From a virus (lineage: Duplodnaviria > Caudoviricetes): DNA of 64,000 nt. The stretch is taken from the IMG/VR virus record IMGVR_UViG_2773857985_000001, positions 1 to 64,000 of that record; one strand, 5' to 3'. The notes below the pieces were generated by a model that saw only the letters and a list, made by a program, of their open reading frames with translations, searched no databases and was not told the DNA's origin. This document shows positions 1 to 64,000 of this stretch, in pieces. Positions within the stretch are counted from its first letter, which is position 1. Each line of letters starts with the position of its first letter. The position numbers were made by a program, and so were the translations under genes.

Positions 1-119
1 GACGAACCTCCAAGGCAGCCCCGAGCAGCATCAGACTAGGCGATTAGGCGCAAAAGCGGCGCATGGGGTGAGGGAGACGTGGAACTCCGACTCCCGACCC
101 CACAGGAACGGAGCCACCA

Positions 120-371
120 ATGATCGTCAAGAAGCTGCACGACACGGGCGTCAAAAGCGAGCACGCCTACCTCGCCGCGTTCGCGTCCATCGGCCTCACC
201 GTCGCCGCCTGGGCCGCCAGTCTCAAAGCCGAACCCGTCGGCGGCGTCGCCCGCGCCGACCGCTGGGGCCTCTTCGTCGGCGAATGGGCGCCCACCTTCT
301 TCGGCCTCGGCCTCGCCCTCTCCCACTACGAGCAGCAGGACGGCAGCCTCACCCACATCCACGAGAGCTGA
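120..371 (+). CDS. Small membrane protein
   Basis: GGAG SD upstream, GC3-biased codons, two hydrophobic segments. Confidence 0.75.
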   Translation: MIVKKLHDTGVKSEHAYLAAFASIGLTVAAWAASLKAEPVGGVARADRWGLFVGEWAPTFFGLGLALSHYEQQDGSLTHIHES

Positions 372-397
372 GCCAGCCGGCCCCCGGCACCGTGGCA

Positions 398-427
398 GCG
401 CCCGCCTCTGACGGAAGGGGCGGGCGC
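398..427. terminator. GC-rich hairpin, probable terminator
   Basis: gcgcccgcc...ggcgggcgc inverted repeat after the 371 stop. Confidence 0.5.
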
Positions 428-471
428 TTCCTCCGGAACCACTGTCAGTGCCACCGGGCAAGATGCGTCCC

Positions 472-657
472 ATGACCGCAACGATGCAGAGCTTCGGCTT
501 CACCTGGACCGCCCCCGACGGCACCCGACGGGCCTCAGCCGTCGCCTACGACCGGGTATCCGCCGACCGGCAGCGCCGCGAGCTGGAGACCGCCGGAGCC
601 CGCGACATCAACGAGGTGACCGTCAAGCCCGGGGAACTGCCGAAGCTGGAGGGATGA
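472..657 (+). CDS. Hypothetical protein
   Basis: Good codon bias; ATG 472 preferred over GTG 448. Confidence 0.6.
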   Translation: MTATMQSFGFTWTAPDGTRRASAVAYDRVSADRQRRELETAGARDINEVTVKPGELPKLEG

Positions 658-666
658 ACGCGCGCC

Positions 667-1314
667 CTACGGTGCGGGCTCGTAGTCGACGGTCTCCTGC
701 CCGCACCCGCCGGCCAGCTCGGCGAGCGCCTCCCGCTCCGGCTCGTCGACGCTCAAGCCCCAGCGGAGTTTCGTGCCCACCCAGTCGGCGAGGTACGTGC
801 AGCGGGCGTCCGCGAGAGGCGGCAGCCAGTCCGCCGGGTCCTGATCGGATTTGCTGCGGTTGGTGCGGGCAGTCACGGCCACCAGGGACCGTTCGGCGTC
901 GAGGTCGTTGGCGTACTGCTCCCGCCGTTCCGCCGACCACGCGCTTGCACCCGAGTCCCACGCCTCGGCGAGCGGCACCATGTGGTCGATGTCCAAACCA
1001 CCCGGGGCGGTCACCGTCACGCCGTCGTAGTACGAGAACCACTCCCCCGCCGTCACCTTGCAGCCCGAACCGACCGTGGCCGGCACCCGCGACTCGGCGA
1101 TCAGCACCTCCATGCGCGTGTTGCAGCTGTCCTTGTCGGCGTCGACCCAGTGCTTGAAGGCGCTGCGGGTGTAGCCGTCGCGGGATTCGTCGGCCACCGG
1201 TAGGGCGGCGACCGCGTCAGCGATCGGCAGCGCCTCCGCAGGTGCGGCGGCAGCAGGAGCAGCGAGAGGCAGGGCGAGGAGAGCGGCAGCAAGCAGGCCG
1301 CGTGCGGTGATCAT
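667..1314 (-). CDS. Secreted HNH-type nuclease (DUF1524-like)
   Basis: Signal peptide, GYTRSAF-HW, DIDHMVPLAEAW, NRSKSDQDP motifs. Confidence 0.85.
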   Translation of the reverse strand: MITARGLLAAALLALPLAAPAAAAPAEALPIADAVAALPVADESRDGYTRSAFKHWVDADKDSCNTRMEVLIAESRVPATVGSGCKVTAGEWFSYYDGVTVTAPGGLDIDHMVPLAEAWDSGASAWSAERREQYANDLDAERSLVAVTARTNRSKSDQDPADWLPPLADARCTYLADWVGTKLRWGLSVDEPEREALAELAGGCGQETVDYEPAP

Positions 1315-1473
1315 GCGTCGGTGATATCGGAACACGCCATCCCCAGCGGCAGGTTCAACGACACGTCACCCAAGTGCAGGCACTCATCAGACCGGCGAGC
1401 GACCACCAGAGACCCCGCCGCGACGGGGGATGCGCGACGGGGTCAAAGCCAGTCTGGCACGTGAGGCTGACGC

Positions 1474-2787
1474 TCAGCGCGTCAACGCTGCGACAGCCCT
1501 CAGGTCGTCGGAGTCGAAGACGACGGCCGTGTCTACGTCGAGGTCCACCACGTCAGGCGACCCAGGCGTTCCGGCGGCTTCGAGGATGTCGCCGGCGTCG
1601 ACGACGATCGGGCGGGTGGAGAGCCCAGCCTGGGCCGTGAACCACTCGCCCACCAGATCTATGACGTCCGTGAGGGCTGCCGCCGGGAAGTACTCGACGC
1701 CTCGCGTGGACACCCATCCCTTCCTGTCGAGCCCGGCGAGGACGAACGTCTCCAGCGCCCTCGCCATACCGAGGGGTAGTCCCTGGATCCGAAGATGCTG
1801 TGCCTTCAGGCCGTCCTCGGCGTGCTGTCGCAGCCGGTTGTAGCCCTTGCCGGAGCTGATGCCGGGCTTCACGGTCTCCTTGCCGGTGGTGACGTCGAGC
1901 CCGCTCACGACGTAGTAGACGTCGTGGGGTGGGACGGCGCCGCCGTACATCCCGCGCGGGCATTCGGGGCACCCTCGCTTCATCTTGTTCGGGATGAGGC
2001 CGAACTCGTGCCCGGCGAAGCAGACCGCCCGGTGGGCACGGGACTTGGCTATCCACTGTGACTCAAGCACCGTGATCCCGAGATCCTTGGCCTGCTCCAG
2101 GAACTCCTGGAACTGGGCCAGCCTTCCGCAATCGCCACAGAAGTCCGAACGGATGGCGTCGCGTCCATCCGGACTGTCGACGTAGAACGTGTGCAGGTGG
2201 CCGCGACGGCATCTGACTTCGGCGGCGTTGCGATACCTCTTCACCACGGTAGATCGAGTCTCTCGGAGAACCTGCTCGATCTTGGCGAACCCTTCCGCTG
2301 CCCTGGCAGCCACCCGACAGTCGGGGCACAGGATGTCGACCGGCTCGCCGCGCCAACTCCTCGCGTCACGCCCAGACAACTGGGAGCGGTGCCCCTTCGG
2401 GCACGTCGCCGCGAACACGACATGCCCTTCCCCGGACTCGTCCTGCTCGTCGGTGGCCGTGAGCTCTACGCCTTGAGCTTCAGCTGCAGACTCCAGGATG
2501 GCCAGGCACTCGGCGACCCAATCTGCCTTGCGGCACTTCGTACACCAGGGCTCACTAGGGCTTATCGAGGGAGGCCTGCTCCCAGATACGAGGTCCCACG
2601 CGCGCACGCTGAACTCGTGCCCGACACCGCATCTGACCTCGGCCCAGCCGATCAAGCCGCGCTCCGCACACAGCGTCCACCCCTGCCGCTGGCACGCCTG
2701 ACGGAAGAGGTCCATCAGCGCGTCGATGTGGACGGCCGCCTCCGGGACCATGTCCCAGAACTTCGACGGGTTGTCCGTCATGTGCAC
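1474..2787 (-). CDS. Protein with four Zn-ribbon repeats and a C-terminal GIY-YIG-like domain
   Basis: CxxGH...CxxC repeated four times, then VYYV...KPGIS...RLRQH...E. Confidence 0.7.
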   Translation of the reverse strand: MHMTDNPSKFWDMVPEAAVHIDALMDLFRQACQRQGWTLCAERGLIGWAEVRCGVGHEFSVRAWDLVSGSRPPSISPSEPWCTKCRKADWVAECLAILESAAEAQGVELTATDEQDESGEGHVVFAATCPKGHRSQLSGRDARSWRGEPVDILCPDCRVAARAAEGFAKIEQVLRETRSTVVKRYRNAAEVRCRRGHLHTFYVDSPDGRDAIRSDFCGDCGRLAQFQEFLEQAKDLGITVLESQWIAKSRAHRAVCFAGHEFGLIPNKMKRGCPECPRGMYGGAVPPHDVYYVVSGLDVTTGKETVKPGISSGKGYNRLRQHAEDGLKAQHLRIQGLPLGMARALETFVLAGLDRKGWVSTRGVEYFPAAALTDVIDLVGEWFTAQAGLSTRPIVVDAGDILEAAGTPGSPDVVDLDVDTAVVFDSDDLRAVAALTR

Positions 2788-3383
2788 CCCTCCTCTTCGT
2801 CATGCCGACGGAGCGCCTGCGAGATGGCTCCAACGCTCGGGTTCTTGCCCCTGTTGGCTCCCTCGGCGATGCGAAGGTGGGGCTGAATCTGCCGGATGGT
2901 GAAGCCTCGGTCGCGCAGGGCGGCGGCCTGGACGGTGAGCGTCTCGGTCATGACGGGCTTGCGGCCTCCGATGCGCCCGCGCTTACGGGCGGACTCCAGG
3001 CCGTCTTTGGTCTTCTTGACGATGTCGCGCCTGCGGTCCTCGGCGAGCGCTAGGGCGAGGTCGAGGATCAGTGAACGTTCCTTGTGCTCGCCGGCAGCGA
3101 TGCCTTCGAGCACCTTGACGGCGATACCGCGTTCGAAGAGGTCGTTGAGAACGATCAGCCCTTCGAGGAGGTTGCGGCCGAGCCGGTCGACTTCCTGAAC
3201 GCAGAGCATGTCGCCGTCGCGCAGGTACTCGATGGCTACCGAAAGGGCGGGGCGCTCTTCGGCGGCGAGCTTGCCGCTGATTTTCTCCTCGAAGACCTTG
3301 ATGCAGATCGGGTCGAGGGCGTCGTGCTGCCGCTCGGTGTTCTGCTTGTCGGTGCTCACCCGGACGAGCCCAACTAGGGCCAT
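2778..3383 (-). CDS. Serine recombinase, resolvase/invertase family
   Basis: GLVRVSTDKQ catalytic Ser motif, VDRLGRN, GRIGGRK, C-terminal HTH. Confidence 0.95.
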   Translation of the reverse strand: MALVGLVRVSTDKQNTERQHDALDPICIKVFEEKISGKLAAEERPALSVAIEYLRDGDMLCVQEVDRLGRNLLEGLIVLNDLFERGIAVKVLEGIAAGEHKERSLILDLALALAEDRRRDIVKKTKDGLESARKRGRIGGRKPVMTETLTVQAAALRDRGFTIRQIQPHLRIAEGANRGKNPSVGAISQALRRHDEEEGCT

Positions 3384-3393
3384 AGAACCTCTC

Positions 3394-3447
3394 CTTCGTT
3401 CATCTAACGGGCCTCCATAGTAGATGAACGAAGCGAGTAGATGAACG
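3394..3447. promoter_or_regulatory. Probable res site / resolvase operator
   Basis: Perfect 13-bp inverted repeat CTTCGTTCATCTA (3394-3406) / TAGATGAACGAAG (3421-3433), plus a third TAGATGAACG at 3438-3447, directly upstream of the resolvase. Confidence 0.7.
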
Positions 3448-3605
3448 GGTTTCTGAACAACTGGTACTTGGAGTTTGCGACTTGCCGCCTGATCGTCTTC
3501 AGATTCACGTCTCGACCGATTGATGAACAGCCACCTGGAGGCCTTGCTGACAGCCGACTCCAGATTCGGCAGACTCGCGACGCCGGAACGCGACGAAGGG
3601 TGGGC

Positions 3606-3788
3606 ATGATGGAGCGACGGTATGACCAGCTACAGGCTCGGGCGCTGAACAACCTGGACGACACCTATGCCGGCGACGCCGGGTCCGAGGACCAGGTGGC
3701 CATGCTGGCAAGGGCCCAGGTGCATGCTCTCCTGACAGTCGGCGCCGCGCTCAAGGATCTGGCGGACGCGATCCGCGAGAGCCGCTGA
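3606..3788 (+). CDS. Small helical hypothetical protein
   Basis: Coding-like C-terminal part of ORF 3441-3788, followed by a terminator. Confidence 0.55.
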   Translation: MMERRYDQLQARALNNLDDTYAGDAGSEDQVAMLARAQVHALLTVGAALKDLADAIRESR

Positions 3789-3795
3789 GCACGAC

Positions 3796-3833
3796 ACCGT
3801 GGCCCCGCTCCTCGATGGGAGCGGGGCCACGGT
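3796..3833 (+). terminator. Intrinsic terminator hairpin
   Basis: 16-bp stem accgtggccccgctcc / ggagcggggccacggt. Confidence 0.75.
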
Positions 3834-3952
3834 TGTGCATGATATCGAGGAGCCAGCCCGCAACCACAAGCCCACGCTCGCTCCAATGGCGGGGCTGGCG
3901 CACACTGCGGGGCTATGGGACACCATCCCGAGACACGACCCTGGGGGAGTAA

Positions 3953-4429
3953 GTGAGAGCACCGGAAGGGATGGACGACGCCGAGTGGCAGTGGATCCGC
4001 ATCCGGCACCCGTGGACGCACCGCTTCTTCATTCACTGGCCCGACGCCACGCCAGCAAGCCACCAGAACATCCGCGTCTATGACCGTCAGGGCCTCGACT
4101 ATGCACGGCTCGTCTGGAAGGTCTGCCACACCTGCCGCAGGGGCGTGATCTCCAAGATCTCACTCTCGCCTGAGGTTCAACGGCAGGGGCTCGGAGCCAT
4201 CCTGATCGACCGTGCGCTGCGAGACGGGCCTACCTATGACTGGACGACGAGCCCTCAATCACCGGAAGGCAAGACGTTCTTCGCTGTGATGGCGGTCCGT
4301 ACTGGGGCCTCATTCACAGGCGGGGCGAAGACCTGCGAGCACATCAACGGTGTGCGCGCGGGACGAACGCATCCTGTACTGGATCGACACCTGCAGCGGA
4401 CAGCGCCCAGGGTGCCCAGCTGGCCGTAA
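3953..4429 (+). CDS. GNAT-family acetyltransferase-like protein
   Basis: ISLSPEVQRQGLGAILI matches the acetyl-CoA-binding motif A. Confidence 0.65.
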   Translation: MRAPEGMDDAEWQWIRIRHPWTHRFFIHWPDATPASHQNIRVYDRQGLDYARLVWKVCHTCRRGVISKISLSPEVQRQGLGAILIDRALRDGPTYDWTTSPQSPEGKTFFAVMAVRTGASFTGGAKTCEHINGVRAGRTHPVLDRHLQRTAPRVPSWP

Positions 4430-4469
4430 CTCCAGCACTTTAGGGAACGTTATGCGCTACCTCTGCGAC

Positions 4470-4772
4470 TCACACGGTGGGTACGCGCCGGTCGTCCCAC
4501 CGGTAGCGACCCTTGCCCGTCGCCCAGTTCAGCCCGTGGATCCCTACCGGTGGCAGGATCTGCGGGACGCCGGCCGCGTCTTGGCGGGGCCGGTGGAAGC
4601 GGGTTACGTACATGACGCCCGCGGTGCTGTTCCGGCAGTACTGCCCGGCCGGGACGTGGCACTTGGGGCACGCTGCGCCGGCGCAGGCGTTCCAGGCCTG
4701 GCGTAGGGCCGCCTCAACGGCGCCGGGTTCGTGGCTCGTTGTCTTCTTCGCGACCAGGGTGAAGTACTCCAT
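4470..4772 (-). CDS. Small zinc-finger protein
   Basis: CPKCHVPAGQYC...FHRPR motif seen in actinophage Zn fingers. Confidence 0.6.
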   Translation of the reverse strand: MEYFTLVAKKTTSHEPGAVEAALRQAWNACAGAACPKCHVPAGQYCRNSTAGVMYVTRFHRPRQDAAGVPQILPPVGIHGLNWATGKGRYRWDDRRVPTV

Positions 4773-4946
4773 CGGCCGATGATGGCAGTCGGCCATTCGC
4801 CCCGGCAGACAGACGGGGCCTCTCGCACCTGAAAGCGGGAGCACGGCTATCGCCGGCAAGCCCCCCCCTGTCACGGTTCGGCGACTCGTGTGCACATTTT
4901 CATCACATGTGCTCTACGGTGTCGTCACGCAACCTAGGGGGGTTCC

Positions 4947-5579
4947 ATGTCGTTCAATCAGCCGCCGTCTGCCCAGCCGCCGTTGCCGGGGCAGCCTCCG
5001 ATGCCGCCCGGCCCGCAGCGGGGAGGACCGAAGTGGGCGCGGAAGCGGATCCTGATCCCGGCCGCGGTCCTCACCCTGCTGATCGGTGTCGGTATCGGCT
5101 CCGCAGGTGCTGGCGAGGAGAAGACGAGCGCCGAGGCGAAGCCGCAGCCGACCGTGACCGTCACCGAGTCCGCTGCCGCGGCGAAGCCGGCGAAGCCGGC
5201 GAAGGACGACGCGAAGCCGGCGCCGACCGTCACGGTGACGAAGACGGTGAAGCCGAAGGCAGAGGAGAAGCCCGCCGAGAAGGAGGAGGCGCCGTCGGGT
5301 GAGGTGGTGTTCAAGGCGTGGGGGTCGGGCCCGGCCGGGGTCGACATCAACTACGGCTCGGACTCCGACAGTCGCTCCGGTAAGGGTCTGCCGTTCGAGG
5401 AGACGCTGAAGCTCGATGGTGACGCCCTCTACTACCACGTGTCGGCGCAGCTGATGGGTAGCGGCGATATCAACTGCTCGGTGACGGTCGGCGGCGAGAC
5501 GAAGAAGGGCCACGCGGAGGGCGACTACAACATCTGCACAGCCCAGCTGAACAGTGGCCTGCTGGGCGGCTGGGACTGA
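4947..5579 (+). CDS. Membrane-anchored protein with Pro-rich N-terminus and MmpS-like extracellular domain
   Basis: Pro-rich cytoplasmic tail, single TM, PTVTVT linkers, INCSVTV..C domain. Confidence 0.75.
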   Translation: MSFNQPPSAQPPLPGQPPMPPGPQRGGPKWARKRILIPAAVLTLLIGVGIGSAGAGEEKTSAEAKPQPTVTVTESAAAAKPAKPAKDDAKPAPTVTVTKTVKPKAEEKPAEKEEAPSGEVVFKAWGSGPAGVDINYGSDSDSRSGKGLPFEETLKLDGDALYYHVSAQLMGSGDINCSVTVGGETKKGHAEGDYNICTAQLNSGLLGGWD

Positions 5580-5595
5580 CCCGGAAACGTCGAAG

Positions 5596-5628
5596 GCGCC
5601 CCGCCCTCCGTGATGGAGGGCGGGGCGC
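5596..5628. terminator. Bidirectional terminator between convergent genes
   Basis: gcgccccgccctcc / ggagggcggggcgc stem. Confidence 0.75.
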
Positions 5629-5630
5629 TG

Positions 5631-5801
5631 TCATGCTGGCTGCTCGTCGGGAAGGTCGGGGTAGACCGGTTCCTGGAACGGCTGGGTGGCGGGTTCGGGG
5701 ATGGGCTGCGGGTCGATGCGGCCCATCCTCTCGAGGCTGCCGGCGTCGGCGGCGCCCGGGTCGGGTCGGGGCTGCAACGGAATCGGGTCCGGGTCGGACA
5801 T
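5631..5801 (-). CDS. Small Pro/Asp-rich protein (56 aa, below the ORF-track cutoff)
   Basis: Translated by hand: MSDPDPIPLQPRPDPG...DEQPA; ATG lies 2 nt after the upstream stop. Confidence 0.5.
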   Translation of the reverse strand: MSDPDPIPLQPRPDPGAADAGSLERMGRIDPQPIPEPATQPFQEPVYPDLPDEQPA

Positions 5802-5803
5802 GG

Positions 5804-6166
5804 TCAGACTCCAGTTCGGTTGTACTCGTCGACCAGAGGATGCGCAGGCTCAGGGTCGATGCCGGCGCGGAGCATCTGGCGTGCCCACCGGTCGGTGGTC
5901 CAGGCGAAGGCGCTGACGACGCGTTCCAGGCGGGACATCTTGCCGCGTAGCTGCCCGTTCTCTTCGTCGACGCGGCGGACGGTGGCTTCGAGGACGGCGA
6001 GGTTGGCGGCCTGCTGTGCGGGGGCGGCGTTGGCTCGGGCCGCGGCTTCGGTGGCTGCGGCTGTGGCCTGGCCGGCGCGGACGGTGGCGCGGGAGACGAA
6101 CCAGCCTCCGCCTCCGAGGACGCTTCCGGCGGCCGTGATGATTCCCGCCCATTCGCCGACGTTCAT
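5804..6166 (-). CDS. Lysis-region membrane protein with coiled coil
   Basis: N-terminal TM (MNVGEWAGIITAAG) followed by heptads; ATGA overlap with the upstream gene. Confidence 0.75.
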   Translation of the reverse strand: MNVGEWAGIITAAGSVLGGGGWFVSRATVRAGQATAAATEAAARANAAPAQQAANLAVLEATVRRVDEENGQLRGKMSRLERVVSAFAWTTDRWARQMLRAGIDPEPAHPLVDEYNRTGV

Positions 6167-6603
6167 GCGGCCTTGCCTCTCCGGGGCCGCGGAGCTGGGG
6201 GGACCGAGTATTCGGGCACCGTGGCCGCCCACATGATGACCCCGACGTGCGAGGTCAGATACCAGATGGCGACGAAGCCGCCGCGTGAGTAGTCGCCGGT
6301 GATGACGGCGACGGTGTAGGCGAGGGCCCACACGGTGGGGGGAGCGAGTGCGGCGAGGAAGCCGAGCCAGTCCCGGCCAACTTTGACGAGTGCTGCGGCG
6401 AGGGTGCCGATGCCGCAGCCGATCCACAGCCACGCCCAGTGGCGAAGGCTGCACACGCTGGTGAGCAGGGTGAGGCCGTGGTCGCCGGGAGGGTCGACGA
6501 GGAACGAGATGCCCCAGCAGGTTTGTCCGACGCCGAGGATGGCGAGGAATGCGCCGCGGCGGCCCAGCTTCTTCTGTAGCCGCCGGGCCGCACGGCATCC
6601 CAT
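6163..6603 (-). CDS. Four-TM membrane protein (second holin-like gene)
   Basis: C-terminal part of ORF 6163-7959; four hydrophobic helices; coupled to the holin stop. Confidence 0.75.
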   Translation of the reverse strand: MGCRAARRLQKKLGRRGAFLAILGVGQTCWGISFLVDPPGDHGLTLLTSVCSLRHWAWLWIGCGIGTLAAALVKVGRDWLGFLAALAPPTVWALAYTVAVITGDYSRGGFVAIWYLTSHVGVIMWAATVPEYSVPPAPRPRRGKAA

Positions 6604-6965
6604 CAGACCGTCCGTGTCGGCTCGGCCGCGGCTGGCGTGCTCGGGGTGGACGGTGCGACCTGGCCGCGGGTGAGGAGGGCGAGTCCGGCGAGGACGACGG
6701 CGTTGAGGGCGCCGATCTTCTCGGTGGACAGGTCGAGGCCGTAGGCGGCGAGGAGTGCGGCGACGGCGGCGACGAGGCCGGTGAACGCGGCCGGTGCGAT
6801 CGGCCGGGTGATCGCGGCGGTGGCGGCGGCGAACACGGCGCTGATGACGGCGACGATCGCGCCGGCCTGTTCCGCGGACAGGCCGAACCCGAACGTGACG
6901 AGCAGGCTGAGGCCCGCGGACACGCCGGCGATGATGAGGGCAGGCTCTCTGCCGAAGATCTTCAT
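6603..6965 (-). CDS. Holin
   Basis: MKIFGREPA N-terminus, multiple TMs, directly after the endolysin. Confidence 0.85.
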   Translation of the reverse strand: MKIFGREPALIIAGVSAGLSLLVTFGFGLSAEQAGAIVAVISAVFAAATAAITRPIAPAAFTGLVAAVAALLAAYGLDLSTEKIGALNAVVLAGLALLTRGQVAPSTPSTPAAAEPTRTV

Positions 6966-6992
6966 GGTTGCTCCTGGTAGGGGTCGGGTGGG

Positions 6993-8057
6993 TCAGAGGG
7001 CCCAGAGGTGGGCCTTGAGCTCGGCCCGCTTGAGCACGAGGGGGCCGGTGCCGTAGTGGGCGACCTGGAACTTGACGCGGCGGTCCTTGCCGATGACGCC
7101 GACGGCGGGGATGTAGCTGTAGGTGCCGCCGCTGGAGCCGATGACCTCGGTCGGCGGGAACGCCTTCACGGTCCGGCCCGCGGCGATGCTGTCTTCGACG
7201 AGGCGGATCTGGAGCTCGTCGCCGCGGGCCAGGTCGTCGGTGTAGACGTAGAGGACGCCGTTGTAGTGGGCGCTGGTGGCGAAGGTCTGCCCGCCGTCGT
7301 AGTGCTGCTTGAGGTCGTCGACCCATTCGGTGTCGAACGCGATGGTCTTCCAGGTGTCGGGCTGGAGGGTCATCGGCTTCGTCATGCCGAGGCTCGTGTA
7401 GGCGGGCACGTCGGCCTCCTTCGTGGGCGTGGTGTCGGGGGCGGTGCCGGCGGCGCGGGCGAGGATCGCCGCCATCGGCAGGGCGCCCGGATCCCCGTGC
7501 TGGTTTTCGGCGACGTGCTGGTGCCCGCAGTGGCCCTTGAAGGAGGACCACTTGGCGTTGCTCATGCGGACGCCGTTGGCGCCGTAGCTGCTGGGGTAGG
7601 GCTTGAAGGTGAGGCCGCTCGACAGCGGGATGCCGTGCTGCTCGTGCGCCCACCGGGCGAATGCGGCCAGGTCGCGGATCGCCCAGTCCGGCAGCTCCGG
7701 GGTGTACAGGTGCGGGGTGCTGCCCCACTTCTTGTGGGCGGCCGGGTCGCAGGTGCCGACGATCTCCACCTGCACCGCGTTGAGGGTGTTCGTCTCCACG
7801 CCGCCCGGCTGGTTGACGAGGGCGCGGGCGGACGTGTCGAAGTCGAAGTGCTGGTACCAGACGAGCTGCTGGGCCGAGAAGTCCGGCTTGGCGGTGAAGT
7901 TCGGCGCCGAGCCGCCGCCGCCGTAGGTCGGGAGGCTGGTGCCCTCGGTGGTGTGCCACACCACGACGTTCGACTCCATCGCCGAACCCGGGTACTTCGA
8001 GCCGTACCAGTAGGTGGTGCTGGCGCCGGGATAGCGCTGAGGACCGGTGCGAGCCAC
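6993..8057 (-). CDS. Endolysin, N-acetylmuramoyl-L-alanine amidase (Amidase_2)
   Basis: VVWHTTEG, VQVEIVG, GHQHV..N.HGDPG zinc-amidase motifs; GTG 8057 with SD. Confidence 0.9.
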   Translation of the reverse strand: MARTGPQRYPGASTTYWYGSKYPGSAMESNVVVWHTTEGTSLPTYGGGGSAPNFTAKPDFSAQQLVWYQHFDFDTSARALVNQPGGVETNTLNAVQVEIVGTCDPAAHKKWGSTPHLYTPELPDWAIRDLAAFARWAHEQHGIPLSSGLTFKPYPSSYGANGVRMSNAKWSSFKGHCGHQHVAENQHGDPGALPMAAILARAAGTAPDTTPTKEADVPAYTSLGMTKPMTLQPDTWKTIAFDTEWVDDLKQHYDGGQTFATSAHYNGVLYVYTDDLARGDELQIRLVEDSIAAGRTVKAFPPTEVIGSSGGTYSYIPAVGVIGKDRRVKFQVAHYGTGPLVLKRAELKAHLWAL

Positions 8058-8118
8058 GGGCCCCCCTCTCATGCGGAAGCCCCCGACACTGCGGGGGCGG
8101 ACTGGATACTCGGGCTGG

Positions 8119-8742
8119 TCAGAGGCTGGTGAAGCAGCCGTTGAAGCCGACCCACACAGGCAGGTCGGACGGCCTGGAGATGCCATACAGGCGAATCCAG
8201 CCGGCGGTGGTGACGTCCATCTTCAGGGAGATGCGGCTGGAGCCGATGTCGGAGCAGGGCACGGTGATGGTCCGCAGGGAGGCGGGTCGGGCCGTGGTGG
8301 GCAGGGCGGTGGTGTTGAGTTCGAAGTAGCCGGGGATCGTCGTCGGGTAGCTCGACCTGCTGATGCCGCCCCGGAACATGATCGAGTCTTCGCCGAACAA
8401 GTTGACGACCCGGTACTGGAAGGTCCCCTGGCTGTTGCCGTTCTGGGTCCAGCCGGATGCGAGCGGCACGGTGGTCCAGGCCCGGTTGCCGACGGCGACG
8501 ACGACCCACACGCTGTCGACGCGGAGTTCGAGGCGGCCCACGTCCTCCAGCCAGGTCAGCATGCCGTCGACGGGCGTGTAGTCGCCGACGAGAGTCGCGC
8601 CGCGTTCGGACGCGGAAGCGAACCGGAGCACGCCGCGGGGGATGACGCCTGCTGCGAGCGCTGCGATGGCGTCCGGGATGGAGGGGGCATCGGTCATCTG
8701 CCAAAGGCTGATGCCCTGCCCCCAGCCGTCAGGTTTGGGCAC
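8119..8742 (-). CDS. Minor tail protein
   Basis: Position; FASASERGA motif and beta-rich fibre-tip-like C-terminus. Confidence 0.75.
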   Translation of the reverse strand: MPKPDGWGQGISLWQMTDAPSIPDAIAALAAGVIPRGVLRFASASERGATLVGDYTPVDGMLTWLEDVGRLELRVDSVWVVVAVGNRAWTTVPLASGWTQNGNSQGTFQYRVVNLFGEDSIMFRGGISRSSYPTTIPGYFELNTTALPTTARPASLRTITVPCSDIGSSRISLKMDVTTAGWIRLYGISRPSDLPVWVGFNGCFTSL

Positions 8743-8751
8743 GCGCCCCTC

Positions 8752-9360
8752 CTAGATGGTGTAGCTGACGCCGTCGAGGGCGATCCACGACGGCAGGGGT
8801 GATGAAGCGTCGTAGGTGCGGATGACGCCCGTCGGGGTGATCTCGACGCGGGCGACGGCGGGGTTGGTGTTCTGGTCCCTGGCTGCGGCCCATCCGATCT
8901 CTACGCCGGGTCGTATGGCTGCGGGCAGCGTGAGAAGGGTGGAGGCGTTGGCGATCGTGCCGGATGTGGGTCCGATGCGTCCGCGGAGCCAGATGCGGCG
9001 GCCTTCCCGCAGGTAGGCGGCGTTGTAGCCGTGGCCCGGGTTGGTGTACCCGGAGGCGAGCGTGAGTAGCGTCCACACGGATTCGGTGGTGGCGTTACGC
9101 CCCCAGGTGATCCAGTTTCCTGCACTGTTTTGGCTGATGACGATGGTGTTTCCGACGGCGAGCAGGCGGCATGTTTCCATGCAGCGCACTGCCGGAATAC
9201 CGGCGACGGCGACGGTGCCGTCCGCGTTGACGGCGGTGACGGTGGCGAGTCGCCAGTCGGAGCCGCGGACGGACGGGGCGGACTCCCCCGCCCTGGTGGC
9301 CTGCTGTTTGAGTGCCCAGGCGAGGTCGCGGTGCACTGCCAGGGCGGGTTTCTCCGGCAT
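8752..9360 (-). CDS. Minor tail protein
   Basis: OB-like N-terminal spike region and LPAAIRP fibre motif; start MPEKP overlaps the upstream stop. Confidence 0.75.
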   Translation of the reverse strand: MPEKPALAVHRDLAWALKQQATRAGESAPSVRGSDWRLATVTAVNADGTVAVAGIPAVRCMETCRLLAVGNTIVISQNSAGNWITWGRNATTESVWTLLTLASGYTNPGHGYNAAYLREGRRIWLRGRIGPTSGTIANASTLLTLPAAIRPGVEIGWAAARDQNTNPAVARVEITPTGVIRTYDASSPLPSWIALDGVSYTI

Positions 9361-10454
9361 CAGGCGTCCTCCTTCGCTGCGATCGTGGAGATCGGCAGGT
9401 CCCCCTCCTCGGACAGGGGTACGGTGAACGCGGCGACCTGGTGCAACTCTCTGGTGCCGTCCTCGTGGGTGACGCGGATGACGTCCCCCGGCTCCAAAGC
9501 CGGGTTGGGCAGCGAGCTGATGTCGCCGGTGGCGTTGGGGGTCTTGGCCTGCCGCAGCTTGAGGATGGCGGCCTGCTGGCAGGCGTTCTCCGACGTGAGG
9601 GTGCTGGAGGAGTAGAAGTCGGGGCGGCGCCCGAACGGGCCACCCCAGTACGTTGGGGAGCCGGGGTCGTCGTCGACGGCCAGCCACGACACCGGCGGGA
9701 TGTTCTCCGACGTGTTCTCGCCCCGCGCCAAGATCCCGTTGTGGACCTTCTCGCTGCTCATGGCCCGGTTGCCTTTGATGTAGACGCCGCCCTCGACGGC
9801 CTCCACCGCCCACACCGGTTCCGTCTCCAGCAGGTCCGGCAGGGTAGCGATCACGAACACTCCGTCCGCGTTCGCGTACACCTCAGCGCCGGCCGCAGCG
9901 GCGATCTCCTGGGCGCCGGCCCACGGGTCGGCCTCGACGTCGAAGGTGCGGGTGCCGATGATGGTGTCGTCGATGAGGCTGATGATGTCGGCGTCGGGGA
10001 GGCTGCGCTGGATGAGGGCGGTGACCGCGCCGACTACGGTGCCGGTGGCCGTCCACGGTTCGGTGAGTTTGTCGTCGGCGACGCACCCGGACAGGTCGAC
10101 GCCCTGCAGGTTGACCGGGCCTTCGTTGACGTCGCCGTCGACGGAGTCGAGGCGGAACACGCCCAGCGGCACCAGCTCCGGGGCGTCGGGGTTGCCGTAG
10201 TCGACGCCGCGGGAGATGCGGAGCCGGGCGCCGTAGGTGGCGAGTTGGTCGGTTGGCGTCCTCGGGATGACGGAGGGGTCGGCGACGGTGACGGTGCAGG
10301 TGCGGCGGATGGCCTGTCCGCGGTCGACCGTGACCGACCCGCCCGTGTGCTCCAGGTCGACGACCTCCCCGGTTGTCAGGAACAGCTGCACGCTGGTGGC
10401 GACGCGGTGCGATTCGGCGAGCCGTGCGAGAAAGCGGTCCGAGACGGGGTACAT
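9360..10454 (-). CDS. Minor tail / hub protein (DUF5047-like)
   Basis: GSVTVDRGQAIRRTC, PLGVFR, PNPALEPGD motifs. Confidence 0.8.
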   Translation of the reverse strand: MYPVSDRFLARLAESHRVATSVQLFLTTGEVVDLEHTGGSVTVDRGQAIRRTCTVTVADPSVIPRTPTDQLATYGARLRISRGVDYGNPDAPELVPLGVFRLDSVDGDVNEGPVNLQGVDLSGCVADDKLTEPWTATGTVVGAVTALIQRSLPDADIISLIDDTIIGTRTFDVEADPWAGAQEIAAAAGAEVYANADGVFVIATLPDLLETEPVWAVEAVEGGVYIKGNRAMSSEKVHNGILARGENTSENIPPVSWLAVDDDPGSPTYWGGPFGRRPDFYSSSTLTSENACQQAAILKLRQAKTPNATGDISSLPNPALEPGDVIRVTHEDGTRELHQVAAFTVPLSEEGDLPISTIAAKEDA

Positions 10455-10458
10455 GCGG

Positions 10459-12690
10459 TCACCCCGTTCGGCGGTCGAGCAGCAGATCCTCGCTGGTGGC
10501 GTACACGGGCAGCAGGTCGGCGCAGGTGGCGAACTCGGCGACCACGTCCTGCCAGGTGCGGCCTGCCGCTCCGTTGACGCCGGTAGTGACGGGCATGTCC
10601 TGCTCGGTCAGCGGGAGCGTCCAGGCCCGCCACTGCTCCTGGGCGAGCCGGGTGACGCGGTCCTCGGAGACGTTGGCGACGGCGATGTACATGTCGGCGA
10701 CGCCCATGCCGGGCGCGGCCTGCCACAGCAGGGTGTTGCCGGAGTCCAGCAATAGGTGGAGGGCTGCCCGTTCGGCGTCGGTGCGGGTCCAGATGGCAAG
10801 GTCGCCCTCCAAGCCCTGCCTTCTACCGCTCAGCACAACCTTGTTGCGTCGCCCGCGGACCACATGCACGGCCTGCTCGATGGGCCGCTCCCAGCCCGGG
10901 GCCGTCTGGACCACGACCAAGCAGTTCCGTTGCGGATTCCCCGGGTCCTTGATCCAGGCCGTGTTGATGTCGGCCAAGGTGAGGAGTACCGGATCCGTAG
11001 AGCGCGTGGATGCGATCACACCTGGGCTGCTGTACAGCTCGATGCGGTAGTAGACCTGGACGCCGAGCGGTGCTTCGTGGTCCTCCAGGATCATGGCGTC
11101 GCTGGTGATGGGCTGCTGGTCGATGAGCCCCGACGGGCCTCGGACCAGGGCCCGTAGGCCGTCCGGGGTGATCCGGTACACGCTGTACAGGTATCCGTCG
11201 GGCAGTTCCCGCAGCGTCAGCTGGATGTAGCCGTCTGTCGGGACTGCCGTCACGGAGCTGAGTGGCAGAACCTGCCACAGGGCGACCGCGTCCACCCACA
11301 GCACCGACGCTGCAGCCCCCGCAGCGGCGACCACCTCCACGGCCGCCTGCGCAGTACCGGCCGGGGCCACCGCATCCGATGTCAGCTGATACCAGCTGCC
11401 CGCCGGGAGCGCGTAGGCGAGGCCGGTGCTGGTGCCGAGGTCGCCGCCGCCGCCGTCGTACCAGTGGGTGCGGACCCGGACCGACGTCCAGGATCCGGCG
11501 CCTTGCCGGACGATGATCCGCGCCCGCCAGTTCACGCCCTCCGTGACCGGGGCCAGCGGAGACCGGATGGTCGATGTGGTTGCGGTCGGCGTGGTGGCGG
11601 CCAGCGCGTAGTTCCCGGCCCAGCCTGCGGCGCCCCACGGTGTGGTACGGGCCAGGGTTGCGGCGCCTGCGGTGACCGTCCATCCGCCGATGCCCTGCTC
11701 GAAGCTGCTGCTCGCGTAGGGCAGGACGGTGCCGGTGACGAGCGGAATGAGGGCTCGGACGACGACGGTCTCCAGGCGCAGCACCTGCCCTGCGGCGGCA
11801 CCGTCAATGCCCGCAGCGAACCCGCAACTGGCGGCGCCCGCAGGGGCGACGGCCGACAGAAGCTGCCGGTAGAAGCCGGTGCCCGGAGCCGCAAGCGCCG
11901 CCCGCGTCGCCTGGATCTGGTTGCCGTTGCTGTCGAAGAACCGCAGCTCGATCCAGCAGGCCGACGCCATCGTCGGCGGCTGCAGATAGGCGTAGCAGAG
12001 GTACTCGGCGCCTGGGGTGACCGTCGGCCGGTCCACGGAGCCGACCGCGGCATTGCCTGCTGCGCTGGCGGTGACGGCGAGGGTGTGGCCGCCCGCGTAG
12101 TACCAGTCGACGGCCCAGGACACGACCGGCACCTGCCGGGAGATCGTCGCGTTGACTTCCGGTGTCCAGCCGGACGCGTCCAGCTCGGTGGATTCGGTTC
12201 CGAAGCCGAACAGGTTGCCCGTCGTGCGGACAGGCAAACCCAGGTACACGTTCTCGAAGTAGGACACAACGCCCGCGGCGGCCGGCGTCATCATCGACAG
12301 CACTACCTGCGCCTTCGCTGCCCCGACGGGGGCGGTTCCGGCGACGCTGATGCGGTGCCATGCTGCGGCGGCGGCCATGGTGACCAGCGACCACGTGATG
12401 CTGATCTCCGCTCCGGCCGCGGTGAGCCAGCGGATGCCGATGCGTTCGGGGACGGTGGCTCCGGAAGCGTCGGCGAACGCCTGATAGGTGACGCCAGGGA
12501 TGATGGTGTAGGAGGAGACGGTGCGGACCTGTGCCTCGCCTGCTGCGAGAGATCGGACGAGGAGGCAGCCGTCTCCGTTTCGGCCGCCTGCCCCCTTCGC
12601 GGGCAGGCAGTTCGACTTGGTCGTCCAGCCGGAGATGTTCGGATCGACCATCTCGGTGGTCGGGCTGAGGAGGTTCCCGGGGATCGCCAA
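10459..12690 (-). CDS. Distal tail protein with repeated carbohydrate-binding-like modules
   Basis: Three NL..SFE..GW / APAGA repeats; follows the TMP. Confidence 0.8.
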   Translation of the reverse strand: MAIPGNLLSPTTEMVDPNISGWTTKSNCLPAKGAGGRNGDGCLLVRSLAAGEAQVRTVSSYTIIPGVTYQAFADASGATVPERIGIRWLTAAGAEISITWSLVTMAAAAAWHRISVAGTAPVGAAKAQVVLSMMTPAAAGVVSYFENVYLGLPVRTTGNLFGFGTESTELDASGWTPEVNATISRQVPVVSWAVDWYYAGGHTLAVTASAAGNAAVGSVDRPTVTPGAEYLCYAYLQPPTMASACWIELRFFDSNGNQIQATRAALAAPGTGFYRQLLSAVAPAGAASCGFAAGIDGAAAGQVLRLETVVVRALIPLVTGTVLPYASSSFEQGIGGWTVTAGAATLARTTPWGAAGWAGNYALAATTPTATTSTIRSPLAPVTEGVNWRARIIVRQGAGSWTSVRVRTHWYDGGGGDLGTSTGLAYALPAGSWYQLTSDAVAPAGTAQAAVEVVAAAGAAASVLWVDAVALWQVLPLSSVTAVPTDGYIQLTLRELPDGYLYSVYRITPDGLRALVRGPSGLIDQQPITSDAMILEDHEAPLGVQVYYRIELYSSPGVIASTRSTDPVLLTLADINTAWIKDPGNPQRNCLVVVQTAPGWERPIEQAVHVVRGRRNKVVLSGRRQGLEGDLAIWTRTDAERAALHLLLDSGNTLLWQAAPGMGVADMYIAVANVSEDRVTRLAQEQWRAWTLPLTEQDMPVTTGVNGAAGRTWQDVVAEFATCADLLPVYATSEDLLLDRRTG

Positions 12691-12701
12691 GGTGGGCCTC
12701 C

Positions 12702-15700
12702 TCAGTTCGCTTTGATGACCTGGATGAGCTGCTGCTGGGAGTCGAGGACGCGGACGTCGATGAAGTCGGCGAGCGCCCGGTCCTGGGTGTGGATTTCGAC
12801 GGTGACGGGGTTGTCTCCGCCGCCCCGGGCCAGGTCATTGAACTGGCGCCCGGTGAGCACCGGCTCGGGCCGCCCCGTGCCGTTGTAGGCGAGGTTGAAG
12901 CCGGGCTGGAGCATGCCGCCGTTGTCGTACTTGCCGGGCTGGAAGCCGTACCAGGAGGTGAACAGGCTGTCCTTGTAGGAGCGGGCCCGGGGGCCGACGA
13001 CGACACCATCGCCGCCCCTCGACTCGACGTTGGTTTTGCCGAGGGTGCCTGCGGTGTGGCCCACACCGGCATTCGTGATGCCGATCTTGAAGGGGCTGTT
13101 GCCGTGGTACACCCACCCGGGCGGGGCTGTGCGGCCGGAGAACGCCATCGTCGCCCACCTGCGGTGTGGCTTCTGGCCGCGGATGACGGACTCGATCGCC
13201 GACATGAGGCCCGAGCAGTCCCAGCTGGGATTCCCGTTGCCCGCCCACTGGTAGGGCAAGCCGTTCTGGGTCTTCACCCACTTCAGGGCGGCTTGGATGC
13301 GGGGGCCGCCGATGCCGCCGCCGCCCTTCTTGTCCGCCTCCTTCGAGTACCCGAACAGCGCGTCAATGATCTTGTCGGGGACTTTGCGGATCATCTGGCC
13401 GAAGCCGGTGTCCATGCCGGGGAACCGCTTCAGCAGCGGGTCCACGACATGTTTCACCCCGGCGCGGGCAGAGTTCTCGAGGCCGTCCTTCAGCCACGAC
13501 GCCCCCGCCTTGATCGCATTCCAGGCCTTCGATCCGGCGCCGACCGCCGACGATGCAGCATCCTTGATCCAGCCGAAGATGCCGCCGTCCGCGAAGCGCT
13601 GCATCGGGTAGGTGCCGCCGGACGCGTACTTCAGGGACCGGTCCGTCGGCGTCATCGGGTTGCCGCCGAACACGGGGGCGAGGGCCGCCTTCACGCCCTG
13701 CGTGCCCTGCGATTTGGCGACCGAGTTCATGGTGTTGACGAAGCCGGAGCCGACAGCCCTGGTGAACTCTGGCCGCATGATGGCCTCGCCGCCGGAGAGG
13801 GCGAGGCCGCCGCCGGTCGGCGAGTAGAAGGTGTGCACGTCACGGCCAGGCGTATAGCCGGGCATGACGCCGCCGGAAGCGAACTTGAACCAGGGCAGCT
13901 TCTTCGCACCGAAGGCGCCCGCGATCTTGTTCCAGACGCCGCGGATGCCGTTGTTATACACGGTGTCGACGACGAACTGGACAGGATCCTTCGCATAGCC
14001 GCGGATCTTGTTGAAGGCGTTCTTGATGCCGACCGCGGCCGACGCGAACGCCTCAACCATGTTGCTCTTCAACGTCCGACCCCACCCGGGGATGGTCTTG
14101 GTGAAGAAGTCCCGGATCGGCCAGATCACCGACGACTTCAGGTTTCGCCACGCGTTGAGGGCGCCGACCGACACGTCCACCCACGCCTTGACGAACCTGC
14201 TCTTCAGCGTGTTCGCCCAGCCCGGGATCGTCTTCGTGAAGTAGTCACGGATCGGGTAGATCACCCACGTCTTGACGAGGACCCAGCCGGCCTTGAAAAC
14301 GGCGGGCAGCGTCCTCGTCCAGAAGGTCGCGAACGGGCCCGCCAACCAGTCCTTCACGACCTTCGCGCCCAACTGAATGGCCAGCCACACGGCCTTGACC
14401 GCATCCCGGAACCACTCGCACTTCGTGTACAGCAGCACGATCACCGCGACGACCGCGGCGACCGCGATCACGATCCAGCCCCACGGCCCGGCCGCCGTCA
14501 CCAAGTTGAAGGCGGCCATCGCGGCAGACGCCAGCGTCATAGCGCCCCGCCACAGGACGAGGCCGAGCCGCCACGCAGTCATCGCGACGACAATCCCGTA
14601 GATGCCCTGGATGACCCACGGGGCCTTATCGGCGATCCAGCCGATACCCGCAGCCGTCTGCTCCACAGCGGACAGCACCAGCCTCTGCACCGGAATGAGC
14701 GCCTGAGCCACCGACACAGCCGCCCCCGCCAACTCCCGCAGTGCAGCCCCCAGCCGTGGCCCCATCTCCGCGCTGTAGTCCAGAAACCGCTCAAACTCCG
14801 GGCTGCCCTTGAGGCCCGTGCCCCAGGTCGCGAAGCGGCCCGTCAGGTCCTGCATCCGCGATGAGATCGAATCCATGTGCGGCAGGAAGGCCTGCACCAC
14901 CCCGGCCATGCCCTTGAAGACCCGGCCGAAGGACACACCCAAGCCCTCGATCGCCGGATCCACCGAGCCCTGCAAGTCCTGCTTGAAGCCCTTCCACCAG
15001 GGCGACTTGAAGCCCCGCGACACCCGGTCCTGTAGACGGCCGATCGCGCCCGCCGCCGCCAGCACAAACGGCGTCAATCCCGGCAAGCTATTCTTCAGCC
15101 CGTTGATCGCCCGCGTGAACAGCGGCATCACCGCAGGCTGCAAGCTGCGTGACCACGCCGAGAACGCGTCCTTCAACCCGAGGACCGCGTCATACGTTTC
15201 CCTGGCCGCCGGCGTCAGCTTCGCCAACTCGGCCTGGTACTTGGCCTGCGCGATGGCAGCCTGATCAACGCCCCCGGCCGCCGAAAGCGACGCGGAGGCG
15301 ATCTGGCGCTGGGCAGAGGCGATCGAGTCGGCGGCCGACTGCTGCGCCTGCGCCAACTGGTCCTGGGCGCGGGCCACCGAGCGGGCCCCGTCTTCCTGGG
15401 TGCGGGCGACGTTGCGCTGCGCCTCAGCAACCTTGCCCTGGGCGTCGGCGATGTCCCGCTGGGCCTGCACCTGCTGGCGGGCCGCCTCCTGCCGGGCCTT
15501 GGTCAGAGTCTTCTGCTGGTCGGTGACGCGCTTCTCGGCGTCCTGAAGACGCTCCTGTGCATCCCGGACTCGTTCGGATCCGTCGACCCCGGCAGCGTCG
15601 GCGGCCTTCTTCTCCGCCGCCAGATCCTTCGTCTCGGACCGCTGGTCCTTGAGTCGCTGCACGGCCTGGTCGTAGGCGAGCTGGGCGCGCTGCCGGTCCA

Positions 15701-17399
15701 GCTCCGAAGCGTTGGCGCCCGCCGCCTGCACGGCGCGAAGCTTCTGCTCCGCCTCCTGCACCGACAGCGTGGCGTCCCGCTCCGACAGCTTCGCGTTGGC
15801 GAGCCGGGACTCCATGTCGGCGAGTTCCTGAGCCGCCGCCGCGCGGGCATCGGTCAGATCCTCCTGGGCCCGGATCGCGTCCCGCTGCGCGTCCGCCAGG
15901 GACTCCTCAGCCGTCGCGACCTGTTCGGCGGCCTGCCGCTGCCGGTCCGCAGCCTGCTGCACCGCATCGGACAGTGCCCGCTTCGCCTGCGCGACCTGGC
16001 CGGCGGCCCGCTCGTTGGCCTCCGCCGCGGTCCGTACCGCGTCGCCGACGGACTGCTCGGCCTGCCGGATCTGCCGTGCGGCGTTGCGGTGCGCGGTCGC
16101 CAAAGACTGCTGGGCGCCCGCCATCTGCATGGCCTTCTGGGCGCCCTGCGCGGACGCCTGCCCGCCCTGCAGTGACGCCTGCGTCGCCGCATCCTGGGCG
16201 GCCTTCTGCGCCTGCATCACCTTGCTCATCTGCATGAACGCAGGCACAGCCACCAGCGCGATCGAACCGATACCGACCGCGGCGGCCGTCGCCGCAGCCG
16301 CGATCGCGCCCAAACCGGCCGCCGCCACCGGCAGCACAGGCAGCAGCGCCGGACCGAGCGCGACCGCCGCACCGATCAGCAACTGCATGCCATTCACGCG
16401 GACGTTGACGCTCGCCGTCTGCCCGTCCAACCGGTTGACGGCCGCCTGGACCGTCGCAAGCTGGGCGTAGGCAGACGCCGCATCCGCCCGCACGTTGACC
16501 TCGGCCCGCCGCCCACGAAGGCGGTCCAGGCGCACACCAATGTTGTAGAGCGCCGCGTCTGCGGCACCTGTGTCCGCATCCACCCGGGCCTGGGCGCGCT
16601 GCCCCGAAATGCGGAACAAACGGTCGCGGATCTCAGCGAGCTGAGCCTGCGCCGTCGCGGCATCAATGTCGATGCCGATCCGCTTGTCCTTGAGTTCCGT
16701 CAGCTTGGCGCGCAGCCGGGCGATCTCGACGTCGACGCGAGACGAGTCGGCCGTGATGTTGATGTTGGGAAGGGATTCCTCGGCCGCCTGAATCTGCGCC
16801 CGGAGACGCTGGCCAAACGCGCCGTCCGTCTCTACGCGAATCCGCAGAGGATCAGCAGACACTTCGTCGATCTGCTCCCGCAGCAGCCGCAACTGTGCGA
16901 TCGCCCGCGCCGTGTCAGCCCTGACCGCGACGTCCGGATGGGCGGCCCCTATCCGGCGCAGCCGCTCCTCGATGTCCGCAGCCTGAGCGCGGGCCGTCTC
17001 AGCGTCGATATCGATGCCGATGGTCTTGCCGGCCAGCGACTCCAGCTTGGCCCGCAGCCGGGCCAGGTCCGCGTCGACGCCGGTGTCGTTCAGACCGACG
17101 TTGAGCTTGGGCATGCTGCGGAACGCGGCCTCCAGCCGGGCCCGCAGCGACCGGGCGAACGCCCCACCCGTCTCCTCGCCACCCCGAGCCGCCGAAGGCC
17201 GGGCGGCCCGCGCCCCGTTCTGGACACCGTCACGAACCGCCGGAGCGATCCGGGCGGCAAGCTGCTGGCCGATGATCCGGCCGACCTCGTCGCCGATCTG
17301 TGACGCCGTAGGCACCAGCGCCGACCGGAGCCGGCGGTGGATACCGCGCGCATTGGGCAGAACATCGACTTCGACGGAGCCGACGGAGATAGCAGGCAC
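12702..17399 (-). CDS. Tape measure protein with C-terminal NlpC/P60 peptidoglycan hydrolase domain
   Basis: 1565 aa, coiled coil and amphipathic repeats, FASGG; PYQWAG...WDCSGL...GHT catalytic motif. Confidence 0.93.
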   Translation of the reverse strand: MPAISVGSVEVDVLPNARGIHRRLRSALVPTASQIGDEVGRIIGQQLAARIAPAVRDGVQNGARAARPSAARGGEETGGAFARSLRARLEAAFRSMPKLNVGLNDTGVDADLARLRAKLESLAGKTIGIDIDAETARAQAADIEERLRRIGAAHPDVAVRADTARAIAQLRLLREQIDEVSADPLRIRVETDGAFGQRLRAQIQAAEESLPNINITADSSRVDVEIARLRAKLTELKDKRIGIDIDAATAQAQLAEIRDRLFRISGQRAQARVDADTGAADAALYNIGVRLDRLRGRRAEVNVRADAASAYAQLATVQAAVNRLDGQTASVNVRVNGMQLLIGAAVALGPALLPVLPVAAAGLGAIAAAATAAAVGIGSIALVAVPAFMQMSKVMQAQKAAQDAATQASLQGGQASAQGAQKAMQMAGAQQSLATAHRNAARQIRQAEQSVGDAVRTAAEANERAAGQVAQAKRALSDAVQQAADRQRQAAEQVATAEESLADAQRDAIRAQEDLTDARAAAAQELADMESRLANAKLSERDATLSVQEAEQKLRAVQAAGANASELDRQRAQLAYDQAVQRLKDQRSETKDLAAEKKAADAAGVDGSERVRDAQERLQDAEKRVTDQQKTLTKARQEAARQQVQAQRDIADAQGKVAEAQRNVARTQEDGARSVARAQDQLAQAQQSAADSIASAQRQIASASLSAAGGVDQAAIAQAKYQAELAKLTPAARETYDAVLGLKDAFSAWSRSLQPAVMPLFTRAINGLKNSLPGLTPFVLAAAGAIGRLQDRVSRGFKSPWWKGFKQDLQGSVDPAIEGLGVSFGRVFKGMAGVVQAFLPHMDSISSRMQDLTGRFATWGTGLKGSPEFERFLDYSAEMGPRLGAALRELAGAAVSVAQALIPVQRLVLSAVEQTAAGIGWIADKAPWVIQGIYGIVVAMTAWRLGLVLWRGAMTLASAAMAAFNLVTAAGPWGWIVIAVAAVVAVIVLLYTKCEWFRDAVKAVWLAIQLGAKVVKDWLAGPFATFWTRTLPAVFKAGWVLVKTWVIYPIRDYFTKTIPGWANTLKSRFVKAWVDVSVGALNAWRNLKSSVIWPIRDFFTKTIPGWGRTLKSNMVEAFASAAVGIKNAFNKIRGYAKDPVQFVVDTVYNNGIRGVWNKIAGAFGAKKLPWFKFASGGVMPGYTPGRDVHTFYSPTGGGLALSGGEAIMRPEFTRAVGSGFVNTMNSVAKSQGTQGVKAALAPVFGGNPMTPTDRSLKYASGGTYPMQRFADGGIFGWIKDAASSAVGAGSKAWNAIKAGASWLKDGLENSARAGVKHVVDPLLKRFPGMDTGFGQMIRKVPDKIIDALFGYSKEADKKGGGGIGGPRIQAALKWVKTQNGLPYQWAGNGNPSWDCSGLMSAIESVIRGQKPHRRWATMAFSGRTAPPGWVYHGNSPFKIGITNAGVGHTAGTLGKTNVESRGGDGVVVGPRARSYKDSLFTSWYGFQPGKYDNGGMLQPGFNLAYNGTGRPEPVLTGRQFNDLARGGGDNPVTVEIHTQDRALADFIDVRVLDSQQQLIQVIKAN

Positions 17400-17420
17400 C
17401 AGGAGCCTCCTCCCGGCGCC

Positions 17421-17873
17421 CTATGCGGCGCCCCCTTGCAGCAGCTCAAACAGGGTGTTCGCGGACTTGTTGGTGAGCTGCGCCTTCTTCCGCGGCCCCG
17501 CGCCCGGCCGGCGCATCGCCTCGGGCGGATCCGGTCGCTTCGACTTCTTGTCGACGTTCAGGCAGATCAGCGTCCACTCCATGTGGCGGACCGCATCCAC
17601 GGCGGAGGCCAGCAACTGCTCCTGCTGTGACCAGGGGGCCTTCTCCGGCTCGCCCTTGTCGGCCTGCTCGGCGAGCTGCTGCGGCGTGAGCCCGTTGCGG
17701 AGGGCGGTCATGGTGTGCGATTCGGGTGGCAGGTGCTCGATGAAGACGCGCAGCCACCGCCACGAACGCCTGCCGGTGAGGACGTCCGCGATGTCGTAGT
17801 GCCGCTCGATGAGGTCGGCTTCTACCGCCTCCGGGTGGGCCTGCCAGATCGCGATCGTCCCCTGGACTTTCCC
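17421..17873 (-). CDS. Tail assembly chaperone, -1 frameshift extension (gpT-like)
   Basis: No own start/SD; entered by a -1 shift at GGGAAAG giving GKVQGTIAIW... Confidence 0.8.
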   Translation of the reverse strand, partial: GKVQGTIAIWQAHPEAVEADLIERHYDIADVLTGRRSWRWLRVFIEHLPPESHTMTALRNGLTPQQLAEQADKGEPEKAPWSQQEQLLASAVDAVRHMEWTLICLNVDKKSKRPDPPEAMRRPGAGPRKKAQLTNKSANTLFELLQGGAA

Positions 17874-18250
17874 AGGGACTCCCCCGACTTGGCGCTGGCG
17901 TCCTCGACGAACGCGTTCCACTCCTCGAGCGTCGGGTCGATGTCGAGGTAGAACTCGTAGTCGTCCGGGTGGAGGATCTTCTGCGCGAAGGTGTCGATCT
18001 GCCCCTGGTTGAGGGCGCGTGTCCAGGAGGCCCGCCACATCGACGGCGGCACCACCTGCACGTCCTCGCCGCACAGGTCAGCGGTGACGTAGCCGTCGGC
18101 TTCGATCTCCTGCGCTTCGGCAGCCGACACTTCAACGTCATCGGTCTCCGGCTCCACGTCCGGCTCGACCGCCCGCCGGGTGGCGGGGCGGGATGCGGCA
18201 CGGGCCGCAGTGCGCGGCTTCCTGCTGGTGCTCTTGCTCGTGGTGGCCAC
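17822..18250 (-). CDS. Tail assembly chaperone (gpG-like)
   Basis: Between major tail and TMP; ends ESLGKS... Confidence 0.85.
   Translation of the reverse strand: MATTSKSTSRKPRTAARAASRPATRRAVEPDVEPETDDVEVSAAEAQEIEADGYVTADLCGEDVQVVPPSMWRASWTRALNQGQIDTFAQKILHPDDYEFYLDIDPTLEEWNAFVEDASAKSGESLGKSRGRSRSGRPTRRR
17867..17873 (-). other. Programmed -1 frameshift slippery site G GGA AAG
   Basis: CTG GGA AAG in the chaperone frame; same heptamer as lambda gpG/GT. Confidence 0.85.
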
Positions 18251-18344
18251 GGCGCGGGCTCCTTCATGTCAGGGCGCGGGCAAGGATGGTGGTGAAGGTG
18301 GGCGGGCCGGGCCCGCGCCGACGGTGATCGGCCCGCCCACCAGC

Positions 18345-18932
18345 TCAGGACCCGGTGTACGCCTCGGTCTCAGGCACCCGGTCGAAGTGATAGACCGTGT
18401 TCCCGGCGAGGTCCGGGTAGGCGGTGATCGTCCACTCGTAGCCGGCGACCTCAGACTGCTGGTGATTTACGTCCGACCGCTCCGTGATCTCCCCCTCCGG
18501 CACGTAGAAGCCGCGCTGGAAGTTGTCGCCGTCGAGGACGATGAACCAGAACGCCCTGCGGTCCGGCTCCGGGGACGCGGTCTCCGCGAACGACGTGAGA
18601 CCGTCGACCGGGGTCAGGTCCGCCGAGTCGAGTCGGTACTGCAGGGCCTGCACGGTCGTCCGTCCGGTCTCCCACACCGTCAGCCCGAACGTCCGCAGCG
18701 AGCTGGTGATGGTGGTGCGGATCGGCGCCGTGTACCCCCACGGCGTGAACGACTCCGAGTCCTCCTCGAAGCCCTGCACCAGACCGTCGTCGCTGATGGC
18801 GCCGAGCGGCAGCCACGGGCCCACCGGCTGAATCGCCGGATCCCCGGGCGACGACGTGCCCAGCGGCGCCGTCCAGCCGGCCCCGTTCGCGCCGACCTCC
18901 AGCAGATCCGCAGCGCGGGTGATGTTGACCAT
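18345..18932 (-). CDS. Major tail (tube) protein
   Basis: WLPLGAISDDG, TPW, YEWTITAYPD motifs; GGAG SD before ATG 18932. Confidence 0.9.
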   Translation of the reverse strand: MVNITRAADLLEVGANGAGWTAPLGTSSPGDPAIQPVGPWLPLGAISDDGLVQGFEEDSESFTPWGYTAPIRTTITSSLRTFGLTVWETGRTTVQALQYRLDSADLTPVDGLTSFAETASPEPDRRAFWFIVLDGDNFQRGFYVPEGEITERSDVNHQQSEVAGYEWTITAYPDLAGNTVYHFDRVPETEAYTGS

Positions 18933-19006
18933 GATGTCTCCAGACATGCGTGAAGCCCGCGCACGGGCGGGTGGTGAAAGGGGCCTGGCGCGGGCCGAAC
19001 AGCCGG

Positions 19007-19399
19007 TCAGGAAACCGGGTGACAGAAGATCTCGAAGGTGCCGCCGACGCGGCGCAGGGCGGTGTTCTCGTAGGGCCGGGCGGCGGGCAGGGTGACGACA
19101 TCGGCGCGGCCGATGGTCAGCGTGCTGGTGGTCGAGCCACGCAGCTCCCGCTCCACCCAAGCGACGGTCTCGCGGGCCAGGTCGAACGCCGCCTGGCGGG
19201 TGGCCGCGTACACGTCGATGTCGACGAGCATCCGCGCCAGCCGGCTGGCCGCAAGGTCACCGCCCGGGACCTGCGTGATCTGGATCGTCGGCAGCTCGTC
19301 CAACAGGCTGTTGTCCAACTCGTCGCGGACCACAGCGGCGGGCCAGCGGGCCTGAGCCCGAGGAATCAGTTCGCCCTCGATGTCAACGACGACGATCAC
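19007..19399 (-). CDS. Tail terminator
   Basis: Position; VDIDVYAAT motif. Confidence 0.75.
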   Translation of the reverse strand: MIVVVDIEGELIPRAQARWPAAVVRDELDNSLLDELPTIQITQVPGGDLAASRLARMLVDIDVYAATRQAAFDLARETVAWVERELRGSTTSTLTIGRADVVTLPAARPYENTALRRVGGTFEIFCHPVS

Positions 19400-19725
19400 T
19401 GGTTCCGCCCACCGATCTGCGCGGCCCGCAGCAGCACGTGGTGGGCGGTGACTTTCTCGGTGCCGTACTCCACCCAGCGGGCGTAGTAGGCGGTGTTGCG
19501 AACGTAGCCGACAGCGCGGTCTCGGCGTCGGCCGCCGCGCCTCGTGCTGTCCGTCTCCCACGACTCCTTGTAGTGCCCCGGGTCAGGACTGTTCTGGTCG
19601 ACCGGGGAGAGGGCGACGGCGACGCTCTTGATGACCTCCGCGCGGCGCAGCATCTCCGCTTCCATGCCGGGCATGCGCAGCATCTGCCCGATGCCCTTCC
19701 GCTTCGGCTTGAACCTGGCAGCCAC
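19396..19725 (-). CDS. HK97 gp10-like neck protein
   Basis: SPVD..GHYK, YARWVEYGT motifs. Confidence 0.85.
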   Translation of the reverse strand: MAARFKPKRKGIGQMLRMPGMEAEMLRRAEVIKSVAVALSPVDQNSPDPGHYKESWETDSTRRGGRRRDRAVGYVRNTAYYARWVEYGTEKVTAHHVLLRAAQIGGRNQ

Positions 19726-19740
19726 CAGTACCTCCCTCGG

Positions 19741-20112
19741 TCAGCCGGTGACGCGGTCGGCGGCGAACTGGATGACGCCGCGGGTGCCGGTGAACGGGGA
19801 CCGTCCCCAGTCGCCGGGTTCGCCAGTGATGTCGCAGTCGACACCGCGGATCCGGGCCTTGTCCGTAGTGCGCAGCGGCATGCCGGGCTGGTCGGCGGGC
19901 GCGTACACGGTCCAGCCGACGATGACCGTGTCCCGCTCCTGCTGCTCCGGGCCGCCCACCTGCGGCGTCTCCGCACGCGGCGTCACCACACAGCCCGGTA
20001 GGTCGAACGACTCATCGGGCCCAGGCAGCGGCTGGCCACGAGGATCCCGGCCTGGCGACTGGCCGGTGCGGACGATCCGCACGGTCTCCCCGAACGGGTA
20101 CGGCGCCGGCAT
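19741..20112 (-). CDS. Head-to-tail stopper
   Basis: Position; DPRGQP, GEPGDW.SPFTG motifs. Confidence 0.8.
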   Translation of the reverse strand: MPAPYPFGETVRIVRTGQSPGRDPRGQPLPGPDESFDLPGCVVTPRAETPQVGGPEQQERDTVIVGWTVYAPADQPGMPLRTTDKARIRGVDCDITGEPGDWGRSPFTGTRGVIQFAADRVTG

Positions 20113-20525
20113 CAGGAGTACCCCCAGCCCGGTTCGAACTCGTCGGCGAAGCCCATGTCGTCGATCGGCCACGTTGGCGACGGATCAGCCGTCTCCGGAG
20201 TCGGATCGATCGTGAACGCCCCACCCCGGCCCGCCAGCGACTTCAGCGCCGACTTGTCGGCCTTCGTCAGGTACAGGCCGCCAGACCCCTGGGGGCGCTG
20301 CACCGACATCGGGCCGATCGTCTCGTAGCTCACCTGCTGCGGGTTGACGTAGGCGCGGCCCGCCACCGACAGGACGACCGCCTCCGCACCCTCAGGGAGC
20401 GGTTTCACGACCGTCTGACACAGCGACGCCGCCGTCGAGAGCAGCAGGTCAGCGCGCGCACCGTCGATCTCACCCATGCCCAGGTATAGGCCGAGCTGCT
20501 CGGCGGTCGGAGGGACGAATGCCAT
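20112..20525 (-). CDS. Head-to-tail adaptor
   Basis: RAYVNP..YETIGP..LYLT motif typical of actinophage adaptors. Confidence 0.85.
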   Translation of the reverse strand: MAFVPPTAEQLGLYLGMGEIDGARADLLLSTAASLCQTVVKPLPEGAEAVVLSVAGRAYVNPQQVSYETIGPMSVQRPQGSGGLYLTKADKSALKSLAGRGGAFTIDPTPETADPSPTWPIDDMGFADEFEPGWGYS

Positions 20526-20535
20526 AACACCCTCC

Positions 20536-21567
20536 TCAAGCCAGAGACTCCACAGCCGAACACCACGCCGCCAGATCGGCGGCAGGATCCAGTTCGGCAG
20601 ACCGGGCCCGCGCCCGCTTCGACGCCAGCCGGAACTCGGCAGGCTGCATCAACTTCCGCAGCACCGCCTCGTAGCCGTCGACATCGTTCCGGTCCACGAA
20701 GATCCCGGCCTCACCGAGGGACTCGCACAGCCCCGGGGTGGGGTGCGCGACGACCGGGATACCGGAGGCCAACGCCTCGCAGCCGGCACGGCCCCACGAC
20801 TCGTAGGACGACGGCATCAGCAGCACCCGAGTGCGGGCATACACCCGATCTCGCATGTCCTCGCCGCGGACGTGGTCGACGACCTCGACGTTGGGCAAGT
20901 CCGGGAGGATCTGCTCCCCGTAGGCGCCCCGCACTGCCAGGAACTGCTGATCCGGCATCCGCTCGGCGAGGGCTCGAAGAACCTTGCCGCCCTTCTCCGG
21001 GTTGCAGTTGATCAGCGTGATGGCCTTGCCGGGCTTCGTCGCATACTCGGCGGCGAACACCGGAGGCCGCACGATCAGCGACTCGGCCGGGCGGACGGCC
21101 TTCGGGTACTCGGCGAAGAACAGCTCCGCCTCACGGGCCATCCACCGGCTGTTGTAGACCGCCAGTGCCGTCCCGCCCGCCGCAGCATCGCGGAAGGTGG
21201 GCCGGTGCGTGTTGTGGCAGACCACCACCAGCGGCTTGCCGTAGCCGCGGGCCAACGACGCCGTCGACGGCACCGTCTCCAGATGCGCCACCAGCACATC
21301 CGCCCGGCGCACCGCAGTCGGAAAGTCCAGCCGCGACTCCAACGGGACGACATGGATGCCGCGGTACTCGTACTCCTGGTGGGCCTTGCCGTAGCGGGAC
21401 AGCCACACCTGCACATCGTGGCCACGCTCCACCAGCGGACGCAGCATCGACACAAGCATGTGCTCGGCGCCCGCATTGTGCTCCGGCGGCATCGCATGGA
21501 AGCGGGCCACGACCTTCAGGGGCTTGGCTGCCCCGCCCGGCGCGGAAGCCGAGACAGCCCTGCTCAT
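20536..21567 (-). CDS. GT-B glycosyltransferase (GT4 family)
   Basis: AGAE, GHDV, KGG, LMPSSYESWGRAGCEALASGIPVV (EX7E motif). Confidence 0.92.
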   Translation of the reverse strand: MSRAVSASAPGGAAKPLKVVARFHAMPPEHNAGAEHMLVSMLRPLVERGHDVQVWLSRYGKAHQEYEYRGIHVVPLESRLDFPTAVRRADVLVAHLETVPSTASLARGYGKPLVVVCHNTHRPTFRDAAAGGTALAVYNSRWMAREAELFFAEYPKAVRPAESLIVRPPVFAAEYATKPGKAITLINCNPEKGGKVLRALAERMPDQQFLAVRGAYGEQILPDLPNVEVVDHVRGEDMRDRVYARTRVLLMPSSYESWGRAGCEALASGIPVVAHPTPGLCESLGEAGIFVDRNDVDGYEAVLRKLMQPAEFRLASKRARARSAELDPAADLAAWCSAVESLA

Positions 21568-22526
21568 CAGGCGCTACCGGACGGCGTGCCCGTGTACTTG
21601 ACGAACGCGTCGACGTCACCGAGGACGAAGCCGTAGTACGCCTCCGCCAGGATCAGCACCAGGTTCTCCTGGAACGCCGAGTGGACGCCGCCCTCCTCGT
21701 CGACGTAGGTGGCCTGGTCGGAGATCCGCACCGTGATGTCCATGCCCACGCCGTAGGCGGCCTGCGACCAGTCGCCGCCAATCGCCCGCAGCCCCGAGTC
21801 CACCGATGCCGACTGCCGGCGCTGCTTGCCCGACACGGACCGCGAGTAGGCGAGCGGCTCACCGATCAGCGTGCCCGCCGCCGCCATGTTCGTGCCCGGC
21901 GTCTGCGTGTCCACGAGGATCGGACGGCCCGTGGTGTCCGTCGCCAGCAGCAGCGACGGCTTCAGCCGGTGGTCCGCCACGGTGCCGGTGTAGTCCCAGT
22001 CGGAGTCGACGACCTCGGCCATGCCGTTGACGAAGTCGGCCCAGATGCCGCCCTGCGCCTGGGTGGCCGTGCCCAGCGCCACCGAGTTGGTGGTGGCGGC
22101 GAGGTACTCGGTGAACGGGCCTGCCGCGCCCTTCATGGTCTTGCCGTGGATCGTCGCGTGGTCGAAGGCGCGGGCGAACGCGGTCGGCAGATCCTTCTGC
22201 AGCTGGTCGTACAGGCCGCCCGCGTTGGTCTTCGCGACCTCCATGGCGACCGGGATGAGCACGGCGACCTTCTTCGCCTGCATCTGCTTGACGTCCACGC
22301 CGCCGGTCGACAGGGGCTTCTTGGCCGCCTGGCCGACCCAGTCGGCGACCGGGACGTCCATCGGGATCGGCACCGAAGTGGTGGCGTCCAGGGCGAGCGG
22401 CGCCGGGCGTGCCAGCTGCATGACCGCGGACGCTTCGACGGACTTCTCGAAGATCGGCGCGGTGATCGTGCGGGGCAGGAGCGCGCCGTCCACGTTGGAC
22501 AGCGTCAGGGGGGCGGTGACCGCCAT
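21567..22526 (-). CDS. Major capsid protein (HK97 fold)
   Basis: WVGQ..KP, GDWSQ..YG, FQENLV.I.AE motifs; follows the scaffold. Confidence 0.93.
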   Translation of the reverse strand: MAVTAPLTLSNVDGALLPRTITAPIFEKSVEASAVMQLARPAPLALDATTSVPIPMDVPVADWVGQAAKKPLSTGGVDVKQMQAKKVAVLIPVAMEVAKTNAGGLYDQLQKDLPTAFARAFDHATIHGKTMKGAAGPFTEYLAATTNSVALGTATQAQGGIWADFVNGMAEVVDSDWDYTGTVADHRLKPSLLLATDTTGRPILVDTQTPGTNMAAAGTLIGEPLAYSRSVSGKQRRQSASVDSGLRAIGGDWSQAAYGVGMDITVRISDQATYVDEEGGVHSAFQENLVLILAEAYYGFVLGDVDAFVKYTGTPSGSA

Positions 22527-22545
22527 GATGTCTCTTCTCCCGAAG

Positions 22546-23196
22546 CTACGTGAGCTTCGAACTCAGCCACCCGGCGAACTCGTCGCGAGGGTTGGGGGCC
22601 TGCTTCTTGTTGGCACCGGATGCCTGTGTGCGGTCCGGTGCGGGTCGCCGCGGGCCCTCCGGGGGCTGGGTCTTCGCCCAGTGCGGCTTGCGCTCCAACA
22701 GCGCCTGGAGATCCGCCTCGATGGCGGACTCGTTGATGTCGCCCGAGTCGTCGATGTACGAGTCCAGATCGAGCTCGCCGAACGCGTCAGCCGGATCGGC
22801 GAACGCCGCCCGGCCCTCGGTGGCCGTGCCGGCGAGCGCCTGCACCTGGCTGCGGACCAGTCGCTGCCGGGTCTTCGCGATCTGATCCTGCGCGGCAGTG
22901 AGCTGCTCGTTGAGGCGTTCGGACTCGGAGAGTTCCGCGTCCTTGCGCTTCTGCAGCTCGGCGAGCAGAGGCTCCTGCTCCTTCAGGCGCTTGCGGAGGT
23001 TCGCGGCCTCTGAGTTCGCCTTCCGGATCTTCGCCTCGGCCTGCTTCCGGTCGAACGGCTTCTCCTCGCTGCTGGTGTCCGCCTCCTGGGCGGTCTCCTG
23101 CTGCTCGGTGCCGCTCTCCTCGGTGGCCGTCTCGTCGACGGTCTCCTCAGTGCCGGAGTCGGTCTGCTGCTCGGTCGTCTCGGTCTCTTCGGGCAT
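22546..23196 (-). CDS. Capsid scaffolding protein
   Basis: Acidic N-terminus, EAANLRKRLK coiled coil, KPHW motif. Confidence 0.85.
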   Translation of the reverse strand: MPEETETTEQQTDSGTEETVDETATEESGTEQQETAQEADTSSEEKPFDRKQAEAKIRKANSEAANLRKRLKEQEPLLAELQKRKDAELSESERLNEQLTAAQDQIAKTRQRLVRSQVQALAGTATEGRAAFADPADAFGELDLDSYIDDSGDINESAIEADLQALLERKPHWAKTQPPEGPRRPAPDRTQASGANKKQAPNPRDEFAGWLSSKLT

Positions 23197-23258
23197 GACG
23201 AATCGGCCCTCCAGGGGCTGTCGAAAAGGGGAAGGCCGCCACCAGGGCGACCCGTTGA

Positions 23259-24074
23259 TCAGTGAGATCCGGGAAGCGGATACTCGTCGTGCTCCGCCAG
23301 CGCACGCCTGAACAGGCGCAACTGGTCTCCCGGATGACCTTGCGCGTACTCGCGATAGATCTCATCCCAGCGAGCCGCATGCGGCGACAACTGGAAGCGC
23401 TGGCCGCGGAAGACCGGCAGGATTCCGCAGTGGCAGTTGTTGTGGAACTTCACCACCGACGCGTCACCTGAGAACCGGTCATTCGCATCCCGACCTGCGG
23501 TTTCTGCCGTGGCATAGACCGACCCGCGGGATGCCATGAGCTTGCAGAAGGAGCAGGCGCCGAGCGCTGCCACCCGGGCATACGCCACAGCCTGCCGATC
23601 CTGCCGGACCGCCTGCCGGACCGTCTCCCGGCCCACATCAGCCACAAGACGCTGTGTGGCCATGTCTGCTTTTACGAACGCGGCCTCCAGTCGAACATCG
23701 AGGGGTTCCAGCTGTGCGGGCGTCGCCACGTCGGCGTCCCGGTCCCACACGTCCTTCGTGGCCCAGCGCATCGACGCATCCACCTGCTCGCCCGGCGGCG
23801 GATCAGCCAACCGTGCCGTGAACCCACCCGGCACATCAGCGTCTGCGCGCTGCCCGTCGTAAAAGTCCGCGGCAAGAGCCGCCGACACCTCCGCATACTG
23901 GCCCACCACAACGGCCACCGCCTCAATCCACGGCGGCACCGTCGCCTGCAACCGGCGCGGATTGATCAGCCGCCGCAGCGTTCGCAAATCCCGCAACAGC
24001 AGCGCTGTCAGGCCCTGCTGTGCAGACCGCCAACGCGCCGCGCCAGGCGAACTATCCGAGGTCGTCGACGCCAA
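23259..24074 (-). CDS. Head morphogenesis protein (MuF-like / capsid maturation)
   Basis: ACSFCKLMASRG and FHNNCHC motifs; between portal and scaffold. Confidence 0.8.
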   Translation of the reverse strand: MASTTSDSSPGAARWRSAQQGLTALLLRDLRTLRRLINPRRLQATVPPWIEAVAVVVGQYAEVSAALAADFYDGQRADADVPGGFTARLADPPPGEQVDASMRWATKDVWDRDADVATPAQLEPLDVRLEAAFVKADMATQRLVADVGRETVRQAVRQDRQAVAYARVAALGACSFCKLMASRGSVYATAETAGRDANDRFSGDASVVKFHNNCHCGILPVFRGQRFQLSPHAARWDEIYREYAQGHPGDQLRLFRRALAEHDEYPLPGSH

Positions 24075-25521
24075 CGTCGGCCTCCGACGGCTCCGTACTC
24101 GCCGTAGACGAGCCAGACCGAATCTCAGCGAAACGGTCCAGCAGTGCGCTGCTGGCCGCCCGGCCGACGCCGCGGCGCCGGTCCGCAGCGATCCGCTGCC
24201 GCTGCGGCTCCGTGAACCCAGCCATCTCCAGGGTGACGTCGGAGTCCGCGGGCAGTACCCCGGCCTGCACCAGCTTGACCGTGGCGTCCACCTGGGCCGC
24301 TACCGTCGGTGTCGCAGGGTTCCGCCACACCGTCTCGATGCGGCGGGTCTTGTCCGGGGGTTCGCCGTCTCGGATCCACAGGGCGAGCCGCATGGCCTGC
24401 TGCCACCCGGCGCCGAACCGGCGGATACGCCGTTCGGCCTTCTTGACCTGCCGGTTGTCGGCGAAGCGGATCGCGTCCGCGGAGGCGGGGTTGTCGCTGC
24501 TGTAGCCGAGGACGTGCGGGGCCACCGACATCTGCGACGCCATGATCCTGGCGTACAGATCGATGATCTTCGTCATGCCGGTCGGATCGTGCGCAGCGAA
24601 CTGGCCGACGTCCGGCACGTTGCCGTCCTCGTCCCGCTCCAACGCGAGCACACGACCGATGTACGTCTCCCAGGCGCTCTTAGCCGTACCGTCCGCGTCC
24701 TGAAACGCCGACTCCGACGCGCCCAGAATGTAGCGCTGCGGGGCGCCGAAGAACTCGGCAGCCACCTCCATACCCATCAGCCGGCGGCACGCCGCATCCG
24801 TGATCGACATAACCTCAGGAGTGATCTCCGACTTGCCGACCCGGTCTGCGGTCCGCTGCCGGTTCGCCAGACGCACGACCGGCACGACGCCGAGCCCGTG
24901 CATGTCCCGGTCGACGACCTCCCAGCCGCCAGACGCCGACGGCAGACACATCACCGTCTGATCCGGCAGATACAAGACCAGCATCCGCTCCTCAGGACCC
25001 GCCTCGATGTACGAGTCGGCGGCGCACTCTCGGAGCGCAGCCGTACCCATGCGCATGCGGGCATCCCACATCAGCGTCATGTCCAACGGCGACTCGGCGG
25101 TGATCAACGGCGGGCACTCGTCCGTTCCGCAACCACCCGACCCGACCGCCAGATACTCCCGGCCGTACACGAACGCGTCCAGGTGAGCCAGCGACGACTC
25201 GTCGAACAGGTCATTCGCCTCGGCGATCTCCGTCAGCTCACTGGAATTCGAGCCATCTGCCCACCGGAACGCCTCCAAGTCCAGGCGCTCCTCCAGCGAC
25301 TCCACACCCACCCGCGGCCAGCCAATCACCGTATGCAGCCCTTTGAGCTGCGGCGGGATGGAGATGCCGAGGTCGCGGATCAGTTGCTCGCCGTTGAAGT
25401 AGGCGTCCCGGAGTTGCAGCGCGTACCGGTCCCGCAGCATGTCAGCCCGCAGCAGGTTGATCAGCGCCTGCTCCTCGTCCGAGAGATACACCAGCGGCAA
25501 CTCAGGAATGGACAGGGTCAT
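24052..25521 (-). CDS. Portal protein (SPP1 gp6-like)
   Basis: GWPRVGVESLEERL, GKSEI, PQRYILG, NPASADA motifs. Confidence 0.93.
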   Translation of the reverse strand: MTLSIPELPLVYLSDEEQALINLLRADMLRDRYALQLRDAYFNGEQLIRDLGISIPPQLKGLHTVIGWPRVGVESLEERLDLEAFRWADGSNSSELTEIAEANDLFDESSLAHLDAFVYGREYLAVGSGGCGTDECPPLITAESPLDMTLMWDARMRMGTAALRECAADSYIEAGPEERMLVLYLPDQTVMCLPSASGGWEVVDRDMHGLGVVPVVRLANRQRTADRVGKSEITPEVMSITDAACRRLMGMEVAAEFFGAPQRYILGASESAFQDADGTAKSAWETYIGRVLALERDEDGNVPDVGQFAAHDPTGMTKIIDLYARIMASQMSVAPHVLGYSSDNPASADAIRFADNRQVKKAERRIRRFGAGWQQAMRLALWIRDGEPPDKTRRIETVWRNPATPTVAAQVDATVKLVQAGVLPADSDVTLEMAGFTEPQRQRIAADRRRGVGRAASSALLDRFAEIRSGSSTASTEPSEADVGVDDLG

Positions 25522-27251
25522 CGCAGCACCACAACCCTCCCCTTGCCCGTAGCCTTCGAGCGCTTGGCCCACGCGGGCGAGTTCATGACCATGCGACGCA
25601 GCATCCGGGCCCCGATCGCGCACACCACAAGGTCGATCTTTCGCGCCGACTCACGGTGCTCCTTGCCGATCGTGTAACCCCATGCGTTCGTCCGGCGTCG
25701 GGCGTTCGCGACGTGCTGTCGCAGAACCTTGTGTCCGTCATGCGGCACCTGCCGTTCCAAAACGTCCCGGTAGAAGCGGTCCACGGCCTCCGTGAACACC
25801 TGCTGGCGCCGACGGTCACCCATGTCCCACATCACCGCGTGCTGCCCATGCCCAGACGGCACTGCCTTCAGCTTCAGCCGCTTCCCATACCGCTGAGCCC
25901 ACGCGTCGACATAGCCATCCCAGTAGCGTTCTCCATCCGCATCGTCATATCCAGCGCCAGGGTCCGCGAAGAACGCCAGCGGCTTGTACCGGGCGAACAC
26001 CTGGTCCACCACGCCGTCGGCCTCCTCTCGCGGCACCCGATAGGGCACGTCCGATGGCCAGTTCGCCGGCCGCTGCCAGACCCCCAAAGTCCTCACGAAC
26101 CCGTCTGACATCCGGCAGCCGACCAAGCCCGTAGCGTCGTCTGACTTGGAGCCATCGAAGAACAGGACGATCCCGTCGCCCTCTTCCAAAGCGAGGCCCT
26201 CATGCGGATTGGCATCCCATTCGTATGGCGCCAAGTAGGCGTCCTCGGCCGCCGCGATCTGGTTGAACCAGAACCGGCGCGACCTGCTGGGCGGGTTACG
26301 GATGTCGAGGATCGACGCCTTGAGCCGGTCCACGTCCAGCCACACCGAATCCCCGCGGACCGCCTTCAGCGTCGGCACGATCCACGCCTCGGTCAGCTTG
26401 GCCTCGGCCGGAGCCTCCAGCGAGTCGTAGAACAGTCCGGTGTCCGCCGCGCGCCCGGCCTCCGCCGACTCGAACGCCTCCCGGGTCCGCTCGGCGACGC
26501 TGTCCTCGCCGGGCTCGTAGGCGTTCGTGTTCGCCAGCGTCCGCGCTTGGCCATCCGCCGACTTGGTGGCGTTACGCTCGATTACCGCCGCCATCTCGTG
26601 CCCCTGATTCGACTCCACCCAGTGGTGCGTCTCCCCCAGCGAAACGAACGTCGGTCGGCCACCTTCCAGAGCACGCGGCGAGGACGTGACCGCCTCGATC
26701 CGGGCCCGTCCCTTGTCGGCGTAGATGATCTCCTTGCCGAGGTCGATCCGGAACTCCTCGAGGGCCCGCTTAGTGAAGATGCTCGGGAAGAGCGTCATCG
26801 TGTTCCGCGTCTGGTCCTGCGACACCGCCGCGATCTGCACCCAGGCCGCCGGATGCTGCGTGCCGAGCGGCTGCCCCGCCCGGACACCCCACTCGTTGCC
26901 CTCGTCCGCAACCCCAGCGAGCCGGCACGGGCCGACGAACTCGAACGCCGACCACGTGGCGATCAGTGGGTCCTTGCCCCAGCCCTTCAGCCGCTGGATC
27001 ACGCCGTCCCGCCAAAGGAACCGGTTCGTCTCCGGGTCCATCGCGTACCACCACAAGGTCAGGCGAGCTTGCTCGGGCGTGTACTGCCAGGCCTTCCCGA
27101 CGTAGTGCTGCAGGTATGTCTTGGTCCAGGCGAGGCACTGCCAGCCCAGCGTGTACTCGGGCAGGATGAACTTTCCATCTGGGCCGCGCTTCCACGTCGG
27201 GCCGAGCGTGAAGGGTTCGACGACGTCGGGGACCTGCTCCTCAGCCTCCAT
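25518..27251 (-). CDS. Terminase large subunit
   Basis: RLKGWGKDP Walker A, ETHHW Walker B, FDGSKSDDAT nuclease, KID motif. Confidence 0.96.
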   Translation of the reverse strand: MEAEEQVPDVVEPFTLGPTWKRGPDGKFILPEYTLGWQCLAWTKTYLQHYVGKAWQYTPEQARLTLWWYAMDPETNRFLWRDGVIQRLKGWGKDPLIATWSAFEFVGPCRLAGVADEGNEWGVRAGQPLGTQHPAAWVQIAAVSQDQTRNTMTLFPSIFTKRALEEFRIDLGKEIIYADKGRARIEAVTSSPRALEGGRPTFVSLGETHHWVESNQGHEMAAVIERNATKSADGQARTLANTNAYEPGEDSVAERTREAFESAEAGRAADTGLFYDSLEAPAEAKLTEAWIVPTLKAVRGDSVWLDVDRLKASILDIRNPPSRSRRFWFNQIAAAEDAYLAPYEWDANPHEGLALEEGDGIVLFFDGSKSDDATGLVGCRMSDGFVRTLGVWQRPANWPSDVPYRVPREEADGVVDQVFARYKPLAFFADPGAGYDDADGERYWDGYVDAWAQRYGKRLKLKAVPSGHGQHAVMWDMGDRRRQQVFTEAVDRFYRDVLERQVPHDGHKVLRQHVANARRRTNAWGYTIGKEHRESARKIDLVVCAIGARMLRRMVMNSPAWAKRSKATGKGRVVVLR

Positions 27252-27513
27252 CGCCGCGAATGTCGCGCAGCGGGGAGCGCCGCTTCAGCTCGTTGCGCAG
27301 AAGGCATGCCTCAATGTCGCCCCGATCCGGCCGATCGAAGAAGCCCCGCAGCCGAACCACAGCGAAGTCCCGGAGGCCCTCGATTCGCCTCAGCGAACCG
27401 GCGTACAGACACTGCTGTTGCGGGATGTCGTGAAGTCGGGCCCAGGCCTGCGCCTCGTCCTGGCTGCCCGCGCAGACGACGTACTTGACCACGTCAGCCC
27501 CCTGCGATGTCAC
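27241..27513 (-). CDS. Hypothetical protein between the terminase subunits
   Basis: Fills the gap with overlaps on both sides; start may be GTG near 27491. Confidence 0.55.
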   Translation of the reverse strand: MTSQGADVVKYVVCAGSQDEAQAWARLHDIPQQQCLYAGSLRRIEGLRDFAVVRLRGFFDRPDRGDIEACLLRNELKRRSPLRDIRGDGG

Positions 27514-27931
27514 GGTACGAGTCCAGCGGGCTCACCGACGCCAACTGAGGGCCAGCGGGCTTCTTCCGCTCCAGCTCCATACGAGCCCGGCGGCGATCGC
27601 CCTCGGTCGTCAGCAGCGACGACATCACCGAGTTCAGTGCGGCTACCAGCTGGCCGTTCGGCCCGCGCTCTGACTGCAGCACCTTCGACATCAGGTCGGC
27701 TGCATACCGGGCGACCGCCCAGTCCGACGGCTCGTAGAACGCGGCCTGCCCCGACTCTCTGAGCGAGAGGTACCAGTCCGCGGCGATCGGATGCCACAGC
27801 GGGTCTGCGCCGGGCAGGTCCGGCAGGTCGCTGGGGGCTCCAGAGGGGGCTTGGATCAGTTCGGGCCCGTCGTCCTTGTTGCGGCGACGACGTTCCTCGG
27901 AACGCTTCGGGATAGGTCCGTGTGCGCCCAT
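27494..27931 (-). CDS. Terminase small subunit
   Basis: GPIPKRSEERRRRNK, WHPIA..WY, TEGDRRRARMEL motifs. Confidence 0.9.
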   Translation of the reverse strand: MGAHGPIPKRSEERRRRNKDDGPELIQAPSGAPSDLPDLPGADPLWHPIAADWYLSLRESGQAAFYEPSDWAVARYAADLMSKVLQSERGPNGQLVAALNSVMSSLLTTEGDRRRARMELERKKPAGPQLASVSPLDSYRDIAGG

Positions 27932-28013
27932 GACGACCTCCAGGGTCAATGCACGCCACCAGGGCGCACGAAGGGCTGGAAACAACGACGCTCGCAGGGA
28001 CGCCGCCAGGGCG

Positions 28014-28649
28014 TCAGAGCGAGGCGATCAAACCGGCCGCGTCAGGCAGCTCGGCAAGCTCAAGAGGGGTACCAGGAACCCGGTCACCCACGATCATGTA
28101 GCGGCGATCCGAGTACACCTCGACCGCCAACTCCCCGCGGCGGATCCGCCGGCCGTGCGACACCGCACCCCGGAACCACAAGTGCAGGCCTCGGCCGGAA
28201 CGGCCGCGTTCCATGTACGTCGCAGGCAGCCGATCCAGGATGGCCTGCGCCCACGGCAACACCCGACCGCCCTCGACAGCGTGGTCCAGGTCTACAACGA
28301 CGATCCCGTCGCCGGCCGTCAGCACGAAGCCAACACCCTCACCAGCCGACGCCCTCGCCGCCGCCGAGTAGTTCGACCACGACGACGGGTCATCCACCGA
28401 AGCGAAGCGGCCGTCGCCCCGCAGCGGCACCTTCCGCGACGAGTACCGAACCCACCGCGCCTTCGTCCGCAACTCGACCGGCACCCGCGCCACCTGCTCC
28501 GACACCACCCGCTGCCGCTCCAGACGGTGACGCTCGCGGTACGCGGCCTGCCTGCACGCCGACGAGCAGAACCGCGCATCAGCCCGAGCCGTCAACGGCA
28601 TCGGACCCACGCAGCGCTCGCACTCAGTGCGGCAGGTCGTCGAGGTCAT
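28014..28649 (-). CDS. Zn-finger plus primase-polymerase (Prim-Pol)-like protein
   Basis: CERC..FCSSACRQ; VVVDLDH, SGRGLHLW, EVYS AEP motifs; TAGACT -10 lies 6 nt before ATG (leaderless). Confidence 0.75.
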   Translation of the reverse strand: MTSTTCRTECERCVGPMPLTARADARFCSSACRQAAYRERHRLERQRVVSEQVARVPVELRTKARWVRYSSRKVPLRGDGRFASVDDPSSWSNYSAAARASAGEGVGFVLTAGDGIVVVDLDHAVEGGRVLPWAQAILDRLPATYMERGRSGRGLHLWFRGAVSHGRRIRRGELAVEVYSDRRYMIVGDRVPGTPLELAELPDAAGLIASL

Positions 28650-28769
28650 GACCCCAGTCTAGCGCCACCGCGTTACGGCTACAGGCTCTCCACCTGCACC
28701 GTTACCGTTCCGTGCCGCACATGCGGCACGCCCCGCCGACAGGCCGGCCTGCATCACCGCAGGTCAGGG

Positions 28770-28850
28770 ACCTAGGGAACCCGTACAGATCCAGGCGAGC
28801 TACACGGCCCCGATCCGGAATGATCACCGGGAGGGGTGATCACCCCCAGG
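28770..28850 (-). other. Probable cos / packaging initiation region
   Basis: Non-coding gap between HNH and TerS with the 14-bp palindrome GGGGTGATCACCCC (28833-28846). Confidence 0.5.
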
Positions 28851-29099
28851 TTGGATCATGGTTGGCGTGATCTTGAAACGCCCTTTTTGATCATGAGATT
28901 TGGAGGCTTGGTGATCTTGCCATCCTTGATCCACAGGGCTCTGATCGGCTCGCATCGATCTTGGTCCTGTCGCCGTTCGCGATCACCATCACGACGCTGA
29001 CGATCACCGTGACCGCGTCACCACGCCTCACCCCGTGGCCGCCTGCCCTACCCCGTCGGCCGCGCCCTGGTGGGCTGGCACCGTCCGGTGGGCAGCCGG

Positions 29100-29267
29100 C
29101 TACCGGAGCGCGTGCTCCCGGCCGTCGAGGGAGTGGTGCACCAGCAGCCAGCCGACCGACCCGCCGGCCTGGAGGGCTGGTCTGGTCTCCGGTCCGCACA
29201 CGCACTCGGCGGTGCTGGTGTCGTGGTCGGCCTGGTCGCCGATCGGGGTGACGTGGAGTGTGGTCAC
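29100..29267 (-). CDS. Small His/Cys protein
   Basis: HVTPIGD..H..CVCGP..VHHSLDGRE; GTGA overlap. Confidence 0.6.
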   Translation of the reverse strand: MTTLHVTPIGDQADHDTSTAECVCGPETRPALQAGGSVGWLLVHHSLDGREHALR

Positions 29268-29497
29268 CGTCGTCGGCCGACGTTGCGCCGGTCGCCCGGC
29301 CAGACCCCGGTGCGTTCGAAGTGGAGGCGGGCGCAGTACGCCTTGGCTCGCGGACCAAGGTACTTCGCCAGCTGACGTGAACACCTTCGGTGATCACCGG
29401 CCGTGTTCCATCTGATCTTGGCCGAGCCTGCGCCGGTGGCCCAGTACTGCTTCAGCTGGGCGGCGTTGCCGCGCCGGCCGCGTCCTTTGGATGCCAC
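29264..29497 (-). CDS. Small basic phage protein
   Basis: LKQYW..G.G.AKIRW..GD..RC..L.KY..YC..H...G.WPG pattern. Confidence 0.7.
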   Translation of the reverse strand: MASKGRGRRGNAAQLKQYWATGAGSAKIRWNTAGDHRRCSRQLAKYLGPRAKAYCARLHFERTGVWPGDRRNVGRRR

Positions 29498-29503
29498 AGG
29501 TCA

Positions 29504-29728
29504 TCACTCCTTCTGCGGCGCGGGCTCCTCTGGTTCGTCTACCCGTTCGATGCGGCGGACTTGTGTGGCGGGGATGGCGATGGCGACCCGGTTCGACTGG
29601 ATGAGGTCCCGGTCTTTGAAGAGGGCCCAGCCGTCGACGAACTCGACGGTGAGGTTGGGATCTTCGATGAGGGTGTCGTCGCCGTGCCGTTCGGAGTGGA
29701 TGACGAGGTAGGCGGGCACGCTGCTCAC
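29504..29728 (-). CDS. Hypothetical protein
   Basis: Operon coupling and codon bias. Confidence 0.65.
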   Translation of the reverse strand: MSSVPAYLVIHSERHGDDTLIEDPNLTVEFVDGWALFKDRDLIQSNRVAIAIPATQVRRIERVDEPEEPAPQKE

Positions 29729-30018
29729 CTCATCCCGGGGTGCGGTTCGTCTGGCCGTCGTCGTCCGGGCCGAGGGTTGGCGCGCTGGGCGGCGTTGCCT
29801 TCACGTGACGACTTCTGATCATGGCAGGGGCCGCAGACGCCTTGTAGATCCTCGGGCCCGTTCCTGTCGGCCTTGGCCTCGATGTGATCGCAGAACCGAC
29901 TGGGTCGGACCCCACACAGGACGCAGACCCGATCCCGTTCCAGGATCCGTGCGCGGATCTTGTCCCATCCGCGGGGCAGCCGGCTCTTGCGGTCCGACCC
30001 TTCCCACCCGCCGCTCAT
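29725..30018 (-). CDS. HNH endonuclease, terminase-associated (HK97 gp74-like)
   Basis: RDRVCVLC..CDHI..LQGVCGPCHDQKS; lies upstream of TerS. Confidence 0.9.
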   Translation of the reverse strand: MSGGWEGSDRKSRLPRGWDKIRARILERDRVCVLCGVRPSRFCDHIEAKADRNGPEDLQGVCGPCHDQKSSREGNAAQRANPRPGRRRPDEPHPGMR

Positions 30019-30377
30019 TGCGGCTGGCGGCAGTCGTCGATGTGCTGCTTGCCGAGGGTTTGGAAGGCGAGGCTGCAGCACCAGTCGCGCCGGGGCTTGG
30101 CGCTCACCGGGTCTCCGTTGAGTTCGACGACGAGTTCCTGCTTGGTGGCGGGCGCGGCGAGGTATCCGCTGGTGTCGTTGGCGGGGATGTCGATGGTGTC
30201 TTCGAAGACGAGGACGGCGCGGGCGCCGGTGCGCGCGGCGAGGTAGTCGTCCATCAGGTCGCGTCGGAGGGCTTCGAATCCGTCCCCGTTGGCGGGCACC
30301 TGGTCGACGACGAGCAGGAACGGCGGCCGGTCGTCGCTGCTGCCTTCGGGGAGTTCGAGGATCTGCAGGCGGGCCAT
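30015..30377 (-). CDS. Hypothetical protein
   Basis: Operon coupling. Confidence 0.7.
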   Translation of the reverse strand: MARLQILELPEGSSDDRPPFLLVVDQVPANGDGFEALRRDLMDDYLAARTGARAVLVFEDTIDIPANDTSGYLAAPATKQELVVELNGDPVSAKPRRDWCCSLAFQTLGKQHIDDCRQPQ

Positions 30378-30565
30378 CAGTCGGTCACCGCCTGGGGCTC
30401 GTCGACGAGGACGATGCTGAGGACGTTGCCGCTGGGGACGTAGGCGACCACGCGGCCGTTGGCGTCGTGGAAGCGGTAGTCGTCTCCGTCGATGCTCTTG
30501 TCGACCTTGGCGGCGTGGACGATCTCTTCGTCGCCAGTCATGTAGTTGATCGTGTACTGGGCCAT
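30377..30565 (-). CDS. Hypothetical protein
   Basis: AGGAGCCCGCGCC SD motif before the start. Confidence 0.7.
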   Translation of the reverse strand: MAQYTINYMTGDEEIVHAAKVDKSIDGDDYRFHDANGRVVAYVPSGNVLSIVLVDEPQAVTD

Positions 30566-30590
30566 GGCGCGGGCTCCTGCGGGGTGGTGG

Positions 30591-30947
30591 TCAGGTGAAG
30601 TCGTTGGTGCTGAACTCGTGTCCGTCGCTGACGAACCAGCCGTGATCGGCGCGGAATACCCCGAGGTCGGGCTGGGGTTCCATGTGGCTTCGCAGTTGTT
30701 GCCGGTCGTGGATGAGGCGGAGCAGGTCGGCGAGGCTGTGGGCGCTGCCGTACTCGTCAGTGATCACGCCGCTCATGGCGAGCTTCATCCACTCGGTGAA
30801 CCCGTTGAGGGGGCCCCAGTCGGGTTGGGCTTGGAAGCTGAACCGCCAGCCTGCCGACGCCTTGCCGAGGTGGATGTGTTCGCTGGCGGAGCAGTGTTCG
30901 CAGGCGGTGGGGCAGGGCTCGGTTTGGACGTAGTAGTTGGTACCCAT
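30591..30947 (-). CDS. Hypothetical phage protein
   Basis: MGTNYY..HLGK.SAGW.F motif; SD motif. Confidence 0.75.
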   Translation of the reverse strand: MGTNYYVQTEPCPTACEHCSASEHIHLGKASAGWRFSFQAQPDWGPLNGFTEWMKLAMSGVITDEYGSAHSLADLLRLIHDRQQLRSHMEPQPDLGVFRADHGWFVSDGHEFSTNDFT

Positions 30948-30968
30948 TCGGCGCGGGCTCCTGTGGGG

Positions 30969-31556
30969 TCAGGGTTTCCAGCGGGGTCCGCGTAGTGCGG
31001 CGGGCACGTCGCTGGTGGTGATGGGTTTGATGCCGAGGACGTGGGCGAGGCCTCTGATTCCGGTCTGTGCGGGCGCGGTCTGCATGCGGGTGCAGGGTTC
31101 GCTGGGCTGCGGCCGGTCGAGTCCGGTGAGGGTCTCGTAGGTGAGCCCGTGGGCGTGGGCTAGGTCGAGGAGTTCGGGGCAGTCGTTGAGGTTGTCGATG
31201 TTGGGGAGTCCCCAGTCGTCCAGCCCGCAGCCTTCGCAGGCTGCCGCGTAGGTGACGCTGTCTGCCTGCCCGGGGTCGAGCCGGTGCCGGGCGAGGATGC
31301 GCCGGTCGGCTTCGCAGCGGCGCAGGATGGCGGCCACGGCCTGCACGGGCGCGGGCGTGTCGTCGCGAGCTTCGACGCCGTACTGGGCGACGTTGAGCTG
31401 CATGCCGTCGGGGGTCTGGGTGACGCTGGTGACGATGCCGGTGATGGCGGGCCCGCCACTGTGGGGTTCGAAGACGACGCGGCGGCACTCCAGCTCCGCC
31501 TGGGCGGCGGCTTCCACGGTGTCGACTTGCTGGGTGATCCAGGCGTAGAGATCCAT
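30969..31556 (-). CDS. DUF6221-like protein
   Basis: AILRRCEADRRILARH motif. Confidence 0.65.
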   Translation of the reverse strand: MDLYAWITQQVDTVEAAAQAELECRRVVFEPHSGGPAITGIVTSVTQTPDGMQLNVAQYGVEARDDTPAPVQAVAAILRRCEADRRILARHRLDPGQADSVTYAAACEGCGLDDWGLPNIDNLNDCPELLDLAHAHGLTYETLTGLDRPQPSEPCTRMQTAPAQTGIRGLAHVLGIKPITTSDVPAALRGPRWKP

Positions 31557-31587
31557 GGCGCGGGCTCCGGGTGGGGTCAAAGATCGG

Positions 31588-31770
31588 TCAGTTCCGGCGC
31601 CGATCGGCTTCGGTCAGCAGGTGGTTGCCGACGATGGCTAGCGCCATGAGGAACACGGCGATCCCGGTGCCGACGGCGAGTTCGGCGAGTTGATCGGCAA
31701 GGCCAGCGAGGAGTACGAGCGTGAGCGGGATCAGTGCGAGCACGCACCACCCGGCGAAGCGGCGGATCAC
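31588..31770 (-). CDS. Small two-TM membrane protein
   Basis: Hydrophobic; GTGA coupling. Confidence 0.6.
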   Translation of the reverse strand: MIRRFAGWCVLALIPLTLVLLAGLADQLAELAVGTGIAVFLMALAIVGNHLLTEADRRRN

Positions 31771-32045
31771 GACGTCGCCTCCGCTCCGGCCTCGTCCTTC
31801 GGTGTCCCGAAGAAGGCGTCCATGAGGTCGCCCCACGTCTCGGCGGCTTTGTCGGCGATCTGCTGGCCGCTGGCCTTCTTCACGTAGCAGCTGATCGCTT
31901 CGGCCTGCTGGCGGACTTCGGGCGGGACGGCGTGCAGGACACCGTTCAGGCAGGTGTCGCTGTTGCCGTGCAGCTCTTCGTGCTGCTGCATGGCGATGAT
32001 CAGATTCCATGCCCAGAGGGGCAGGTCAGGGACAGGGGAAGCCAT
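31767..32045 (-). CDS. Hypothetical protein
   Basis: SD and coupling. Confidence 0.65.
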   Translation of the reverse strand: MASPVPDLPLWAWNLIIAMQQHEELHGNSDTCLNGVLHAVPPEVRQQAEAISCYVKKASGQQIADKAAETWGDLMDAFFGTPKDEAGAEATS

Positions 32046-32066
32046 GAGCGCGGGCCTTCCGTGGGG

Positions 32067-32948
32067 TCAGACGTTGACGGCCCGTCGCACGCCTTCTTCC
32101 AGCGTGATCGTGGGCGTGTAGTGGTCGAGCATCCGGGAGGGGTCGGATACGCGGTGGTGGACGCCTTGCGGGGCGTCGTGCCGGTGCTTGAGCGCCGGCC
32201 GGTAGCCCGCTTCGGCGCACATGATCCGGGCGAGGTCGTTGAAGCTGGTCGCCCTGCCCCAGCCGAGGTTGACGGGGCCGGTGACGTCGGCGTCGAGGAG
32301 GGCGAGGGTGGCGCCGACAAGGTCATCCACGTGGATCCAGTCGCGGGTGGAGTCGCCGGAACCCCAGATCTCGAACGGGTCCTGATGCTCGCGGGCCCGC
32401 CGGGCGAACGCCGGAAACGGGTAGCAGTTGTCCTGATCCTCGCCGTACCCGGAGAACGGGCGCGGCACGAGGATGCGGCAGCCCTCCGTCTCCGCATACC
32501 TGACGAGCTTCTCCCCGGTCAGCTTCGCCCAGCCGTAGGTGGCGTCGGGCTGCTCAGGCCGGTCCAGGTCGATGTCCTCTTCGTACAGCTTCCGCACGTC
32601 GCCGGGCTGCTGAAGCTCCACCGGGTAAGCGGCGCTGCTGGAGAAGTAGACGGCTCGCGGGGTGCCGGTGCGGACCAGCCACCGCATGTACCAGGAGTCC
32701 AACGCCAGGTTGGTGGCGACACCGAGCGGAGAGCCGTCGATGGACGCCCGGCCGCCGACGATCGCCGCACAGTGGATCGCGAGATCCATGTGGGTGTCGT
32801 CATAGCGGAAGAAGTCCAACGCATCCCCCGACTCCACGCCCGGCGTGGGCCGCAGGTCGAGGGCGAACACGTCATCGCCACGAGCTGCCAGCGCCTGGTG
32901 CAGGTGGCGACCGACGAAACCGGACGCGCCGGTCAGCAGGACTCGCAA
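32067..32948 (-). CDS. NAD-dependent nucleotide-sugar epimerase/dehydratase (extended SDR)
   Basis: TGASGFVG, FSSSAAY, YGWAK, RPFSGYG, RDWIHVDD motifs. Confidence 0.93.
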   Translation of the reverse strand: MRVLLTGASGFVGRHLHQALAARGDDVFALDLRPTPGVESGDALDFFRYDDTHMDLAIHCAAIVGGRASIDGSPLGVATNLALDSWYMRWLVRTGTPRAVYFSSSAAYPVELQQPGDVRKLYEEDIDLDRPEQPDATYGWAKLTGEKLVRYAETEGCRILVPRPFSGYGEDQDNCYPFPAFARRAREHQDPFEIWGSGDSTRDWIHVDDLVGATLALLDADVTGPVNLGWGRATSFNDLARIMCAEAGYRPALKHRHDAPQGVHHRVSDPSRMLDHYTPTITLEEGVRRAVNV

Positions 32949-32951
32949 GGC

Positions 32952-33197
32952 TCAGTCCAGATCGCCGTAGGTGGAGGGATCCTCAGCGCGCGAGAGCCGC
33001 CGGAAGGCTTCCCTGGCGTCAGCCAGCGAGGACCACGTCCCGGCGAGCTTGACGTAGTCCTCGGATGTCGTGGTGGTCTCGTCCGCCAGCAGTGCGTAGA
33101 GGCGGATGGTGCCGCCGCCTTCGTCGTTCGCCGTGACCTTGAAGAAGTGGTCGAGGTTGATGTAGTTGCCGGTCTCGTCCTCAGCCCACAGCGCCAT
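32952..33197 (-). CDS. Hypothetical protein
   Basis: AAGGAG SD; YINLDH motif. Confidence 0.6.
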   Translation of the reverse strand: MALWAEDETGNYINLDHFFKVTANDEGGGTIRLYALLADETTTTSEDYVKLAGTWSSLADAREAFRRLSRAEDPSTYGDLD

Positions 33198-33768
33198 GGC
33201 GTCGGCTCCTTCCCACGATGATCTGCGACCAGTCCAGGCCGAGGTGTGTAGTGATCTCGAAGTACGGTTCGATGAGGGTCCGGTAACCGTCTTCGTCCCA
33301 TGCCCAGGCGTGGCAGTCGCCATGATGGGCGGCCGTCTCGTGCCGGGGCGACGAGGCAACGATCCACTTCGCGTTGCGGGCGACCCACTTGACGGTGCCG
33401 TGCGGATCGGTGAGATGCTCCAGCACCTCGGTTAGCACGGCGAGTTCACCCCACCGGGGAACGTCGCGGGCGTTGAACACGTCACGCCGTTCGGCGGTGA
33501 CGCCTCGCTCCGCCCAGGCGGCTTCGTTGCTGGGCTGGAAGTCGTAGCCCCAGGACGGAATGTCCTTGATGAGGCTGAGGAGTCCTCCGTCACCGCAGCC
33601 GAGGTCGACGACGGAGGCGGGCGCGATACCTCGAATGAGCCGGGCGCATCGCTTGAGGCGGGCTCGGTGGTCGGGCTGCTCGAGGTGGGGCGCACGTTCG
33701 CGGCCGCGGTGGAAGTCGAGGGTGGCCACATACGGGGTGTCGCCGTCGAACAGTTTCCATTCGGTCAC
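33181..33768 (-). CDS. Class I SAM-dependent methyltransferase
   Basis: VVDLGCGDGG, TEVLEHL.DP motifs. Confidence 0.88.
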   Translation of the reverse strand: MTEWKLFDGDTPYVATLDFHRGRERAPHLEQPDHRARLKRCARLIRGIAPASVVDLGCGDGGLLSLIKDIPSWGYDFQPSNEAAWAERGVTAERRDVFNARDVPRWGELAVLTEVLEHLTDPHGTVKWVARNAKWIVASSPRHETAAHHGDCHAWAWDEDGYRTLIEPYFEITTHLGLDWSQIIVGRSRRHGAVG

Positions 33769-34364
33769 GACGCCACCTTCACGGCCCGGTAGACGCCCCA
33801 CGGCAGCCCGCTGTCGACGGCCTCCAGTCCGATCTCGGCGCACGCGTCGGCCTGCTGCTGCCGGGACCAGGTGGTGACGCCGATCCACGAGTCGGCTTCG
33901 GCCGGCTGGCCGGAGACAGGCCAGTCGAGGATCAGGATGCCGCCGAGCTTGGTCGCCGCGCGAAGCCGGCTGATGATGTGCAGGCAGTCCGTGTAGCTGT
34001 GGTGGATGAGGACGGCCAGCGCGTACACGGCGTCCATGCGGCGGCGGCCGAGGTGCGAGGCCATACCGTCGGCGTCCGCTTGCACGGTGGTGACGTCCGG
34101 GGTGCGTTCAGTGATCCGGTCGAGCATCCGTTGTGACGAGTCGACAGCCGTGACCTCGTAGCCGAGTGCGGCCATCGGGATGGCGACCCGCCCATCACCG
34201 CAGCCGAAGTCCATGACCTTCGCCCCGTCGGGGACGACGCCGGCGAGCATGTCGGCCTGCACCTTCCCGGACTCCCAGTACGCCTCTTCGGAGACCTGCC
34301 GCAGCGGGTGGATCGCGGTCGGGTCGGCTCGGTCCCACGCTTGGATGACGGCTTCGGCGGTCAC
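33765..34364 (-). CDS. Class I SAM-dependent methyltransferase
   Basis: VMDFGCGDGR, VDSS..ML, AVLIH, K.GG motifs. Confidence 0.88.
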   Translation of the reverse strand: MTAEAVIQAWDRADPTAIHPLRQVSEEAYWESGKVQADMLAGVVPDGAKVMDFGCGDGRVAIPMAALGYEVTAVDSSQRMLDRITERTPDVTTVQADADGMASHLGRRRMDAVYALAVLIHHSYTDCLHIISRLRAATKLGGILILDWPVSGQPAEADSWIGVTTWSRQQQADACAEIGLEAVDSGLPWGVYRAVKVAS

Positions 34365-35071
34365 GATGCCTCCTCGACGAGCTTCCGCAGCTTGGCCAGG
34401 TCGGCTTCCAACCCGCCGGCATCGCGGTACTCGTAGTAGGCGGCCGTGTCGGCGGACACCTGCTGCTCGCTGTTGCACTCCTCGTACACGGCATCCAGCT
34501 CGGCCTTCGACGCGGCCGGGTGCAGGTGCTCGATCACCATGTCGTCGAGGTAGGTGATCCGCTGCATGCCACGGCCCCATTCGACCCACACCAGGTCTAC
34601 ACAGAGATGCACCATGGCCGGGGGCGCCATGTAGCCAAGGGCGGTGACGATGTCGCTGGTCATGGCGACGGCGGTGGCCATCTTCTCGCCCTGCAGCAGG
34701 TCGTTGCCGTAGACGATGCCGGGCCCACCGGACAGGCACTCCCGGATGCGGGCATCCCACGGCATCGCCGCCGGGCGCGGGCGGTGGTCGTCGCCCATGA
34801 ACGCCAGGAACCGGTAGGAGCCGGCTGCCTTCACGGCCTGCTGGTTGAGGGTGCCGACGAGGCGCCGCCGCTTGCTGAACGTGAACCGCGCCCGCCCGTC
34901 CGCCTTGTAGGCGGCAGCCTGCTTCTTGTACGCGGCCAGCTCGGGGTCGTCGGTGTCGACGGCGAACAGGACGTGCGCGGTAGCGCCGGTCTCGTCCCAC
35001 GCGGCCATGATCTCGGGCACGGTGTGGGGTCGGCCTCGGGTCGGGATGATGACGAGCAGGTCGTCGGCCAT
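34361..35071 (-). CDS. GT-A glycosyltransferase (GT2-like)
   Basis: VIIPTRGRP, VDTDD, FMGDDH (DxD-like), HLCVD, IEHLH motifs. Confidence 0.85.
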   Translation of the reverse strand: MADDLLVIIPTRGRPHTVPEIMAAWDETGATAHVLFAVDTDDPELAAYKKQAAAYKADGRARFTFSKRRRLVGTLNQQAVKAAGSYRFLAFMGDDHRPRPAAMPWDARIRECLSGGPGIVYGNDLLQGEKMATAVAMTSDIVTALGYMAPPAMVHLCVDLVWVEWGRGMQRITYLDDMVIEHLHPAASKAELDAVYEECNSEQQVSADTAAYYEYRDAGGLEADLAKLRKLVEEAS

Positions 35072-35085
35072 GGCGCGGGCGCTTC

Positions 35086-35385
35086 CTAGTAGACGGTGAG
35101 TGTTCCGGCCCGGTAGACCGGGGTTTCGAGCCCGGCAGCCCAGGTGAGCCACACCCGGTACTCGCCCGGGTCCAGGCTCGTGACCCCGCCGTTGGGGCCG
35201 AGCAGGATGCGGGCGTGCGGGCTGGCCCACTCCCCCGTCCACCAGTCCTCGGCGGCCGGGTTGCCTGCGGCCGAGGTGGGCTGGAACGCGAACTGCGGCG
35301 GCGCGGCGGGGCTGATCGTGCTGCCGCCGGCGGCGCTGACGGCGGTGACCCGCACGTATTCGGTGCTCGATGCGGCTATCTCCAC
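35086..35385 (-). CDS. Small beta-rich protein, putative virion accessory
   Basis: STEYV, ARILLGP, GEYRVW..ETPV; Ig/BppU-like pattern. Confidence 0.6.
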   Translation of the reverse strand: MEIAASSTEYVRVTAVSAAGGSTISPAAPPQFAFQPTSAAGNPAAEDWWTGEWASPHARILLGPNGGVTSLDPGEYRVWLTWAAGLETPVYRAGTLTVY

Positions 35386-36212
35386 GGCGCGCTCACCACC
35401 CATCCGCTGTGTGGCCGTCCGAGCTGGAAGTCGATGTCGTTGCGGTCGGTGCCGCCAGCGGTGGCGGTGGCGTCTGTATCGAGGCTGCCGGCGCCGGTGG
35501 CGTGGTAGATGGCGGAGGAGTTGGCGGTCACGTCGGTGTCGGCGCTGCCCGCTCCGGTTCCGGTGGCTGCCCGCCCGGGTGTGGCGGTGGCTGTGGTGGT
35601 CATGGTGCCGGTGCCGGTGGCGGTTACGACGGCGCCGTCGGCGAGGGTGTTGACGTTGTCGTAGGCGGCGTGGTCGGTGGTTCCGGCGTCGCGGTAGGCG
35701 TACAGGTCAACAGCGCACGTGTCGACGGCTGCGGTGATCCAGGCAGGGGTGGCGAGCGTCCGGCGGTTGGTCCACGTGCTGCCGTTCGTGCTGGTGTCCC
35801 AGTACACGTTGGTGCCGTCTTCACGGAGCCGCAGCCACAGATGATCCGTCGCCGAATAGGTGAGCTCGACAGCCGCAGCGTCGTAGTAGTCGACGTTCGA
35901 CTGCAACCTGAGCTTGCTGGTGACCGCGTTGTACTTGAAGCCGATGCTCGTGCCCTCAACAGCCGAAGTGATCAAGAAGTTTGCGGACACGTCCGTGCCC
36001 GTCGACGCTGCGGGCCGGGTGACCAGCTTCAGGTAGATGGAGGCGCCGGCGAGGGTCCAGGCCCGCCCCGTCTGGTAGCCGGCATAGACGCCAGCAGCGC
36101 AGGGAACGCGGGCTTGGCCGCCGGTCTCGGTCGCGCCGCCGTAGGAGTTGCCCCAGTTGGCGCCGATGACGCCGTCGTTGAAGGTGTCGACGAGGGTGGT
36201 GAGGAGCGCCAT
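35376..36212 (-). CDS. Putative virion fibre protein (beta-sandwich/lectin-like domain plus Thr/Ala/Gly-rich stalk)
   Basis: WLRLREDG.NVYWDTS.NGSTWT motif; T/A/G-rich C-terminus. Confidence 0.65.
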   Translation of the reverse strand: MALLTTLVDTFNDGVIGANWGNSYGGATETGGQARVPCAAGVYAGYQTGRAWTLAGASIYLKLVTRPAASTGTDVSANFLITSAVEGTSIGFKYNAVTSKLRLQSNVDYYDAAAVELTYSATDHLWLRLREDGTNVYWDTSTNGSTWTNRRTLATPAWITAAVDTCAVDLYAYRDAGTTDHAAYDNVNTLADGAVVTATGTGTMTTTATATPGRAATGTGAGSADTDVTANSSAIYHATGAGSLDTDATATAGGTDRNDIDFQLGRPHSGWVVSAPWR

Positions 36213-36222
36213 CAGGGTCTCC

Positions 36223-36606
36223 TCACGACGCGGAGAACGTCCACGCCCCGGCGGCGACCTTGAACTCGTCGCCGGCGGCGACGGTCTTGGAAGCGTCGAA
36301 CGGGCCGTAGGACCAGCGGACCGGGCTCCCGGCCGAGTCCCAGATTTCCCAGCCGACGACCGTGCAGGCGGGCATGCCGGTGAAGATCAGGTCCGCACTG
36401 TTGGAGACGGCGCCGTTGACGGCGGCAGCCACGGAGATGTTCTTGCGGGCGTAGGAACCGCCGGTGACCTCGGTACCTGCGGCGGAGTCGCTGCCTGCCG
36501 CGGTGACCAGCGCCATCTTCAGGGGAACGACGGGCCCTTCCACGTCTACCCCAAACAGCCAGTCGACGGTGCGGTTCTCGGCCGTGTTCGAAAGGTTGTC
36601 TGCGAT
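36223..36606 (-). CDS. Putative virion structural protein (fibre-base-like); apparent ATC start
   Basis: GTEVTGGSYAR, KTVAAGD motifs; AGGAGG SD precedes ATC GCA GAC AAC. Confidence 0.7.
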   Translation of the reverse strand: MADNLSNTAENRTVDWLFGVDVEGPVVPLKMALVTAAGSDSAAGTEVTGGSYARKNISVAAAVNGAVSNSADLIFTGMPACTVVGWEIWDSAGSPVRWSYGPFDASKTVAAGDEFKVAAGAWTFSAS

Positions 36607-36643
36607 GGCGACTGCCCTCCTCGGGCGGGGGCGCCGCGCGGCG

Positions 36644-36796
36644 CGTGGTTGGGGTGCCCCGCCGCCTGGACGGGGGGCATCGGGCGGCGGGACGTGGTTG
36701 TTGTCCGCCCGGCCACCCCACGTGGACCGGGCGGACGTGGTGGGCCGAGCGCAGGGGCGCTGCAAGGCCCAACCCTGCGGGAGCCGTCACGCAGGG
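36644..36796 (-). ncRNA. Candidate structured RNA: four tandem hairpins with ACCACG linkers
   Basis: Stems at 36773-36796, 36742-36770, 36703-36736 and 36658-36691. Confidence 0.35.
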
Positions 36797-36800
36797 AGCA

Positions 36801-37082
36801 TCAGGCGGCGTGGGCGTGGGGGCCGCGACTGTTGGCGGCGGGGTCGGCGGGCCGGTGTTTGGCGCCGCCTTCTGCTGCTCGTCGGATGGTGGGGAGGTGG
36901 AAGTACTGGCCTGCTTCGCCGTCGAGGATGGGTTCGATCTTGCCTCGGGTGACCCATACGCGGATGGTTCCGGGCTTCACCTCGGCAACCTTGGCGGCTT
37001 CCCAGAGATCACCGATGTCGTCGTTGCCTTCGACCTGCGCGAAGTGGATCTCGTCCAGCGGCGGGTTGGGGTAGGCGACCAC
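36801..37082 (-). CDS. MerR-like HTH protein
   Basis: EAAKVAEVKPGTIRVWVTRGKI; GGAGG SD before GTG. Confidence 0.75.
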   Translation of the reverse strand: MVAYPNPPLDEIHFAQVEGNDDIGDLWEAAKVAEVKPGTIRVWVTRGKIEPILDGEAGQYFHLPTIRRAAEGGAKHRPADPAANSRGPHAHAA

Positions 37083-37105
37083 AACACCTCCCCCGGATAC
37101 GAGAA

Positions 37106-37136
37106 GGCCCCCGCCGGGGTGTTCACGGCGGGGGCT
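37106..37136 (-). terminator. Hairpin terminator just downstream of a probable late promoter
   Basis: gcccccgccg / cggcgggggc stem followed by CTTCTCGT on the minus strand; TTGACG near 37201-37206. Confidence 0.55.
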
Positions 37137-37250
37137 CCAGAAGCGTGTGGTGACTCGTGTTCCACGATCAAGGATCACGATTACAGATCCCAAGACTGTC
37201 CGTCAAGTACCGGCCACGTCCAGGCGGGATCGTGTCTGTCCATGGCAACG

Positions 37251-37697
37251 CTACGGCGTCCACGCCTGACCCTTGTGCTCGAGATGCCCGGCAAACGGCT
37301 GGGCGAGGCGGCACAGGGTCTCTTCCGCCGCGCCGAGTCCGCCGTAGTGGTCGACTTCGGTGTCCCCTTCGGCGGCGTCGAGTGTCCGGTCCATGAGGTC
37401 GACGATGCCGAGCTTGGCGTCCAGGTCGGCGAGTACGGCGTCTGGGTCGTGGGTGGCGACGTGGTTGCCGATCTCGGCGTCGATGGTGTCGCCGATATAT
37501 GACCCGGCTTCGGTGACGAGCGGCGTCCACAGCTCGCGGCGGGCGGGTACGTCGTTGGGGAAGGTCTGCACGGCGGCCACGTGGTCGCTGCCTGGCTGGT
37601 AGCGCCAGTCTCCGGTTCCAGCCTGTTCGGCTGCGGCCTCAGCGATGGCCCGCTGTTCGGCGTACCGGGCGCGGAGGAAGTCGGCGATGTCGCTCAC
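37251..37697 (-). CDS. DUF6221-like protein
   Basis: DFLRARY, HVATHDPDAVLADLDAK, LAQPFAGH motifs. Confidence 0.75.
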   Translation of the reverse strand: MSDIADFLRARYAEQRAIAEAAAEQAGTGDWRYQPGSDHVAAVQTFPNDVPARRELWTPLVTEAGSYIGDTIDAEIGNHVATHDPDAVLADLDAKLGIVDLMDRTLDAAEGDTEVDHYGGLGAAEETLCRLAQPFAGHLEHKGQAWTP

Positions 37698-37927
37698 GGT
37701 GTCTCCCGGGTGGCTGCGATGGCGCGGAATTCGAGGGTGTCGGCTTCAACATCGATGGCGGCCCCGGCGGTGTGGAGGTCGCAGTCGGGGTCGTCGGCGA
37801 GGTTCCGGCAGGACGTGGCGATGGCCCGCAGCAGGATCGTGACGGCTTCGCACGGCAGGTACGGCTGCCCGTCGTTGGCGGTCACGATCGGCATGCTGTC
37901 CGCCGCATGCGGCAGCGGGGCAGTCAC
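37694..37927 (-). CDS. Hypothetical protein
   Basis: GTGA coupling. Confidence 0.55.
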   Translation of the reverse strand: MTAPLPHAADSMPIVTANDGQPYLPCEAVTILLRAIATSCRNLADDPDCDLHTAGAAIDVEADTLEFRAIAATRETP

Positions 37928-38157
37928 GGACGAACCTCGTACACCTCGGCCACGGCGCCGTCGTAGTCCCTCACCTCGAACCGATCGGTCGCCACAGCCA
38001 CTCCACCGCCGTACCGGATCAGGGCATCCACGCTGCTTTCGACACCCGCCTGCGGCATGTCGGCACGGTCGTACCAGCGGCCGTTCTCCCGCTCGGGCAG
38101 GAACCCCTCCGGCAGATCGGGCGCGGGACGGATGACGATGTAGTCCGGTTCGTTCAC
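37924..38157 (-). CDS. Hypothetical protein
   Basis: GTGA coupling. Confidence 0.55.
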   Translation of the reverse strand: MNEPDYIVIRPAPDLPEGFLPERENGRWYDRADMPQAGVESSVDALIRYGGGVAVATDRFEVRDYDGAVAEVYEVRP

Positions 38158-38879
38158 GCTGCCACCTCTGTCTGCTCCCGCTGCTGCTGCTCGGTGACAG
38201 CATCCTGTGCGGCCCGGAGTTCCCGCCATTCCCCCAGGGTTTCCCACCGGGCCCCGCAGCCTGCGCATCGGACGCGGTGGCTGGCGGCGGTCGCGGTCAA
38301 CGGCGTCCCGCACGACTGGTCGTCGACACGTACCGGGCACACACCGATCTTGACGCGGCCGGGCCGCCGGTCACCGTCGACGATCGCCTTGCACTCGGCG
38401 TGCAGCCGCCGCAGGTCGTCGATGTCCTGGCCGACCTCCTCGTAGCTGGAGCACGCCCACAGGAGGTTGTTGGCCAGGAAGCCGATCAGCAGCGGCACCG
38501 ACTGCGCCGGGGAGCCACGCCACGGGGCGACGGTCCAGCCGAGCGCGGCCCGCCACGCATCCTCGATCGCCGACAAGCGAGCGGCCACACCACCAGGACC
38601 GACAAGGGCGAGGACTTCCAGCCGGGGCGGGATCGGCGGCGTCTTCGACCCGGTGCCACCGGATCCGCCGGGCCGGCGCGCACCCCGCATCAACATCGCC
38701 GTGCTGTCGAGCCGGCGGAACAGGGCGGGCAGTTCGGCTATCCGCTGGCTCGTCGCGTCCTCGCAGGGGCGGCAGGCCCAGCGGCCGGTCTCGTTGACCC
38801 AAAGCTGACGGCCACAGTTCGGGGCGGTACAGACCGGCCAGTCATATCCGTCGAGGCCATTGGTGGGGTTGTCGTGCAC
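38154..38879 (-). CDS. Multi-Zn-finger protein, probable late-gene regulator
   Basis: CTAPNC, CRPC, CP..CG..L..CAGCG; lies upstream of the late operon. Confidence 0.65.
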   Translation of the reverse strand: MHDNPTNGLDGYDWPVCTAPNCGRQLWVNETGRWACRPCEDATSQRIAELPALFRRLDSTAMLMRGARRPGGSGGTGSKTPPIPPRLEVLALVGPGGVAARLSAIEDAWRAALGWTVAPWRGSPAQSVPLLIGFLANNLLWACSSYEEVGQDIDDLRRLHAECKAIVDGDRRPGRVKIGVCPVRVDDQSCGTPLTATAASHRVRCAGCGARWETLGEWRELRAAQDAVTEQQQREQTEVAA

Positions 38880-38976
38880 GGCAGGCTCCTCATGGTGCGG
38901 GAAGCAGGGTGACGCTTGAGCCAATAGTGCACGATCCGGTTGACACACTGGTCCGTTGGCACAGTCGGACATGCGT

Positions 38977-39007
38977 GAGGGCCCGCACTGGTCTGGTGCG
39001 GGCCCTC
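38977..39007 (-). terminator. Terminator hairpin
   Basis: gagggcccgcac / gtgcgggccctc. Confidence 0.7.
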
Positions 39008-39145
39008 GGCGGGGCGGTCACTTCTCGGCGGGTAGTGGCCTGCCGCATCGGGCGCAGCGGGTGTGCCCGTCTTGGCGGATGTGGCCTGCGGTGCGTTCGT
39101 TGCCGTAGGCGTCGACGCATCTGTCGATCAGCACGGTCATGGTTC

Positions 39146-39385
39146 TCACTCCTCGGTGGCGGGGTGGGCCCCTACCAGGGGCATGGGGTTGGGGCGGGCG
39201 GCGCACGCCCGGCAGTAGGCGAGGGTGTTTCCGTCGTCGACGGGGGTACCGCGCTTGCGGCACAGGGTGGCGACAGCGGGGCCGTCGCCGATGAGCCGGG
39301 CGGAGTGCCTGACCCGACCGCCGGGGAGGGCGACGTGCAGCGGGTACCGGGGCTCGCCGTGACTGGCCATGGTCGGGGTCCTCAC
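39146..39385 (-). CDS. Small Cys-containing protein
   Basis: H..TLC..CRAC; coupling. Confidence 0.5.
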   Translation of the reverse strand: MRTPTMASHGEPRYPLHVALPGGRVRHSARLIGDGPAVATLCRKRGTPVDDGNTLAYCRACAARPNPMPLVGAHPATEE

Positions 39386-39648
39386 TTCTCGGTGTCCGGT
39401 GCGGCGGGCGCGATCAACCCGGCGACCTTGGCGGTTTCCCGGAGCCCGTCGAGGCGCGCTGCACGCCGCAGGATCTCGGTCGCGGTCTGCGTCAGGCGGT
39501 ACGCCTCCCCGCTCAGGGTCCGGCCGGCGGCGACATCCTGTGCGAGTTGGCTGTACGCCTGGGCTAGGCGCTCCGCGTCGTGGACTACGGCGGCGGCTTC
39601 GGCGCTGATTTGGTTGGTCACGACACGGCGGGTCAGATCATCGATCAT
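39382..39648 (-). CDS. Hypothetical helical protein
   Basis: GAGG SD; codon bias. Confidence 0.6.
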   Translation of the reverse strand: MIDDLTRRVVTNQISAEAAAVVHDAERLAQAYSQLAQDVAAGRTLSGEAYRLTQTATEILRRAARLDGLRETAKVAGLIAPAAPDTEK

Positions 39649-39889
39649 GGTGTCCTCGTTTCTGGTCTGCGTGCATGATGCCGATGGCGGCGATGTCGCC
39701 CCGGCTGAGCTGGTAGCGGCATCCGTCGGCCTCGGTGGTGATCCCGCCGGGACTCGCTTCGGTGATCTCGTAGACGCACTTCCGGTTCCTGCGCATCCCG
39801 GCGCGCGGGAACCGCACCCGGTCGCCTGCCGCGTACTGCTGGCCGCCGGCCTCGAAGGCGGCCTCGGTGCGGGGTTCGGTGTCGGTCAT
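39638..39889 (-). CDS. Hypothetical protein
   Basis: Coupling. Confidence 0.55.
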   Translation of the reverse strand: MTDTEPRTEAAFEAGGQQYAAGDRVRFPRAGMRRNRKCVYEITEASPGGITTEADGCRYQLSRGDIAAIGIMHADQKRGHHDR

Positions 39890-40143
39890 GGCTGTCCGCC
39901 GTATCGCACCTTGTCGGCGGCAGAGTCGATGGCGTCGTTCCATCCGGCAACGTAGCGCTCGGACCACCCCTTGGGCGTCTCGGTGATCTTCTCGGCGAAG
40001 ATCTCGCGTGCGGCCTGCTTTCGGGTGTCGGTGACCGCCTTCGCCGCCGCTTCCTTCTCGACGCGGTCGAGGAGCTCGTCGAGGTATTCCCCGCCGAGGT
40101 GGGCGTCGTCGGCGTAGTTGTACAGCTCGTCTCGGGCGTTCAT
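39886..40143 (-). CDS. Hypothetical protein
   Basis: YVAGWNDA motif; coupling. Confidence 0.6.
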   Translation of the reverse strand: MNARDELYNYADDAHLGGEYLDELLDRVEKEAAAKAVTDTRKQAAREIFAEKITETPKGWSERYVAGWNDAIDSAADKVRYGGQP

Positions 40144-40402
40144 CAGTCCTCGTCTCGGGCTTCGTTGATGATGGCCTGCGCCTCGGCCAGGGTCATGGCG
40201 TGCTGGTCGCCGGGTTGGGCGATGACGATGCGCGGGTTGTTCTCGTCGGTCCAGTCGACGTCGTAGCGGCGGTCCACGGTCACGGGTCAGTCCTCGTCTC
40301 GGTCGAAGTGTGCGCGGTCGTAGCGGGCTGCTTCGGCGGGGGTTTCGTCCCACCAGTCGGCGGGAGGCCCCGGCTCGACCAGCGGGGCAGGCGGCTGGGC
40401 GG

Positions 40403-40927
40403 TCACGTCGGGAACACCTCCGGGTGGGCGGCCTTCCAGTCCAGCCAGTGCGGCATCGGCTCGTCGCCGATGGTGTGGCAGAGGTCCATGACCTGTTCCA
40501 GCGAGAGCGGGCCGGGGTGCTTCGTGTACTCGTGTTCGGTGCCCCGGGTCTTGGGACTGGACGGCACGTAGGTGGGCCCGTTCTGCCAGGTGACGACGCG
40601 GTATCCCCAGTCGTCGGTGCCGTACTTGATGAAGACGCGGGTGACGACTCGGCCTTCGACGTCGAGGGGCCGCTTGAGCATCCGCTGCCGTTCGCGGTCG
40701 CCGAGGAAGTAGTGGATGTACTCGTCGATGTAGGACCGCAGCATCGCCGCTTCGGCGCCGGTGGGCCGTTCGGCGCTGCCCCAGCTGTAGCGGCTGGTGT
40801 CGACGTCGATGTAGGCGGCGATGTACTTCCACTCCGGGTTGAAGCTGGTGACGACGGGGATGCGGAGCTTGGTCAGCGGGTCGTGTTCGGCGGCATCGGT
40901 GCCGAACGGCCAGGCTGCGATGGTCAC
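40403..40927 (-). CDS. Hypothetical protein
   Basis: Strong codon bias; coupling. Confidence 0.7.
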   Translation of the reverse strand: MTIAAWPFGTDAAEHDPLTKLRIPVVTSFNPEWKYIAAYIDVDTSRYSWGSAERPTGAEAAMLRSYIDEYIHYFLGDRERQRMLKRPLDVEGRVVTRVFIKYGTDDWGYRVVTWQNGPTYVPSSPKTRGTEHEYTKHPGPLSLEQVMDLCHTIGDEPMPHWLDWKAAHPEVFPT

Positions 40928-41187
40928 GACGTCCTCCTGGGCGTCTCTTCGCGGGCGGCGATGAGCGCCTCGCGGTGGTTCTCCATCGCCGCCTCCCGGT
41001 CGAGGGCTCGCTTCGACGAGGAGTCGATGACGTAGCCGCCGAGGAGCATGCCCCGGTGTCGCTTGTCGGGGCTGGCGTCGAAGATGACGGTGTCGTAGTA
41101 GTCGGCGGCGATCCGGATCGTGGAGACGGTGAGCTGCTTGTCTCCGTGGAAGACGGGCCGCTGGGCGACGATCGTGGGAGCGCTCAT
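40924..41187 (-). CDS. Hypothetical protein
   Basis: AGGAGGAG SD. Confidence 0.65.
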   Translation of the reverse strand: MSAPTIVAQRPVFHGDKQLTVSTIRIAADYYDTVIFDASPDKRHRGMLLGGYVIDSSSKRALDREAAMENHREALIAAREETPRRTS

Positions 41188-41291
41188 CGCTCCTCCTTCG
41201 TGATCAGGGTTGGGATGTTGGCCCACCGCACGGTGAGCCCAGGATTGCGGGCGGTGGGGGCCTTGGAGGCCCTCGGCCCGGCTGCGGGTGG

Positions 41292-41570
41292 TTACAGGAG
41301 GCCTTCGGGGTCGGCGAATCGGGCGGTGGTGCGCGCCCAGTGGTGCCGGGCGTCGTGCCCGTCGGAGATCAGGACCGCGTTGCGGAGCGCCGCGATGAAC
41401 TGCGCCCGCCGCAGACCGTCGAACCCGAACTCGGTGACCGCCTGTTCGCGGATGAGTCGCACGTCGTGCGGGGTGACCAGGTCGTCGGTGGGCAGCTCGG
41501 ACAGGTACAGAGCCTGACCGGCGGGGGTGAGCGTCGTGTCGACCCAGTCGGGGTTGAGGTCGGGGTTCAC
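41292..41570 (-). CDS. Hypothetical protein
   Basis: AAGGAG SD. Confidence 0.65.
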   Translation of the reverse strand: MNPDLNPDWVDTTLTPAGQALYLSELPTDDLVTPHDVRLIREQAVTEFGFDGLRRAQFIAALRNAVLISDGHDARHHWARTTARFADPEGLL

Positions 41571-41747
41571 GGCGGGCTCCTTCGCGGGGTGGTGGGCGGG
41601 GGTCAGCGGCGGGCGCGGCGGGCGGCCCAGCGGGCGGTTTCGGTGACGGCCATGACGGCGACCGCAACAACCGCAGCGACCTGCACCTCCCCAGTGCGGG
41701 CCCAGGCGGCAACCTCGGTGATGAAACCCATGACGACTCCTTCGTGG

Positions 41748-42086
41748 TCAGGCGGCGAGGGCGAGTCGGGCGGCGGCGAGCTTGAACGCGAGCCGGCGGG
41801 GCCGGTAGGCGGCGGCGATGAGGGCGACGGCGGCGGGCGTGTACCGGGTGCAGTCCCGCATCCGCCGGCCGCGGTGGATGCGGCCCGGGATGCCGGCGAC
41901 CCCCAGCTTGGCGGCGACTTTGCGCAACGTGCCGACCATGCTGCGGGCGTCGCGCGGGGCGAGTCCCTGGGCGATGGCGTGCGAGGCGAGGGTGCCGGTT
42001 CCGCGGCGGTTGATGCGGGCGGCGGCGCGGGTGGTGCGGGCGCGGGCTTTCAGCGTCTGCCTGCGGATGCGGTTCGAGCGGATCAT
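41748..42086 (-). CDS. Basic hypothetical protein
   Basis: GGGGAG SD; first gene after a promoter. Confidence 0.65.
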   Translation of the reverse strand: MIRSNRIRRQTLKARARTTRAAARINRRGTGTLASHAIAQGLAPRDARSMVGTLRKVAAKLGVAGIPGRIHRGRRMRDCTRYTPAAVALIAAAYRPRRLAFKLAAARLALAA

Positions 42087-42159
42087 CGTGCGGTCTCCCC
42101 CTTCACCGAGCGTGATCGCAATTAGCTAGCGATCATGTGTTGCGCTGGCGACACCTCAG

Positions 42160-42188
42160 ACAGTACCCATGAGGCATAGGCACCGCAA
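42160..42188 (-). promoter_or_regulatory. HrdB-like promoter
   Basis: TTGCGG-N17-TACTGT. Confidence 0.6.
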
Positions 42189-42211
42189 GTCCCTTGCGCT
42201 AGATTGATGCC

Positions 42212-42502
42212 ATGACGCCGACCCCCGCCGACGAGCCGCCCACCCTCGAAGAGATCACCGCAGCCGGCACCCGCCGACAGCGCGACGCCGACCGCCTCAA
42301 GAAGTCCAGCGACGACCTCCGGGAACTCGTCCTCACAGCTCTCCGTGAAGGCCACCTCAAGCCCACCGAGGTCGCCAAAGCCTCCGGCTGGACCGGCGCC
42401 CACGTCCGCAAGATGGCGCGAGACGCGGGCATCGAGGCCGACGAGCGCTACGCAGAACGGGCAGCACGACTCAAGAAGGCTCAGAACGAGGAGCAGCCGT
42501 GA
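42212..42502 (+). CDS. Small HTH repressor-like protein, leaderless
   Basis: KPTEVAKASGWTGAHVRKMAR; TAGATT 6 nt before ATG. Confidence 0.75.
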   Translation: MTPTPADEPPTLEEITAAGTRRQRDADRLKKSSDDLRELVLTALREGHLKPTEVAKASGWTGAHVRKMARDAGIEADERYAERAARLKKAQNEEQP

Positions 42503-42792
42503 CCGCTAGCGTTCCTGAGTGGCTGCGCGACCAACTTGCGAAACGCCAGGCCGAACTCAGCGGGCTGGCTGACACACCCGACAACGCCCAAGAAAGGGTC
42601 ACCATCGACTGGATGATGGAACGGGTGGCAGTCATTGATCAGTCGTCCTCACCCTGTCTGCACTCCACCGCTTCAGGTAGCCCGGACTCCCAGACTTGCC
42701 GTCATCCTGCCGCCGTCGAGGTGCGCAGCAGCGTCACAGGCGAACTCTTAGCTCGCCTCTGCCCCGACTGCGACAGCCAACTTCCCGCGTAA
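42499..42792 (+). CDS. Hypothetical protein with CPDC motif
   Basis: GTGA coupling. Confidence 0.55.
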   Translation: MTASVPEWLRDQLAKRQAELSGLADTPDNAQERVTIDWMMERVAVIDQSSSPCLHSTASGSPDSQTCRHPAAVEVRSSVTGELLARLCPDCDSQLPA

Positions 42793-42829
42793 CGCTCCGC
42801 CCGCAGCCGACTCCCGGCAGACTGCCGTC

Positions 42830-43030
42830 ATGGCGATCCGGGTGAGCGTCCAGGCGGCGACGGAGGACGAGTGCGTCGAGGGCCTCGCCCGCCTCGTGGA
42901 TGCCGGGTTTCTGCCGGTGATGCTGCCCCGCTACCTCACCGACGGCCGCTGGATGGCGCGGGCGGTGCCGGCACCAACGACGAAGGCCCCGGCCGCGGGT
43001 GGCGGTCGGGGCCCTGTCGTTTCGGGTTGA
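42830..43030 (+). CDS. Hypothetical protein
   Basis: CAGACT 6 nt before ATG; RWMARA motif. Confidence 0.55.
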   Translation: MAIRVSVQAATEDECVEGLARLVDAGFLPVMLPRYLTDGRWMARAVPAPTTKAPAAGGGRGPVVSG

Positions 43031-43342
43031 TCAGGTGGCCATGTCCCGGTACTCGTCGGCCATGTCGCCCAGCCCCGCGAGGCACAGTGCCGCGCACTGC
43101 AGGAGTACCTCACGGCGTTGGGACTGCTCGTCGGCGGCTTCGGAGATCAGGCGGGCGGCGGATTTGAGGTCGTGGTGTCCGACGATCCCGGCCACCTCCA
43201 GATGGGCGGCGACCGCACCCAACTGGGCGATGAACCCGGCCGCGGTGGTGGCGGGGGCGGGTTCGTGGGCGAGGTAGGCGACGGTGTGCGCATGCTGCTG
43301 GACGAGACCGTCGACAGTGAACGCGGCGGGCATGGGGGTCAC
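43031..43342 (-). CDS. Hypothetical protein
   Basis: Coupling. Confidence 0.55.
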   Translation of the reverse strand: MTPMPAAFTVDGLVQQHAHTVAYLAHEPAPATTAAGFIAQLGAVAAHLEVAGIVGHHDLKSAARLISEAADEQSQRREVLLQCAALCLAGLGDMADEYRDMAT

Positions 43343-43554
43343 CGGCCCGCGTTGTCGATGAGCCACCGGCCGTATGCGCGGTCGGCGTCGGCGTGGATGC
43401 CTGTCCGGTCGCTTCCGGCGGCGACGGCGGCTTCTACGGCGGGCTGCACGGTGCCGCGGTAGAAGTCGCCGGTGCGCTCGCCGGCCCGCTCCTTCTTGTT
43501 CAAGTCGACGAGGGCGGCGACCGCCTTGCGTTCGAGCTGCTGCCTGCTGGCCAT
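43339..43554 (-). CDS. Hypothetical protein
   Basis: AGGAG SD. Confidence 0.6.
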   Translation of the reverse strand: MASRQQLERKAVAALVDLNKKERAGERTGDFYRGTVQPAVEAAVAAGSDRTGIHADADRAYGRWLIDNAGR

Positions 43555-43561
43555 GGGTCTC

Positions 43562-43777
43562 CTACTGGTAGGCGGGTCCGTCGTATTCGACGGCGGTGAT
43601 CTGGGCGGACGGGTTCTCCTGCTGGGTGCGGAGGACGTCGGTGACGAGACTGTCGATGCTGTTCGTGGAGTTGAACGACAGCAACTTGCCGGTGCGCCGG
43701 TCGTACAGCCGGTAGTGCAGGTTGGTGTGCGTCTGACGGCGGACGGGCAGGGGCTTGCCGTTCCAGGTGTCGGGCAT
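43562..43777 (-). CDS. Hypothetical protein
   Basis: SD; codon bias. Confidence 0.6.
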   Translation of the reverse strand: MPDTWNGKPLPVRRQTHTNLHYRLYDRRTGKLLSFNSTNSIDSLVTDVLRTQQENPSAQITAVEYDGPAYQ

Positions 43778-43779
43778 GG

Positions 43780-44082
43780 TCAGTTCCACTCCCAGGTCTC
43801 GTTGGCGGTGTGGGCGCGGCGGGCGGATGCGGCGAGGAGCGTGGCGAGCTGCGCCCATTCCCGGTCCATGGCCCGGCTGTTGGCGGCCTTGGCGAGGAGG
43901 GCGGCGACCCGTCCGGCCTGCTGCGGCGGGGTGTGGACGGGCGTGTACAGCTTGCCGTCGAAGAGGTAGGCGACCTCCCGCCACTCGCTGCTGGTGAGTG
44001 CGTGGGCGAGGTGCTGGCCGAGGTTGGCGATGGTCGTCGCGGACCTGGTGGACGGCACGCCGTGGCTGATGCTGACGCCCAT
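43780..44082 (-). CDS. Hypothetical protein
   Basis: TGATG coupling. Confidence 0.65.
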   Translation of the reverse strand: MGVSISHGVPSTRSATTIANLGQHLAHALTSSEWREVAYLFDGKLYTPVHTPPQQAGRVAALLAKAANSRAMDREWAQLATLLAASARRAHTANETWEWN

Positions 44083-44306
44083 CAGAGGCCCTTCCTTGCG
44101 GCCTTCCGGAACCTCTTCGGCAACTGCTCCTCGGCGTCGATGACGGCCTGGTTGAGGCGCTGGTACTCGGGCGTTTCGTGGGTGATTCCGGCGGCGGCTT
44201 CACGGGCGGTGCTCTCGGCGAGGGCGGCCGACGCCTTGTGGTAGTCGGCGATCAGACGGTTCTCTTCGGCGTACACGTCGAGTTCTTCACGGGTGGGCTT
44301 GGACAT
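44082..44306 (-). CDS. Hypothetical protein
   Basis: AGGAG SD. Confidence 0.6.
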   Translation of the reverse strand: MSKPTREELDVYAEENRLIADYHKASAALAESTAREAAAGITHETPEYQRLNQAVIDAEEQLPKRFRKAARKGL

Positions 44307-44316
44307 GATGGGTCTC

Positions 44317-44832
44317 CTACTTGTTGTGGGTGTGGGCGTGTCGGGTGGCGCGGTCGAAGGCGGCGAGCACGGGTGCGGCGGTTCGCTGCTGGGCGTTCCA
44401 GCTGGGGATCGTCTCGGCCGCGGGGAACTGGTCTTGGATGGCGTCGAGGAGGGCCACGCACGCGTCGTGCGCGGCATCCCGGTCGCCGCGGGATTCGAGG
44501 CGGATCGCTTGGATGGGGCAGACGGCGCCCGCTTCGTCGCGGACGGCGTCCCGGCACCAGCCCGCGGTCTCGATCCGAACGCGGGCCCGGTGGAGGAGGT
44601 CGGCGACGGGCGTCCGGTACGGGGACGGCGAGGCGGCCGGTGCGGGCAGGGGTGCTTCGGTGATGTGCGGAACCTGCCCGGCGCCGGGCAGGTGCGCGGT
44701 GTTGACCTCGAACTCGACCGCGGCTTCGTCGAGGCGGGCGGTCATGGCGGCGCCGGTCAGGGCGAGTCGGGCGTCCAGGTCGAGGACTGGCGGCGCCTGC
44801 CGGGTTGCGGGCGCGCGGGTGGTCGTGGGCAT
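44317..44832 (-). CDS. DUF6197-like protein
   Basis: GWCR..GAVCPIQAI..IPSWN motif. Confidence 0.65.
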   Translation of the reverse strand: MPTTTRAPATRQAPPVLDLDARLALTGAAMTARLDEAAVEFEVNTAHLPGAGQVPHITEAPLPAPAASPSPYRTPVADLLHRARVRIETAGWCRDAVRDEAGAVCPIQAIRLESRGDRDAAHDACVALLDAIQDQFPAAETIPSWNAQQRTAAPVLAAFDRATRHAHTHNK

Positions 44833-44924
44833 GATGGGGATCTCTCCGTCGATCTTCTGGTGGGCGGGTGAGACCGGGGCGCCCCTGGTCGCTGCCAGGC
44901 ATTCGAGGGGCGCCCCGGGCGGAG

Positions 44925-45122
44925 CTACAGGTCTTCGCCGAAGCGGACGGTCATGGTGGCCTCGTGGAGTTCGGCAGCCTCGCTGCCGTCGGTGGCGCGG
45001 GTGTTGAAGCGGGCCGTGACCTCGCGGATGATCCGGTCCGTGGTGGCGCGGTCGCCGCGCCGCTTCGCCGCCACGTAGTCCTGCACGGACTGGTGCTTGT
45101 ACTCGGTGGGCATTGCGGTCAC
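44925..45122 (-). CDS. Small protein, paralog of 45119-45301
   Basis: YKHQSVQDYVAAKRRGDRATTDRI. Confidence 0.65.
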   Translation of the reverse strand: MTAMPTEYKHQSVQDYVAAKRRGDRATTDRIIREVTARFNTRATDGSEAAELHEATMTVRFGEDL

Positions 45123-45301
45123 TCCCCCGTTCCGAAGGGGACGCGCGCGTCGGCCTGACCCAGTTCGATGATCTCGTCGCCGGTGGCCTGCCCGGCGTCG
45201 TAGCGACTGGTGACGTCGGCTGTGATGCGGTCGGCCGCTGCTCGGTCGCCGCGCTGCTTGGCGTCGACCAGGTCACGGACGGACTGGTGGGTGTACTGCA
45301 C
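45119..45301 (-). CDS. Small protein, paralog of 44925-45122
   Basis: YTHQSVRDLVDAKQRGDRAAADRI; AAGGAG SD. Confidence 0.65.
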   Translation of the reverse strand: MQYTHQSVRDLVDAKQRGDRAAADRITADVTSRYDAGQATGDEIIELGQADARVPFGTGE

Positions 45302-45327
45302 GGTGATCTCCTTCGGGTTGGGGTGGG

Positions 45328-45735
45328 TCAGATGCGCCAGCCGCCGAGGCGGCGACGCGTCTTCGGGTTGGACGTCTGCGCGGCCTGCTTCTCCAGACCC
45401 CGCAACTCGGCCTCGTCCAAGATCCCCTCGTAGTTGTCCGAGCCCATCGGGCCCGCAACCTGCGGGGCCGGGTCGGCGATGTTCCGCATGCCGCGCGGCG
45501 GCGCGTCGAACACCGGGCCGCGGGTCTGGCACAGCGTCACCGCGCTGTACCCGGACTCCGTGCACGGGCTCCCCGTGAACGGAAGCCGGGACGTGAACCG
45601 GTACTCGCCGTACAGGTGCGCGTCCTCGTAGGGCGCGGCCCGCCGGCTGATGTCGTACACGACGTAGTACGACTTCCCAAGCTCCACATCGCGGGCGAAC
45701 TTCTTCGCCTGGCTGGCACTCCACGACTTCGACAT
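45328..45735 (-). CDS. Hypothetical protein
   Basis: GGAG SD; codon bias. Confidence 0.65.
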   Translation of the reverse strand: MSKSWSASQAKKFARDVELGKSYYVVYDISRRAAPYEDAHLYGEYRFTSRLPFTGSPCTESGYSAVTLCQTRGPVFDAPPRGMRNIADPAPQVAGPMGSDNYEGILDEAELRGLEKQAAQTSNPKTRRRLGGWRI

Positions 45736-45774
45736 AGATGATCTCCGTTTCCGGTATGGGATGGTTTGCTCTCG

Positions 45775-45935
45775 CTGCTCAGGACTGCTCAGCGGGAGAA
45801 AGTGCAGGTCGGGTCTGCTCAGCCGCCTGATCAGGCGCTGCTCAGAGCAGACGCTGAGCAGGTCGTGAGCAGCAGCCTGAGCAGCTGTGACCTGCGGGTT
45901 TGTGGCCTGATCAGGGCTGAGCAGGCCCTGATCAG
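45775..45935. repeat. clt-like 8-bp repeat array (CTGCTCAG / CTGAGCAG / CTGATCAG)
   Basis: About 12 copies in 160 bp, directly downstream of the TraB-like gene. Confidence 0.75.
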
Positions 45936-45957
45936 GGGTACATACTTCGCATAGCGG

Positions 45958-48213
45958 TCACAGCAGGTGGCGGAGCCGATCACGCTTGAAGCCGCGCGGA
46001 TTCTTCTCCTCGCCGATCGGACCCAGCGTGATCGGCGACCCAGCACCCGCCTGCTTCATCAGGGCCTTGAACGCGACGGCATCCATGTCGCCGTAGGCAT
46101 CCGGGTCGTACTCCTGCAGCGCGGCAAGAAGCGGCTCGGTGATCATCCGGTCGACGTCCGCCTTCTCCATCACGTCGACCGCATCCTCGACCGCAGCCCG
46201 TGCCGGCCCGTCCGTCAGCTCCGAGCCGGCGGGCGGCTCTGCGTCGCACAGGCGCAGCAGTTGCTCCCAGGTGAGAAGCTTGACGGGCGCCGGCTTCTTG
46301 ATCTGGTCGTCCTTGTCGTACTCGGGCTCGCAGTACTCGGGGAGGTCGACGTTCTTCATCGCGTCGAGGCTGTCCTGGTCGGGCTCGACCAGGCCGGCGT
46401 CGCACCTCTCCTGCGCCAGCTTGCGCAGCGTGGCGGAGGGCGTCTCGTGGACGGCGTACTCGATCGGCTCGTCCGGTCGGCCGGGCACGCCCTGGATGTA
46501 GACGTGGCCAGCGTCCTTAGGGTCGGTGTCGGTGGCGGGAGACAGCTTGTGTGGCATCCAGCCCTCGGCGACTGCCCCGTCTCCGAAGACGGCGCGGGTG
46601 TCGCCGACCTTGCAGGGCCCGACCGCCTTGAAGGCGATCATCTGGGCGATGTTCTCGCCGAGGTACAGCTTGGTGCCGCCCTGCGAAGCGATGATCAGCG
46701 TGACGGCCTCCTTGCGGCCGACCAGCAGCAGATCGAAGGCCAGCTTCTTCGCCAGCTCGGATCCCTTGGGGAACTCGTCGAAGATGATCGTGAAGTGCGG
46801 GTGCTCCTTACTGACCTTCCACTTCTTGCCCATGCCGAGCTTCGCCCGCAGCCGGGCGCGACCCTTGGACAGCATCAGGAAGAACAGCAGGACTGCTTCG
46901 ATCTGCTCGTGGCTGCGCCCGGTGACCCGGACGGCGTCGTGGAGGTCCTCCAGACCGTCGCCGTGGGGGTCGAGGTCGATGGTGATGTTGTCGTAGCAGG
47001 CGGTGGTGATCTCACCGATGGCCTGCAGCAGGCCGGTCTTGCCGCCGCCTGACGCCGCAACGACGAGCCCCATGACCCCAGCGAACGCGGCGTCGAGGGG
47101 TTCGCCGCCCACAGAGGATCCGAGACGGCTCTTGCCCGTGATGGAGATCGACTTGGGGGCGCGATGGGGCAGCCCGGGGGCGGTGGCGAACGGGTCTCCC
47201 TCGACGAGGCGCAGGACCGCGCACGCCCGTCGCTCCAGGATGGGCTGGGGCCGGACACCGTTGGCTTTCAGGTCGAAGCGGGTCTCGAGGTCCCCGCTCT
47301 TCGCGATGATCGCTTCGGGGGTGCCTTCGCCGACGCGGACGACGCACTGCCAGCCCCACGGCTGCCGCTGCACATCGGCGACCTCGACGATCGGCACGTT
47401 CTCGGCGCGGGCGGCGAGGAGGACGCATTCAGCGAGCTGCTGCGGCGTGGACACGTTCCTGAGCGGGAACGGCTTGGCGCCTTCGTCGAGCTGCTCGACG
47501 TTCATGACGACGTGCGATCCGACGCTCATCGCTCCCCCGGCCTGCGTCGGGTCCGCCAGGAACGTGGCGGGCAGGCTGACCGGGGCCTGACCGAAAGGGG
47601 CCCCCACCTCCTTGGCCTCTTCGACGTGCGGGCGGGCCAGGAACCACCAGCCGAAGCCGCCGGCCGGGATCGACAGCAGCAGGAGGGCGGGTTCGGCGGC
47701 GATGCCGTGCAGGTAGCCGTAGCCTCCCGCGAGGACGGCGGCTACGCGGGTGGCCTTCTTCGTCCAGCGGGCACGGTCCAGTTCCCGGTTGGTGGGCGGC
47801 ATGACGGCGACCGCGGGTCCTTCCGCAGCGCGGGTTTCGACGCGGGCCTGGAGCGCGGCGAGCTCGCCCTTGAGCCGCTCGATCTGGGGGCTGGTCTCCT
47901 CGCCCTGCCGGGCGGCGTCGATGCGGGCCTGTGCGAGGCGGCTGTTGACTCGGCCGACCTGGCGCAGGAGTTCGTCATCTTGGCGCTGCGCCTGGCGACG
48001 CTTGCTGTCGACGACCTGTTCGGCGAGCTTCTGGTCGTCGATGTCGGCGGTGGCGAACCAGCCGGCGAGGCGCTGCCGGACGTTCTGCTTCTGCTCACCG
48101 TAGGCGGCCTTGGCCTGCAGCTTCACGGTGTCAATCCGCCGCTTACGGGGGATGGTGGGCGGGTTGACGGGCATGGGCGGGATCTGCTCGAAGGGTTCGG
48201 TCTCGGTGGCCAC
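45958..48213 (-). CDS. traB: FtsK/SpoIIIE-family TraB-like conjugative DNA translocase
   Basis: N-terminal TM pair, AASGGGKT Walker A, IIFDE Walker B, GRK, ASQ, C-terminal wHTH-like region ending NPRGFKRD. Confidence 0.8.
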   Translation of the reverse strand: MATETEPFEQIPPMPVNPPTIPRKRRIDTVKLQAKAAYGEQKQNVRQRLAGWFATADIDDQKLAEQVVDSKRRQAQRQDDELLRQVGRVNSRLAQARIDAARQGEETSPQIERLKGELAALQARVETRAAEGPAVAVMPPTNRELDRARWTKKATRVAAVLAGGYGYLHGIAAEPALLLLSIPAGGFGWWFLARPHVEEAKEVGAPFGQAPVSLPATFLADPTQAGGAMSVGSHVVMNVEQLDEGAKPFPLRNVSTPQQLAECVLLAARAENVPIVEVADVQRQPWGWQCVVRVGEGTPEAIIAKSGDLETRFDLKANGVRPQPILERRACAVLRLVEGDPFATAPGLPHRAPKSISITGKSRLGSSVGGEPLDAAFAGVMGLVVAASGGGKTGLLQAIGEITTACYDNITIDLDPHGDGLEDLHDAVRVTGRSHEQIEAVLLFFLMLSKGRARLRAKLGMGKKWKVSKEHPHFTIIFDEFPKGSELAKKLAFDLLLVGRKEAVTLIIASQGGTKLYLGENIAQMIAFKAVGPCKVGDTRAVFGDGAVAEGWMPHKLSPATDTDPKDAGHVYIQGVPGRPDEPIEYAVHETPSATLRKLAQERCDAGLVEPDQDSLDAMKNVDLPEYCEPEYDKDDQIKKPAPVKLLTWEQLLRLCDAEPPAGSELTDGPARAAVEDAVDVMEKADVDRMITEPLLAALQEYDPDAYGDMDAVAFKALMKQAGAGSPITLGPIGEEKNPRGFKRDRLRHLL

Positions 48214-48272
48214 AAGCTGTCCTTTCCTGGGTCGGGGGCGGGGCCCCGGGTTGGGGCCCCGCCGGGGTGTGG

Positions 48273-48866
48273 TCAGCCGAGGTTGCCGAGCATGGTGCCC
48301 AGCGATCCGACGAGCGAGTTCGTGAGCTGGCTGCCCATGGCGCCGACGACGGTCCCGGACAGGGCGATCCCGAGCAGGCCACCGAGGACCGCGTCGCCAG
48401 CCTTGAGGCCACTGTGCTTGACCTTGACGAACACGATGATCGCCAGGATGAGGATGGTGACGACGCCGACTCCGATGGCGCCTCCGCCGGCCTGGGTCTG
48501 GTACTGCTGCTGGGTTCCGGCGGGCATCTGCTGCTGCGGGTTGACGAGCTGACTGCCGCTGCCGCTGTCGGGGGTGAGGCCGTTGGTGATGCCGTCGCCG
48601 CTGCCGGGCTCGGTGTCCGCCTTGAACCCGGCGACGGTGGCGACGTGCGTGTCGGTGGCGTGGTGGCCGTAGCCGCCCATGCCGGTGATCCGCATCGTCC
48701 GCCCATCGGGCAGGGTGACGGGGGCGGTCACCGCCCGCTCGACCACGTGCTCGGAGACAGCGGCGGAAGCCGGGGCGGGGGCGGCCATCGTGATGGTGGC
48801 GGCGCCGCCGAGGACGGCGACCGCGGCACTGCCCGACACGGCGACACGACGAAGGGTGCTGGTCAT
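48273..48866 (-). CDS. Signal-peptide / two-TM membrane protein, transfer accessory
   Basis: N-terminal signal, C-terminal TM hairpin (KHSGLKAGDAVLG); directly upstream of traB. Confidence 0.65.
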   Translation of the reverse strand: MTSTLRRVAVSGSAAVAVLGGAATITMAAPAPASAAVSEHVVERAVTAPVTLPDGRTMRITGMGGYGHHATDTHVATVAGFKADTEPGSGDGITNGLTPDSGSGSQLVNPQQQMPAGTQQQYQTQAGGGAIGVGVVTILILAIIVFVKVKHSGLKAGDAVLGGLLGIALSGTVVGAMGSQLTNSLVGSLGTMLGNLG

Positions 48867-48889
48867 TTCGATCTTCTCCAGGAGGTGGG

Positions 48890-50266
48890 TTAGTTGGCGT
48901 TCGGGCGAGTGCTCTTGACTGAGTTCTGAGCTGTGATGGCGGCCTGCTTCCGGGCGGCTCCGACGTACCTCGGGGTGTCGCCAGGACGGCGTGTCGCGCG
49001 CGTCTTCAGGACCCGATTCGGACCGGGGGGCATTTGAGCAGCACGCTGCGCGTTTGTGGTCTTGCTGAGGGTGCTCACGGGGGTGCCAGTGAGGGCTGAC
49101 TGGACGCGCTTCTCGGCCTTGCTGCGGGCGGTGATGGACTCGATGGACTCGCCCGGCTCGCAGCCCTGAATGTTCCGGTAGGCGCGCGCCCAGACCTTCT
49201 CGGTCACGGTCACTTCGCCGACCGCGGCAGCGATCTTCTCGGCCTCGTCCCACACCTCGGGAAACTCCTCCGCGCGGGCACCGGCAAGGATCTCGGCCGC
49301 CTCCGCCGCAGCCTCTTCGGCGGCCTTCTTCTCGGCGGCCCGCCGCTTCTCCTCCGCGGCCTTCTCGGCGGCGATCCGCTTGGCCTCCTTCTCGGCCGCC
49401 TTCCGCTCTCCGCGGGTGGGCACGCCGTCGCGCTTGCGGATGCGGCCGTGCTCGTGGAGGTCCCACATGCCGGGGCCGGCGACGGATGCGAGGGCGGTGC
49501 CGAACGCGGTGGCTGCGTCGAACGCGCCGAGGCCGTGGACGGCGTTGATGGTGGCGGCGGTGAGGGCGCCGGCCCAGGCGACGAGCCGGTAGTGCCACTG
49601 CGGGCGGCCGTCGGTGACGGCGGCTGCGGCGCCGACGAGAGCGACGAGGGCGATGACCTCGATGAAGATCGGGGCGACGAGGAGGTACTTGGCGTTCGGG
49701 TCCCAGAACGCGGCCATCTGCACGGGCAGGGCGACGGTGGCGCACAGGGCGTAGAAGCCGAGGGCGACGCGGCGCCACCGCTTGCTGGACTTGGCGACGA
49801 CCGCCGCCTTGTCGGTCTCTGTCTGCTGCTGCTCGGCGTCCTCGCGGGCGGCGCGCTCGCGGGCCCGGTCGGCGTCGTCGCGGCGCCGCTGGTGTTCGGC
49901 GATCCGCGCCTCCGAGGCGGCCTGCTCCTCGGCGGCTTTGCGTTCGGCACGGTCGTTGGCGAGGCGGGCCTTGCGGGCGTCCTCCTCCGCCTTGGCGCGG
50001 ATGGCTTCGGCTTCGGCCTCGGCCTTGATCCGCCGCTCTTCCTTGGCGGCTTCGGCGGCGACGCGCCGTTCCTCAGCCTCGGCCCACGCCCTGGCGCGCG
50101 CTACCTCAACGTCGGCGGCTGTGGGCTCGGGGTTGGCCGGCTCGGGTTCGGGGTTGCGCTGCTCCTCGGCGGGCTCCGGCTCTGTGGCGACGGGCTGCCA
50201 GTCCCCCAGTACTTGCAGGGCCGGCGGCCGGGCGTGGCCGTTCACCTTCGGCGGGCTGGCAGTCAT
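48890..50266 (-). CDS. Coiled-coil plus four-TM protein, Spd/DUF2637-like spread protein
   Basis: Long EA-rich coiled coil, four TMs, AINAVHG and WDLHEH motifs. Confidence 0.7.
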   Translation of the reverse strand: MTASPPKVNGHARPPALQVLGDWQPVATEPEPAEEQRNPEPEPANPEPTAADVEVARARAWAEAEERRVAAEAAKEERRIKAEAEAEAIRAKAEEDARKARLANDRAERKAAEEQAASEARIAEHQRRRDDADRARERAAREDAEQQQTETDKAAVVAKSSKRWRRVALGFYALCATVALPVQMAAFWDPNAKYLLVAPIFIEVIALVALVGAAAAVTDGRPQWHYRLVAWAGALTAATINAVHGLGAFDAATAFGTALASVAGPGMWDLHEHGRIRKRDGVPTRGERKAAEKEAKRIAAEKAAEEKRRAAEKKAAEEAAAEAAEILAGARAEEFPEVWDEAEKIAAAVGEVTVTEKVWARAYRNIQGCEPGESIESITARSKAEKRVQSALTGTPVSTLSKTTNAQRAAQMPPGPNRVLKTRATRRPGDTPRYVGAARKQAAITAQNSVKSTRPNAN

Positions 50267-50286
50267 GACGGTCGAAGTCCTTTCGA

Positions 50287-50484
50287 TCAGCGGGGGTTGC
50301 GGCGGCGGGTGGAGCGGTAGCCGAACGGGCCGGGCAGGTCATAGCTGGTGGTGGTCTGGCCGGTGTTGGACCAGGTGCGCTTGGGCCCGCCCCGGGGTCC
50401 GACGGTGATCGACCAGGACCGGCGGTTCAGGTTGATGCGAACCCCGGGCAGGATCCGGAAGCTCTTACGGAACGTGACCGGCAC
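50287..50484 (-). CDS. DUF4236-like protein
   Basis: FRKSFRILPGVRINL..S.S.TVG..LPGPFGYR. Confidence 0.75.
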   Translation of the reverse strand: MPVTFRKSFRILPGVRINLNRRSWSITVGPRGGPKRTWSNTGQTTTSYDLPGPFGYRSTRRRNPR

Positions 50485-50489
50485 AGCGA

Positions 50490-50693
50490 TCACGCCTCCC
50501 GCTTGACGGGCGCGCAGTCCGGGCAGTTCGGGTCGTCGCAGAGGGTGATACGTCCGCAGCCGATGGCCTCGGACACCCGGTTGGCGGCCCGGCTGCCGCG
50601 CTCCCCGGCCACGGTGAGGCCGATCTGCTGCAGCCGACGCGCGATCCCCTCGCGCGGGTCCATCTGGTTGGTCTTCTTGGTCTTCTTGGGCAT
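50490..50693 (-). CDS. Small Cys-containing protein
   Basis: CDDPNCPDC. Confidence 0.5.
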   Translation of the reverse strand: MPKKTKKTNQMDPREGIARRLQQIGLTVAGERGSRAANRVSEAIGCGRITLCDDPNCPDCAPVKREA

Positions 50694-50971
50694 GTGATGC
50701 CTCTCGGATCGGTGATCGGATGCTGGTGCGTGCCCTGGGCCCGATTCGCTCGGGCACCGTCGCGGCTTGGCCGGGGCTGGGGTGCCGGGGCGCGGTGAGG
50801 GTTTCCGCGCCCCGGCGGTCTAGGACTGCTTTCGGCATCCGCAACGGCACGGCAAGCAGCAGCAGGTGGCTGGAGGCTTCTCGGCTTCCGTCTCGGCCAG
50901 CGCCCTCCGGGCGATCCCGGTCGCCACGAACAGGGCGCCGACGATGGCGATCGCTACCGGCAGGGCACCCA

Positions 50972-51190
50972 TCAGGTGGCCCCGGCGATGAGGTGGCTCG
51001 CCTGCCGAGCGGATTCCACGAACTGGATGCTCATCCACCGCTGGTCGACTCCGGGCCCGGTGAGGTACCAACCGTCGATACCGTCGATGACGGTGTAGTC
51101 GAGGCACCAGCCGGTGCCGGTCTCCCAGCGGGTCCCGGCGGAGGTGGTCGACCAGGTGATGCCGTTGATGGTCTGCCAGGCTTCGGTCAT
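50972..51190 (-). CDS. Hypothetical Trp-rich protein
   Basis: GGAAGG SD. Confidence 0.55.
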   Translation of the reverse strand: MTEAWQTINGITWSTTSAGTRWETGTGWCLDYTVIDGIDGWYLTGPGVDQRWMSIQFVESARQASHLIAGAT

Positions 51191-51206
51191 CGCACTTCCT
51201 TCCGGG

Positions 51207-51437
51207 TCAGGCGGCGGCGGGCTCGTTGAATCCGTCGAGTTCGGCGAGCAGGTCGGGGTCGGCGGCGAGCCGGATCGTCGCCACCCGCGCCCGGTCACCG
51301 CGCGCCACGGCGGCGGCGTAGTCGGCGAACAGGTCCGAGATCGACATGACGTGCAGGTCGGCCACGAGGGTGACGGCGCGGAGCCGGCTGCCGGTCGCGG
51401 TGTGGGCGTCGTCGGCAGAAGACAGGTACGGAGACAT
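51207..51437 (-). CDS. Hypothetical protein
   Basis: GAGGG SD. Confidence 0.55.
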   Translation of the reverse strand: MSPYLSSADDAHTATGSRLRAVTLVADLHVMSISDLFADYAAAVARGDRARVATIRLAADPDLLAELDGFNEPAAA

Positions 51438-51480
51438 AGCGGTGGCCCTCTCAGGGTCGGTAGTGCGGGGGTGGGGTGGG

Positions 51481-51684
51481 TTACAGCTGGTCGGGCTGCA
51501 GGTCGAAGAAGAGGACCGCGGCGGCCCCGTAGTGCTGGGCCTGCTGCCCGTACAGGCGCCGGAACACCTCGTGACGGGAGGCCCCGGCGGGCAGAGTGAT
51601 GACGCCGGTGTCGCCGACGGTGCCGCGGTCGGTCTGCAGGGTCAGGACCCAATGCCAGTCGGTGGTCTGGTCGGAAGCGGACAT
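51481..51684 (-). CDS. Hypothetical protein
   Basis: GAGGAG SD; HWVLTLQ..VLFFDLQP. Confidence 0.6.
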   Translation of the reverse strand: MSASDQTTDWHWVLTLQTDRGTVGDTGVITLPAGASRHEVFRRLYGQQAQHYGAAAVLFFDLQPDQL

Positions 51685-52083
51685 GCCTGAACTCCTCGGC
51701 GTGCAGTGGGGTGGGATTGGGGGCCGCGAGGGCGGGACGGGGGTGAACACCGCCCCCGCGGCGGAACCGGGTTGCTACTTGGGCCGGTTGGAGGACTGCC
51801 GGTTGGCTTCCTTCACCTTCTGGCGCATCGCTTCACGCTCGGCATCCGTCACGGGGTCACCCCCTGCGGGTGCGGGCGCGGCGGGTGGATCGGCAGCGGC
51901 TCCTTCGCCCTCTCGTGCTCGTCGCTCACGACTCGGCCCTCACGACGAGCAGCCGGTCGGACGACAGATCCATGACCACCGTCGCCGGGGTACCGGAGGC
52001 GGTCAGCTCGGCGGCCTTCTCCTCCGCCGGCCACGACCCACGCGGGTTTCCCGCCGGGAAGTCCGCCAGGATCTCGCGGGCGC

Positions 52084-52290
52084 TCACGACGCCTCCACCA
52101 GGTGCAGCATTCCCGTGGCAGTCAAGGCGCGGACCGTGTCGGCCATCGTGTCCTGCACCAGGGCCAGACTCTCAAACTCGGCGCCCGTCATCGGGCGGTC
52201 CAGCGTGGTCAGCTCCCGGTAGCGGGCGGCGGCCACCTCGTAGCGGGTGACGGCGCGCTGCACATCCCGGGTGATCACGGAGGCCATCAC
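52084..52290 (-). CDS. Small helical protein
   Basis: Coupling; resembles 52287-52580. Confidence 0.6.
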   Translation of the reverse strand: MMASVITRDVQRAVTRYEVAAARYRELTTLDRPMTGAEFESLALVQDTMADTVRALTATGMLHLVEAS

Positions 52291-52580
52291 GCACCGCCGA
52301 TCAGCTTGAGCTGGCCGGCCTTGGCGAGAACCGACCGCGCGGCGGCCATGACGTCCTCGGCGTCGGCCAGTGACCGGGCCTGCAGGTCGGTCATCCGACC
52401 GGACGCGGCGACACCCGCCAGCTGCGCGGCATGCTCGGCGGCCGTCTCGTACTCGGCGACCGCCTGAACCAGCGGGAAGTGCGGCAGGGCCTTGGCCAGC
52501 GCGGCGGCGGCCTTCGGCGACAGCGGGGCGGTACCCATGTTCTCGGCGCGCTCGGGCGCCGGTACGATCTGCGTAGCCAC
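52287..52580 (-). CDS. Small helical protein
   Basis: AAGGAG SD; first gene after a promoter. Confidence 0.65.
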   Translation of the reverse strand: MATQIVPAPERAENMGTAPLSPKAAAALAKALPHFPLVQAVAEYETAAEHAAQLAGVAASGRMTDLQARSLADAEDVMAAARSVLAKAGQLKLIGGA

Positions 52581-52715
52581 AGGGTCTCCTTCACAGAACC
52601 TGGTGGTTAGGGCCGGTGCGTGCGCGATGTAGGAGTCGCAAGCGCCCGGCCCGTCTTGTGTTGTGTGCCGTCCGCGGACTGGGTCCGGTAGGAGTGGACG
52701 ACAAGCACCAGCCTG

Positions 52716-52776
52716 CTCAAGCCGCGACTTGAGGGCCGATGTGAAAGACCGTAGAGGGCCCGCCGGGGCGAGTCAA
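52716..52776 (-). promoter_or_regulatory. HrdB-like promoter with downstream palindromic operator, driving the transfer operon
   Basis: TTGACT-N17-TACGGT (52776-52748); CTCAAG-N6-CTTGAG at 52716-52733. Confidence 0.7.
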
Positions 52777-52840
52777 GCACCCAACGAAAGTTCTCCATAC
52801 GAGCCTTGAGGACCCGTCGGATCACCCGTACCCTCACGTC

Positions 52841-53095
52841 ATGGCCGACTCCCCCGACACCCCATTCGCCCCCTACGACGAGCAACTGCGCGCGATCACA
52901 GACCTCCCCGAACGGTGGAAGGCCTACGTCGACCGGGCGAAGTACCTGGAGCGGGAACTGGAGTCGTTCCGCAAACGCCAACGCCAGGAGATCGCCACCG
53001 GACTCAAGGCGCAGGGCAAGACGTGGAAGGAAGTCGGAGAAATCATGGGGGGCGTCACGTACCAACGCGCCCACCAATTCGGCAGAAGCGAATGA
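52841..53095 (+). CDS. Small HTH repressor-like protein, leaderless
   Basis: KTWKEVGEIMGGVTYQRAHQ HTH; TTGAGG-N17-TACCCT ends 6 nt before ATG. Confidence 0.8.
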   Translation: MADSPDTPFAPYDEQLRAITDLPERWKAYVDRAKYLERELESFRKRQRQEIATGLKAQGKTWKEVGEIMGGVTYQRAHQFGRSE

Positions 53096-53104
53096 CCGGA
53101 TCTT

Positions 53105-53201
53105 CATGAAGCCAAGTCTCCGCGCGCGGACACACCCACACCATGAAGATCCCATGCAGCACCATGCAGTGACCTGAAGCGGAACATGCAGCCACATGCA
53201 G
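53105..53201 (+). repeat. Helically phased CATG(C/A)AG heptamer array
   Basis: Copies at 53105, 53142, 53153, 53163, 53173 (variant), 53185, 53195. Confidence 0.7.
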
Positions 53202-53244
53202 AACCGCCACACGAGGGCCCACAAACGCGGCCAAGGAGCCGATA

Positions 53245-53883
53245 GTGGCAGACGTCCACCAGTGGACCGGGGAGAAAGCCGCCCGGCTCCAAGACGCATT
53301 CGAAATGACCCAGGAAGAGTTCGCCGGAAAGCTCGGCGTCTCGGTACGCAGCGTCGCCTCATGGCGCGCCAACCCGAGCATGGTGCCGCAGCCGGAAACG
53401 CAACGCATCCTGGACACGACCTTGGGATTGGCAGGTGATGCGGTGCGCCGGCGGTTCATTCACCTGGCGCGGGCAGCGGCTCCCCAGCCGGCAGCGCAGG
53501 CGTTGCGGGTGGCGATCGCCGTCGTCCGCCGCGGCGGCAACGTGCTGCTCGTGTGCAGGCAGGACGGCGACGACATCACCTGGCAATTCCCGGCCGGAAT
53601 CGTCAAGCCCGGCGGGAACGCGCCGAAAGTGGCGGTGCGGGAAACGCTGGACGAGACCGGCGTCCACTGCATGGTCCGCGAACACCTGGGCGAACGCCTG
53701 CATCCGGTGACGCGCGCATTCTGCGACTACTTCATTTGCGACTACGTGCACGGTGAGGCAGTCAATGGGGATGCCTCCGAGAACGTTGCCGTGGCTTGGG
53801 CTCCGATAGCGGGGCTCTCTCGTTTCATCCCCACCGACCGGATCTATCCGCCGATCTTGACCGCCTTGGAGGCGACCGTATGA
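53245..53883 (+). CDS. XRE-HTH plus Nudix hydrolase fusion
   Basis: MTQEEFAGKLGVSVRSVASW HTH; WQFPAG..AVRETLDETGV Nudix box. Confidence 0.9.
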   Translation: MADVHQWTGEKAARLQDAFEMTQEEFAGKLGVSVRSVASWRANPSMVPQPETQRILDTTLGLAGDAVRRRFIHLARAAAPQPAAQALRVAIAVVRRGGNVLLVCRQDGDDITWQFPAGIVKPGGNAPKVAVRETLDETGVHCMVREHLGERLHPVTRAFCDYFICDYVHGEAVNGDASENVAVAWAPIAGLSRFIPTDRIYPPILTALEATV

Positions 53884-54290
53884 CCGAGACCATCACCGAC
53901 AAGCCGGGCATTTCTGCCGCGATCATCGTCCGGGACGGCCGGGTGCTGATGGTGCGCCGCGCCGTGAAGGAGGGCGAGCTGATGTGGCAGTTCCCCGCGG
54001 GTGGCATCGAGGCCGGCGAGTCGCCGGAGGAGGCGGCGGTGCGGGAGACGCTGGAGGAGACGGCGCTCACGGTGAAGGCGGTGCGGCTGCTGGGGCAGCG
54101 GGTGCATCCGAAGACGGGCCGGGAGATGTCGTACACGGCGTGCGATGTCGTGGATGGCGAGGCTCGGGTGGCGGACGACGAGGAGCTGGACGCGGTCGCC
54201 TGGGTCACCCATGGCGAGATCGCCGACTACGTGCCCTACGGCCTGTTCGAGCCCGTCCAGGAGTACCTGGATGACGTCCTGCCGCACTGA
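53880..54290 (+). CDS. Nudix hydrolase
   Basis: WQFPAGGIEAGESPEEAAVRETLEETAL; ATGA coupling. Confidence 0.92.
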   Translation: MTETITDKPGISAAIIVRDGRVLMVRRAVKEGELMWQFPAGGIEAGESPEEAAVRETLEETALTVKAVRLLGQRVHPKTGREMSYTACDVVDGEARVADDEELDAVAWVTHGEIADYVPYGLFEPVQEYLDDVLPH

Positions 54291-54474
54291 GCTGCCACGA
54301 TCACAAGTTGCACGGCGCTAAGTGAGGGTTCCGCTTGAACTGATCACTCACGGCAGGGGAGTCTTTCCCCCGGGGACGCGAAAGGCCGGGCGGTCATCAC
54401 CCGCCCGGCCATTTCGACCAGCGAGTTCACGGCTCGCTGACCACCAACCCACCCACCTCAGGAAGGCAAGTTGC

Positions 54475-54771
54475 ATGGCGACAGTAACGCCTCCATCTAA
54501 TTCATTCAACGCGGAACTCATCCGCACCCGACTCCTGCATGATCCACTCTCTGACCTGTTCGCCGAGTATGGCGTGGAGGTGGTGGAGTTGGAGGCGGAC
54601 TCGGGGTTCACGGGCGGCTCCTTCGTCCGCGGGGATGATTCCGTGCTGTTCGTGCGTCCGGCGGGCAGGCCGGTCGTCGAGTGGGAGATCACGGCGCGCG
54701 CCTTGTTGGGCCGGGTGTTGCGGGTGCCGTTGCCGCCGATGCCGGAGCCGTTCGAAGTGACTGAGGTGTAG
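54475..54771 (+). CDS. Hypothetical protein
   Basis: GGAAGG SD; codon bias. Confidence 0.55.
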   Translation: MATVTPPSNSFNAELIRTRLLHDPLSDLFAEYGVEVVELEADSGFTGGSFVRGDDSVLFVRPAGRPVVEWEITARALLGRVLRVPLPPMPEPFEVTEV

Positions 54772-54984
54772 GCGGCGCGGCGCGTCGTGGGCCCCGGTTG
54801 GCGTAGTGCGGCCGGGGTTCACTCGTGTGCCTGGATTGACGCTGTCACCTGCGGGTCTGGTGGTGGTCTTGCGGGTATGGACTGGGTGGGCTTCACTCGG
54901 TCGGATGTTGTTTGTGCGGGGCGCGCGGACGGCTGTCGGTGGGTGCTGCTTGACTGGCGGTCAGCTACGAGTTGGGGGTTCGCA

Positions 54985-55209
54985 ATGACGACGGTGATCC
55001 ATAAGACGCCGCAGGAGTTACGCGAGCAGAGGAGCAGCCTGCTGGCCGAGGTCCGCATGTCCTACGAGCAGTTGCGGGACCGGGCTGAGATGTACAGCTT
55101 GTCGATGGATGAGCTGGACGTGTGGCACACCATCGAGGGCATCGACTACCTTCTCGACGGTGACCGAGGAGACGTCGAGGCTCGACAAGTTAGCGGCCGA
55201 GTTCGCTGA
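54985..55209 (+). CDS. Small acidic helical protein, putative antitoxin
   Basis: ELREQR..L..SYEQLRDRA..IDYLL; overlaps the next gene. Confidence 0.6.
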   Translation: MTTVIHKTPQELREQRSSLLAEVRMSYEQLRDRAEMYSLSMDELDVWHTIEGIDYLLDGDRGDVEARQVSGRVR

Positions 55210-55906
55210 TGATCTGACTGGCTTGGTGCGGGGTGTTCTCGGCGAGGACACCCCGCCTTTTACTGCCCTCAACATGGGGACGCGTGTTCGGGTGTCGCCG
55301 ATAACGGATGACGAGACGGAACTCCGGATTCCCGTCTCGATCAACGGCGAGCCGGTGCTGAGCCTCCGGGCCCGCTACTTCTGCTGCTGGGACGGCAGCA
55401 GCACCTTCCTGGCGACCGACCAGGCAGACATTCACCTCCACTACGCGGACATCCCGGATCCGCTGATCCGCTTCGAGTACGTGCGGACGAGCAAGGAGCC
55501 TCCGGGCGCGCACATTCAGGTGCACGCGCACCGGGACGAGGTGGCGTTCCTGTTGCGTCTGGCGGATTCGGGCCGTCCGAAGCAGGGCTTCAAGCGGCGG
55601 AAGCTGCCGCGGCTGTCGGCGATACACCTGCCGGTGGGCGGGCATCGGATGCGGCCGGCGCTGGAGGATGTGCTGCTGTTCTTGAAGCGGGAGTTCGCGA
55701 TCGATACGGAGCCGGGGTGGCGGTCGGTGATCGAGGGTCGGCTGCGGACGTGGCGTCAGATCCAGTTGATGACTGCGGTGCGCGATGCGCCGGAGGTTGC
55801 GGCGCGGGCGTTGGAGGCGATGGGGTACAAGATCGGGCGGCCTCTTCCGACGCAGCGGGGTCCGCTGGATGACGCGCCGGGCGACGCGAAGCTGTACTGG
55901 CCGTAA
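55160..55906 (+). CDS. Putative toxin / defence protein
   Basis: LIRFEY..AHIQVHAH..IHLPVGGHRMRPALEDVL His-rich motif; small-plus-large gene pair with its own terminator. Confidence 0.55.
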   Translation: MTEETSRLDKLAAEFADDLTGLVRGVLGEDTPPFTALNMGTRVRVSPITDDETELRIPVSINGEPVLSLRARYFCCWDGSSTFLATDQADIHLHYADIPDPLIRFEYVRTSKEPPGAHIQVHAHRDEVAFLLRLADSGRPKQGFKRRKLPRLSAIHLPVGGHRMRPALEDVLLFLKREFAIDTEPGWRSVIEGRLRTWRQIQLMTAVRDAPEVAARALEAMGYKIGRPLPTQRGPLDDAPGDAKLYWP

Positions 55907-55921
55907 CCGTTGGCCAGTTGG

Positions 55922-55949
55922 AGGCCCCGCCCGATATCGGGCGGGGCCT
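55922..55949 (+). terminator. Intrinsic terminator
   Basis: aggccccgcccga / tcgggcggggcct followed by a T-rich tract. Confidence 0.8.
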
Positions 55950-56057
55950 TCCTGTTGTTGATCTGTGCTCCCGCCCACATCTCCCCCAAGCCGCTTGCTG
56001 TACCGACCGGTATCCCTCGACTCTGCTGTCCCGGTCTGCCGCTGCTTGGGAGTTGTT

Positions 56058-56378
56058 GTGATCGCTTGCCCGTCCGTCAAGTGTTTGTCACCGAATGTTG
56101 CGGATCTTCCGCACTACTGGGCGTCCCTGCCCGCCGACTCGCCGCTGAAAGGCCGGTACGCGCCGCCGGAGGTGCCGCAGGCCTCGTACTGGCTGCCGTT
56201 GGCGGCGGTCGCGGTGGGGGTGCTGCTGCTGGTCGGCGGAAGCCTCGCCGGGCTCCTCGTCGTCGCAGGCGCCGGCGCGTGGGGTGCGCTCGCGTGGCGG
56301 TCGGCGCAGCAGGTCGAGGCGAAGCGGACGGCGTGGGAGTCGTCGCACGTATGCCTGGCCTGCACCGGAACCTTCTGA
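56058..56378 (+). CDS. Two-TM membrane protein with CxxC-type ends
   Basis: GGGAG SD; CP..C and CLAC flank the TMs. Confidence 0.65.
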   Translation: MIACPSVKCLSPNVADLPHYWASLPADSPLKGRYAPPEVPQASYWLPLAAVAVGVLLLVGGSLAGLLVVAGAGAWGALAWRSAQQVEAKRTAWESSHVCLACTGTF

Positions 56379-56381
56379 ACA

Positions 56382-56428
56382 CGACGAAGCCCCCGCCACC
56401 TCCTGCACGGAGGGGCGGGGGCTTCGTC
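56382..56428. terminator. Bidirectional terminator
   Basis: gacgaagcccccgcc / ggcgggggcttcgtc between convergent genes. Confidence 0.75.
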
Positions 56429-56674
56429 AGTGGCCGGCCTGGGGCGGCGCGCCGTCGGTGCATATGGCTGCCTGGCGCAGGCGGTTGATCTCCGCCCGCA
56501 GTAGGTGCGCGCCGAGCGCGTCTCGGGCATCGACGGCCCAGCTACCCGCCTCGTCGACGATCACCGTGCCGCTGGCCGGCTCGCCCTCCGCAGGCTGGTG
56601 GTGCATGGCGTCGCCGCTGACTTCCCAGACGTCGAGGGTGTCGTCGATGCGGGTGAGGATGTCGTCGCCGCGCA

Positions 56675-57127
56675 TCACGCCTCCGTCGCGGTGTTGAGGC
56701 CGTGGAGGGCGGTGCGGAGTCCGGCGGCGAGTCCGTTGTGCGGGCTGATCCGCAGCTCGTCCCGGACGCCGCCGCGCTCCTCGGTGACGCGGTCGGCGCG
56801 CTCCGCCTTGTCGACCTGGTCGGCCAGCCATGCCCGGTACCTGTCGAGGCGGCCGAGTTCGGGCTGGAGTTCGGCGAGGACCGCGCGGGCTACGGCACGC
56901 CGGGCGGACAGCGGCAGCCACTCCCCCGCCTCCCGCAGCGCAGGCTGGACCGCGTTGAAGGCGCGCGCCTCGAGCTGCGTCCACGGCGGGGCGGGCGGCG
57001 GCTCGGGCTGTCCGTGGCCGGGGCAGTGGACGGGGTTCATGCCGGGCTGCGGTTCCCAGTCGTGCGGCGGATGCGGCTGGCGGAGGGTGGCGGTGGAGCA
57101 GGGCAGGCTGGTCGGGAGGTCGGTCAT
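56675..57127 (-). CDS. Hypothetical protein
   Basis: Coupling. Confidence 0.55.
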   Translation of the reverse strand: MTDLPTSLPCSTATLRQPHPPHDWEPQPGMNPVHCPGHGQPEPPPAPPWTQLEARAFNAVQPALREAGEWLPLSARRAVARAVLAELQPELGRLDRYRAWLADQVDKAERADRVTEERGGVRDELRISPHNGLAAGLRTALHGLNTATEA

Positions 57128-57366
57128 GCTGCGGCTTCTCTCTGCTGGTCGGGGATGTGGATTTGGTGGATGCCGATTTCGCCGACGGCCAGGGCGATGG
57201 CGACGGCTTGGGCTCGGTCGGTGGCGCCGAGCCGGCGGTAGGCGGCTGACAGGATTTCGGCGACGGAGTGGACGGTGACGCCGCGCCAGGCGGCGATGGT
57301 GCTGTTGGGGTTGCCGTTCGCGGCGAGGGTGAGGACTTCCCGCTGCCGGGCGGTCAGCTGCCTCAC
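57124..57366 (-). CDS. LuxR-type HTH protein
   Basis: LTARQREVLTLAANGNPNSTIA..LGATDRAQAVA. Confidence 0.85.
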   Translation of the reverse strand: MRQLTARQREVLTLAANGNPNSTIAAWRGVTVHSVAEILSAAYRRLGATDRAQAVAIALAVGEIGIHQIHIPDQQREAAA

Positions 57367-57551
57367 GGCACTCTCCGCGGCCGGTGCTGGGTGTGGACTT
57401 TGCCGCGGGTGTCCAACATTCCGTCGGCGTGGGCGAGGAGGAGTAGGGCGCGGCGGAGGACGTCGCGGGGCCGGTCTCCGCGGCGGCCGTAGGCGGCGAG
57501 GATCGCAGCCGAGGTGTCGTCGGGCTGCCAGTGCAGCGGTCGGCGGGGCAT
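57363..57551 (-). CDS. Hypothetical protein
   Basis: GGAGG SD. Confidence 0.55.
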   Translation of the reverse strand: MPRRPLHWQPDDTSAAILAAYGRRGDRPRDVLRRALLLLAHADGMLDTRGKVHTQHRPRRVP

Positions 57552-57614
57552 GGTGGCCTCCAGATCGGGGTGCGGGTGGGGGCGTGCTGGTTCGGCACGC
57601 CCCTTCGCCGTCGG

Positions 57615-58214
57615 TCAGTCGAGAGCGATGATGTGGTCGCCCTCGACGCAGTGCGAGGCGATGCATCGGCCGGCCTTCGCGCGGGGTAGCGCGTCCAGGT
57701 GCTGCGCGCGGATCAGGTTGTGGCGGGCGTCGGCGAGGGCGTTGTGGGCGCCGTCCGGCTGCTCGGGCAGCGCCGGATCGCCGAGCCGTGCGGCTTCCTG
57801 CTTCAGGTCGTTGGTCCACATCGGGACGCCGTCGGGCAGGTCGATCATCCGGCCGAAGAGCTGCGCCAGGGCGACGTGGTCGTAGGCCCCGTACCAGGCC
57901 CACAGCTGGACGTCCGGGCCTGCGGCGCGCACGAAGTCGGTGACGAGACGGGCGATCTGCGCGCGGGGGCGGACGTCGGGGTGGTCGAGGTCGAGGCGGT
58001 CCGTGCCGCGGACGCCGGGCGGGTTCTTCCGGATCGGGAGGGACGGCCAGACGTTGTCGCGGAGCCACGGGTGCTGGCGGACGGCGGACTGGTCGAACTC
58101 GGAGCTGACGGCGTACAGTTCGGCGCCGTCTTCGCGGACCATGCCGATGCTGATGAGGTCGATGGTGGTGCCGTTCTCGTGGAACTCGGTGTCGTAGTAG
58201 ATCCGCATGGTCAC
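57615..58214 (-). CDS. DEDDh 3'-5' exonuclease (RNase AS-like)
   Basis: YYDTEF, LISIG, AYDHV, HNALADAR motifs. Confidence 0.88.
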   Translation of the reverse strand: MTMRIYYDTEFHENGTTIDLISIGMVREDGAELYAVSSEFDQSAVRQHPWLRDNVWPSLPIRKNPPGVRGTDRLDLDHPDVRPRAQIARLVTDFVRAAGPDVQLWAWYGAYDHVALAQLFGRMIDLPDGVPMWTNDLKQEAARLGDPALPEQPDGAHNALADARHNLIRAQHLDALPRAKAGRCIASHCVEGDHIIALD

Positions 58215-58729
58215 TTCTCCGTGGTCTGTTCGGCGGGCGGGAGGGTGTCGTTGAGGGCGAGGTCCAGGCCTTCCCAGGTCGGGCCTTGGGATGCGGGTGC
58301 TTCGGTGCGGGCGCGTTCTCGGAGGCCGCGTACCCGGGCGATCGCGGTCTCGGCGCGGTCGGCGCGCTGCCGCTGCTGCTCGTACTCATCGGGAGTGGGG
58401 GCGCAGTCGCCGCGCCCGCATGCCGGGCAGTAGCCAGGCGCCTCGGCCGCTGCCGGGGCGGGTCCGGCGGCGGTCCTGATGCGGGCCGCGAGTTCGGTGT
58501 GGTTGGCGGTCCAGGGGGCGCCTGCGTGGATGACGGCGGCGAGGTGGTGGACGCGGACGAGCGCGGCCTCGGCGCGTTCCAGGTCGGGCACGATCGCCTG
58601 TACGTGCCGCTTGTTGCCCGCGGCCACGTGCTCCAGCGTCTTGATCCGGCGGTGCGCAGCGTCGAGTTGGTCGTAGAGGGCGTCCAACTGGTCGCTGGTG
58701 AGGTCGTCGAGGGGGATGCGGTCGGTCAT
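58211..58729 (-). CDS. Hypothetical phage protein
   Basis: LTSDQLDALYD; CPAC. Confidence 0.65.
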   Translation of the reverse strand: MTDRIPLDDLTSDQLDALYDQLDAAHRRIKTLEHVAAGNKRHVQAIVPDLERAEAALVRVHHLAAVIHAGAPWTANHTELAARIRTAAGPAPAAAEAPGYCPACGRGDCAPTPDEYEQQRQRADRAETAIARVRGLRERARTEAPASQGPTWEGLDLALNDTLPPAEQTTEK

Positions 58730-58979
58730 GCTGCGCTCCGGTGGTCGGGGTCGGTGTTGAGGAGGGCCGTGTCGCTGGCGGCGGCGTCGTGGAGGCGTTC
58801 ATGGAGATCGGCTCGCCGGTCACCCGCGTCCTGGGCCGACGCGGCGCCCCATAGGAGGAAGGCGGCGCCGACGAGACCGGGCACGGCGTACCACGGGTGC
58901 CAGGTGGCGGCGATGGCGGCGCTGAGGGTGGAGATGCCGGCGGCGAGGTGGCAGGCGGCAGCCGTCCGCCGAGCCGGGG

Positions 58980-59336
58980 TCACGGGGTGCCGTTGATCTG
59001 GCGGGCCACGGCGAGGGCGGCGTCCGGGATGGCGATGCGCCCTTCGTCGAGCGCGGCGGCCTGCCACTCCAGCCAGTCGGCGAGGGCGAGGCCGACGGCG
59101 GGGTCCATGGTCGCGGCGTAGTCGCCGACGGGCGCTGACACGTAGGCGGGCGGGCGTCGGCCACCTCGGAGGAGGGGCTTCACGCCGACGGCCCAGAGGG
59201 TGGTGAATGTGGAGTCGGGCTGGTCGGGGAAGTGGCGGCTGGCCTTCCAGGCGGTGTTGCCGCTGTCGTCGGCGGCTGCGGTGGCGAGTTGGCGGATCTT
59301 GTCGGCGGCGGCGCGGAGTTCGTCGGCGGGGGTCAT
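58980..59336 (-). CDS. Hypothetical phage protein
   Basis: ELRAAADK..YAATMDPAVGLALADWL. Confidence 0.65.
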   Translation of the reverse strand: MTPADELRAAADKIRQLATAAADDSGNTAWKASRHFPDQPDSTFTTLWAVGVKPLLRGGRRPPAYVSAPVGDYAATMDPAVGLALADWLEWQAAALDEGRIAIPDAALAVARQINGTP

Positions 59337-59639
59337 GGGGTGCCTTCCGGGTGGGGCCCCGGCCGGTCGGGCCGGGGCGGTGGGTTCAGGCGGCGTGGTC
59401 GTAGCCGGGTGGGCGGCGTGCGTAGCGGCGTGCTGTGTGGCCTCTCAGGGCCCAGGAGGGGCGCGGACGACGCCCGGGACGCACGAGCCGCCGGGAGGCC
59501 GCCCAGAGGCCGCACAGGGCCGCGTGGACGGTGAGCAGCACGACGGCCAGGAGCAGGGCGACGGCGACCGCGCCGACGAGCAGCCACACGCCTGCCGCGG
59601 CGAGCAGCGTCCACAGCGCGTCCAGCGCCTCGGCGACGA

Positions 59640-60716
59640 TCACGACGCCCCGCCCCGCCGCGCCCCGGCGGCGGTGGCGCGCTTGCAGCCCCGGCAGTCC
59701 ACCGGCATGTGGCTCATCGGAGTACCGCCGCGCCCCACGCGCTCCCCGCAGGCAGTCCAGAACCGCTGCTTGTCGTTGACGACGAAGCGCGCGGTGGCGT
59801 GCACCCGGCGGTCGCCGGGGCGCTTGTGGCGTCCGGGCCATTCCGTGGTGGTCGCCCACTCCGGAGGCGCGACGGGCGGAGCGGACAGTGCCTTCGCCAT
59901 GCGTCGGCACTTGGCGAGCTTCTCCTCCTCGGTCTCCGGCCGCGCCCACTCCGGCGTCTCGGTGGCTGCCGTCTCGTCGGCCATGCGGCGCAGCGCGGCG
60001 CGAACGTCGGTGCCGGTGCGGAACGTGCCGTTGGCAACCGGGTACATGGCGACGGTGTCGGACCAGTGGAAGCCATGTTCGTCGGTGTGCGCGGTGCGCT
60101 CGTGCTGCGCGGCCCGGATGCACAGGCGAGCCGCGTCCTCGCCGGGGCCGTGGTACTGCGCGGAGCACGTCGCGGCGGGCGCCGTGTCGGTGTCGTGGCC
60201 GGTGGCCGCGGGCAGCACGGCCGCGAGGCGCAGCAGGCTGCACGACTCACCCCGCTCGATCCGGTCGGCGTCCGTCTCCAGCGTCGCCGCCGCGTCGTCG
60301 GCCCATTCGCCGCTGTAGGTGCCGCGGACGAACGAGGCGCAGGCGCGGACGAGCGCGGCCGGGTCGACGGGCGCGGTGCTCGTGCGGGACGCGTCGTAGG
60401 CGGCCAGCAGCTCCTCCGGCGACCCGTAGCCGAGCGGCGGGACACGGGTGCCGTCGATCGCCGCCAGCAGCTGCTCGCGCACGGCGGTCGGGTCGGTAGG
60501 CGGGGCCGGGACGGCAGCGGGGCACTGGTCAGCCGGGTGCGACTGCCGCATCGTCTTCGCCGCCGACCAGTGATGCTGATCGCACGCCTCCGTCACTCCG
60601 TCCTCGACGACGAGCCCGCACGGGGCCTTCGGGCAGGGGCAGGCGGCTTCGATGTCGGCGGACATGCCGCGGAACGACCGGCCGATGTGCTGGCCGGTGG
60701 TGGTGGGTTCGGTCAT
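59640..60716 (-). CDS. Mosaic multi-Cys/His protein
   Basis: AGGAGG SD; several small C/H motifs. Confidence 0.65.
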
Positions 60717-60792
60717 CGGGTTCCTCCTGGTGGGTGGGTAGGGTTCGGGCACCGGCCGCCCGCGCACTTCGACTGCGCAGGCGGCCGGCTTG

Positions 60793-61236
60793 CTACTCGG
60801 TCGGGTTGGCCAGCTCCAGCAGCACCGCGGCGTGGCAGTGGTCGGGCTGGCCGTCGGCGGGGAGCGGGCACCAGCACATGAGGTCCCGGCCCGCCAGTTC
60901 GGTACGCGCGGCCTCGGCGAGGCTCGGCTTCAGGACGAGCCAGTCACGGAACATCGCCACGGCCTGCTCGCGGGTGGCGTCCTGCACGAGGTGCGAGGTG
61001 GTGGTGCCGTCGGGGTGCCGGAAGCCGTGCCACTGGCCGGACGTCTTGCCGAGGCGTCCCTCTCGCTCCCACTCCGAGCCGTCCAGGGCGGGCATGCGGA
61101 TCTGGGTGCAGGGGTTGCCCCAGCGGGTGCCGCGGCCGACGTAGACGGCGCCGTCGGGCTTGCGCCAGCCCTTCGTGCGGCGGCGCTGGACCCGCCGGGG
61201 CCCGGCCTGCTGCTGGTCGGTGGGGTGGTCGGTCAT
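60793..61236 (-). CDS. DUF4326-like protein
   Basis: [28 protein letters not shown]. Confidence 0.85.
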
Positions 61237-61292
61237 GGTCGCTCCTGGTGGTGTGGGTGTCGGATTATGTGCGGTTTCGACGCCACCGGTCC

Positions 61293-61709
61293 TCAAGCGG
61301 AACCGGCAGGCAGCATCGGGTCGTCACGCCGCGTGTAGGGCTGCGGGACGGGGCCCGGCGAGTGAAACCAGGTGACGGGGACCGCGTCGGGCGTGGTCTC
61401 GGCGGCGGCCGTGACCGTCCATCCGCCGTCCGGACGCCGGGTGAACAGGGCGTGGCCGCAGTCGAGCCAGTAGTAGGCGTTCCGCAGATCCGCAGTGGTG
61501 TCATCGAGCAGGTTGGGCTGCCCGCAGACGCGCCGGTAGTACTGGTCGAGCGCCTCAAGGGCCTGCCGCTTGTCGCCGGTGAGGGCGATCGCAGCACCGG
61601 TCTCACCGAGGGAGGCGACGAGGACGCCGTCGAAGCAGTCCTCCATGTCGTTCGGGCCGGGGGTGAAGACGCGGCCCGGGGTGAGGGCGTCGTGGGTGGT
61701 GTTGGTCAT
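61293..61709 (-). CDS. Hypothetical protein
   Basis: AGGAG SD. Confidence 0.65.
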   Translation of the reverse strand: MTNTTHDALTPGRVFTPGPNDMEDCFDGVLVASLGETGAAIALTGDKRQALEALDQYYRRVCGQPNLLDDTTADLRNAYYWLDCGHALFTRRPDGGWTVTAAAETTPDAVPVTWFHSPGPVPQPYTRRDDPMLPAGSA

Positions 61710-61779
61710 CGGGGTCTCCTGGGCGGGTAGGGTCCGGCGGAGACCCGGGCGCGGTTCGAGCGCGCCCGGGTCGCCGCGT

Positions 61780-62058
61780 TCACGGGATGGGGTGGGTCGC
61801 CGCGAGGCAGGCCGCGACGATCACGACGGTGGGCGTCGAGCCGGGGAACTCGATGACCGCGCCGTTCGGGCAGTCCGGGCCGGAGTCGTCGGACTCGTTG
61901 GTCACGGCCCAAACGGCGCCGGACGGGTGCCGCAGGATGCTCAGCGGCATGTCCTCGTCGGCGATCCATCCGGCCGCCTCCAGTGCCTCCAGGACGTCGA
62001 GGCGGCCGTACCAATCCCCGGACGCGGGCGGGGTGATGATCAGGTGCAGGTCGGTCAT
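61780..62058 (-). CDS. Hypothetical protein
   Basis: AAGGAG SD. Confidence 0.6.
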   Translation of the reverse strand: MTDLHLIITPPASGDWYGRLDVLEALEAAGWIADEDMPLSILRHPSGAVWAVTNESDDSGPDCPNGAVIEFPGSTPTVVIVAACLAATHPIP

Positions 62059-62081
62059 TGCTTCTCCTTCGGGTTGGCTGG

Positions 62082-62279
62082 TCACAGCGACCAGAGGCTG
62101 GGCTGGTGGTCGGTGAGGTCGAGTTCGGTCTGTCCGGGTACGTGGTGGTCGGGTGGTGGCGCGGCCCGCACGGTGGCCGACGGGCGGGCGGTAGGGGCGA
62201 GTCGGCGGGCGCAGACGGGGCCGAGGCCGGTGGGTGACGGGCGGCGTAGGCGCCGGCCGCACGCCGCGCAGCGGGACAT
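62082..62279 (-). CDS. DUF6011-like Zn-finger protein
   Basis: CAACGRRL..S..GLGPVCARR. Confidence 0.75.
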   Translation of the reverse strand: MSRCAACGRRLRRPSPTGLGPVCARRLAPTARPSATVRAAPPPDHHVPGQTELDLTDHQPSLWSL

Positions 62280-63988
62280 CAGGCCGCCTCGGCGAGATCC
62301 GCGACGTCTTCGTGCCGGGTGAGTTCCTCCCCGGTGATCGCTTCGACGAGGGCGCAGACGAGGACTTCGGCGGCGTTCGGGGTAACGGCATTGCCGTATT
62401 GACGCACTTTCTCCCGCTTGTTGCCAAGAACGACGTAACTGTCCGCGAAGGACATCGCGCGGCCGATCTCGTGCGGCTCGAGCATCCGGAACAGCACGTC
62501 GTCGATGTCGACCTCACCCCGGACGAGGGCGTACCGGTCGCGGGTCGTCAGCGCGCCGATCGGCTCGTTCACGGACCGCGGGGCGCCGTTGCCGTAGTAC
62601 GGGACGAGCATGTGCTCCCAGGTGAGGAGCGACTGGTGCCCGGCCGTCGTCATCGTCCGGAACGGCTCATCGACGGGCGTGCACATCTGCGCGGCGTTCC
62701 CGCGCGGGGTGTTGTTCCGCATGACCATCGCAGGCATGGCCGGAGCGACGAGACCATGGTGGTTCCCGGACGCCGTGACCGTGGCGAGGGACTCGCCGAC
62801 GGACCGGGCCACGCTGCCGCCACCGCGGAGCTCGGCGATGAACGGCAGCCACGCCAGCCCCGTCTCATTCCGGGTCGTCATGGCCCGCAGCGGGGCGTGC
62901 GCCGACGCGGCGCTCTTCCCGTCCCGGCCCTCCACGGGGACCATCAGCGGCGGCACCATCAGCGCGTCGTTCTCGCGGGTGGTCCGCGCGGCCATCGGCT
63001 CCCCGACGGACACGGCCGCGTCCCGCCAGGTACCGCCGGCCGGGACCATCATCGGCACCGGGCGGGCGAACTTCTTCAACCCGGCCTCGATCCGCTTCAG
63101 GGTCTTGTCCGCGAGCGGCTTGGCCCGGTCCCCGATCCGCTGCCCAGGGATGGACCAGTCGATCGCCGCAGCGGCCGGCAGGGCCTCCGGCTCCACGACC
63201 TGGTTGCGGCAGGAGGTGTTCGGGCACCGGTAGACGTACTGCTGCCGGTAGCGGCCCATGTCCCGCTTCGGGTCCTTGAACACCTGCATCGCCTGCACGA
63301 ACGCGTCGCATCCCGAGCACCAGGCTCGCGGGCGCAACCACTTGTCCCAGTCCGGCGTCCGGCCCAGGCTCTCGTGCCAGTAGCCGACGTACAGGCGGTC
63401 ACGGGACTGCGGCGCCGCGTGCACCGACCTGGGGTTCGCGTGCATCGAGTTGAGAGCGATGATCCGGGAGCGGTAGCCGAGCTTGTGGATCTCGCCGATC
63501 CACCGGTCCCACTGATCCCAGGCACGCACGTCGGTGACGTTCTCGACGATGCCCGCCTTCACCAGCCCGCCGCGCTCCTGCACGCCCCGCAGGTACAGCG
63601 GGACCTCCTCCATCAGCGCGCGGGACTCCTCCTCGGCGGACGGCTCGTCGTCGTCCTCGGCGAGCGCGAGCAGGTCCAGGAGGCTGCCCTGCATGGCGCC
63701 GGCGAAGTCCCGCTTCTTCCCCTTCGCCACCGACCAGTTCGTGCACTCGGGCGACGCCCAGAAGATGTCGGTGACGGGCCAGTCCCACACCGGGGCCTTC
63801 CGGATGTCGCCCTGGTAGTGCGACGTGGTCGGGAAGTTCTCGGCGTGCGACTCGATCGCGAGCTTCCAGTGGTTCGCGGCGCGCTCCACCCGGACACCGG
63901 GGACGGCGTGGACGCCCTGGCTGCTGCCTCCGGCTCCGCAGAACCAGTCCATGACGGTGAGTGCGTCGTTGTCGTGCTGAGACATCAT
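62279..63988 (-). CDS. DNA (cytosine-5) methyltransferase
   Basis: FCGAGG, SPEC, ENV, QSRDR, GNAV motifs. Confidence 0.93.
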   Translation of the reverse strand: MMSQHDNDALTVMDWFCGAGGSSQGVHAVPGVRVERAANHWKLAIESHAENFPTTSHYQGDIRKAPVWDWPVTDIFWASPECTNWSVAKGKKRDFAGAMQGSLLDLLALAEDDDEPSAEEESRALMEEVPLYLRGVQERGGLVKAGIVENVTDVRAWDQWDRWIGEIHKLGYRSRIIALNSMHANPRSVHAAPQSRDRLYVGYWHESLGRTPDWDKWLRPRAWCSGCDAFVQAMQVFKDPKRDMGRYRQQYVYRCPNTSCRNQVVEPEALPAAAAIDWSIPGQRIGDRAKPLADKTLKRIEAGLKKFARPVPMMVPAGGTWRDAAVSVGEPMAARTTRENDALMVPPLMVPVEGRDGKSAASAHAPLRAMTTRNETGLAWLPFIAELRGGGSVARSVGESLATVTASGNHHGLVAPAMPAMVMRNNTPRGNAAQMCTPVDEPFRTMTTAGHQSLLTWEHMLVPYYGNGAPRSVNEPIGALTTRDRYALVRGEVDIDDVLFRMLEPHEIGRAMSFADSYVVLGNKREKVRQYGNAVTPNAAEVLVCALVEAITGEELTRHEDVADLAEAA

Positions 63989-64000
63989 GCGGCGTCCTTC

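Follow-up and report, generated by a model that had tools for sequence, protein, structure and literature searches.

A GT4 glycosyltransferase encoded at the capsid gene and terminal serine or threonine residues suggest virion glycosylation in a lineage of actinomycete phages

Main finding

Comparison of related loci indicates that a lineage of actinomycete phages very probably glycosylates its major capsid protein and its tail tube protein with the aid of a GT4-family glycosyltransferase that is linked to the capsid gene. We consider it likely that the GT4 enzyme is a late, virion-directed protein O-glycosyltransferase that modifies the terminal Ser or Thr of both proteins, and that an additional sugar cassette probably adds to the product. 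The starting point was a window of 64,000 nt, i.e. the whole stretch of DNA that was analysed, which is derived from a prophage in a Streptomyces-like genome. The elements that carry this GT4 family are temperate phages of about 80-90 kb, and their hosts are Streptomyces and related actinomycetes.

Results

Organization of the capsid/GT4 locus

The following features of the window are relevant here:
21567..22526, minus strand: major capsid protein (319 aa; PF05065, E 3e-22, residues 14-312)
21565..21569, minus strand: TGATG overlap of capsid stop and GT4 start, one base shared
20536..21567, minus strand: GT4-family glycosyltransferase (343 aa; predicted GT-B fold, retaining type)
20112..20525, minus strand: head-tail adaptor-like gene, the context gene after GT4
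18345..18947 or 18345..18953, minus strand: major tail (tail tube) protein (about 195-200 aa; PF25681, E 1.5e-12)

The initial annotation had described a GT4 start codon overlapping with the capsid stop codon and a GT4 gene that splits the capsid-adaptor gene order, and both descriptions are correct. The minus-strand junction reads ...GGT AGC GCC TGA TG AGC AGG..., i.e. the GT4 ATG shares the A of the capsid TGA, and the adaptor gene comes after GT4. Contigs from two public runs, both possibly of the source strain (depth 76 and 159), have 0 differences at the junction. The TGATG overlap was found again in 97 of 130 related loci; the other 33 junctions are mostly a GTGA overlap or a 1-nt gap, as read from the listed junctions and uncounted. 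The arrangement of stop and start codons points to translational coupling in most relatives. The adaptor gene is a conserved partner downstream of GT4 in 119 loci; its name was taken from the gene order and the initial annotation, and a Pfam search with it gave no match.

The C-termini had likewise been read correctly, i.e. the capsid protein ends with FVKYTGTPSGSA (...KYTGTPSGSA), followed by the stop codon, and the tail tube protein ends with ...PETEAYTGS.

Properties of the GT4 enzyme

The assignment of the enzyme to GT4, also made in the initial annotation, is borne out by Pfam domains above the curated cut-offs. The N-terminal domains are PF13439 (30.4 bits, cut-off 28.5) and PF13579 (29.9, cut-off 29.7), and the C-terminal GT1 domains are PF13692 (59.3 bits, cut-off 27) and PF00534 (48.1, cut-off 26.4). 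In addition, phrog_26352 matches at E 1.8e-169, and PF20706 ("GT4 in conflict systems") at 31.7 bits; PADLOC gave no match. The AF2 model (pLDDT 90.9, pTM 0.87) has two Rossmann-like domains, as is characteristic of the GT-B fold, and its best PDB matches in a Foldseek search are the retaining GT4 enzymes ManT, MshA, BshA, and PimA. At least 500 PDB matches were obtained at E <= 0.001, with GT4 enzymes leading, and the protein O-glycosyltransferases GtfA and SdgB had only ranks 44 and 47.

An EX7E motif in the C-terminal domain is a mark of the CAZy-type GT4 family. It is intact in the GT4 protein of the window (E256-S-W-G-R-A-G-C-E264), and both E256 and E264 are invariant across 46 GT4 sequences. 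Sequence and model assign the gene to the CAZy-type GT4 family of retaining GT-B glycosyltransferases, and the predicted fold, the closest matches and the invariant motif make the enzyme look active. The acceptors of GT4 enzymes are mostly lipids, sugars, or small molecules.

Conservation of the GT4 gene and of the terminal residues

In 130 of 133 loci that were found with the capsid (including some contigs that are present in two collections), the capsid gene is immediately followed by a GT4 homolog, and all 28 of the long related viral records contain GT4. The last residue of the 130 GT4-linked capsid proteins is Ser in 116 cases and Thr in 14, and Ser is the last residue of 111 of 112 readable tail tube proteins. 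In 46 aligned tail tube sequences, S200 is invariant. The tails of both proteins vary in sequence and length, and only the last residue is fixed: for 34 distinct capsid and 61 distinct tail tube tails, the entropy at the last position is 0.67 and 0 bits, respectively, compared to 1.5-2.6 bits at positions -1 to -5. The feature in common is a terminal Ser or Thr, mostly as Gly-Ser and usually after a small residue.

For comparison, the last residues of the scaffold, the GT, the adaptor, and the gp10-like protein vary freely. The tail terminator-like protein ends with Ser in 93 of 109 cases, within a conserved ...HPVS tail. The background values in 3459 long ORFs of the host genome with high GC3 are 7.3% for a last Ser, 3.4% for a last Thr, and 0.75% for Gly-Ser. 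The window capsid protein (...GSA) is the only family member seen with a last residue other than Ser or Thr; its penultimate Ser and last Ala were confirmed in two assemblies. Because the 130 loci form one lineage, their agreement represents one origin and its maintenance.

The initial annotation had inferred virion glycosylation and had suggested YTG(S/T) as the acceptor signal. The comparison supports the former, and the latter had to be given up. Both proteins carry an exact YTG[ST] in only 28 of 111 family loci, and the "YT" of the capsid is part of the last conserved fold strand, inside the Pfam capsid match. "YT" is also present in 95 of 123 capsids of sister clades without GT4. In the independent GT4-linked lineages described below, as well as in Che8, Corndog, and TurkishDelight, YTG[ST] is absent.

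Sister clades without glycosyltransferase

No GT4 homolog was found in 131 loci of the sister clades, and PF00535, PF00534, PF01755, and PF13692 had no match in 29 sister records (positive control 5/5). The last residues of 123 readable sister capsids are F (47), S (38), A (16), V (7), L (5), D (5), Y (4), and N (1). Two of the capsids ending with Ser (L241 and L266) are from records that are at least 97% complete and lack all four GT families. A terminal Ser is, judging from these sequences, not specific to GT4-linked capsids, as 38 of 123 sister capsids share it.

Independent lineages and distribution

Downstream GT4 homologs were also found with capsid genes of other types. One follows an SU10-type capsid (PF17236), with the ends ...SSGS for the capsid and ...GIGIS for the tail tube, and another follows a P22-type capsid (PF11651), with the ends ...APSGS and ...PASSS, respectively. 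A distant PF05065 capsid ending with ...TTAAS is followed by two tandem GT4 genes. In phage TurkishDelight, a tandem GT4 is encoded between the capsid (...GSTS) and the tail tube protein (...CVAS). Seven of 17 more distant GT4 homologs have no phage structural genes nearby; the neighbours of four of these seven were scanned, and no structural family was found. Of 400 species genomes sampled from the family of the host, 23 contain a GT4 homolog (E <= 1e-60), and GT4 was found in 159 IMG/VR stretches that were retrieved with the capsid.

An accessory sugar cassette

A group of sugar-related genes is located at 32-35 kb of the window:
34361..35071, minus strand: second glycosyltransferase, predicted GT-A fold (phrog_14945 "glycosyltransferase", E 1.6e-44)
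33765..34370, minus strand: SAM-dependent methyltransferase (PF13649, E 1e-13; PF08241, E 4e-11); start uncertain, ORF open up to 35000
33181..33888, minus strand: second SAM-dependent methyltransferase (PF13489, E 3e-9)
32067..32948, minus strand: NAD-dependent nucleotide-sugar epimerase/reductase (SDR; PF01370, E 1.4e-35; phrog_540, E 1e-47)

The second glycosyltransferase has no Pfam match at E <= 1. Its AF2 model (pLDDT 84.3) is most similar to the fucosyltransferase WrtF, followed by SpsA (Foldseek, E 1e-9 to 1e-8), and the motifs D39xD41D42 (DxDD) and G93D94D95H96 (GDDH) are invariant. The modelled GT-A fold together with a DxD-type motif classifies the protein as a GT-A (GT2-like) enzyme. 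The best NCBIfam match of the epimerase is GDP-L-fucose synthase (NF047922), at 83.5 bits and far under the cut-off of 500. Of 28 related viral records, 16 have the GT-A gene, and these are also the ones with the epimerase gene.

Discussion

A model for virion glycosylation

From gene order, conservation and protein ends, we infer the acceptors, the modified residue, the type of sugar, and the role of the cassette. The GT4 enzyme would be co-produced with the capsid protein via the overlapping stop and start codons, and it would use a nucleotide sugar as donor and the hydroxyl group of the C-terminal Ser or Thr, usually in the context ...Gly-Ser-COOH, as acceptor. Modification of the major capsid and tail tube subunits would give the particle a sugar coat. 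The cassette, which is present in about half of the relatives and in the window prophage, probably extends or decorates the sugar added by GT4, and its product may be a methylated 6-deoxyhexose.

Several observations were counted against a role of GT4 at the virion, i.e. the Ala end of the window capsid, the Ser ends of capsids without GT, the lack of similarity to the Che8 and Corndog enzymes, the derivation of the 130 loci from a single lineage, the mostly non-protein acceptors of GT4 enzymes, and the lack of phage structural genes near 7 of 17 more distant homologs.

Alternatives differ in the substrate that they assign to the enzyme. GT4 could modify a glycoconjugate of the host envelope, e.g. 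a lipid, a teichoic-acid-like polymer, or another glycan, and the Ser ends of the virion proteins would then be unrelated; late in infection this might keep progeny off debris, and in a lysogen it might exclude other phages. The best structural and sequence matches, i.e. ManT, MshA, BshA, PimA, and PglA, which act on lipids, sugars, and small molecules, are in line with such a role, as are the match to the conflict-system family PF20706 and the non-phage contexts of about half of the more distant homologs. However, the gene is embedded in the head-neck operon and coupled to the capsid gene in most relatives, no promoter-like site was found by a weak sigma-70 consensus scan of 17800-23500, and PADLOC gave no match. 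Moreover, neither the invariant terminal Ser or Thr of both major virion proteins nor the recurrence of the Ser end with three other capsid types would be explained, and we regard an envelope substrate as unlikely. A somewhat smaller probability is assigned to another virion or assembly protein (portal, scaffold, tail fibre, or decoration protein) as the substrate, with Ser or Thr ends that are kept for structural reasons. The ...HPVS tail of the tail terminator-like protein illustrates that conservation of a terminal Ser can reflect its place in a fold, and capsids without GT can also have this end. Yet a packed structural element would not show variable tails with a fixed last residue, the Ser end recurs on unrelated capsid folds whenever GT4 is adjacent, and Che8 and Corndog, which are reported to be glycosylated, have it on both capsid and tail tube as well.

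Two further explanations have a very low probability. DNA is a common substrate of phage glycosyltransferases (a passage of PMC12619734 that cites Pyle et al. 2024), and GT4, with or without the cassette, might glycosylate phage DNA, e.g. at hydroxymethylated bases, as an escape from restriction; the prophage does encode a DNA C5-methylase (62279-63988). However, the ThyA-type hydroxymethylase/thymidylate synthase family (PF00303) was not found in the genome, for which marker genes indicate a completeness of 100%, the GT4 gene is located in the head module and not in the replication module, and the terminal Ser rule would not be accounted for. Equally improbable, the ...SGS end of the capsid could be a by-product of nucleotide constraints and not a protein signal. 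Because the GT4 start overlaps with or abuts the capsid stop in most loci, the last capsid codons must hold the GT4 ribosome-binding site. However, the end of the tail tube gene is overlapped by no gene (the next ORF starts about 95 nt downstream), yet its terminal Ser is the least variable. In addition, capsids with an aligned GT4 start 129-141 nt downstream keep the Ser end, and the codons of the terminal serines vary (TCC, TCG, AGC).

Implications

A broader reading of virion glycosylation by GT4 is possible, but more tentative. A portable, capsid-linked GT4 might read a one-residue code, in which any major virion protein with a small residue before a last Ser or Thr that has a free carboxylate would receive a sugar. 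It would have been transferred among at least three Pfam capsid families (HK97-type PF05065, SU10-type, and P22-type) as well as TurkishDelight-like actinomycete phages, and the optional cassette would build a methylated deoxyhexose on top. Since the GT-A enzymes encoded by Che8 and Corndog are not related to GT4, the use of a C-terminal serine as acceptor would have arisen by convergence in two enzyme classes.

If virion glycosylation by GT4 is correct, sugar-coated virions are common among phages of soil actinomycetes, given the occurrence in the host's family and in IMG/VR described above, and a second, unrelated enzyme class glycosylates virions. The acceptor would be predictable by a simple sequence rule, i.e. 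a terminal Ser or Thr on capsid and tail tube, and glycans could be added to or removed from phage particles by one-codon edits. The Ser-Ala end of the window capsid would be a natural test of whether the serine must stand very last. Because the soil setting rules out antibody evasion, the coat would have another natural role, possibly in stability, in adhesion to or avoidance of cell-wall polymers, or in resistance to proteases.

Comparison with known systems

To our knowledge, a few mycobacteriophages are the only phages with demonstrated virion glycosylation. Freeman et al. 2023 (Cell Host Microbe 31:1216) reportedly described O-glycosylation of mycobacteriophage virions, with Che8 gp108-110, Corndog gp36-38, and Myrna. 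PMC12363180 contains a passage that lists Che8 and Corndog as glycosylated phages, the C-termini of capsid and tail tube are given as the location of the glycans in a passage of PMC12619734, and passages of PMC12363180 and PMC11256854 state that virion glycosylation of mycobacteriophages shields the particles from antibodies. In both phages, as in the GT4 family, the glycosyltransferases are phage-encoded. Capsid and tail tube of both phages end with Ser (Che8 ...KTGS and ...SDGS; Corndog ...LVGS and ...KGDS), and in the GT4 family the capsid ends with Ser or Thr and the tail tube, with one exception, with Ser. The window tail tube shares this ending (...TGS), whereas its capsid (...GSA) has the Ser next to last. 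The GT genes of Corndog also adjoin the capsid gene, and Che8 gp108, which combines a GT2 with an O-methyltransferase domain, parallels the GT-A and methyltransferase genes of the cassette. In contrast, the Che8 and Corndog enzymes are GT2- and GT25-like with a GT-A fold, whereas the enzyme described here is a GT4 with a predicted GT-B fold, and its gene is inserted between those of capsid and adaptor, with a start codon that overlaps with the capsid stop. In blastp searches against these enzymes, GT4 had no match better than E 0.04 and the second GT had none at E <= 1.

The only GT4 match in 50,697 phage records (tblastn) was TurkishDelight gp20, annotated as "glycosyltransferase", for which the searchable literature yielded no reported function. 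It is homologous to the GT4 of the window (about 39-46% identity) and is likewise encoded within the structural module, between capsid gp17 and major tail protein gp21, both of which end with Ser. However, gp20 has 678 aa and consists of two GT4 modules in tandem, in contrast to the 343 aa of the window enzyme. Two other genes lie between it and gp17, and gp17 differs from the capsid protein of the window and has 575 aa.

The GT-B fold and the EX7E motif are shared with ManT (7qsg), MshA (3c4q), BshA, PimA, and PglA; the Foldseek values for known GT4 enzymes are E 5e-14 to 1e-10, with query-normalised TM-scores of 0.58-0.78, but the identity to these actinomycete and firmicute enzymes is only 12-22%. 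Their acceptors are inositol phosphate, malate, lipids, or glycans, and the model of the phage enzyme points to no particular acceptor. The protein O-glycosyltransferases GtfA (4pqg) and SdgB (7ec6) are more distant matches.

Oligosaccharyltransferases of the TfpO/PilO type O-glycosylate pilin at its C-terminal serine. They are not homologous to the phage GT4, and they are membrane enzymes that use a lipid-linked glycan in the periplasm, whereas the phage enzyme is predicted to be of the cytoplasmic, nucleotide-sugar type. The likeness is in the proposed product, i.e. a polymerising surface protein whose final residue, a Ser, bears a glycan.

The capsid-glycosyltransferase junction

The host of the prophage is an actinomycete with a genome of 8.58 Mb (188 contigs, roughly 70% G+C), and almost all of the closest relatives of its capsid are found in Streptomyces genomes. 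The structural module is encoded on the minus strand, in the following order:

27494-27985, minus strand: small terminase (PF25673)
25518-27251 (577-aa ORF) and 24052-25623 (523-aa ORF), minus strand: putative large terminase and portal, assigned by position and size
23259-24074, minus strand: VG15/MuF-like protein
22546-23196, minus strand: scaffold
21567-22526, minus strand: capsid (PF05065)
20536-21567, minus strand: glycosyltransferase (GT4)
20112-20525, minus strand: adaptor-like gene
between the adaptor-like gene and the tail tube, minus strand: three small neck genes, one of them HK97 gp10-like
18345-18947, minus strand: tail tube (PF25681)
after the tail tube, minus strand: chaperones and a 1565-aa tape measure

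The junction reads GGTAGCGCCTGATGAGC on the minus strand, i.e. the capsid stop codon overlaps the GT4 start codon, with one base common to both. It is unchanged (0 differences) in two public assemblies, both of which are possibly the source strain. The C-termini of the capsid and the tail tube also match those quoted in the initial annotation, the observation of which is confirmed. Consensus scanning of 17800-23500 for promoters and terminators, a weak test for such an organism, found none.

The last two codons of the window capsid gene (21570-21575) encode Ser-Ala, whereas Ser or Thr is the last residue in all 130 relatives described below. Capsids 98% identical to it end with Gly-Ser (...GGG TCC TGATG), and the capsids of a subgroup of relatives end with ...GSAS. 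In the window capsid, either the enzyme takes the penultimate Ser, or the capsid glycosylation site was lost in this prophage.

Phage-like genes (NUDIX, Rv2179c-like exoribonuclease, DUF4326, and C5 DNA methylase) are present as far as the right edge, at 53796-63988. Related viral records range from about 54 to 105 kb in length; direct terminal repeats are found in one record, of 81,961 bp. The prophage probably extends beyond the window. Close to the left edge, the minus-strand genes at 667-1335 and 2778-3383 encode a protein of the type IV restriction class (GmrSD_C domain), a class directed against modified DNA, and a second one with a resolvase/serine-recombinase N-terminal domain; they may mark the prophage end and the integrase.

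Conservation of the terminal residue in the GT4-linked family

The capsid search yielded 53 loci from genomes and 80 from IMG/VR (kept out of 159 matching stretches), with some contigs present in both collections. A GT4 homolog is located directly 3′ of the capsid gene in 130 of the 133 loci; the three loci without it, from Leifsonia, Nocardioides, and Mycobacterium, are remote relatives, with 52-65% capsid identity. Stop and start overlap as TGATG in 97 of the 130 loci; most of the remaining junctions, read from the list without counting, have either a GTGA overlap or a gap of 1 nt.

Every GT-linked capsid ends with Ser (116) or Thr (14), and Ser is the last residue of 111 of the 112 readable tail tubes. 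The sole exception, from an Actinomadura prophage (locus L053, 10858-11421), has an apparent frameshift near the gene end, the neighbouring frame gives ...GS-stop, and a 1-nt indel is the probable cause. Both proteins have short tails in which Gly, Ser, Thr, and Pro are abundant, with 34 distinct 12-mers for the capsid and 61 for the tail tube. At positions -1 to -5 the entropy lies between 1.5 and 2.6 bits, and it falls to 0.67 (capsid) and 0 (tail tube) bits at the last position. For comparison, the last residues of the scaffold, the GT, the adaptor, and the gp10-like protein drift freely, with 9-13 different residues each, and in other virion proteins with a fixed last residue the whole tail is conserved (e.g. 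...DRVTG and ...HPVS). Among 3459 long ORFs of the host, 7.3% end with Ser, 3.4% with Thr, and 0.75% with Gly-Ser. The 130 loci are one lineage.

Sister clades without GT4

Two scans with Leifsonia-type and Nocardioides-type capsids gave a sister set of 131 loci. No GT4 homolog was found in any of them, and the 29 longer sister records, eight of which are at least 90% complete, contain no match to PF00535, PF00534, PF01755, or PF13692. As a positive control, the family search detected the GT in five of five GT-bearing records.

The last residues of the 123 readable sister capsids are Phe (47), Ser (38), Ala (16), Val (7), Leu (5), Asp (5), Tyr (4), and Asn (1), and close relatives vary at this residue alone, e.g. 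...YTDAA, ...YTDAS, ...YTDAV, and ...YTDAN. As the last residue of GT-less capsids varies, Ser included, glycosylation cannot be read from a terminal Ser alone; what accompanies the GT is the constancy of the last residue.

The initial annotation had proposed YTG(S/T) as the acceptor signal. However, YT is kept in 95 of the 123 GT-less capsids, so that it is a part of the capsid fold and older than the GT, and only 28 of 111 family loci have exact YTG[ST] in both proteins. The proposed motif was abandoned, and the sequence comparisons argue for a terminal Ser/Thr rule in its place.

Four of the five sister loci examined (L184, L194, L205, and L219) have ORFs inserted at the capsid-adaptor junction, exactly at the GT4 position. 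By eye, these ORFs resemble HNH endonucleases (Cys/His motifs) and not glycosyltransferases. Genes seem to be inserted preferentially at the capsid-adaptor junction.

Independent GT4-linked lineages

A sample of 400 genomes from the host's family contained 23 with GT4 at E ≤ 1e-60. We fetched 17 loci around more distant GT4 homologs, and 10 of these are prophage structural modules. L303 and L305 are of the same type as the window. L297 has an SU10-type capsid (PF17236, E 5.5e-97) that ends with ...ATSSGS; GT4 comes after the capsid gene, with a small methyltransferase-like gene in between, and the tail tube (PF25681) ends with ...WGIGIS. L294 has a P22-type capsid (PF11651, E 2.6e-13) with the end ...LAPSGS, followed by one small gene and GT4, and a tail tube with the end ...ILPASSS. 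The distant PF05065 capsid of L295 ends with ...ATTAAS and is followed by two tandem GT4 genes (locus positions 8192-9169 and 9809-10801). L299-L302 form an intermediate clade, the capsids being 58-61% identical to the window capsid; the two examined end with ...AAGGGS (L299) and ...TPGGS (L301), and the respective tail tubes, which are of another subtype, with ...GAAS and ...GAGS. L298 is a prophage similar to the Streptomyces phage TurkishDelight; its tail tube ends with ...MCLAS, and the TurkishDelight capsid and tail tube end with ...GSTS and ...CVAS. Tandem duplication of GT4 occurs in some lineages, as two genes (L295) or as one fused ORF of 678-883 aa (L298 and TurkishDelight gp20).

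In the remaining seven loci (L289-L293, L296, and L304; identity about 48-58%), no phage structural genes were detected near the GT4 homolog. The neighbours scanned in L290, L291, L293, and L304 matched an ABC transporter, an epimerase-like protein, an esterase, a sigma factor, and a transposase, and therefore the GT4 family, at about 50% identity, seems to extend to cellular proteins. The homologs of these seven loci are possibly relatives of the phage enzyme in cells, or its source.

The GT4 enzyme and a second sugar cassette

GT4 matches the Pfam GT4/GT1 clan above every curated cut-off, and its EX7E pair (E256/E264) is invariant. A confident AlphaFold2 model from 46 family sequences (pLDDT 90.9) has a GT-B fold; its best PDB neighbours are the retaining GT4 enzymes ManT, MshA, BshA, PimA, and PglA, with the protein O-glycosyltransferases GtfA and SdgB ranking lower. 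The PDB sequence search gave distant GT4 matches only, phrog_26352, a family without an assigned function, was matched at E 1.8e-169, and PADLOC gave no match. The sole GT4 match in 50,697 phage records is TurkishDelight gp20, a tandem double GT4 whose gene lies between those of the capsid and the major tail protein.

About 10 kb upstream, at 32-35 kb, four genes on the same strand form a sugar cassette:

34361-35071, minus strand: GT-A transferase (phrog_14945, E 1.6e-44; model pLDDT 84.3)
within the cassette, minus strand: two SAM methyltransferases
within the cassette, minus strand: SDR nucleotide-sugar epimerase/reductase (best NCBIfam match GDP-L-fucose synthase, far under the model cut-off)

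The best PDB match of the GT-A transferase is WrtF, which uses GDP-fucose, and its DxDD and GDDH motifs are invariant. Among 28 long related viral records, the GT-A and epimerase genes are found in an identical set of 16, while GT4 is present in all 28. GT4 is read as the core enzyme, probably the initiating one, and the cassette would add an optional elaboration, perhaps a methylated deoxyhexose. The methyltransferase-like gene of L297 (9657-10160, minus strand), for which both Pfam matches are under the curated cut-offs, hints at a methylated sugar there too.

One methyltransferase matches the PADLOC mad2 model (E 5e-13), and the match is read as a methyltransferase domain common to both. 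Two DUF6221-like paralogs of the early region (30969-31580, with a match of 20.8 bits, which is under the Pfam cut-off, and 37251-37697) flank the cassette on either side. Two structural-looking minus-strand genes (35376-36212 and 36223-36765) adjoin it, well away from the main module of structural genes. One of them matches part of phrog_14065, a 1152-position profile, and the other, with the end ...WTFSAS, matches phrog_240 "head protein". They could encode additional virion proteins, possibly related to the glycan.

Proposed function and alternatives

The best reading of these sequence patterns, and a probable one, is glycosylation of the virion. GT4 would be translated late in infection, by coupling, from the capsid message; it would take a host or phage nucleotide sugar and, by a retaining mechanism, O-glycosylate the capsid and tail-tube subunits at their last residue (Ser/Thr). 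Among solved structures, the nearest homolog of the capsid is 9d9w (E 4e-23), which has about 90 more residues past the aligned ...AFVKLT strand, and therefore C-terminal appendages are possible on this capsid type.

A nucleotide constraint at the capsid/GT4 junction has been considered as the origin of the terminal residue, but this explanation fails for the tail tube as well as for capsids with GT4 further downstream. Glycosylation of DNA by GT4 is unlikely, as the search of the genome for PF00303 gave no match. The host envelope could instead be the target of GT4.

Comparison with known glycosylated phages

The available parts of three reports describe the virions of the mycobacteriophages Che8, Corndog, and Myrna as glycosylated by phage enzymes, with the glycans at the C-termini of capsid and tail-tube subunits (PMC12363180, PMC12619734, PMC11256854). 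In the available parts of the Jabs and HFTV1 preprints, Che8 appears only as a capsid structure. A literature search found no report of a capsid-linked GT4 system in Streptomyces phages.

According to the deposited genomes, the Che8 capsid and tail tube end with ...NKTGS and ...YSDGS, and the Corndog capsid and putative tail tube (gp49) with ...PLVGS and ...IKGDS. Myrna was left out of this comparison, as the region examined contained no gene labelled capsid. The Che8 and Corndog transferases match GT2 and GT25, i.e. GT-A families, and GT4 has no significant similarity to them; the Corndog GT genes are located immediately upstream of the capsid gene. The system of the window differs from the mycobacteriophage systems in enzyme class and in gene placement.

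What the first reader, a model, noticed from the sequence alone, without database searches (positions are those of the whole stretch)
45775..54290. Tailed phage carrying a Streptomyces TraB/clt conjugation module (candidate conjugative phage)
Seen: within the early region of a complete-looking siphovirus lies a minus-strand operon with its own promoter (52748-52776). It encodes a Spd/DUF2637-like coiled-coil membrane protein, a TM accessory protein and a FtsK-family ATPase with N-terminal TMs, directly followed by an 8-bp repeat array. A divergent small HTH repressor and two Nudix genes flank it. Established: Streptomyces plasmids and AICEs (pSVH1, pSAM2, pIJ101) move dsDNA using a single TraB that binds 8-bp repeats in an adjacent clt, helped by Spd proteins; the plasmid-phage pZL12 is a partial precedent. 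Inference: this genome may spread both as virions and by hypha-to-hypha conjugation, bypassing receptor-level resistance.
Basis: partly seen in the sequence, partly recalled or inferred. Interest (0 to 1): 0.88.

Follow-up and report, generated by a model that had tools for sequence, protein, structure and literature searches.

The report
Prophage with plasmid-type DNA-transfer module
A complete tailed prophage of a Streptomyces-like bacterium carries, as a stable part of its early genes, a DNA pump, its probable docking site and a pore-type membrane protein of the kind Streptomyces plasmids use to push double-stranded DNA through hyphal walls, so the phage may move its genome from cell to cell without virions, which is not yet tested.

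Summary
The window is a chromosomal prophage with a full siphovirus morphogenesis set. Its early region has a minus-strand operon with three main genes: a coiled-coil/4-TM protein related to DUF2637/SpdB2, a signal-peptide/TM protein, and a 751-aa FtsK-fold ATPase. A unique, dyad-symmetric array of 8-mers (CTGMKCAG) follows the ATPase stop codon.

The module is not a recent AICE insertion. It is syntenic in 35 related loci, phage genes flank it on both sides, and TerL lies nearby in 5 of 5 genomes checked.

The same ATPase-plus-array unit occurs on Streptomyces plasmids (pFP1 and a 24-kb linear plasmid), where it is the only FtsK-like gene. Across loci the repeated word changes together with one residue of the ATPase's C-terminal winged-helix-like domain.

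I read it as a TraB/clt/SpdB2-type dsDNA translocation module owned by a phage lineage. Three cautions apply:
- The ATPase does not cluster with pIJ101 Tra, AICE TraBs or chromosomal FtsK.
- Pfam models miss both the ATPase and the Spd-like protein.
- No transfer has been shown.

Spreading across septal cross-walls is at least as likely as conjugation between mycelia. Phage SpdB2 homologues, the plasmid-phage pZL12 and FtsK-like genes in lytic phages are precedents, so this is a new variant of a known kind.

The parts
45328..45735 (-). 135-aa gene after the array (no family); the usual but not constant downstream neighbour
   Evidence: Homolog present in 27 of 35 related loci. Other loci have unrelated first genes after the array.
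45768..45957 (-). About 190-bp cis element directly after the ATPase stop: 10 exact (more degenerate) 8-mers CTGMKCAG at 10-12 bp spacing, with its two halves in opposite orientation
   Evidence: ssDNA fold -52.2 kcal/mol, z -5.9. No Rfam match. Same geometry in related loci.
45804..45810 (.). Conserved inverted-repeat arm GCAGGTC (+ strand), partner of 45889-45895
   Evidence: The left arm (45889-45895) is kept in 35 of 36 loci; this arm, its partner 85-89 bp away, in at least 28 of 36. Also in pFP1 and CP109436.
45889..45895 (.). Conserved inverted-repeat arm GACCTGC (+ strand)
   Evidence: (I1).
45958..48213 (-). 751-aa FtsK-fold dsDNA translocase: coiled coil 35-131, helical hairpin 142-193, alpha/beta motor 236-620 (Walker A AASGGGKT, Walker B DE), C-terminal winged-helix-like domain 670-750
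   Evidence: PHROG 12531 at 3.7e-66. Profile vs PDB: FtsK 2ius 1.5e-23. AF2 pLDDT 86.9. Foldseek: FtsK 3.7e-13, TcpA 1.1e-12. C-domain model pLDDT 85.7; only weak winged-helix hits.
48273..48866 (-). 197-aa protein with N-terminal signal-like segment and two C-terminal TM segments
   Evidence: Homolog in 21 of 35 related loci. No family hit.
48890..50266 (-). 458-aa SpdB2/DUF2637-like protein: charged coiled-coil N-half, TM core about 165-270, C-terminal domain
   Evidence: hhalign vs DUF2637 set: 93.3%, E 2.7e-7, 90 columns. BLASTP vs pFP1 DUF2637 protein E 6e-5. Sources name close homologs 'SpdB2 protein' or 'DUF2637'. Present in 28 of 35 loci. Pfam itself gives no hit.
50490..52580 (-). Upstream small genes of the same operon (67, about 50 with one TM, 76, 89, 53, 68 and 97 aa), functions unknown
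   Evidence: Patchy conservation, 2-13 of 35 loci. phrog_29738 for the 67-aa protein.
52748..52776 (-). Promoter-like TTGACT-17-TACGGT facing the operon
   Evidence: Read; not flagged by the consensus scan.
52841..53095 (+). Divergent 84-aa gene, no family
   Evidence: Present in 2 of 35 loci.
53245..53883 (+). Xre-type HTH (weak) fused to a Nudix hydrolase
   Evidence: Present in 14 of 35 loci.
53796..54290 (+). Second Nudix hydrolase
   Evidence: NUDIX 3.3e-25. Present in 14 of 35 loci.

Best explanation
The operon is a TraB/clt/SpdB2-type double-stranded-DNA translocation module that belongs to the phage itself.

Mechanism (inferred):
- The membrane-anchored FtsK-fold ATPase assembles on the array next to its own gene, reading the repeated 8-mers with its C-terminal winged-helix-like domain.
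- The two oppositely oriented halves would load motors of opposite polarity, so that a loop of the circular phage replicon can be pumped.
- The DUF2637/SpdB2-like pore-type protein and small membrane proteins give passage through membrane and wall.

The most likely use is to move phage DNA across septal cross-walls into neighbouring hyphal compartments after infection or induction. Transfer into another mycelium is possible with the same parts.

Shown: fold, anatomy, conservation in phages and plasmids, uniqueness of the site, and co-variation of word and protein. Inferred: binding, pumping, direction and biological use.
For: 1. FtsK motor. Profile of 101 family representatives vs PDB: FtsK 2ius 1.5e-23, EccC 4nh0 1.1e-22, TcpA 6o1w 1e-16. 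Foldseek of the pLDDT 86.9 model: FtsK 3.7e-13 (TM 0.67 on the target), pCW3 coupling protein TcpA 1.1e-12. BLASTP to pIJ101 Tra: 24% over 217 aa through Walker A/B, E 1e-6.

2. Cis site. 10 of 13 window matches fall in 161 bp, and it is the only place in 8.58 Mb with neighbouring word pairs.

3. Unit conserved. All 36 loci (window, 5 IMG/VR, 30 genomes) have an array starting at a fixed distance from the stop. The conserved GCAGGTC arm is present in 35 of 36. The first gene after the array varies.

4. Plasmids. pFP1 (39 kb) and NZ_CP109436 (24 kb) have DUF2637 gene, small ORFs, this ATPase, then the same array architecture with other words. Neither has another PF01580-like gene. pFP1 has a GntR gene upstream, as traR/korA do in plasmids.

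5. Co-variation. On a motor-domain tree of 35 rows the word class changes 15 times and a wing residue 12 times. Independent pairs: Q with CTGCTA in 5 of 5; S/P/G with TGCTCGG in 3 of 3; T with TCAG 5.7 the same way, 0 opposite and 1.3 unchanged of 7 (median p 0.03).

6. The C-terminal domain also occurs on a protein that passes PF01580 (P0329).

7. SpdB2-like neighbour.

8. Integral to phages. Synteny in IMG/VR relatives, including a 61-kb record with terminal repeats and a different TerL. TerL lies 5-20 kb downstream in 5 of 5 genomes. Phage genes conserved to the right.

9. Precedents from papers (passages): clt of pWTY27 is 16 bp of traA plus the adjacent 159 bp and is bound by TraA. TraB reads 8-bp repeats through a C-terminal winged helix. 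[quoted passage not shown]
Against: - No Pfam or NCBIfam model hits the ATPase. PF01580 and PF10935 do not reach the window in a six-frame search at E<=1, while they find canonical AICE pairs elsewhere in the same genome.
- On the tree with references the family is not sister to pIJ101 Tra or the two AICE TraBs. Deep nodes are unresolved and the method was 'quick'.
- The C-terminal model has no Foldseek hit at E<=0.001; the best is Rex 2dt5 at E 0.13, probability 0.96.
- The co-variation could be plain linkage. The C-terminal coding part and the array are under 100 bp apart and appear to move as one cassette.
- Four loci with the window-type wing have CTGATCGG or degenerate arrays.
- Word classes were assigned by me.
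- Known clt repeats are described as direct; here the halves are inverted.
- Homologues in lytic 130-kb phages have no array and no DUF2637 neighbour, so the motor has at least one other use.
- Nudix genes are present in only 14 of 35 loci.
- I could not read the pFP1 paper, so I did not verify that this gene is pFP1's functional tra.
Confidence: 0.55

Rival explanations
1. True conjugative phage. The same module moves the excised phage genome from a lysogen's hypha into a different, recipient mycelium, giving a virion-independent route that bypasses receptor resistance.
For: All parts that Streptomyces plasmids need are present: a TraB-like motor plus a cis site (passages). The unit is shared with plasmids. 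Nudix and an Xre-type regulator sit beside the module, as in AICEs, where Pif gives conjugal immunity. pZL12 is cited as a plasmid-phage with a tra locus (its own paper was not held).
Against: Nothing in the sequence separates inter-mycelial transfer from intra-mycelial spreading. No excision or replication control of the AICE type (GntR KorSA, Pra, RepSA) was seen near the module. Nudix is present in only 14 of 35 loci. Transfer of a replicating lytic-competent genome may kill the recipient rather than lysogenise it. No experiment exists.
Confidence: 0.22
2. Replication or segregation element. The array is an origin (iterons in a hairpin, as in RepAM-type AICEs or pWTY27) or a centromere, and the ATPase segregates or resolves phage or plasmid DNA, for instance into spore compartments, without crossing to other cells.
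For: Identical 8-bp repeats able to form a hairpin mark the RepAM origin of pMEA300 (passage). RepA of pWTY27 binds a long inverted repeat in its iteron. The array folds strongly as ssDNA, z -5.9. The 10-12 bp phasing is also typical of iterons and centromeres. FtsK proper is a segregation motor.
Against: The partner that is always adjacent is the FtsK-fold ATPase, not a Rep or ParB-type protein. The downstream gene varies. The phage's Prim-Pol gene is 17 kb away. pFP1 has a separate iteron-like non-coding stretch next to a 500-aa HTH_36 protein. The region is not AT-rich. A DUF2637 pore-type protein is the constant companion (28 of 35 loci).
Confidence: 0.13
3. Host-takeover or exclusion function. 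The ATPase and membrane proteins manipulate host septation or development, or exclude other DNA, and the array is merely an operator or terminator between two genes.
For: PHROGs files the family under 'moron, auxiliary metabolic gene and host takeover'. A paper on Streptomyces phages mentions FtsK-like genes alongside host development (passage). Lytic phages carry a homologue without an array.
Against: An operator or terminator role does not explain about 12 phased copies, the fixed architecture shared with plasmids, or the change of word together with the ATPase C-terminus.
Confidence: 0.07
4. An AICE or plasmid fragment recently inserted into this one prophage, with no role for the phage.
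For: The module is of plasmid/AICE type. The genome holds canonical AICE pairs elsewhere.
Against: The module is syntenic in 35 related loci at 56-87% ATPase identity and sits beside TerL in 5 of 5 genomes. There are no flanking att-like repeats, no second integrase, and GC is 0.704 against 0.69. Only one copy of the ATPase exists in the genome.
Confidence: 0.03

Closest known systems
TraB/clt of Streptomyces conjugative plasmids and AICEs (pSVH1, pIJ101, pJV1, pWTY27)
   Same: Membrane-associated FtsK-fold hexamer-type ATPase with a C-terminal winged-helix-like domain. The cis site of repeated 7-9-mers lies right after the tra gene: pWTY27 clt is the last 16 bp of traA plus 159 bp. An Spd membrane protein is encoded beside it.
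   Different: It sits in a separate deep clade from pIJ101 Tra and two AICE TraBs. It is not hit by PF01580. The repeats form two inverted halves around a conserved GCAGGTCA/TGACCTGC pair. It resides in a tailed prophage.
Transfer region of plasmid pFP1 (NC_006912) and linear plasmid NZ_CP109436
   Same: Same ATPase family (about 32-33% identity). Same order of DUF2637 gene, small ORFs and ATPase. Same array architecture including the conserved inverted pair. The ATPase is the only FtsK-like gene on each plasmid.
   Different: Other repeated words (CTCTAC; TGATCGGC). pFP1's protein has an extra N-terminal FtsK-gamma domain. These are plasmids without virion genes. I could not read the paper that mapped pFP1's conjugation locus.
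SpdB2 homologues of actinophages phiC31 and VWB (cited in Thoma et al. 2015, mBio)
   Same: A phage-borne relative of the plasmid spread protein. The authors already suggest help in spreading phage DNA (passage).
   Different: As far as that passage says, those phages have the Spd homologue only. Here the motor and its cis array come with it. I did not examine the phiC31 or VWB sequences.
Plasmid-phage pZL12 / pSLE1
   Same: A Streptomyces element with both virion genes and a tra locus (cited).
   Different: pZL12 is an autonomous plasmid with parAB, whereas this one is integrated. pZL12 did not appear by name among the 48 plasmid records that match the ATPase. Its own paper was not held, so details are recalled or second-hand.
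FtsK-like DNA translocase of lytic 130-kb Streptomyces phages (Karimac, Wofford and others)
   Same: Same ATPase clade: about 36% identity over the motor in 89 records, grouped with pFP1. It also has an N-terminal TM segment and a helix-rich C-terminus.
   Different: No array (the next CDS abuts), no DUF2637 neighbour, and a lytic genome.

Membership tests
FtsK/SpoIIIE-type dsDNA translocases (FtsK-HerA superfamily) | RecA-like motor with Walker A and B, FtsK alpha/beta fold | tested here: met
   K392, D479 and E480 are invariant or nearly so in 101 sequences. Profile vs PDB: FtsK 1.5e-23. Foldseek: FtsK 3.7e-13 over about 420 columns.
FtsK/SpoIIIE-type dsDNA translocases (FtsK-HerA superfamily) | Match to Pfam PF01580 above its cut-off | tested here: not met
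   No hit at E<=10 or in a six-frame search at E<=1. Distant family members do hit: P0379 at 37.7 bits, P0329 at 33.8 bits.
Streptomyces TraB (conjugative translocase) | N-terminal membrane association | tested here: inconclusive
   The model shows a helical hairpin at 142-193. The hydropathy scan at 1.5 finds no segment.
Streptomyces TraB (conjugative translocase) | [quoted passage not shown] | tested here: inconclusive
   The model (pLDDT 85.7) has H-strand-H-H-wing order. All top Foldseek hits are winged-helix DNA binders, but the best E is 0.13. A wing residue co-varies with the word, and linkage is not excluded.
Streptomyces TraB (conjugative translocase) | Groups with characterised TraB proteins in a tree | tested here: not met
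   Quick ML tree of 39 motor domains. The family is nested (99*) with plasmid and lytic-phage homologues, apart from pIJ101 Tra, own-genome AICE TraBs and FtsK. Those TraBs are not one clade either.
Streptomyces TraB (conjugative translocase) | Required for transfer and pock formation | not testable with these tools
   Needs matings.
[quoted passage not shown] | Cluster of repeated 7-9-mers on the element, next to or near tra | tested here: met
   10 exact 8-mers in 161 bp directly after the stop, unique in the genome, present in 36 of 36 loci.
[quoted passage not shown] | Bound by the cognate TraB and needed in cis for transfer | not testable with these tools
   Only indirect: word and wing-residue co-variation.
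SpdB2 / DUF2637 | Match to PF10935 | tested here: not met
   No hit.
SpdB2 / DUF2637 | Homology of the TM core; coiled coil + TM block + C-domain layout | tested here: met
   hhalign 93.3%, E 2.7e-7 over 90 columns. BLASTP to the pFP1 DUF2637 protein E 6e-5. The layout fits the SpdB2 description by sequence and hydropathy.
AICE | Integrase + plasmid-type Rep + Tra as a 9-24 kb self-contained element with att sites | tested here: not met
   The module lies inside a prophage of more than 60 kb, with no flanking repeats over 14 bp. No RepSA/RepAM was seen. The only recombinase found is a 201-aa resolvase-type protein at 2778-3383.
Pif-type Nudix (conjugal immunity) | Nudix hydrolase encoded beside the regulator of the transfer genes | tested here: inconclusive
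   Two Nudix genes are present, one fused to a weak Xre HTH, but only in 14 of 35 loci. Immunity is not testable.
Phage-plasmid (pZL12 type) | Autonomous maintenance (rep + parAB) | not tested
   The element is integrated in a chromosomal contig. No ParA/ParB turned up among the proteins scanned, but not every gene was scanned.

The most novel reading that the evidence does not exclude
A widespread lineage of temperate Streptomyces siphophages has two transmission routes. One is virions. The other is TraB-style pumping of naked double-stranded phage DNA from a lysogen into neighbouring hyphae, including other mycelia. Specificity is set by an exchangeable cassette: the winged helix plus its 8-mer array. 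That cassette is traded between phages and plasmids, which keeps co-resident elements from mobilising each other.
Probability: 0.22. Interest if true: 0.85.

Novelty: new variant of a known kind. Interest (0 to 1): 0.62.

Why it matters
In mycelial bacteria a virion infects one compartment, and how phage DNA reaches the rest of the colony is an open question. A phage-owned motor with its own loading site makes that question directly testable by deleting the array, the motor or the pore protein.

The finding also blurs the line between prophage, AICE and plasmid. The same motor-plus-site cassette sits on conjugative plasmids and on phages with unrelated virion modules. If transfer between mycelia occurs, receptor-based resistance would not stop the spread of such prophages, and prophage counts in Streptomyces genomes would partly reflect conjugation.

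The matched sets of winged-helix variants and 8-mer words (T with TCAG, S/P with TCGG, Q with CTA) form a natural series for studying how FtsK-type gamma-like domains read DNA.

Tried and rejected
- Close phage relatives by DNA: megablast of 9-30 kb found only short pieces (4 records, at most 7% of the query) and 40-56 kb found none.
- Prophage ends: a search with the right flank in 20 relatives gave only short chance-like matches. No tRNA is present. No large serine integrase was shown, because the 437-aa ORF 1474-2787 has no hits. The ends therefore stay undefined, and the prophage runs past the right window edge.
- Sequence-only PDB search with the single ATPase: 0 hits.
- Expression: no RNA holder listed.
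- Rfam: no match in 44-56 kb.
- Consensus promoter scan: none found.
- Complex prediction was not used: six motor copies exceed the size limit, and a coiled-coil/membrane pair seemed unlikely to give a usable verdict.
- Literature: searches found no paper describing a TraB-like motor with a clt-like array in an integrated tailed Streptomyces prophage. That claim rests on those six searches only, and subscription papers are not searched. Supplementary files were not consulted.
- Papers wanted but not held: Zhang 2008 on pFP1/pFP11, Zhong 2010 on pZL12, Vogelmann 2011 on TraB. What I say of them is second-hand, or recalled.
- Samy prophage paper: passages only; no mention of a translocase.

Full report
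WHAT IS THERE

The window is part of a chromosomal contig of an 8.58-Mb, about 70% GC genome. All close protein relatives are from Streptomyces.

Minus-strand genes from 6.6 to 27.3 kb give a complete siphovirus set (PHROGs):
- endolysin and tail proteins;
- a 1565-aa tape measure and the major tail protein;
- major head, scaffold and protease;
- portal and large terminase.

Early genes follow on the same strand. A Prim-Pol gene lies at 28014-28649.

The prophage does not end at 56 kb as the GC step suggested. The methylase at 62279-63988 has a 79% identical counterpart at the same relative place in a related provirus. The finding therefore lies well inside the phage, and the phage runs past the window's right edge. 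I could not locate the ends or the integrase.

THE MODULE

GC3 frame analysis gives a leftward operon from about 52580 to 45328. Its large genes are:
- a 458-aa protein (48890-50266);
- a 197-aa signal/TM protein (48273-48866);
- a 751-aa ATPase (45958-48213).

The ATPase has no Pfam, NCBIfam or PDB sequence hit on its own. It does match PHROG 12531, 'FtsK/SpoIIIE-like', at 3.7e-66. An exhaustive search found only 234 cluster representatives at E<=0.001 among 1.84 billion proteins.

A profile of 101 of these representatives hits solved structures:
- FtsK motor domains at 1.5e-23;
- EccC at 1.1e-22;
- the pCW3 coupling protein TcpA at 1e-16.

The AlphaFold model (pLDDT 86.9) has five parts:
- a long coiled coil (35-131);
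- a helical hairpin (142-193);
- a disordered linker;
- an alpha/beta motor (236-620);
- a compact C-terminal domain (670-750).

Foldseek puts the motor on FtsK (3.7e-13) and TcpA. The C-terminal domain modelled alone (pLDDT 85.7) has winged-helix topology. Its top structural neighbours are all winged-helix DNA binders, but none is significant (best E 0.13). The same domain occurs alone and on other ATPases, one of which passes PF01580.

The 458-aa protein has a charged coiled-coil half, a hydrophobic block and a C-terminal domain. Pfam does not hit it. Three results link it to DUF2637/SpdB2:
- Its family profile matches a set of DUF2637 proteins at 93.3% probability, E 2.7e-7, over the TM core.
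- It aligns with the DUF2637 protein of pFP1 at E 6e-5.
- Sources name close homologues 'SpdB2 protein' or 'DUF2637'.

THE ARRAY

The 222-bp gap after the ATPase stop holds 10 exact CTGMKCAG words in 161 bp. The whole 64-kb window has 13. Neighbouring pairs of the word occur nowhere else in the genome.

The words are 10-12 bp apart, so they face one side of the helix. In gene sense the first half reads CTGCTCAG and the second half CTGAGCAG, with palindromic CTGATCAG in both. An inverted pair, GCAGGTCA and TGACCTGC 85 bp apart, divides outer from inner repeats. The strand folds strongly as ssDNA, z -5.9. No Rfam family matches.

CONSERVATION

At least 300 full-length homologues (61-100% identical among the 120 listed) exist, all those named from Streptomyces, and none carries a Pfam domain. 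I fetched 5 IMG/VR relatives and 30 genome loci. All 36 loci, the window included, have an array beginning at a fixed distance from the stop codon. The left inverted arm is present in 35 of 36. Its partner lies 85-89 bp on in at least 28 of 36.

Counts among the 35 related loci:

| Gene | Loci with a homolog |
|---|---|
| Spd-like 458-aa protein | 28 of 35 |
| TM protein (197 aa) | 21 of 35 |
| 135-aa downstream gene | 27 of 35 |
| Each Nudix gene | 14 of 35 |
| 84-aa 'repressor' | 2 of 35 |

The first gene after the array is of several unrelated kinds, so the array goes with the ATPase and not with the downstream gene.

The phage context is general:
- A large-terminase gene lies 5-20 kb downstream of the ATPase in 5 of 5 genomes checked.
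- One relative is a 61-kb record with terminal repeats. It has the module but a terminase and capsid unrelated to the window's.

There are no att-like repeats around the module and its GC is ordinary.

LINK TO PLASMIDS

The ATPase family is on 48 Streptomyces or Kitasatospora plasmid records. In pFP1 (39 kb) and in a 24-kb linear plasmid the order is DUF2637 gene, small ORFs, ATPase. The ATPase is followed by the same architecture, including CGCAGGTCA...TGACCTGCG. The repeated words differ: CTCTAC/GTAGAG in pFP1 and TGATCGGC/GCCGATCA in the linear plasmid.

Neither plasmid has another FtsK-like gene. pFP1 has a GntR gene upstream. It also has a separate iteron-like stretch beside an HTH_36 protein, a likelier replication locus. 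The title of Zhang et al. 2008 says its conjugation locus was mapped, but I could not read the paper.

For pWTY27 the clt is the last 16 bp of traA plus the next 159 bp, contains direct and inverted repeats, and is bound by TraA (passages and section 10). That geometry is the one seen here.

CO-VARIATION

The repeated word differs among loci:
- CTG[CA]TCAG in 20 loci;
- TGCTCGG in 6;
- CTGCTA[GCT], with or without CTGGTCA, in 5;
- CTGATCGG or degenerate in 4;
- CCCGGAC in 1, whose whole C-terminus differs.

A residue in the predicted wing (xX[LI]G...NPRG) follows the word: T with TCAG, S/P/G with TCGG, Q with CTA. On a tree of the motor domain alone the word class changes 15 times and the residue 12 times. 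The C-terminus and array therefore travel as a cassette.

Independent pairs agree:
- Q with CTA: 5 of 5;
- S/P/G with TCGG: 3 of 3;
- T with TCAG: 5.7 the same way, 0 opposite and 1.3 unchanged, of 7.

Cautions:
- The two features are under 100 bp apart, so linkage alone could produce the pattern.
- I assigned the classes myself.
- The tree is a quick one.
- Four loci break the rule.

WHERE IT FAILS AS 'TraB'

In a tree with references the prophage family is a clade (100*) inside a larger one (99*) that also holds the plasmid homologues and the FtsK-like protein of the lytic phage Karimac. pIJ101 Tra, two AICE TraBs from the same genome and chromosomal FtsK lie outside it, and the deep order is unresolved. 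So it works like a TraB by anatomy, but I do not file it in the clade of characterised TraBs. The lytic-phage homologues have no array and no Spd neighbour, so the motor has other uses too.

KNOWN CONTEXT

- Thoma et al. 2015 (passages): TraB reads 8-bp repeats in clt. TraB with SpdB3, Spd79 and SpdB2 spreads plasmids across cross-walls. SpdB2 forms pores. [quoted passage not shown]
- te Poele et al. 2008 (passages): most AICEs carry a Tra, a Nudix hydrolase and a GntR or Xre regulator, and Pif gives conjugal immunity.
- pZL12 is cited as a plasmid-phage with a tra locus.
- FtsK-like genes in Streptomyces phages are noted in passing.
- Six searches found no description of a motor-plus-array-plus-SpdB2 module in integrated tailed prophages.

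VERDICT

This is a phage-owned, plasmid-type dsDNA translocation module with a probable cognate loading site, and it is a new variant of a known kind. Whether it serves spreading inside a mycelium, which I think more likely, or conjugation between mycelia (about 0.2) needs the bench tests listed under decisive next steps.

Noticed in passing
window 2778-3383 (-) and 1474-2787 (-): A 201-aa resolvase-type serine recombinase (PF00239, 1.7e-27) sits next to a 437-aa ORF with no family hit. No large serine or tyrosine integrase was identified in the window, so the prophage's integration gene and ends remain unknown.
   Followed up: partly
window 57300-64000 (-): A higher-GC block (0.73) holds an Rv2179c-like exoribonuclease, DUF4326 and a C5 cytosine methylase. 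It is conserved in position in a related provirus, so it belongs to the same prophage, which runs past the window end.
   Followed up: partly
window 667-1335 (-): A GmrSD_C restriction-endonuclease domain protein lies left of the recombinase and may be a defence gene at the prophage edge.
   Followed up: no
window 45804-45810 and 45889-45895; also L031 (pFP1) and L032: The inverted pair GCAGGTCA/TGACCTGC, 85 bp apart, is invariant across prophages and plasmids while the surrounding 8-mers change. Its reader is unknown.
   Followed up: partly
L042 and L048 (same contig, about 90 kb apart): One genome contig carries two copies of the module with the same C-terminus and array words, which suggests two related prophages or a duplication.
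   Followed up: no
L057:11593-11800: One relative has a wholly different ATPase C-terminus and an array of CCCGGAC/GTCCGGG words without the conserved inverted pair. Its motor is sister to a window-type locus, so this is a clean cassette swap.
   Followed up: partly
L063 (phage Karimac) 3548-5359: The lytic 130-kb phage homologue keeps an N-terminal TM segment and a helix-rich C-terminus. It sits among tRNA genes with no array and no DUF2637 neighbour, and its role is unexplained.
   Followed up: partly
own genome C19:96283-97674, C30:36774-38105, C32:54576-59365: The same genome holds two canonical AICE-type pairs (PF01580 TraB followed directly by a DUF2637 gene). It also has a third, weakly scoring pair on C32 that groups with P0354/P0376 in the tree.
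   Followed up: partly
L008:4921-5150 (pFP1): pFP1's ATPase open frame begins with a canonical FtsK gamma domain (PF09397, 2.6e-17) at its N-terminus, in addition to the C-terminal helix-rich domain. This placement is unusual.
   Followed up: no
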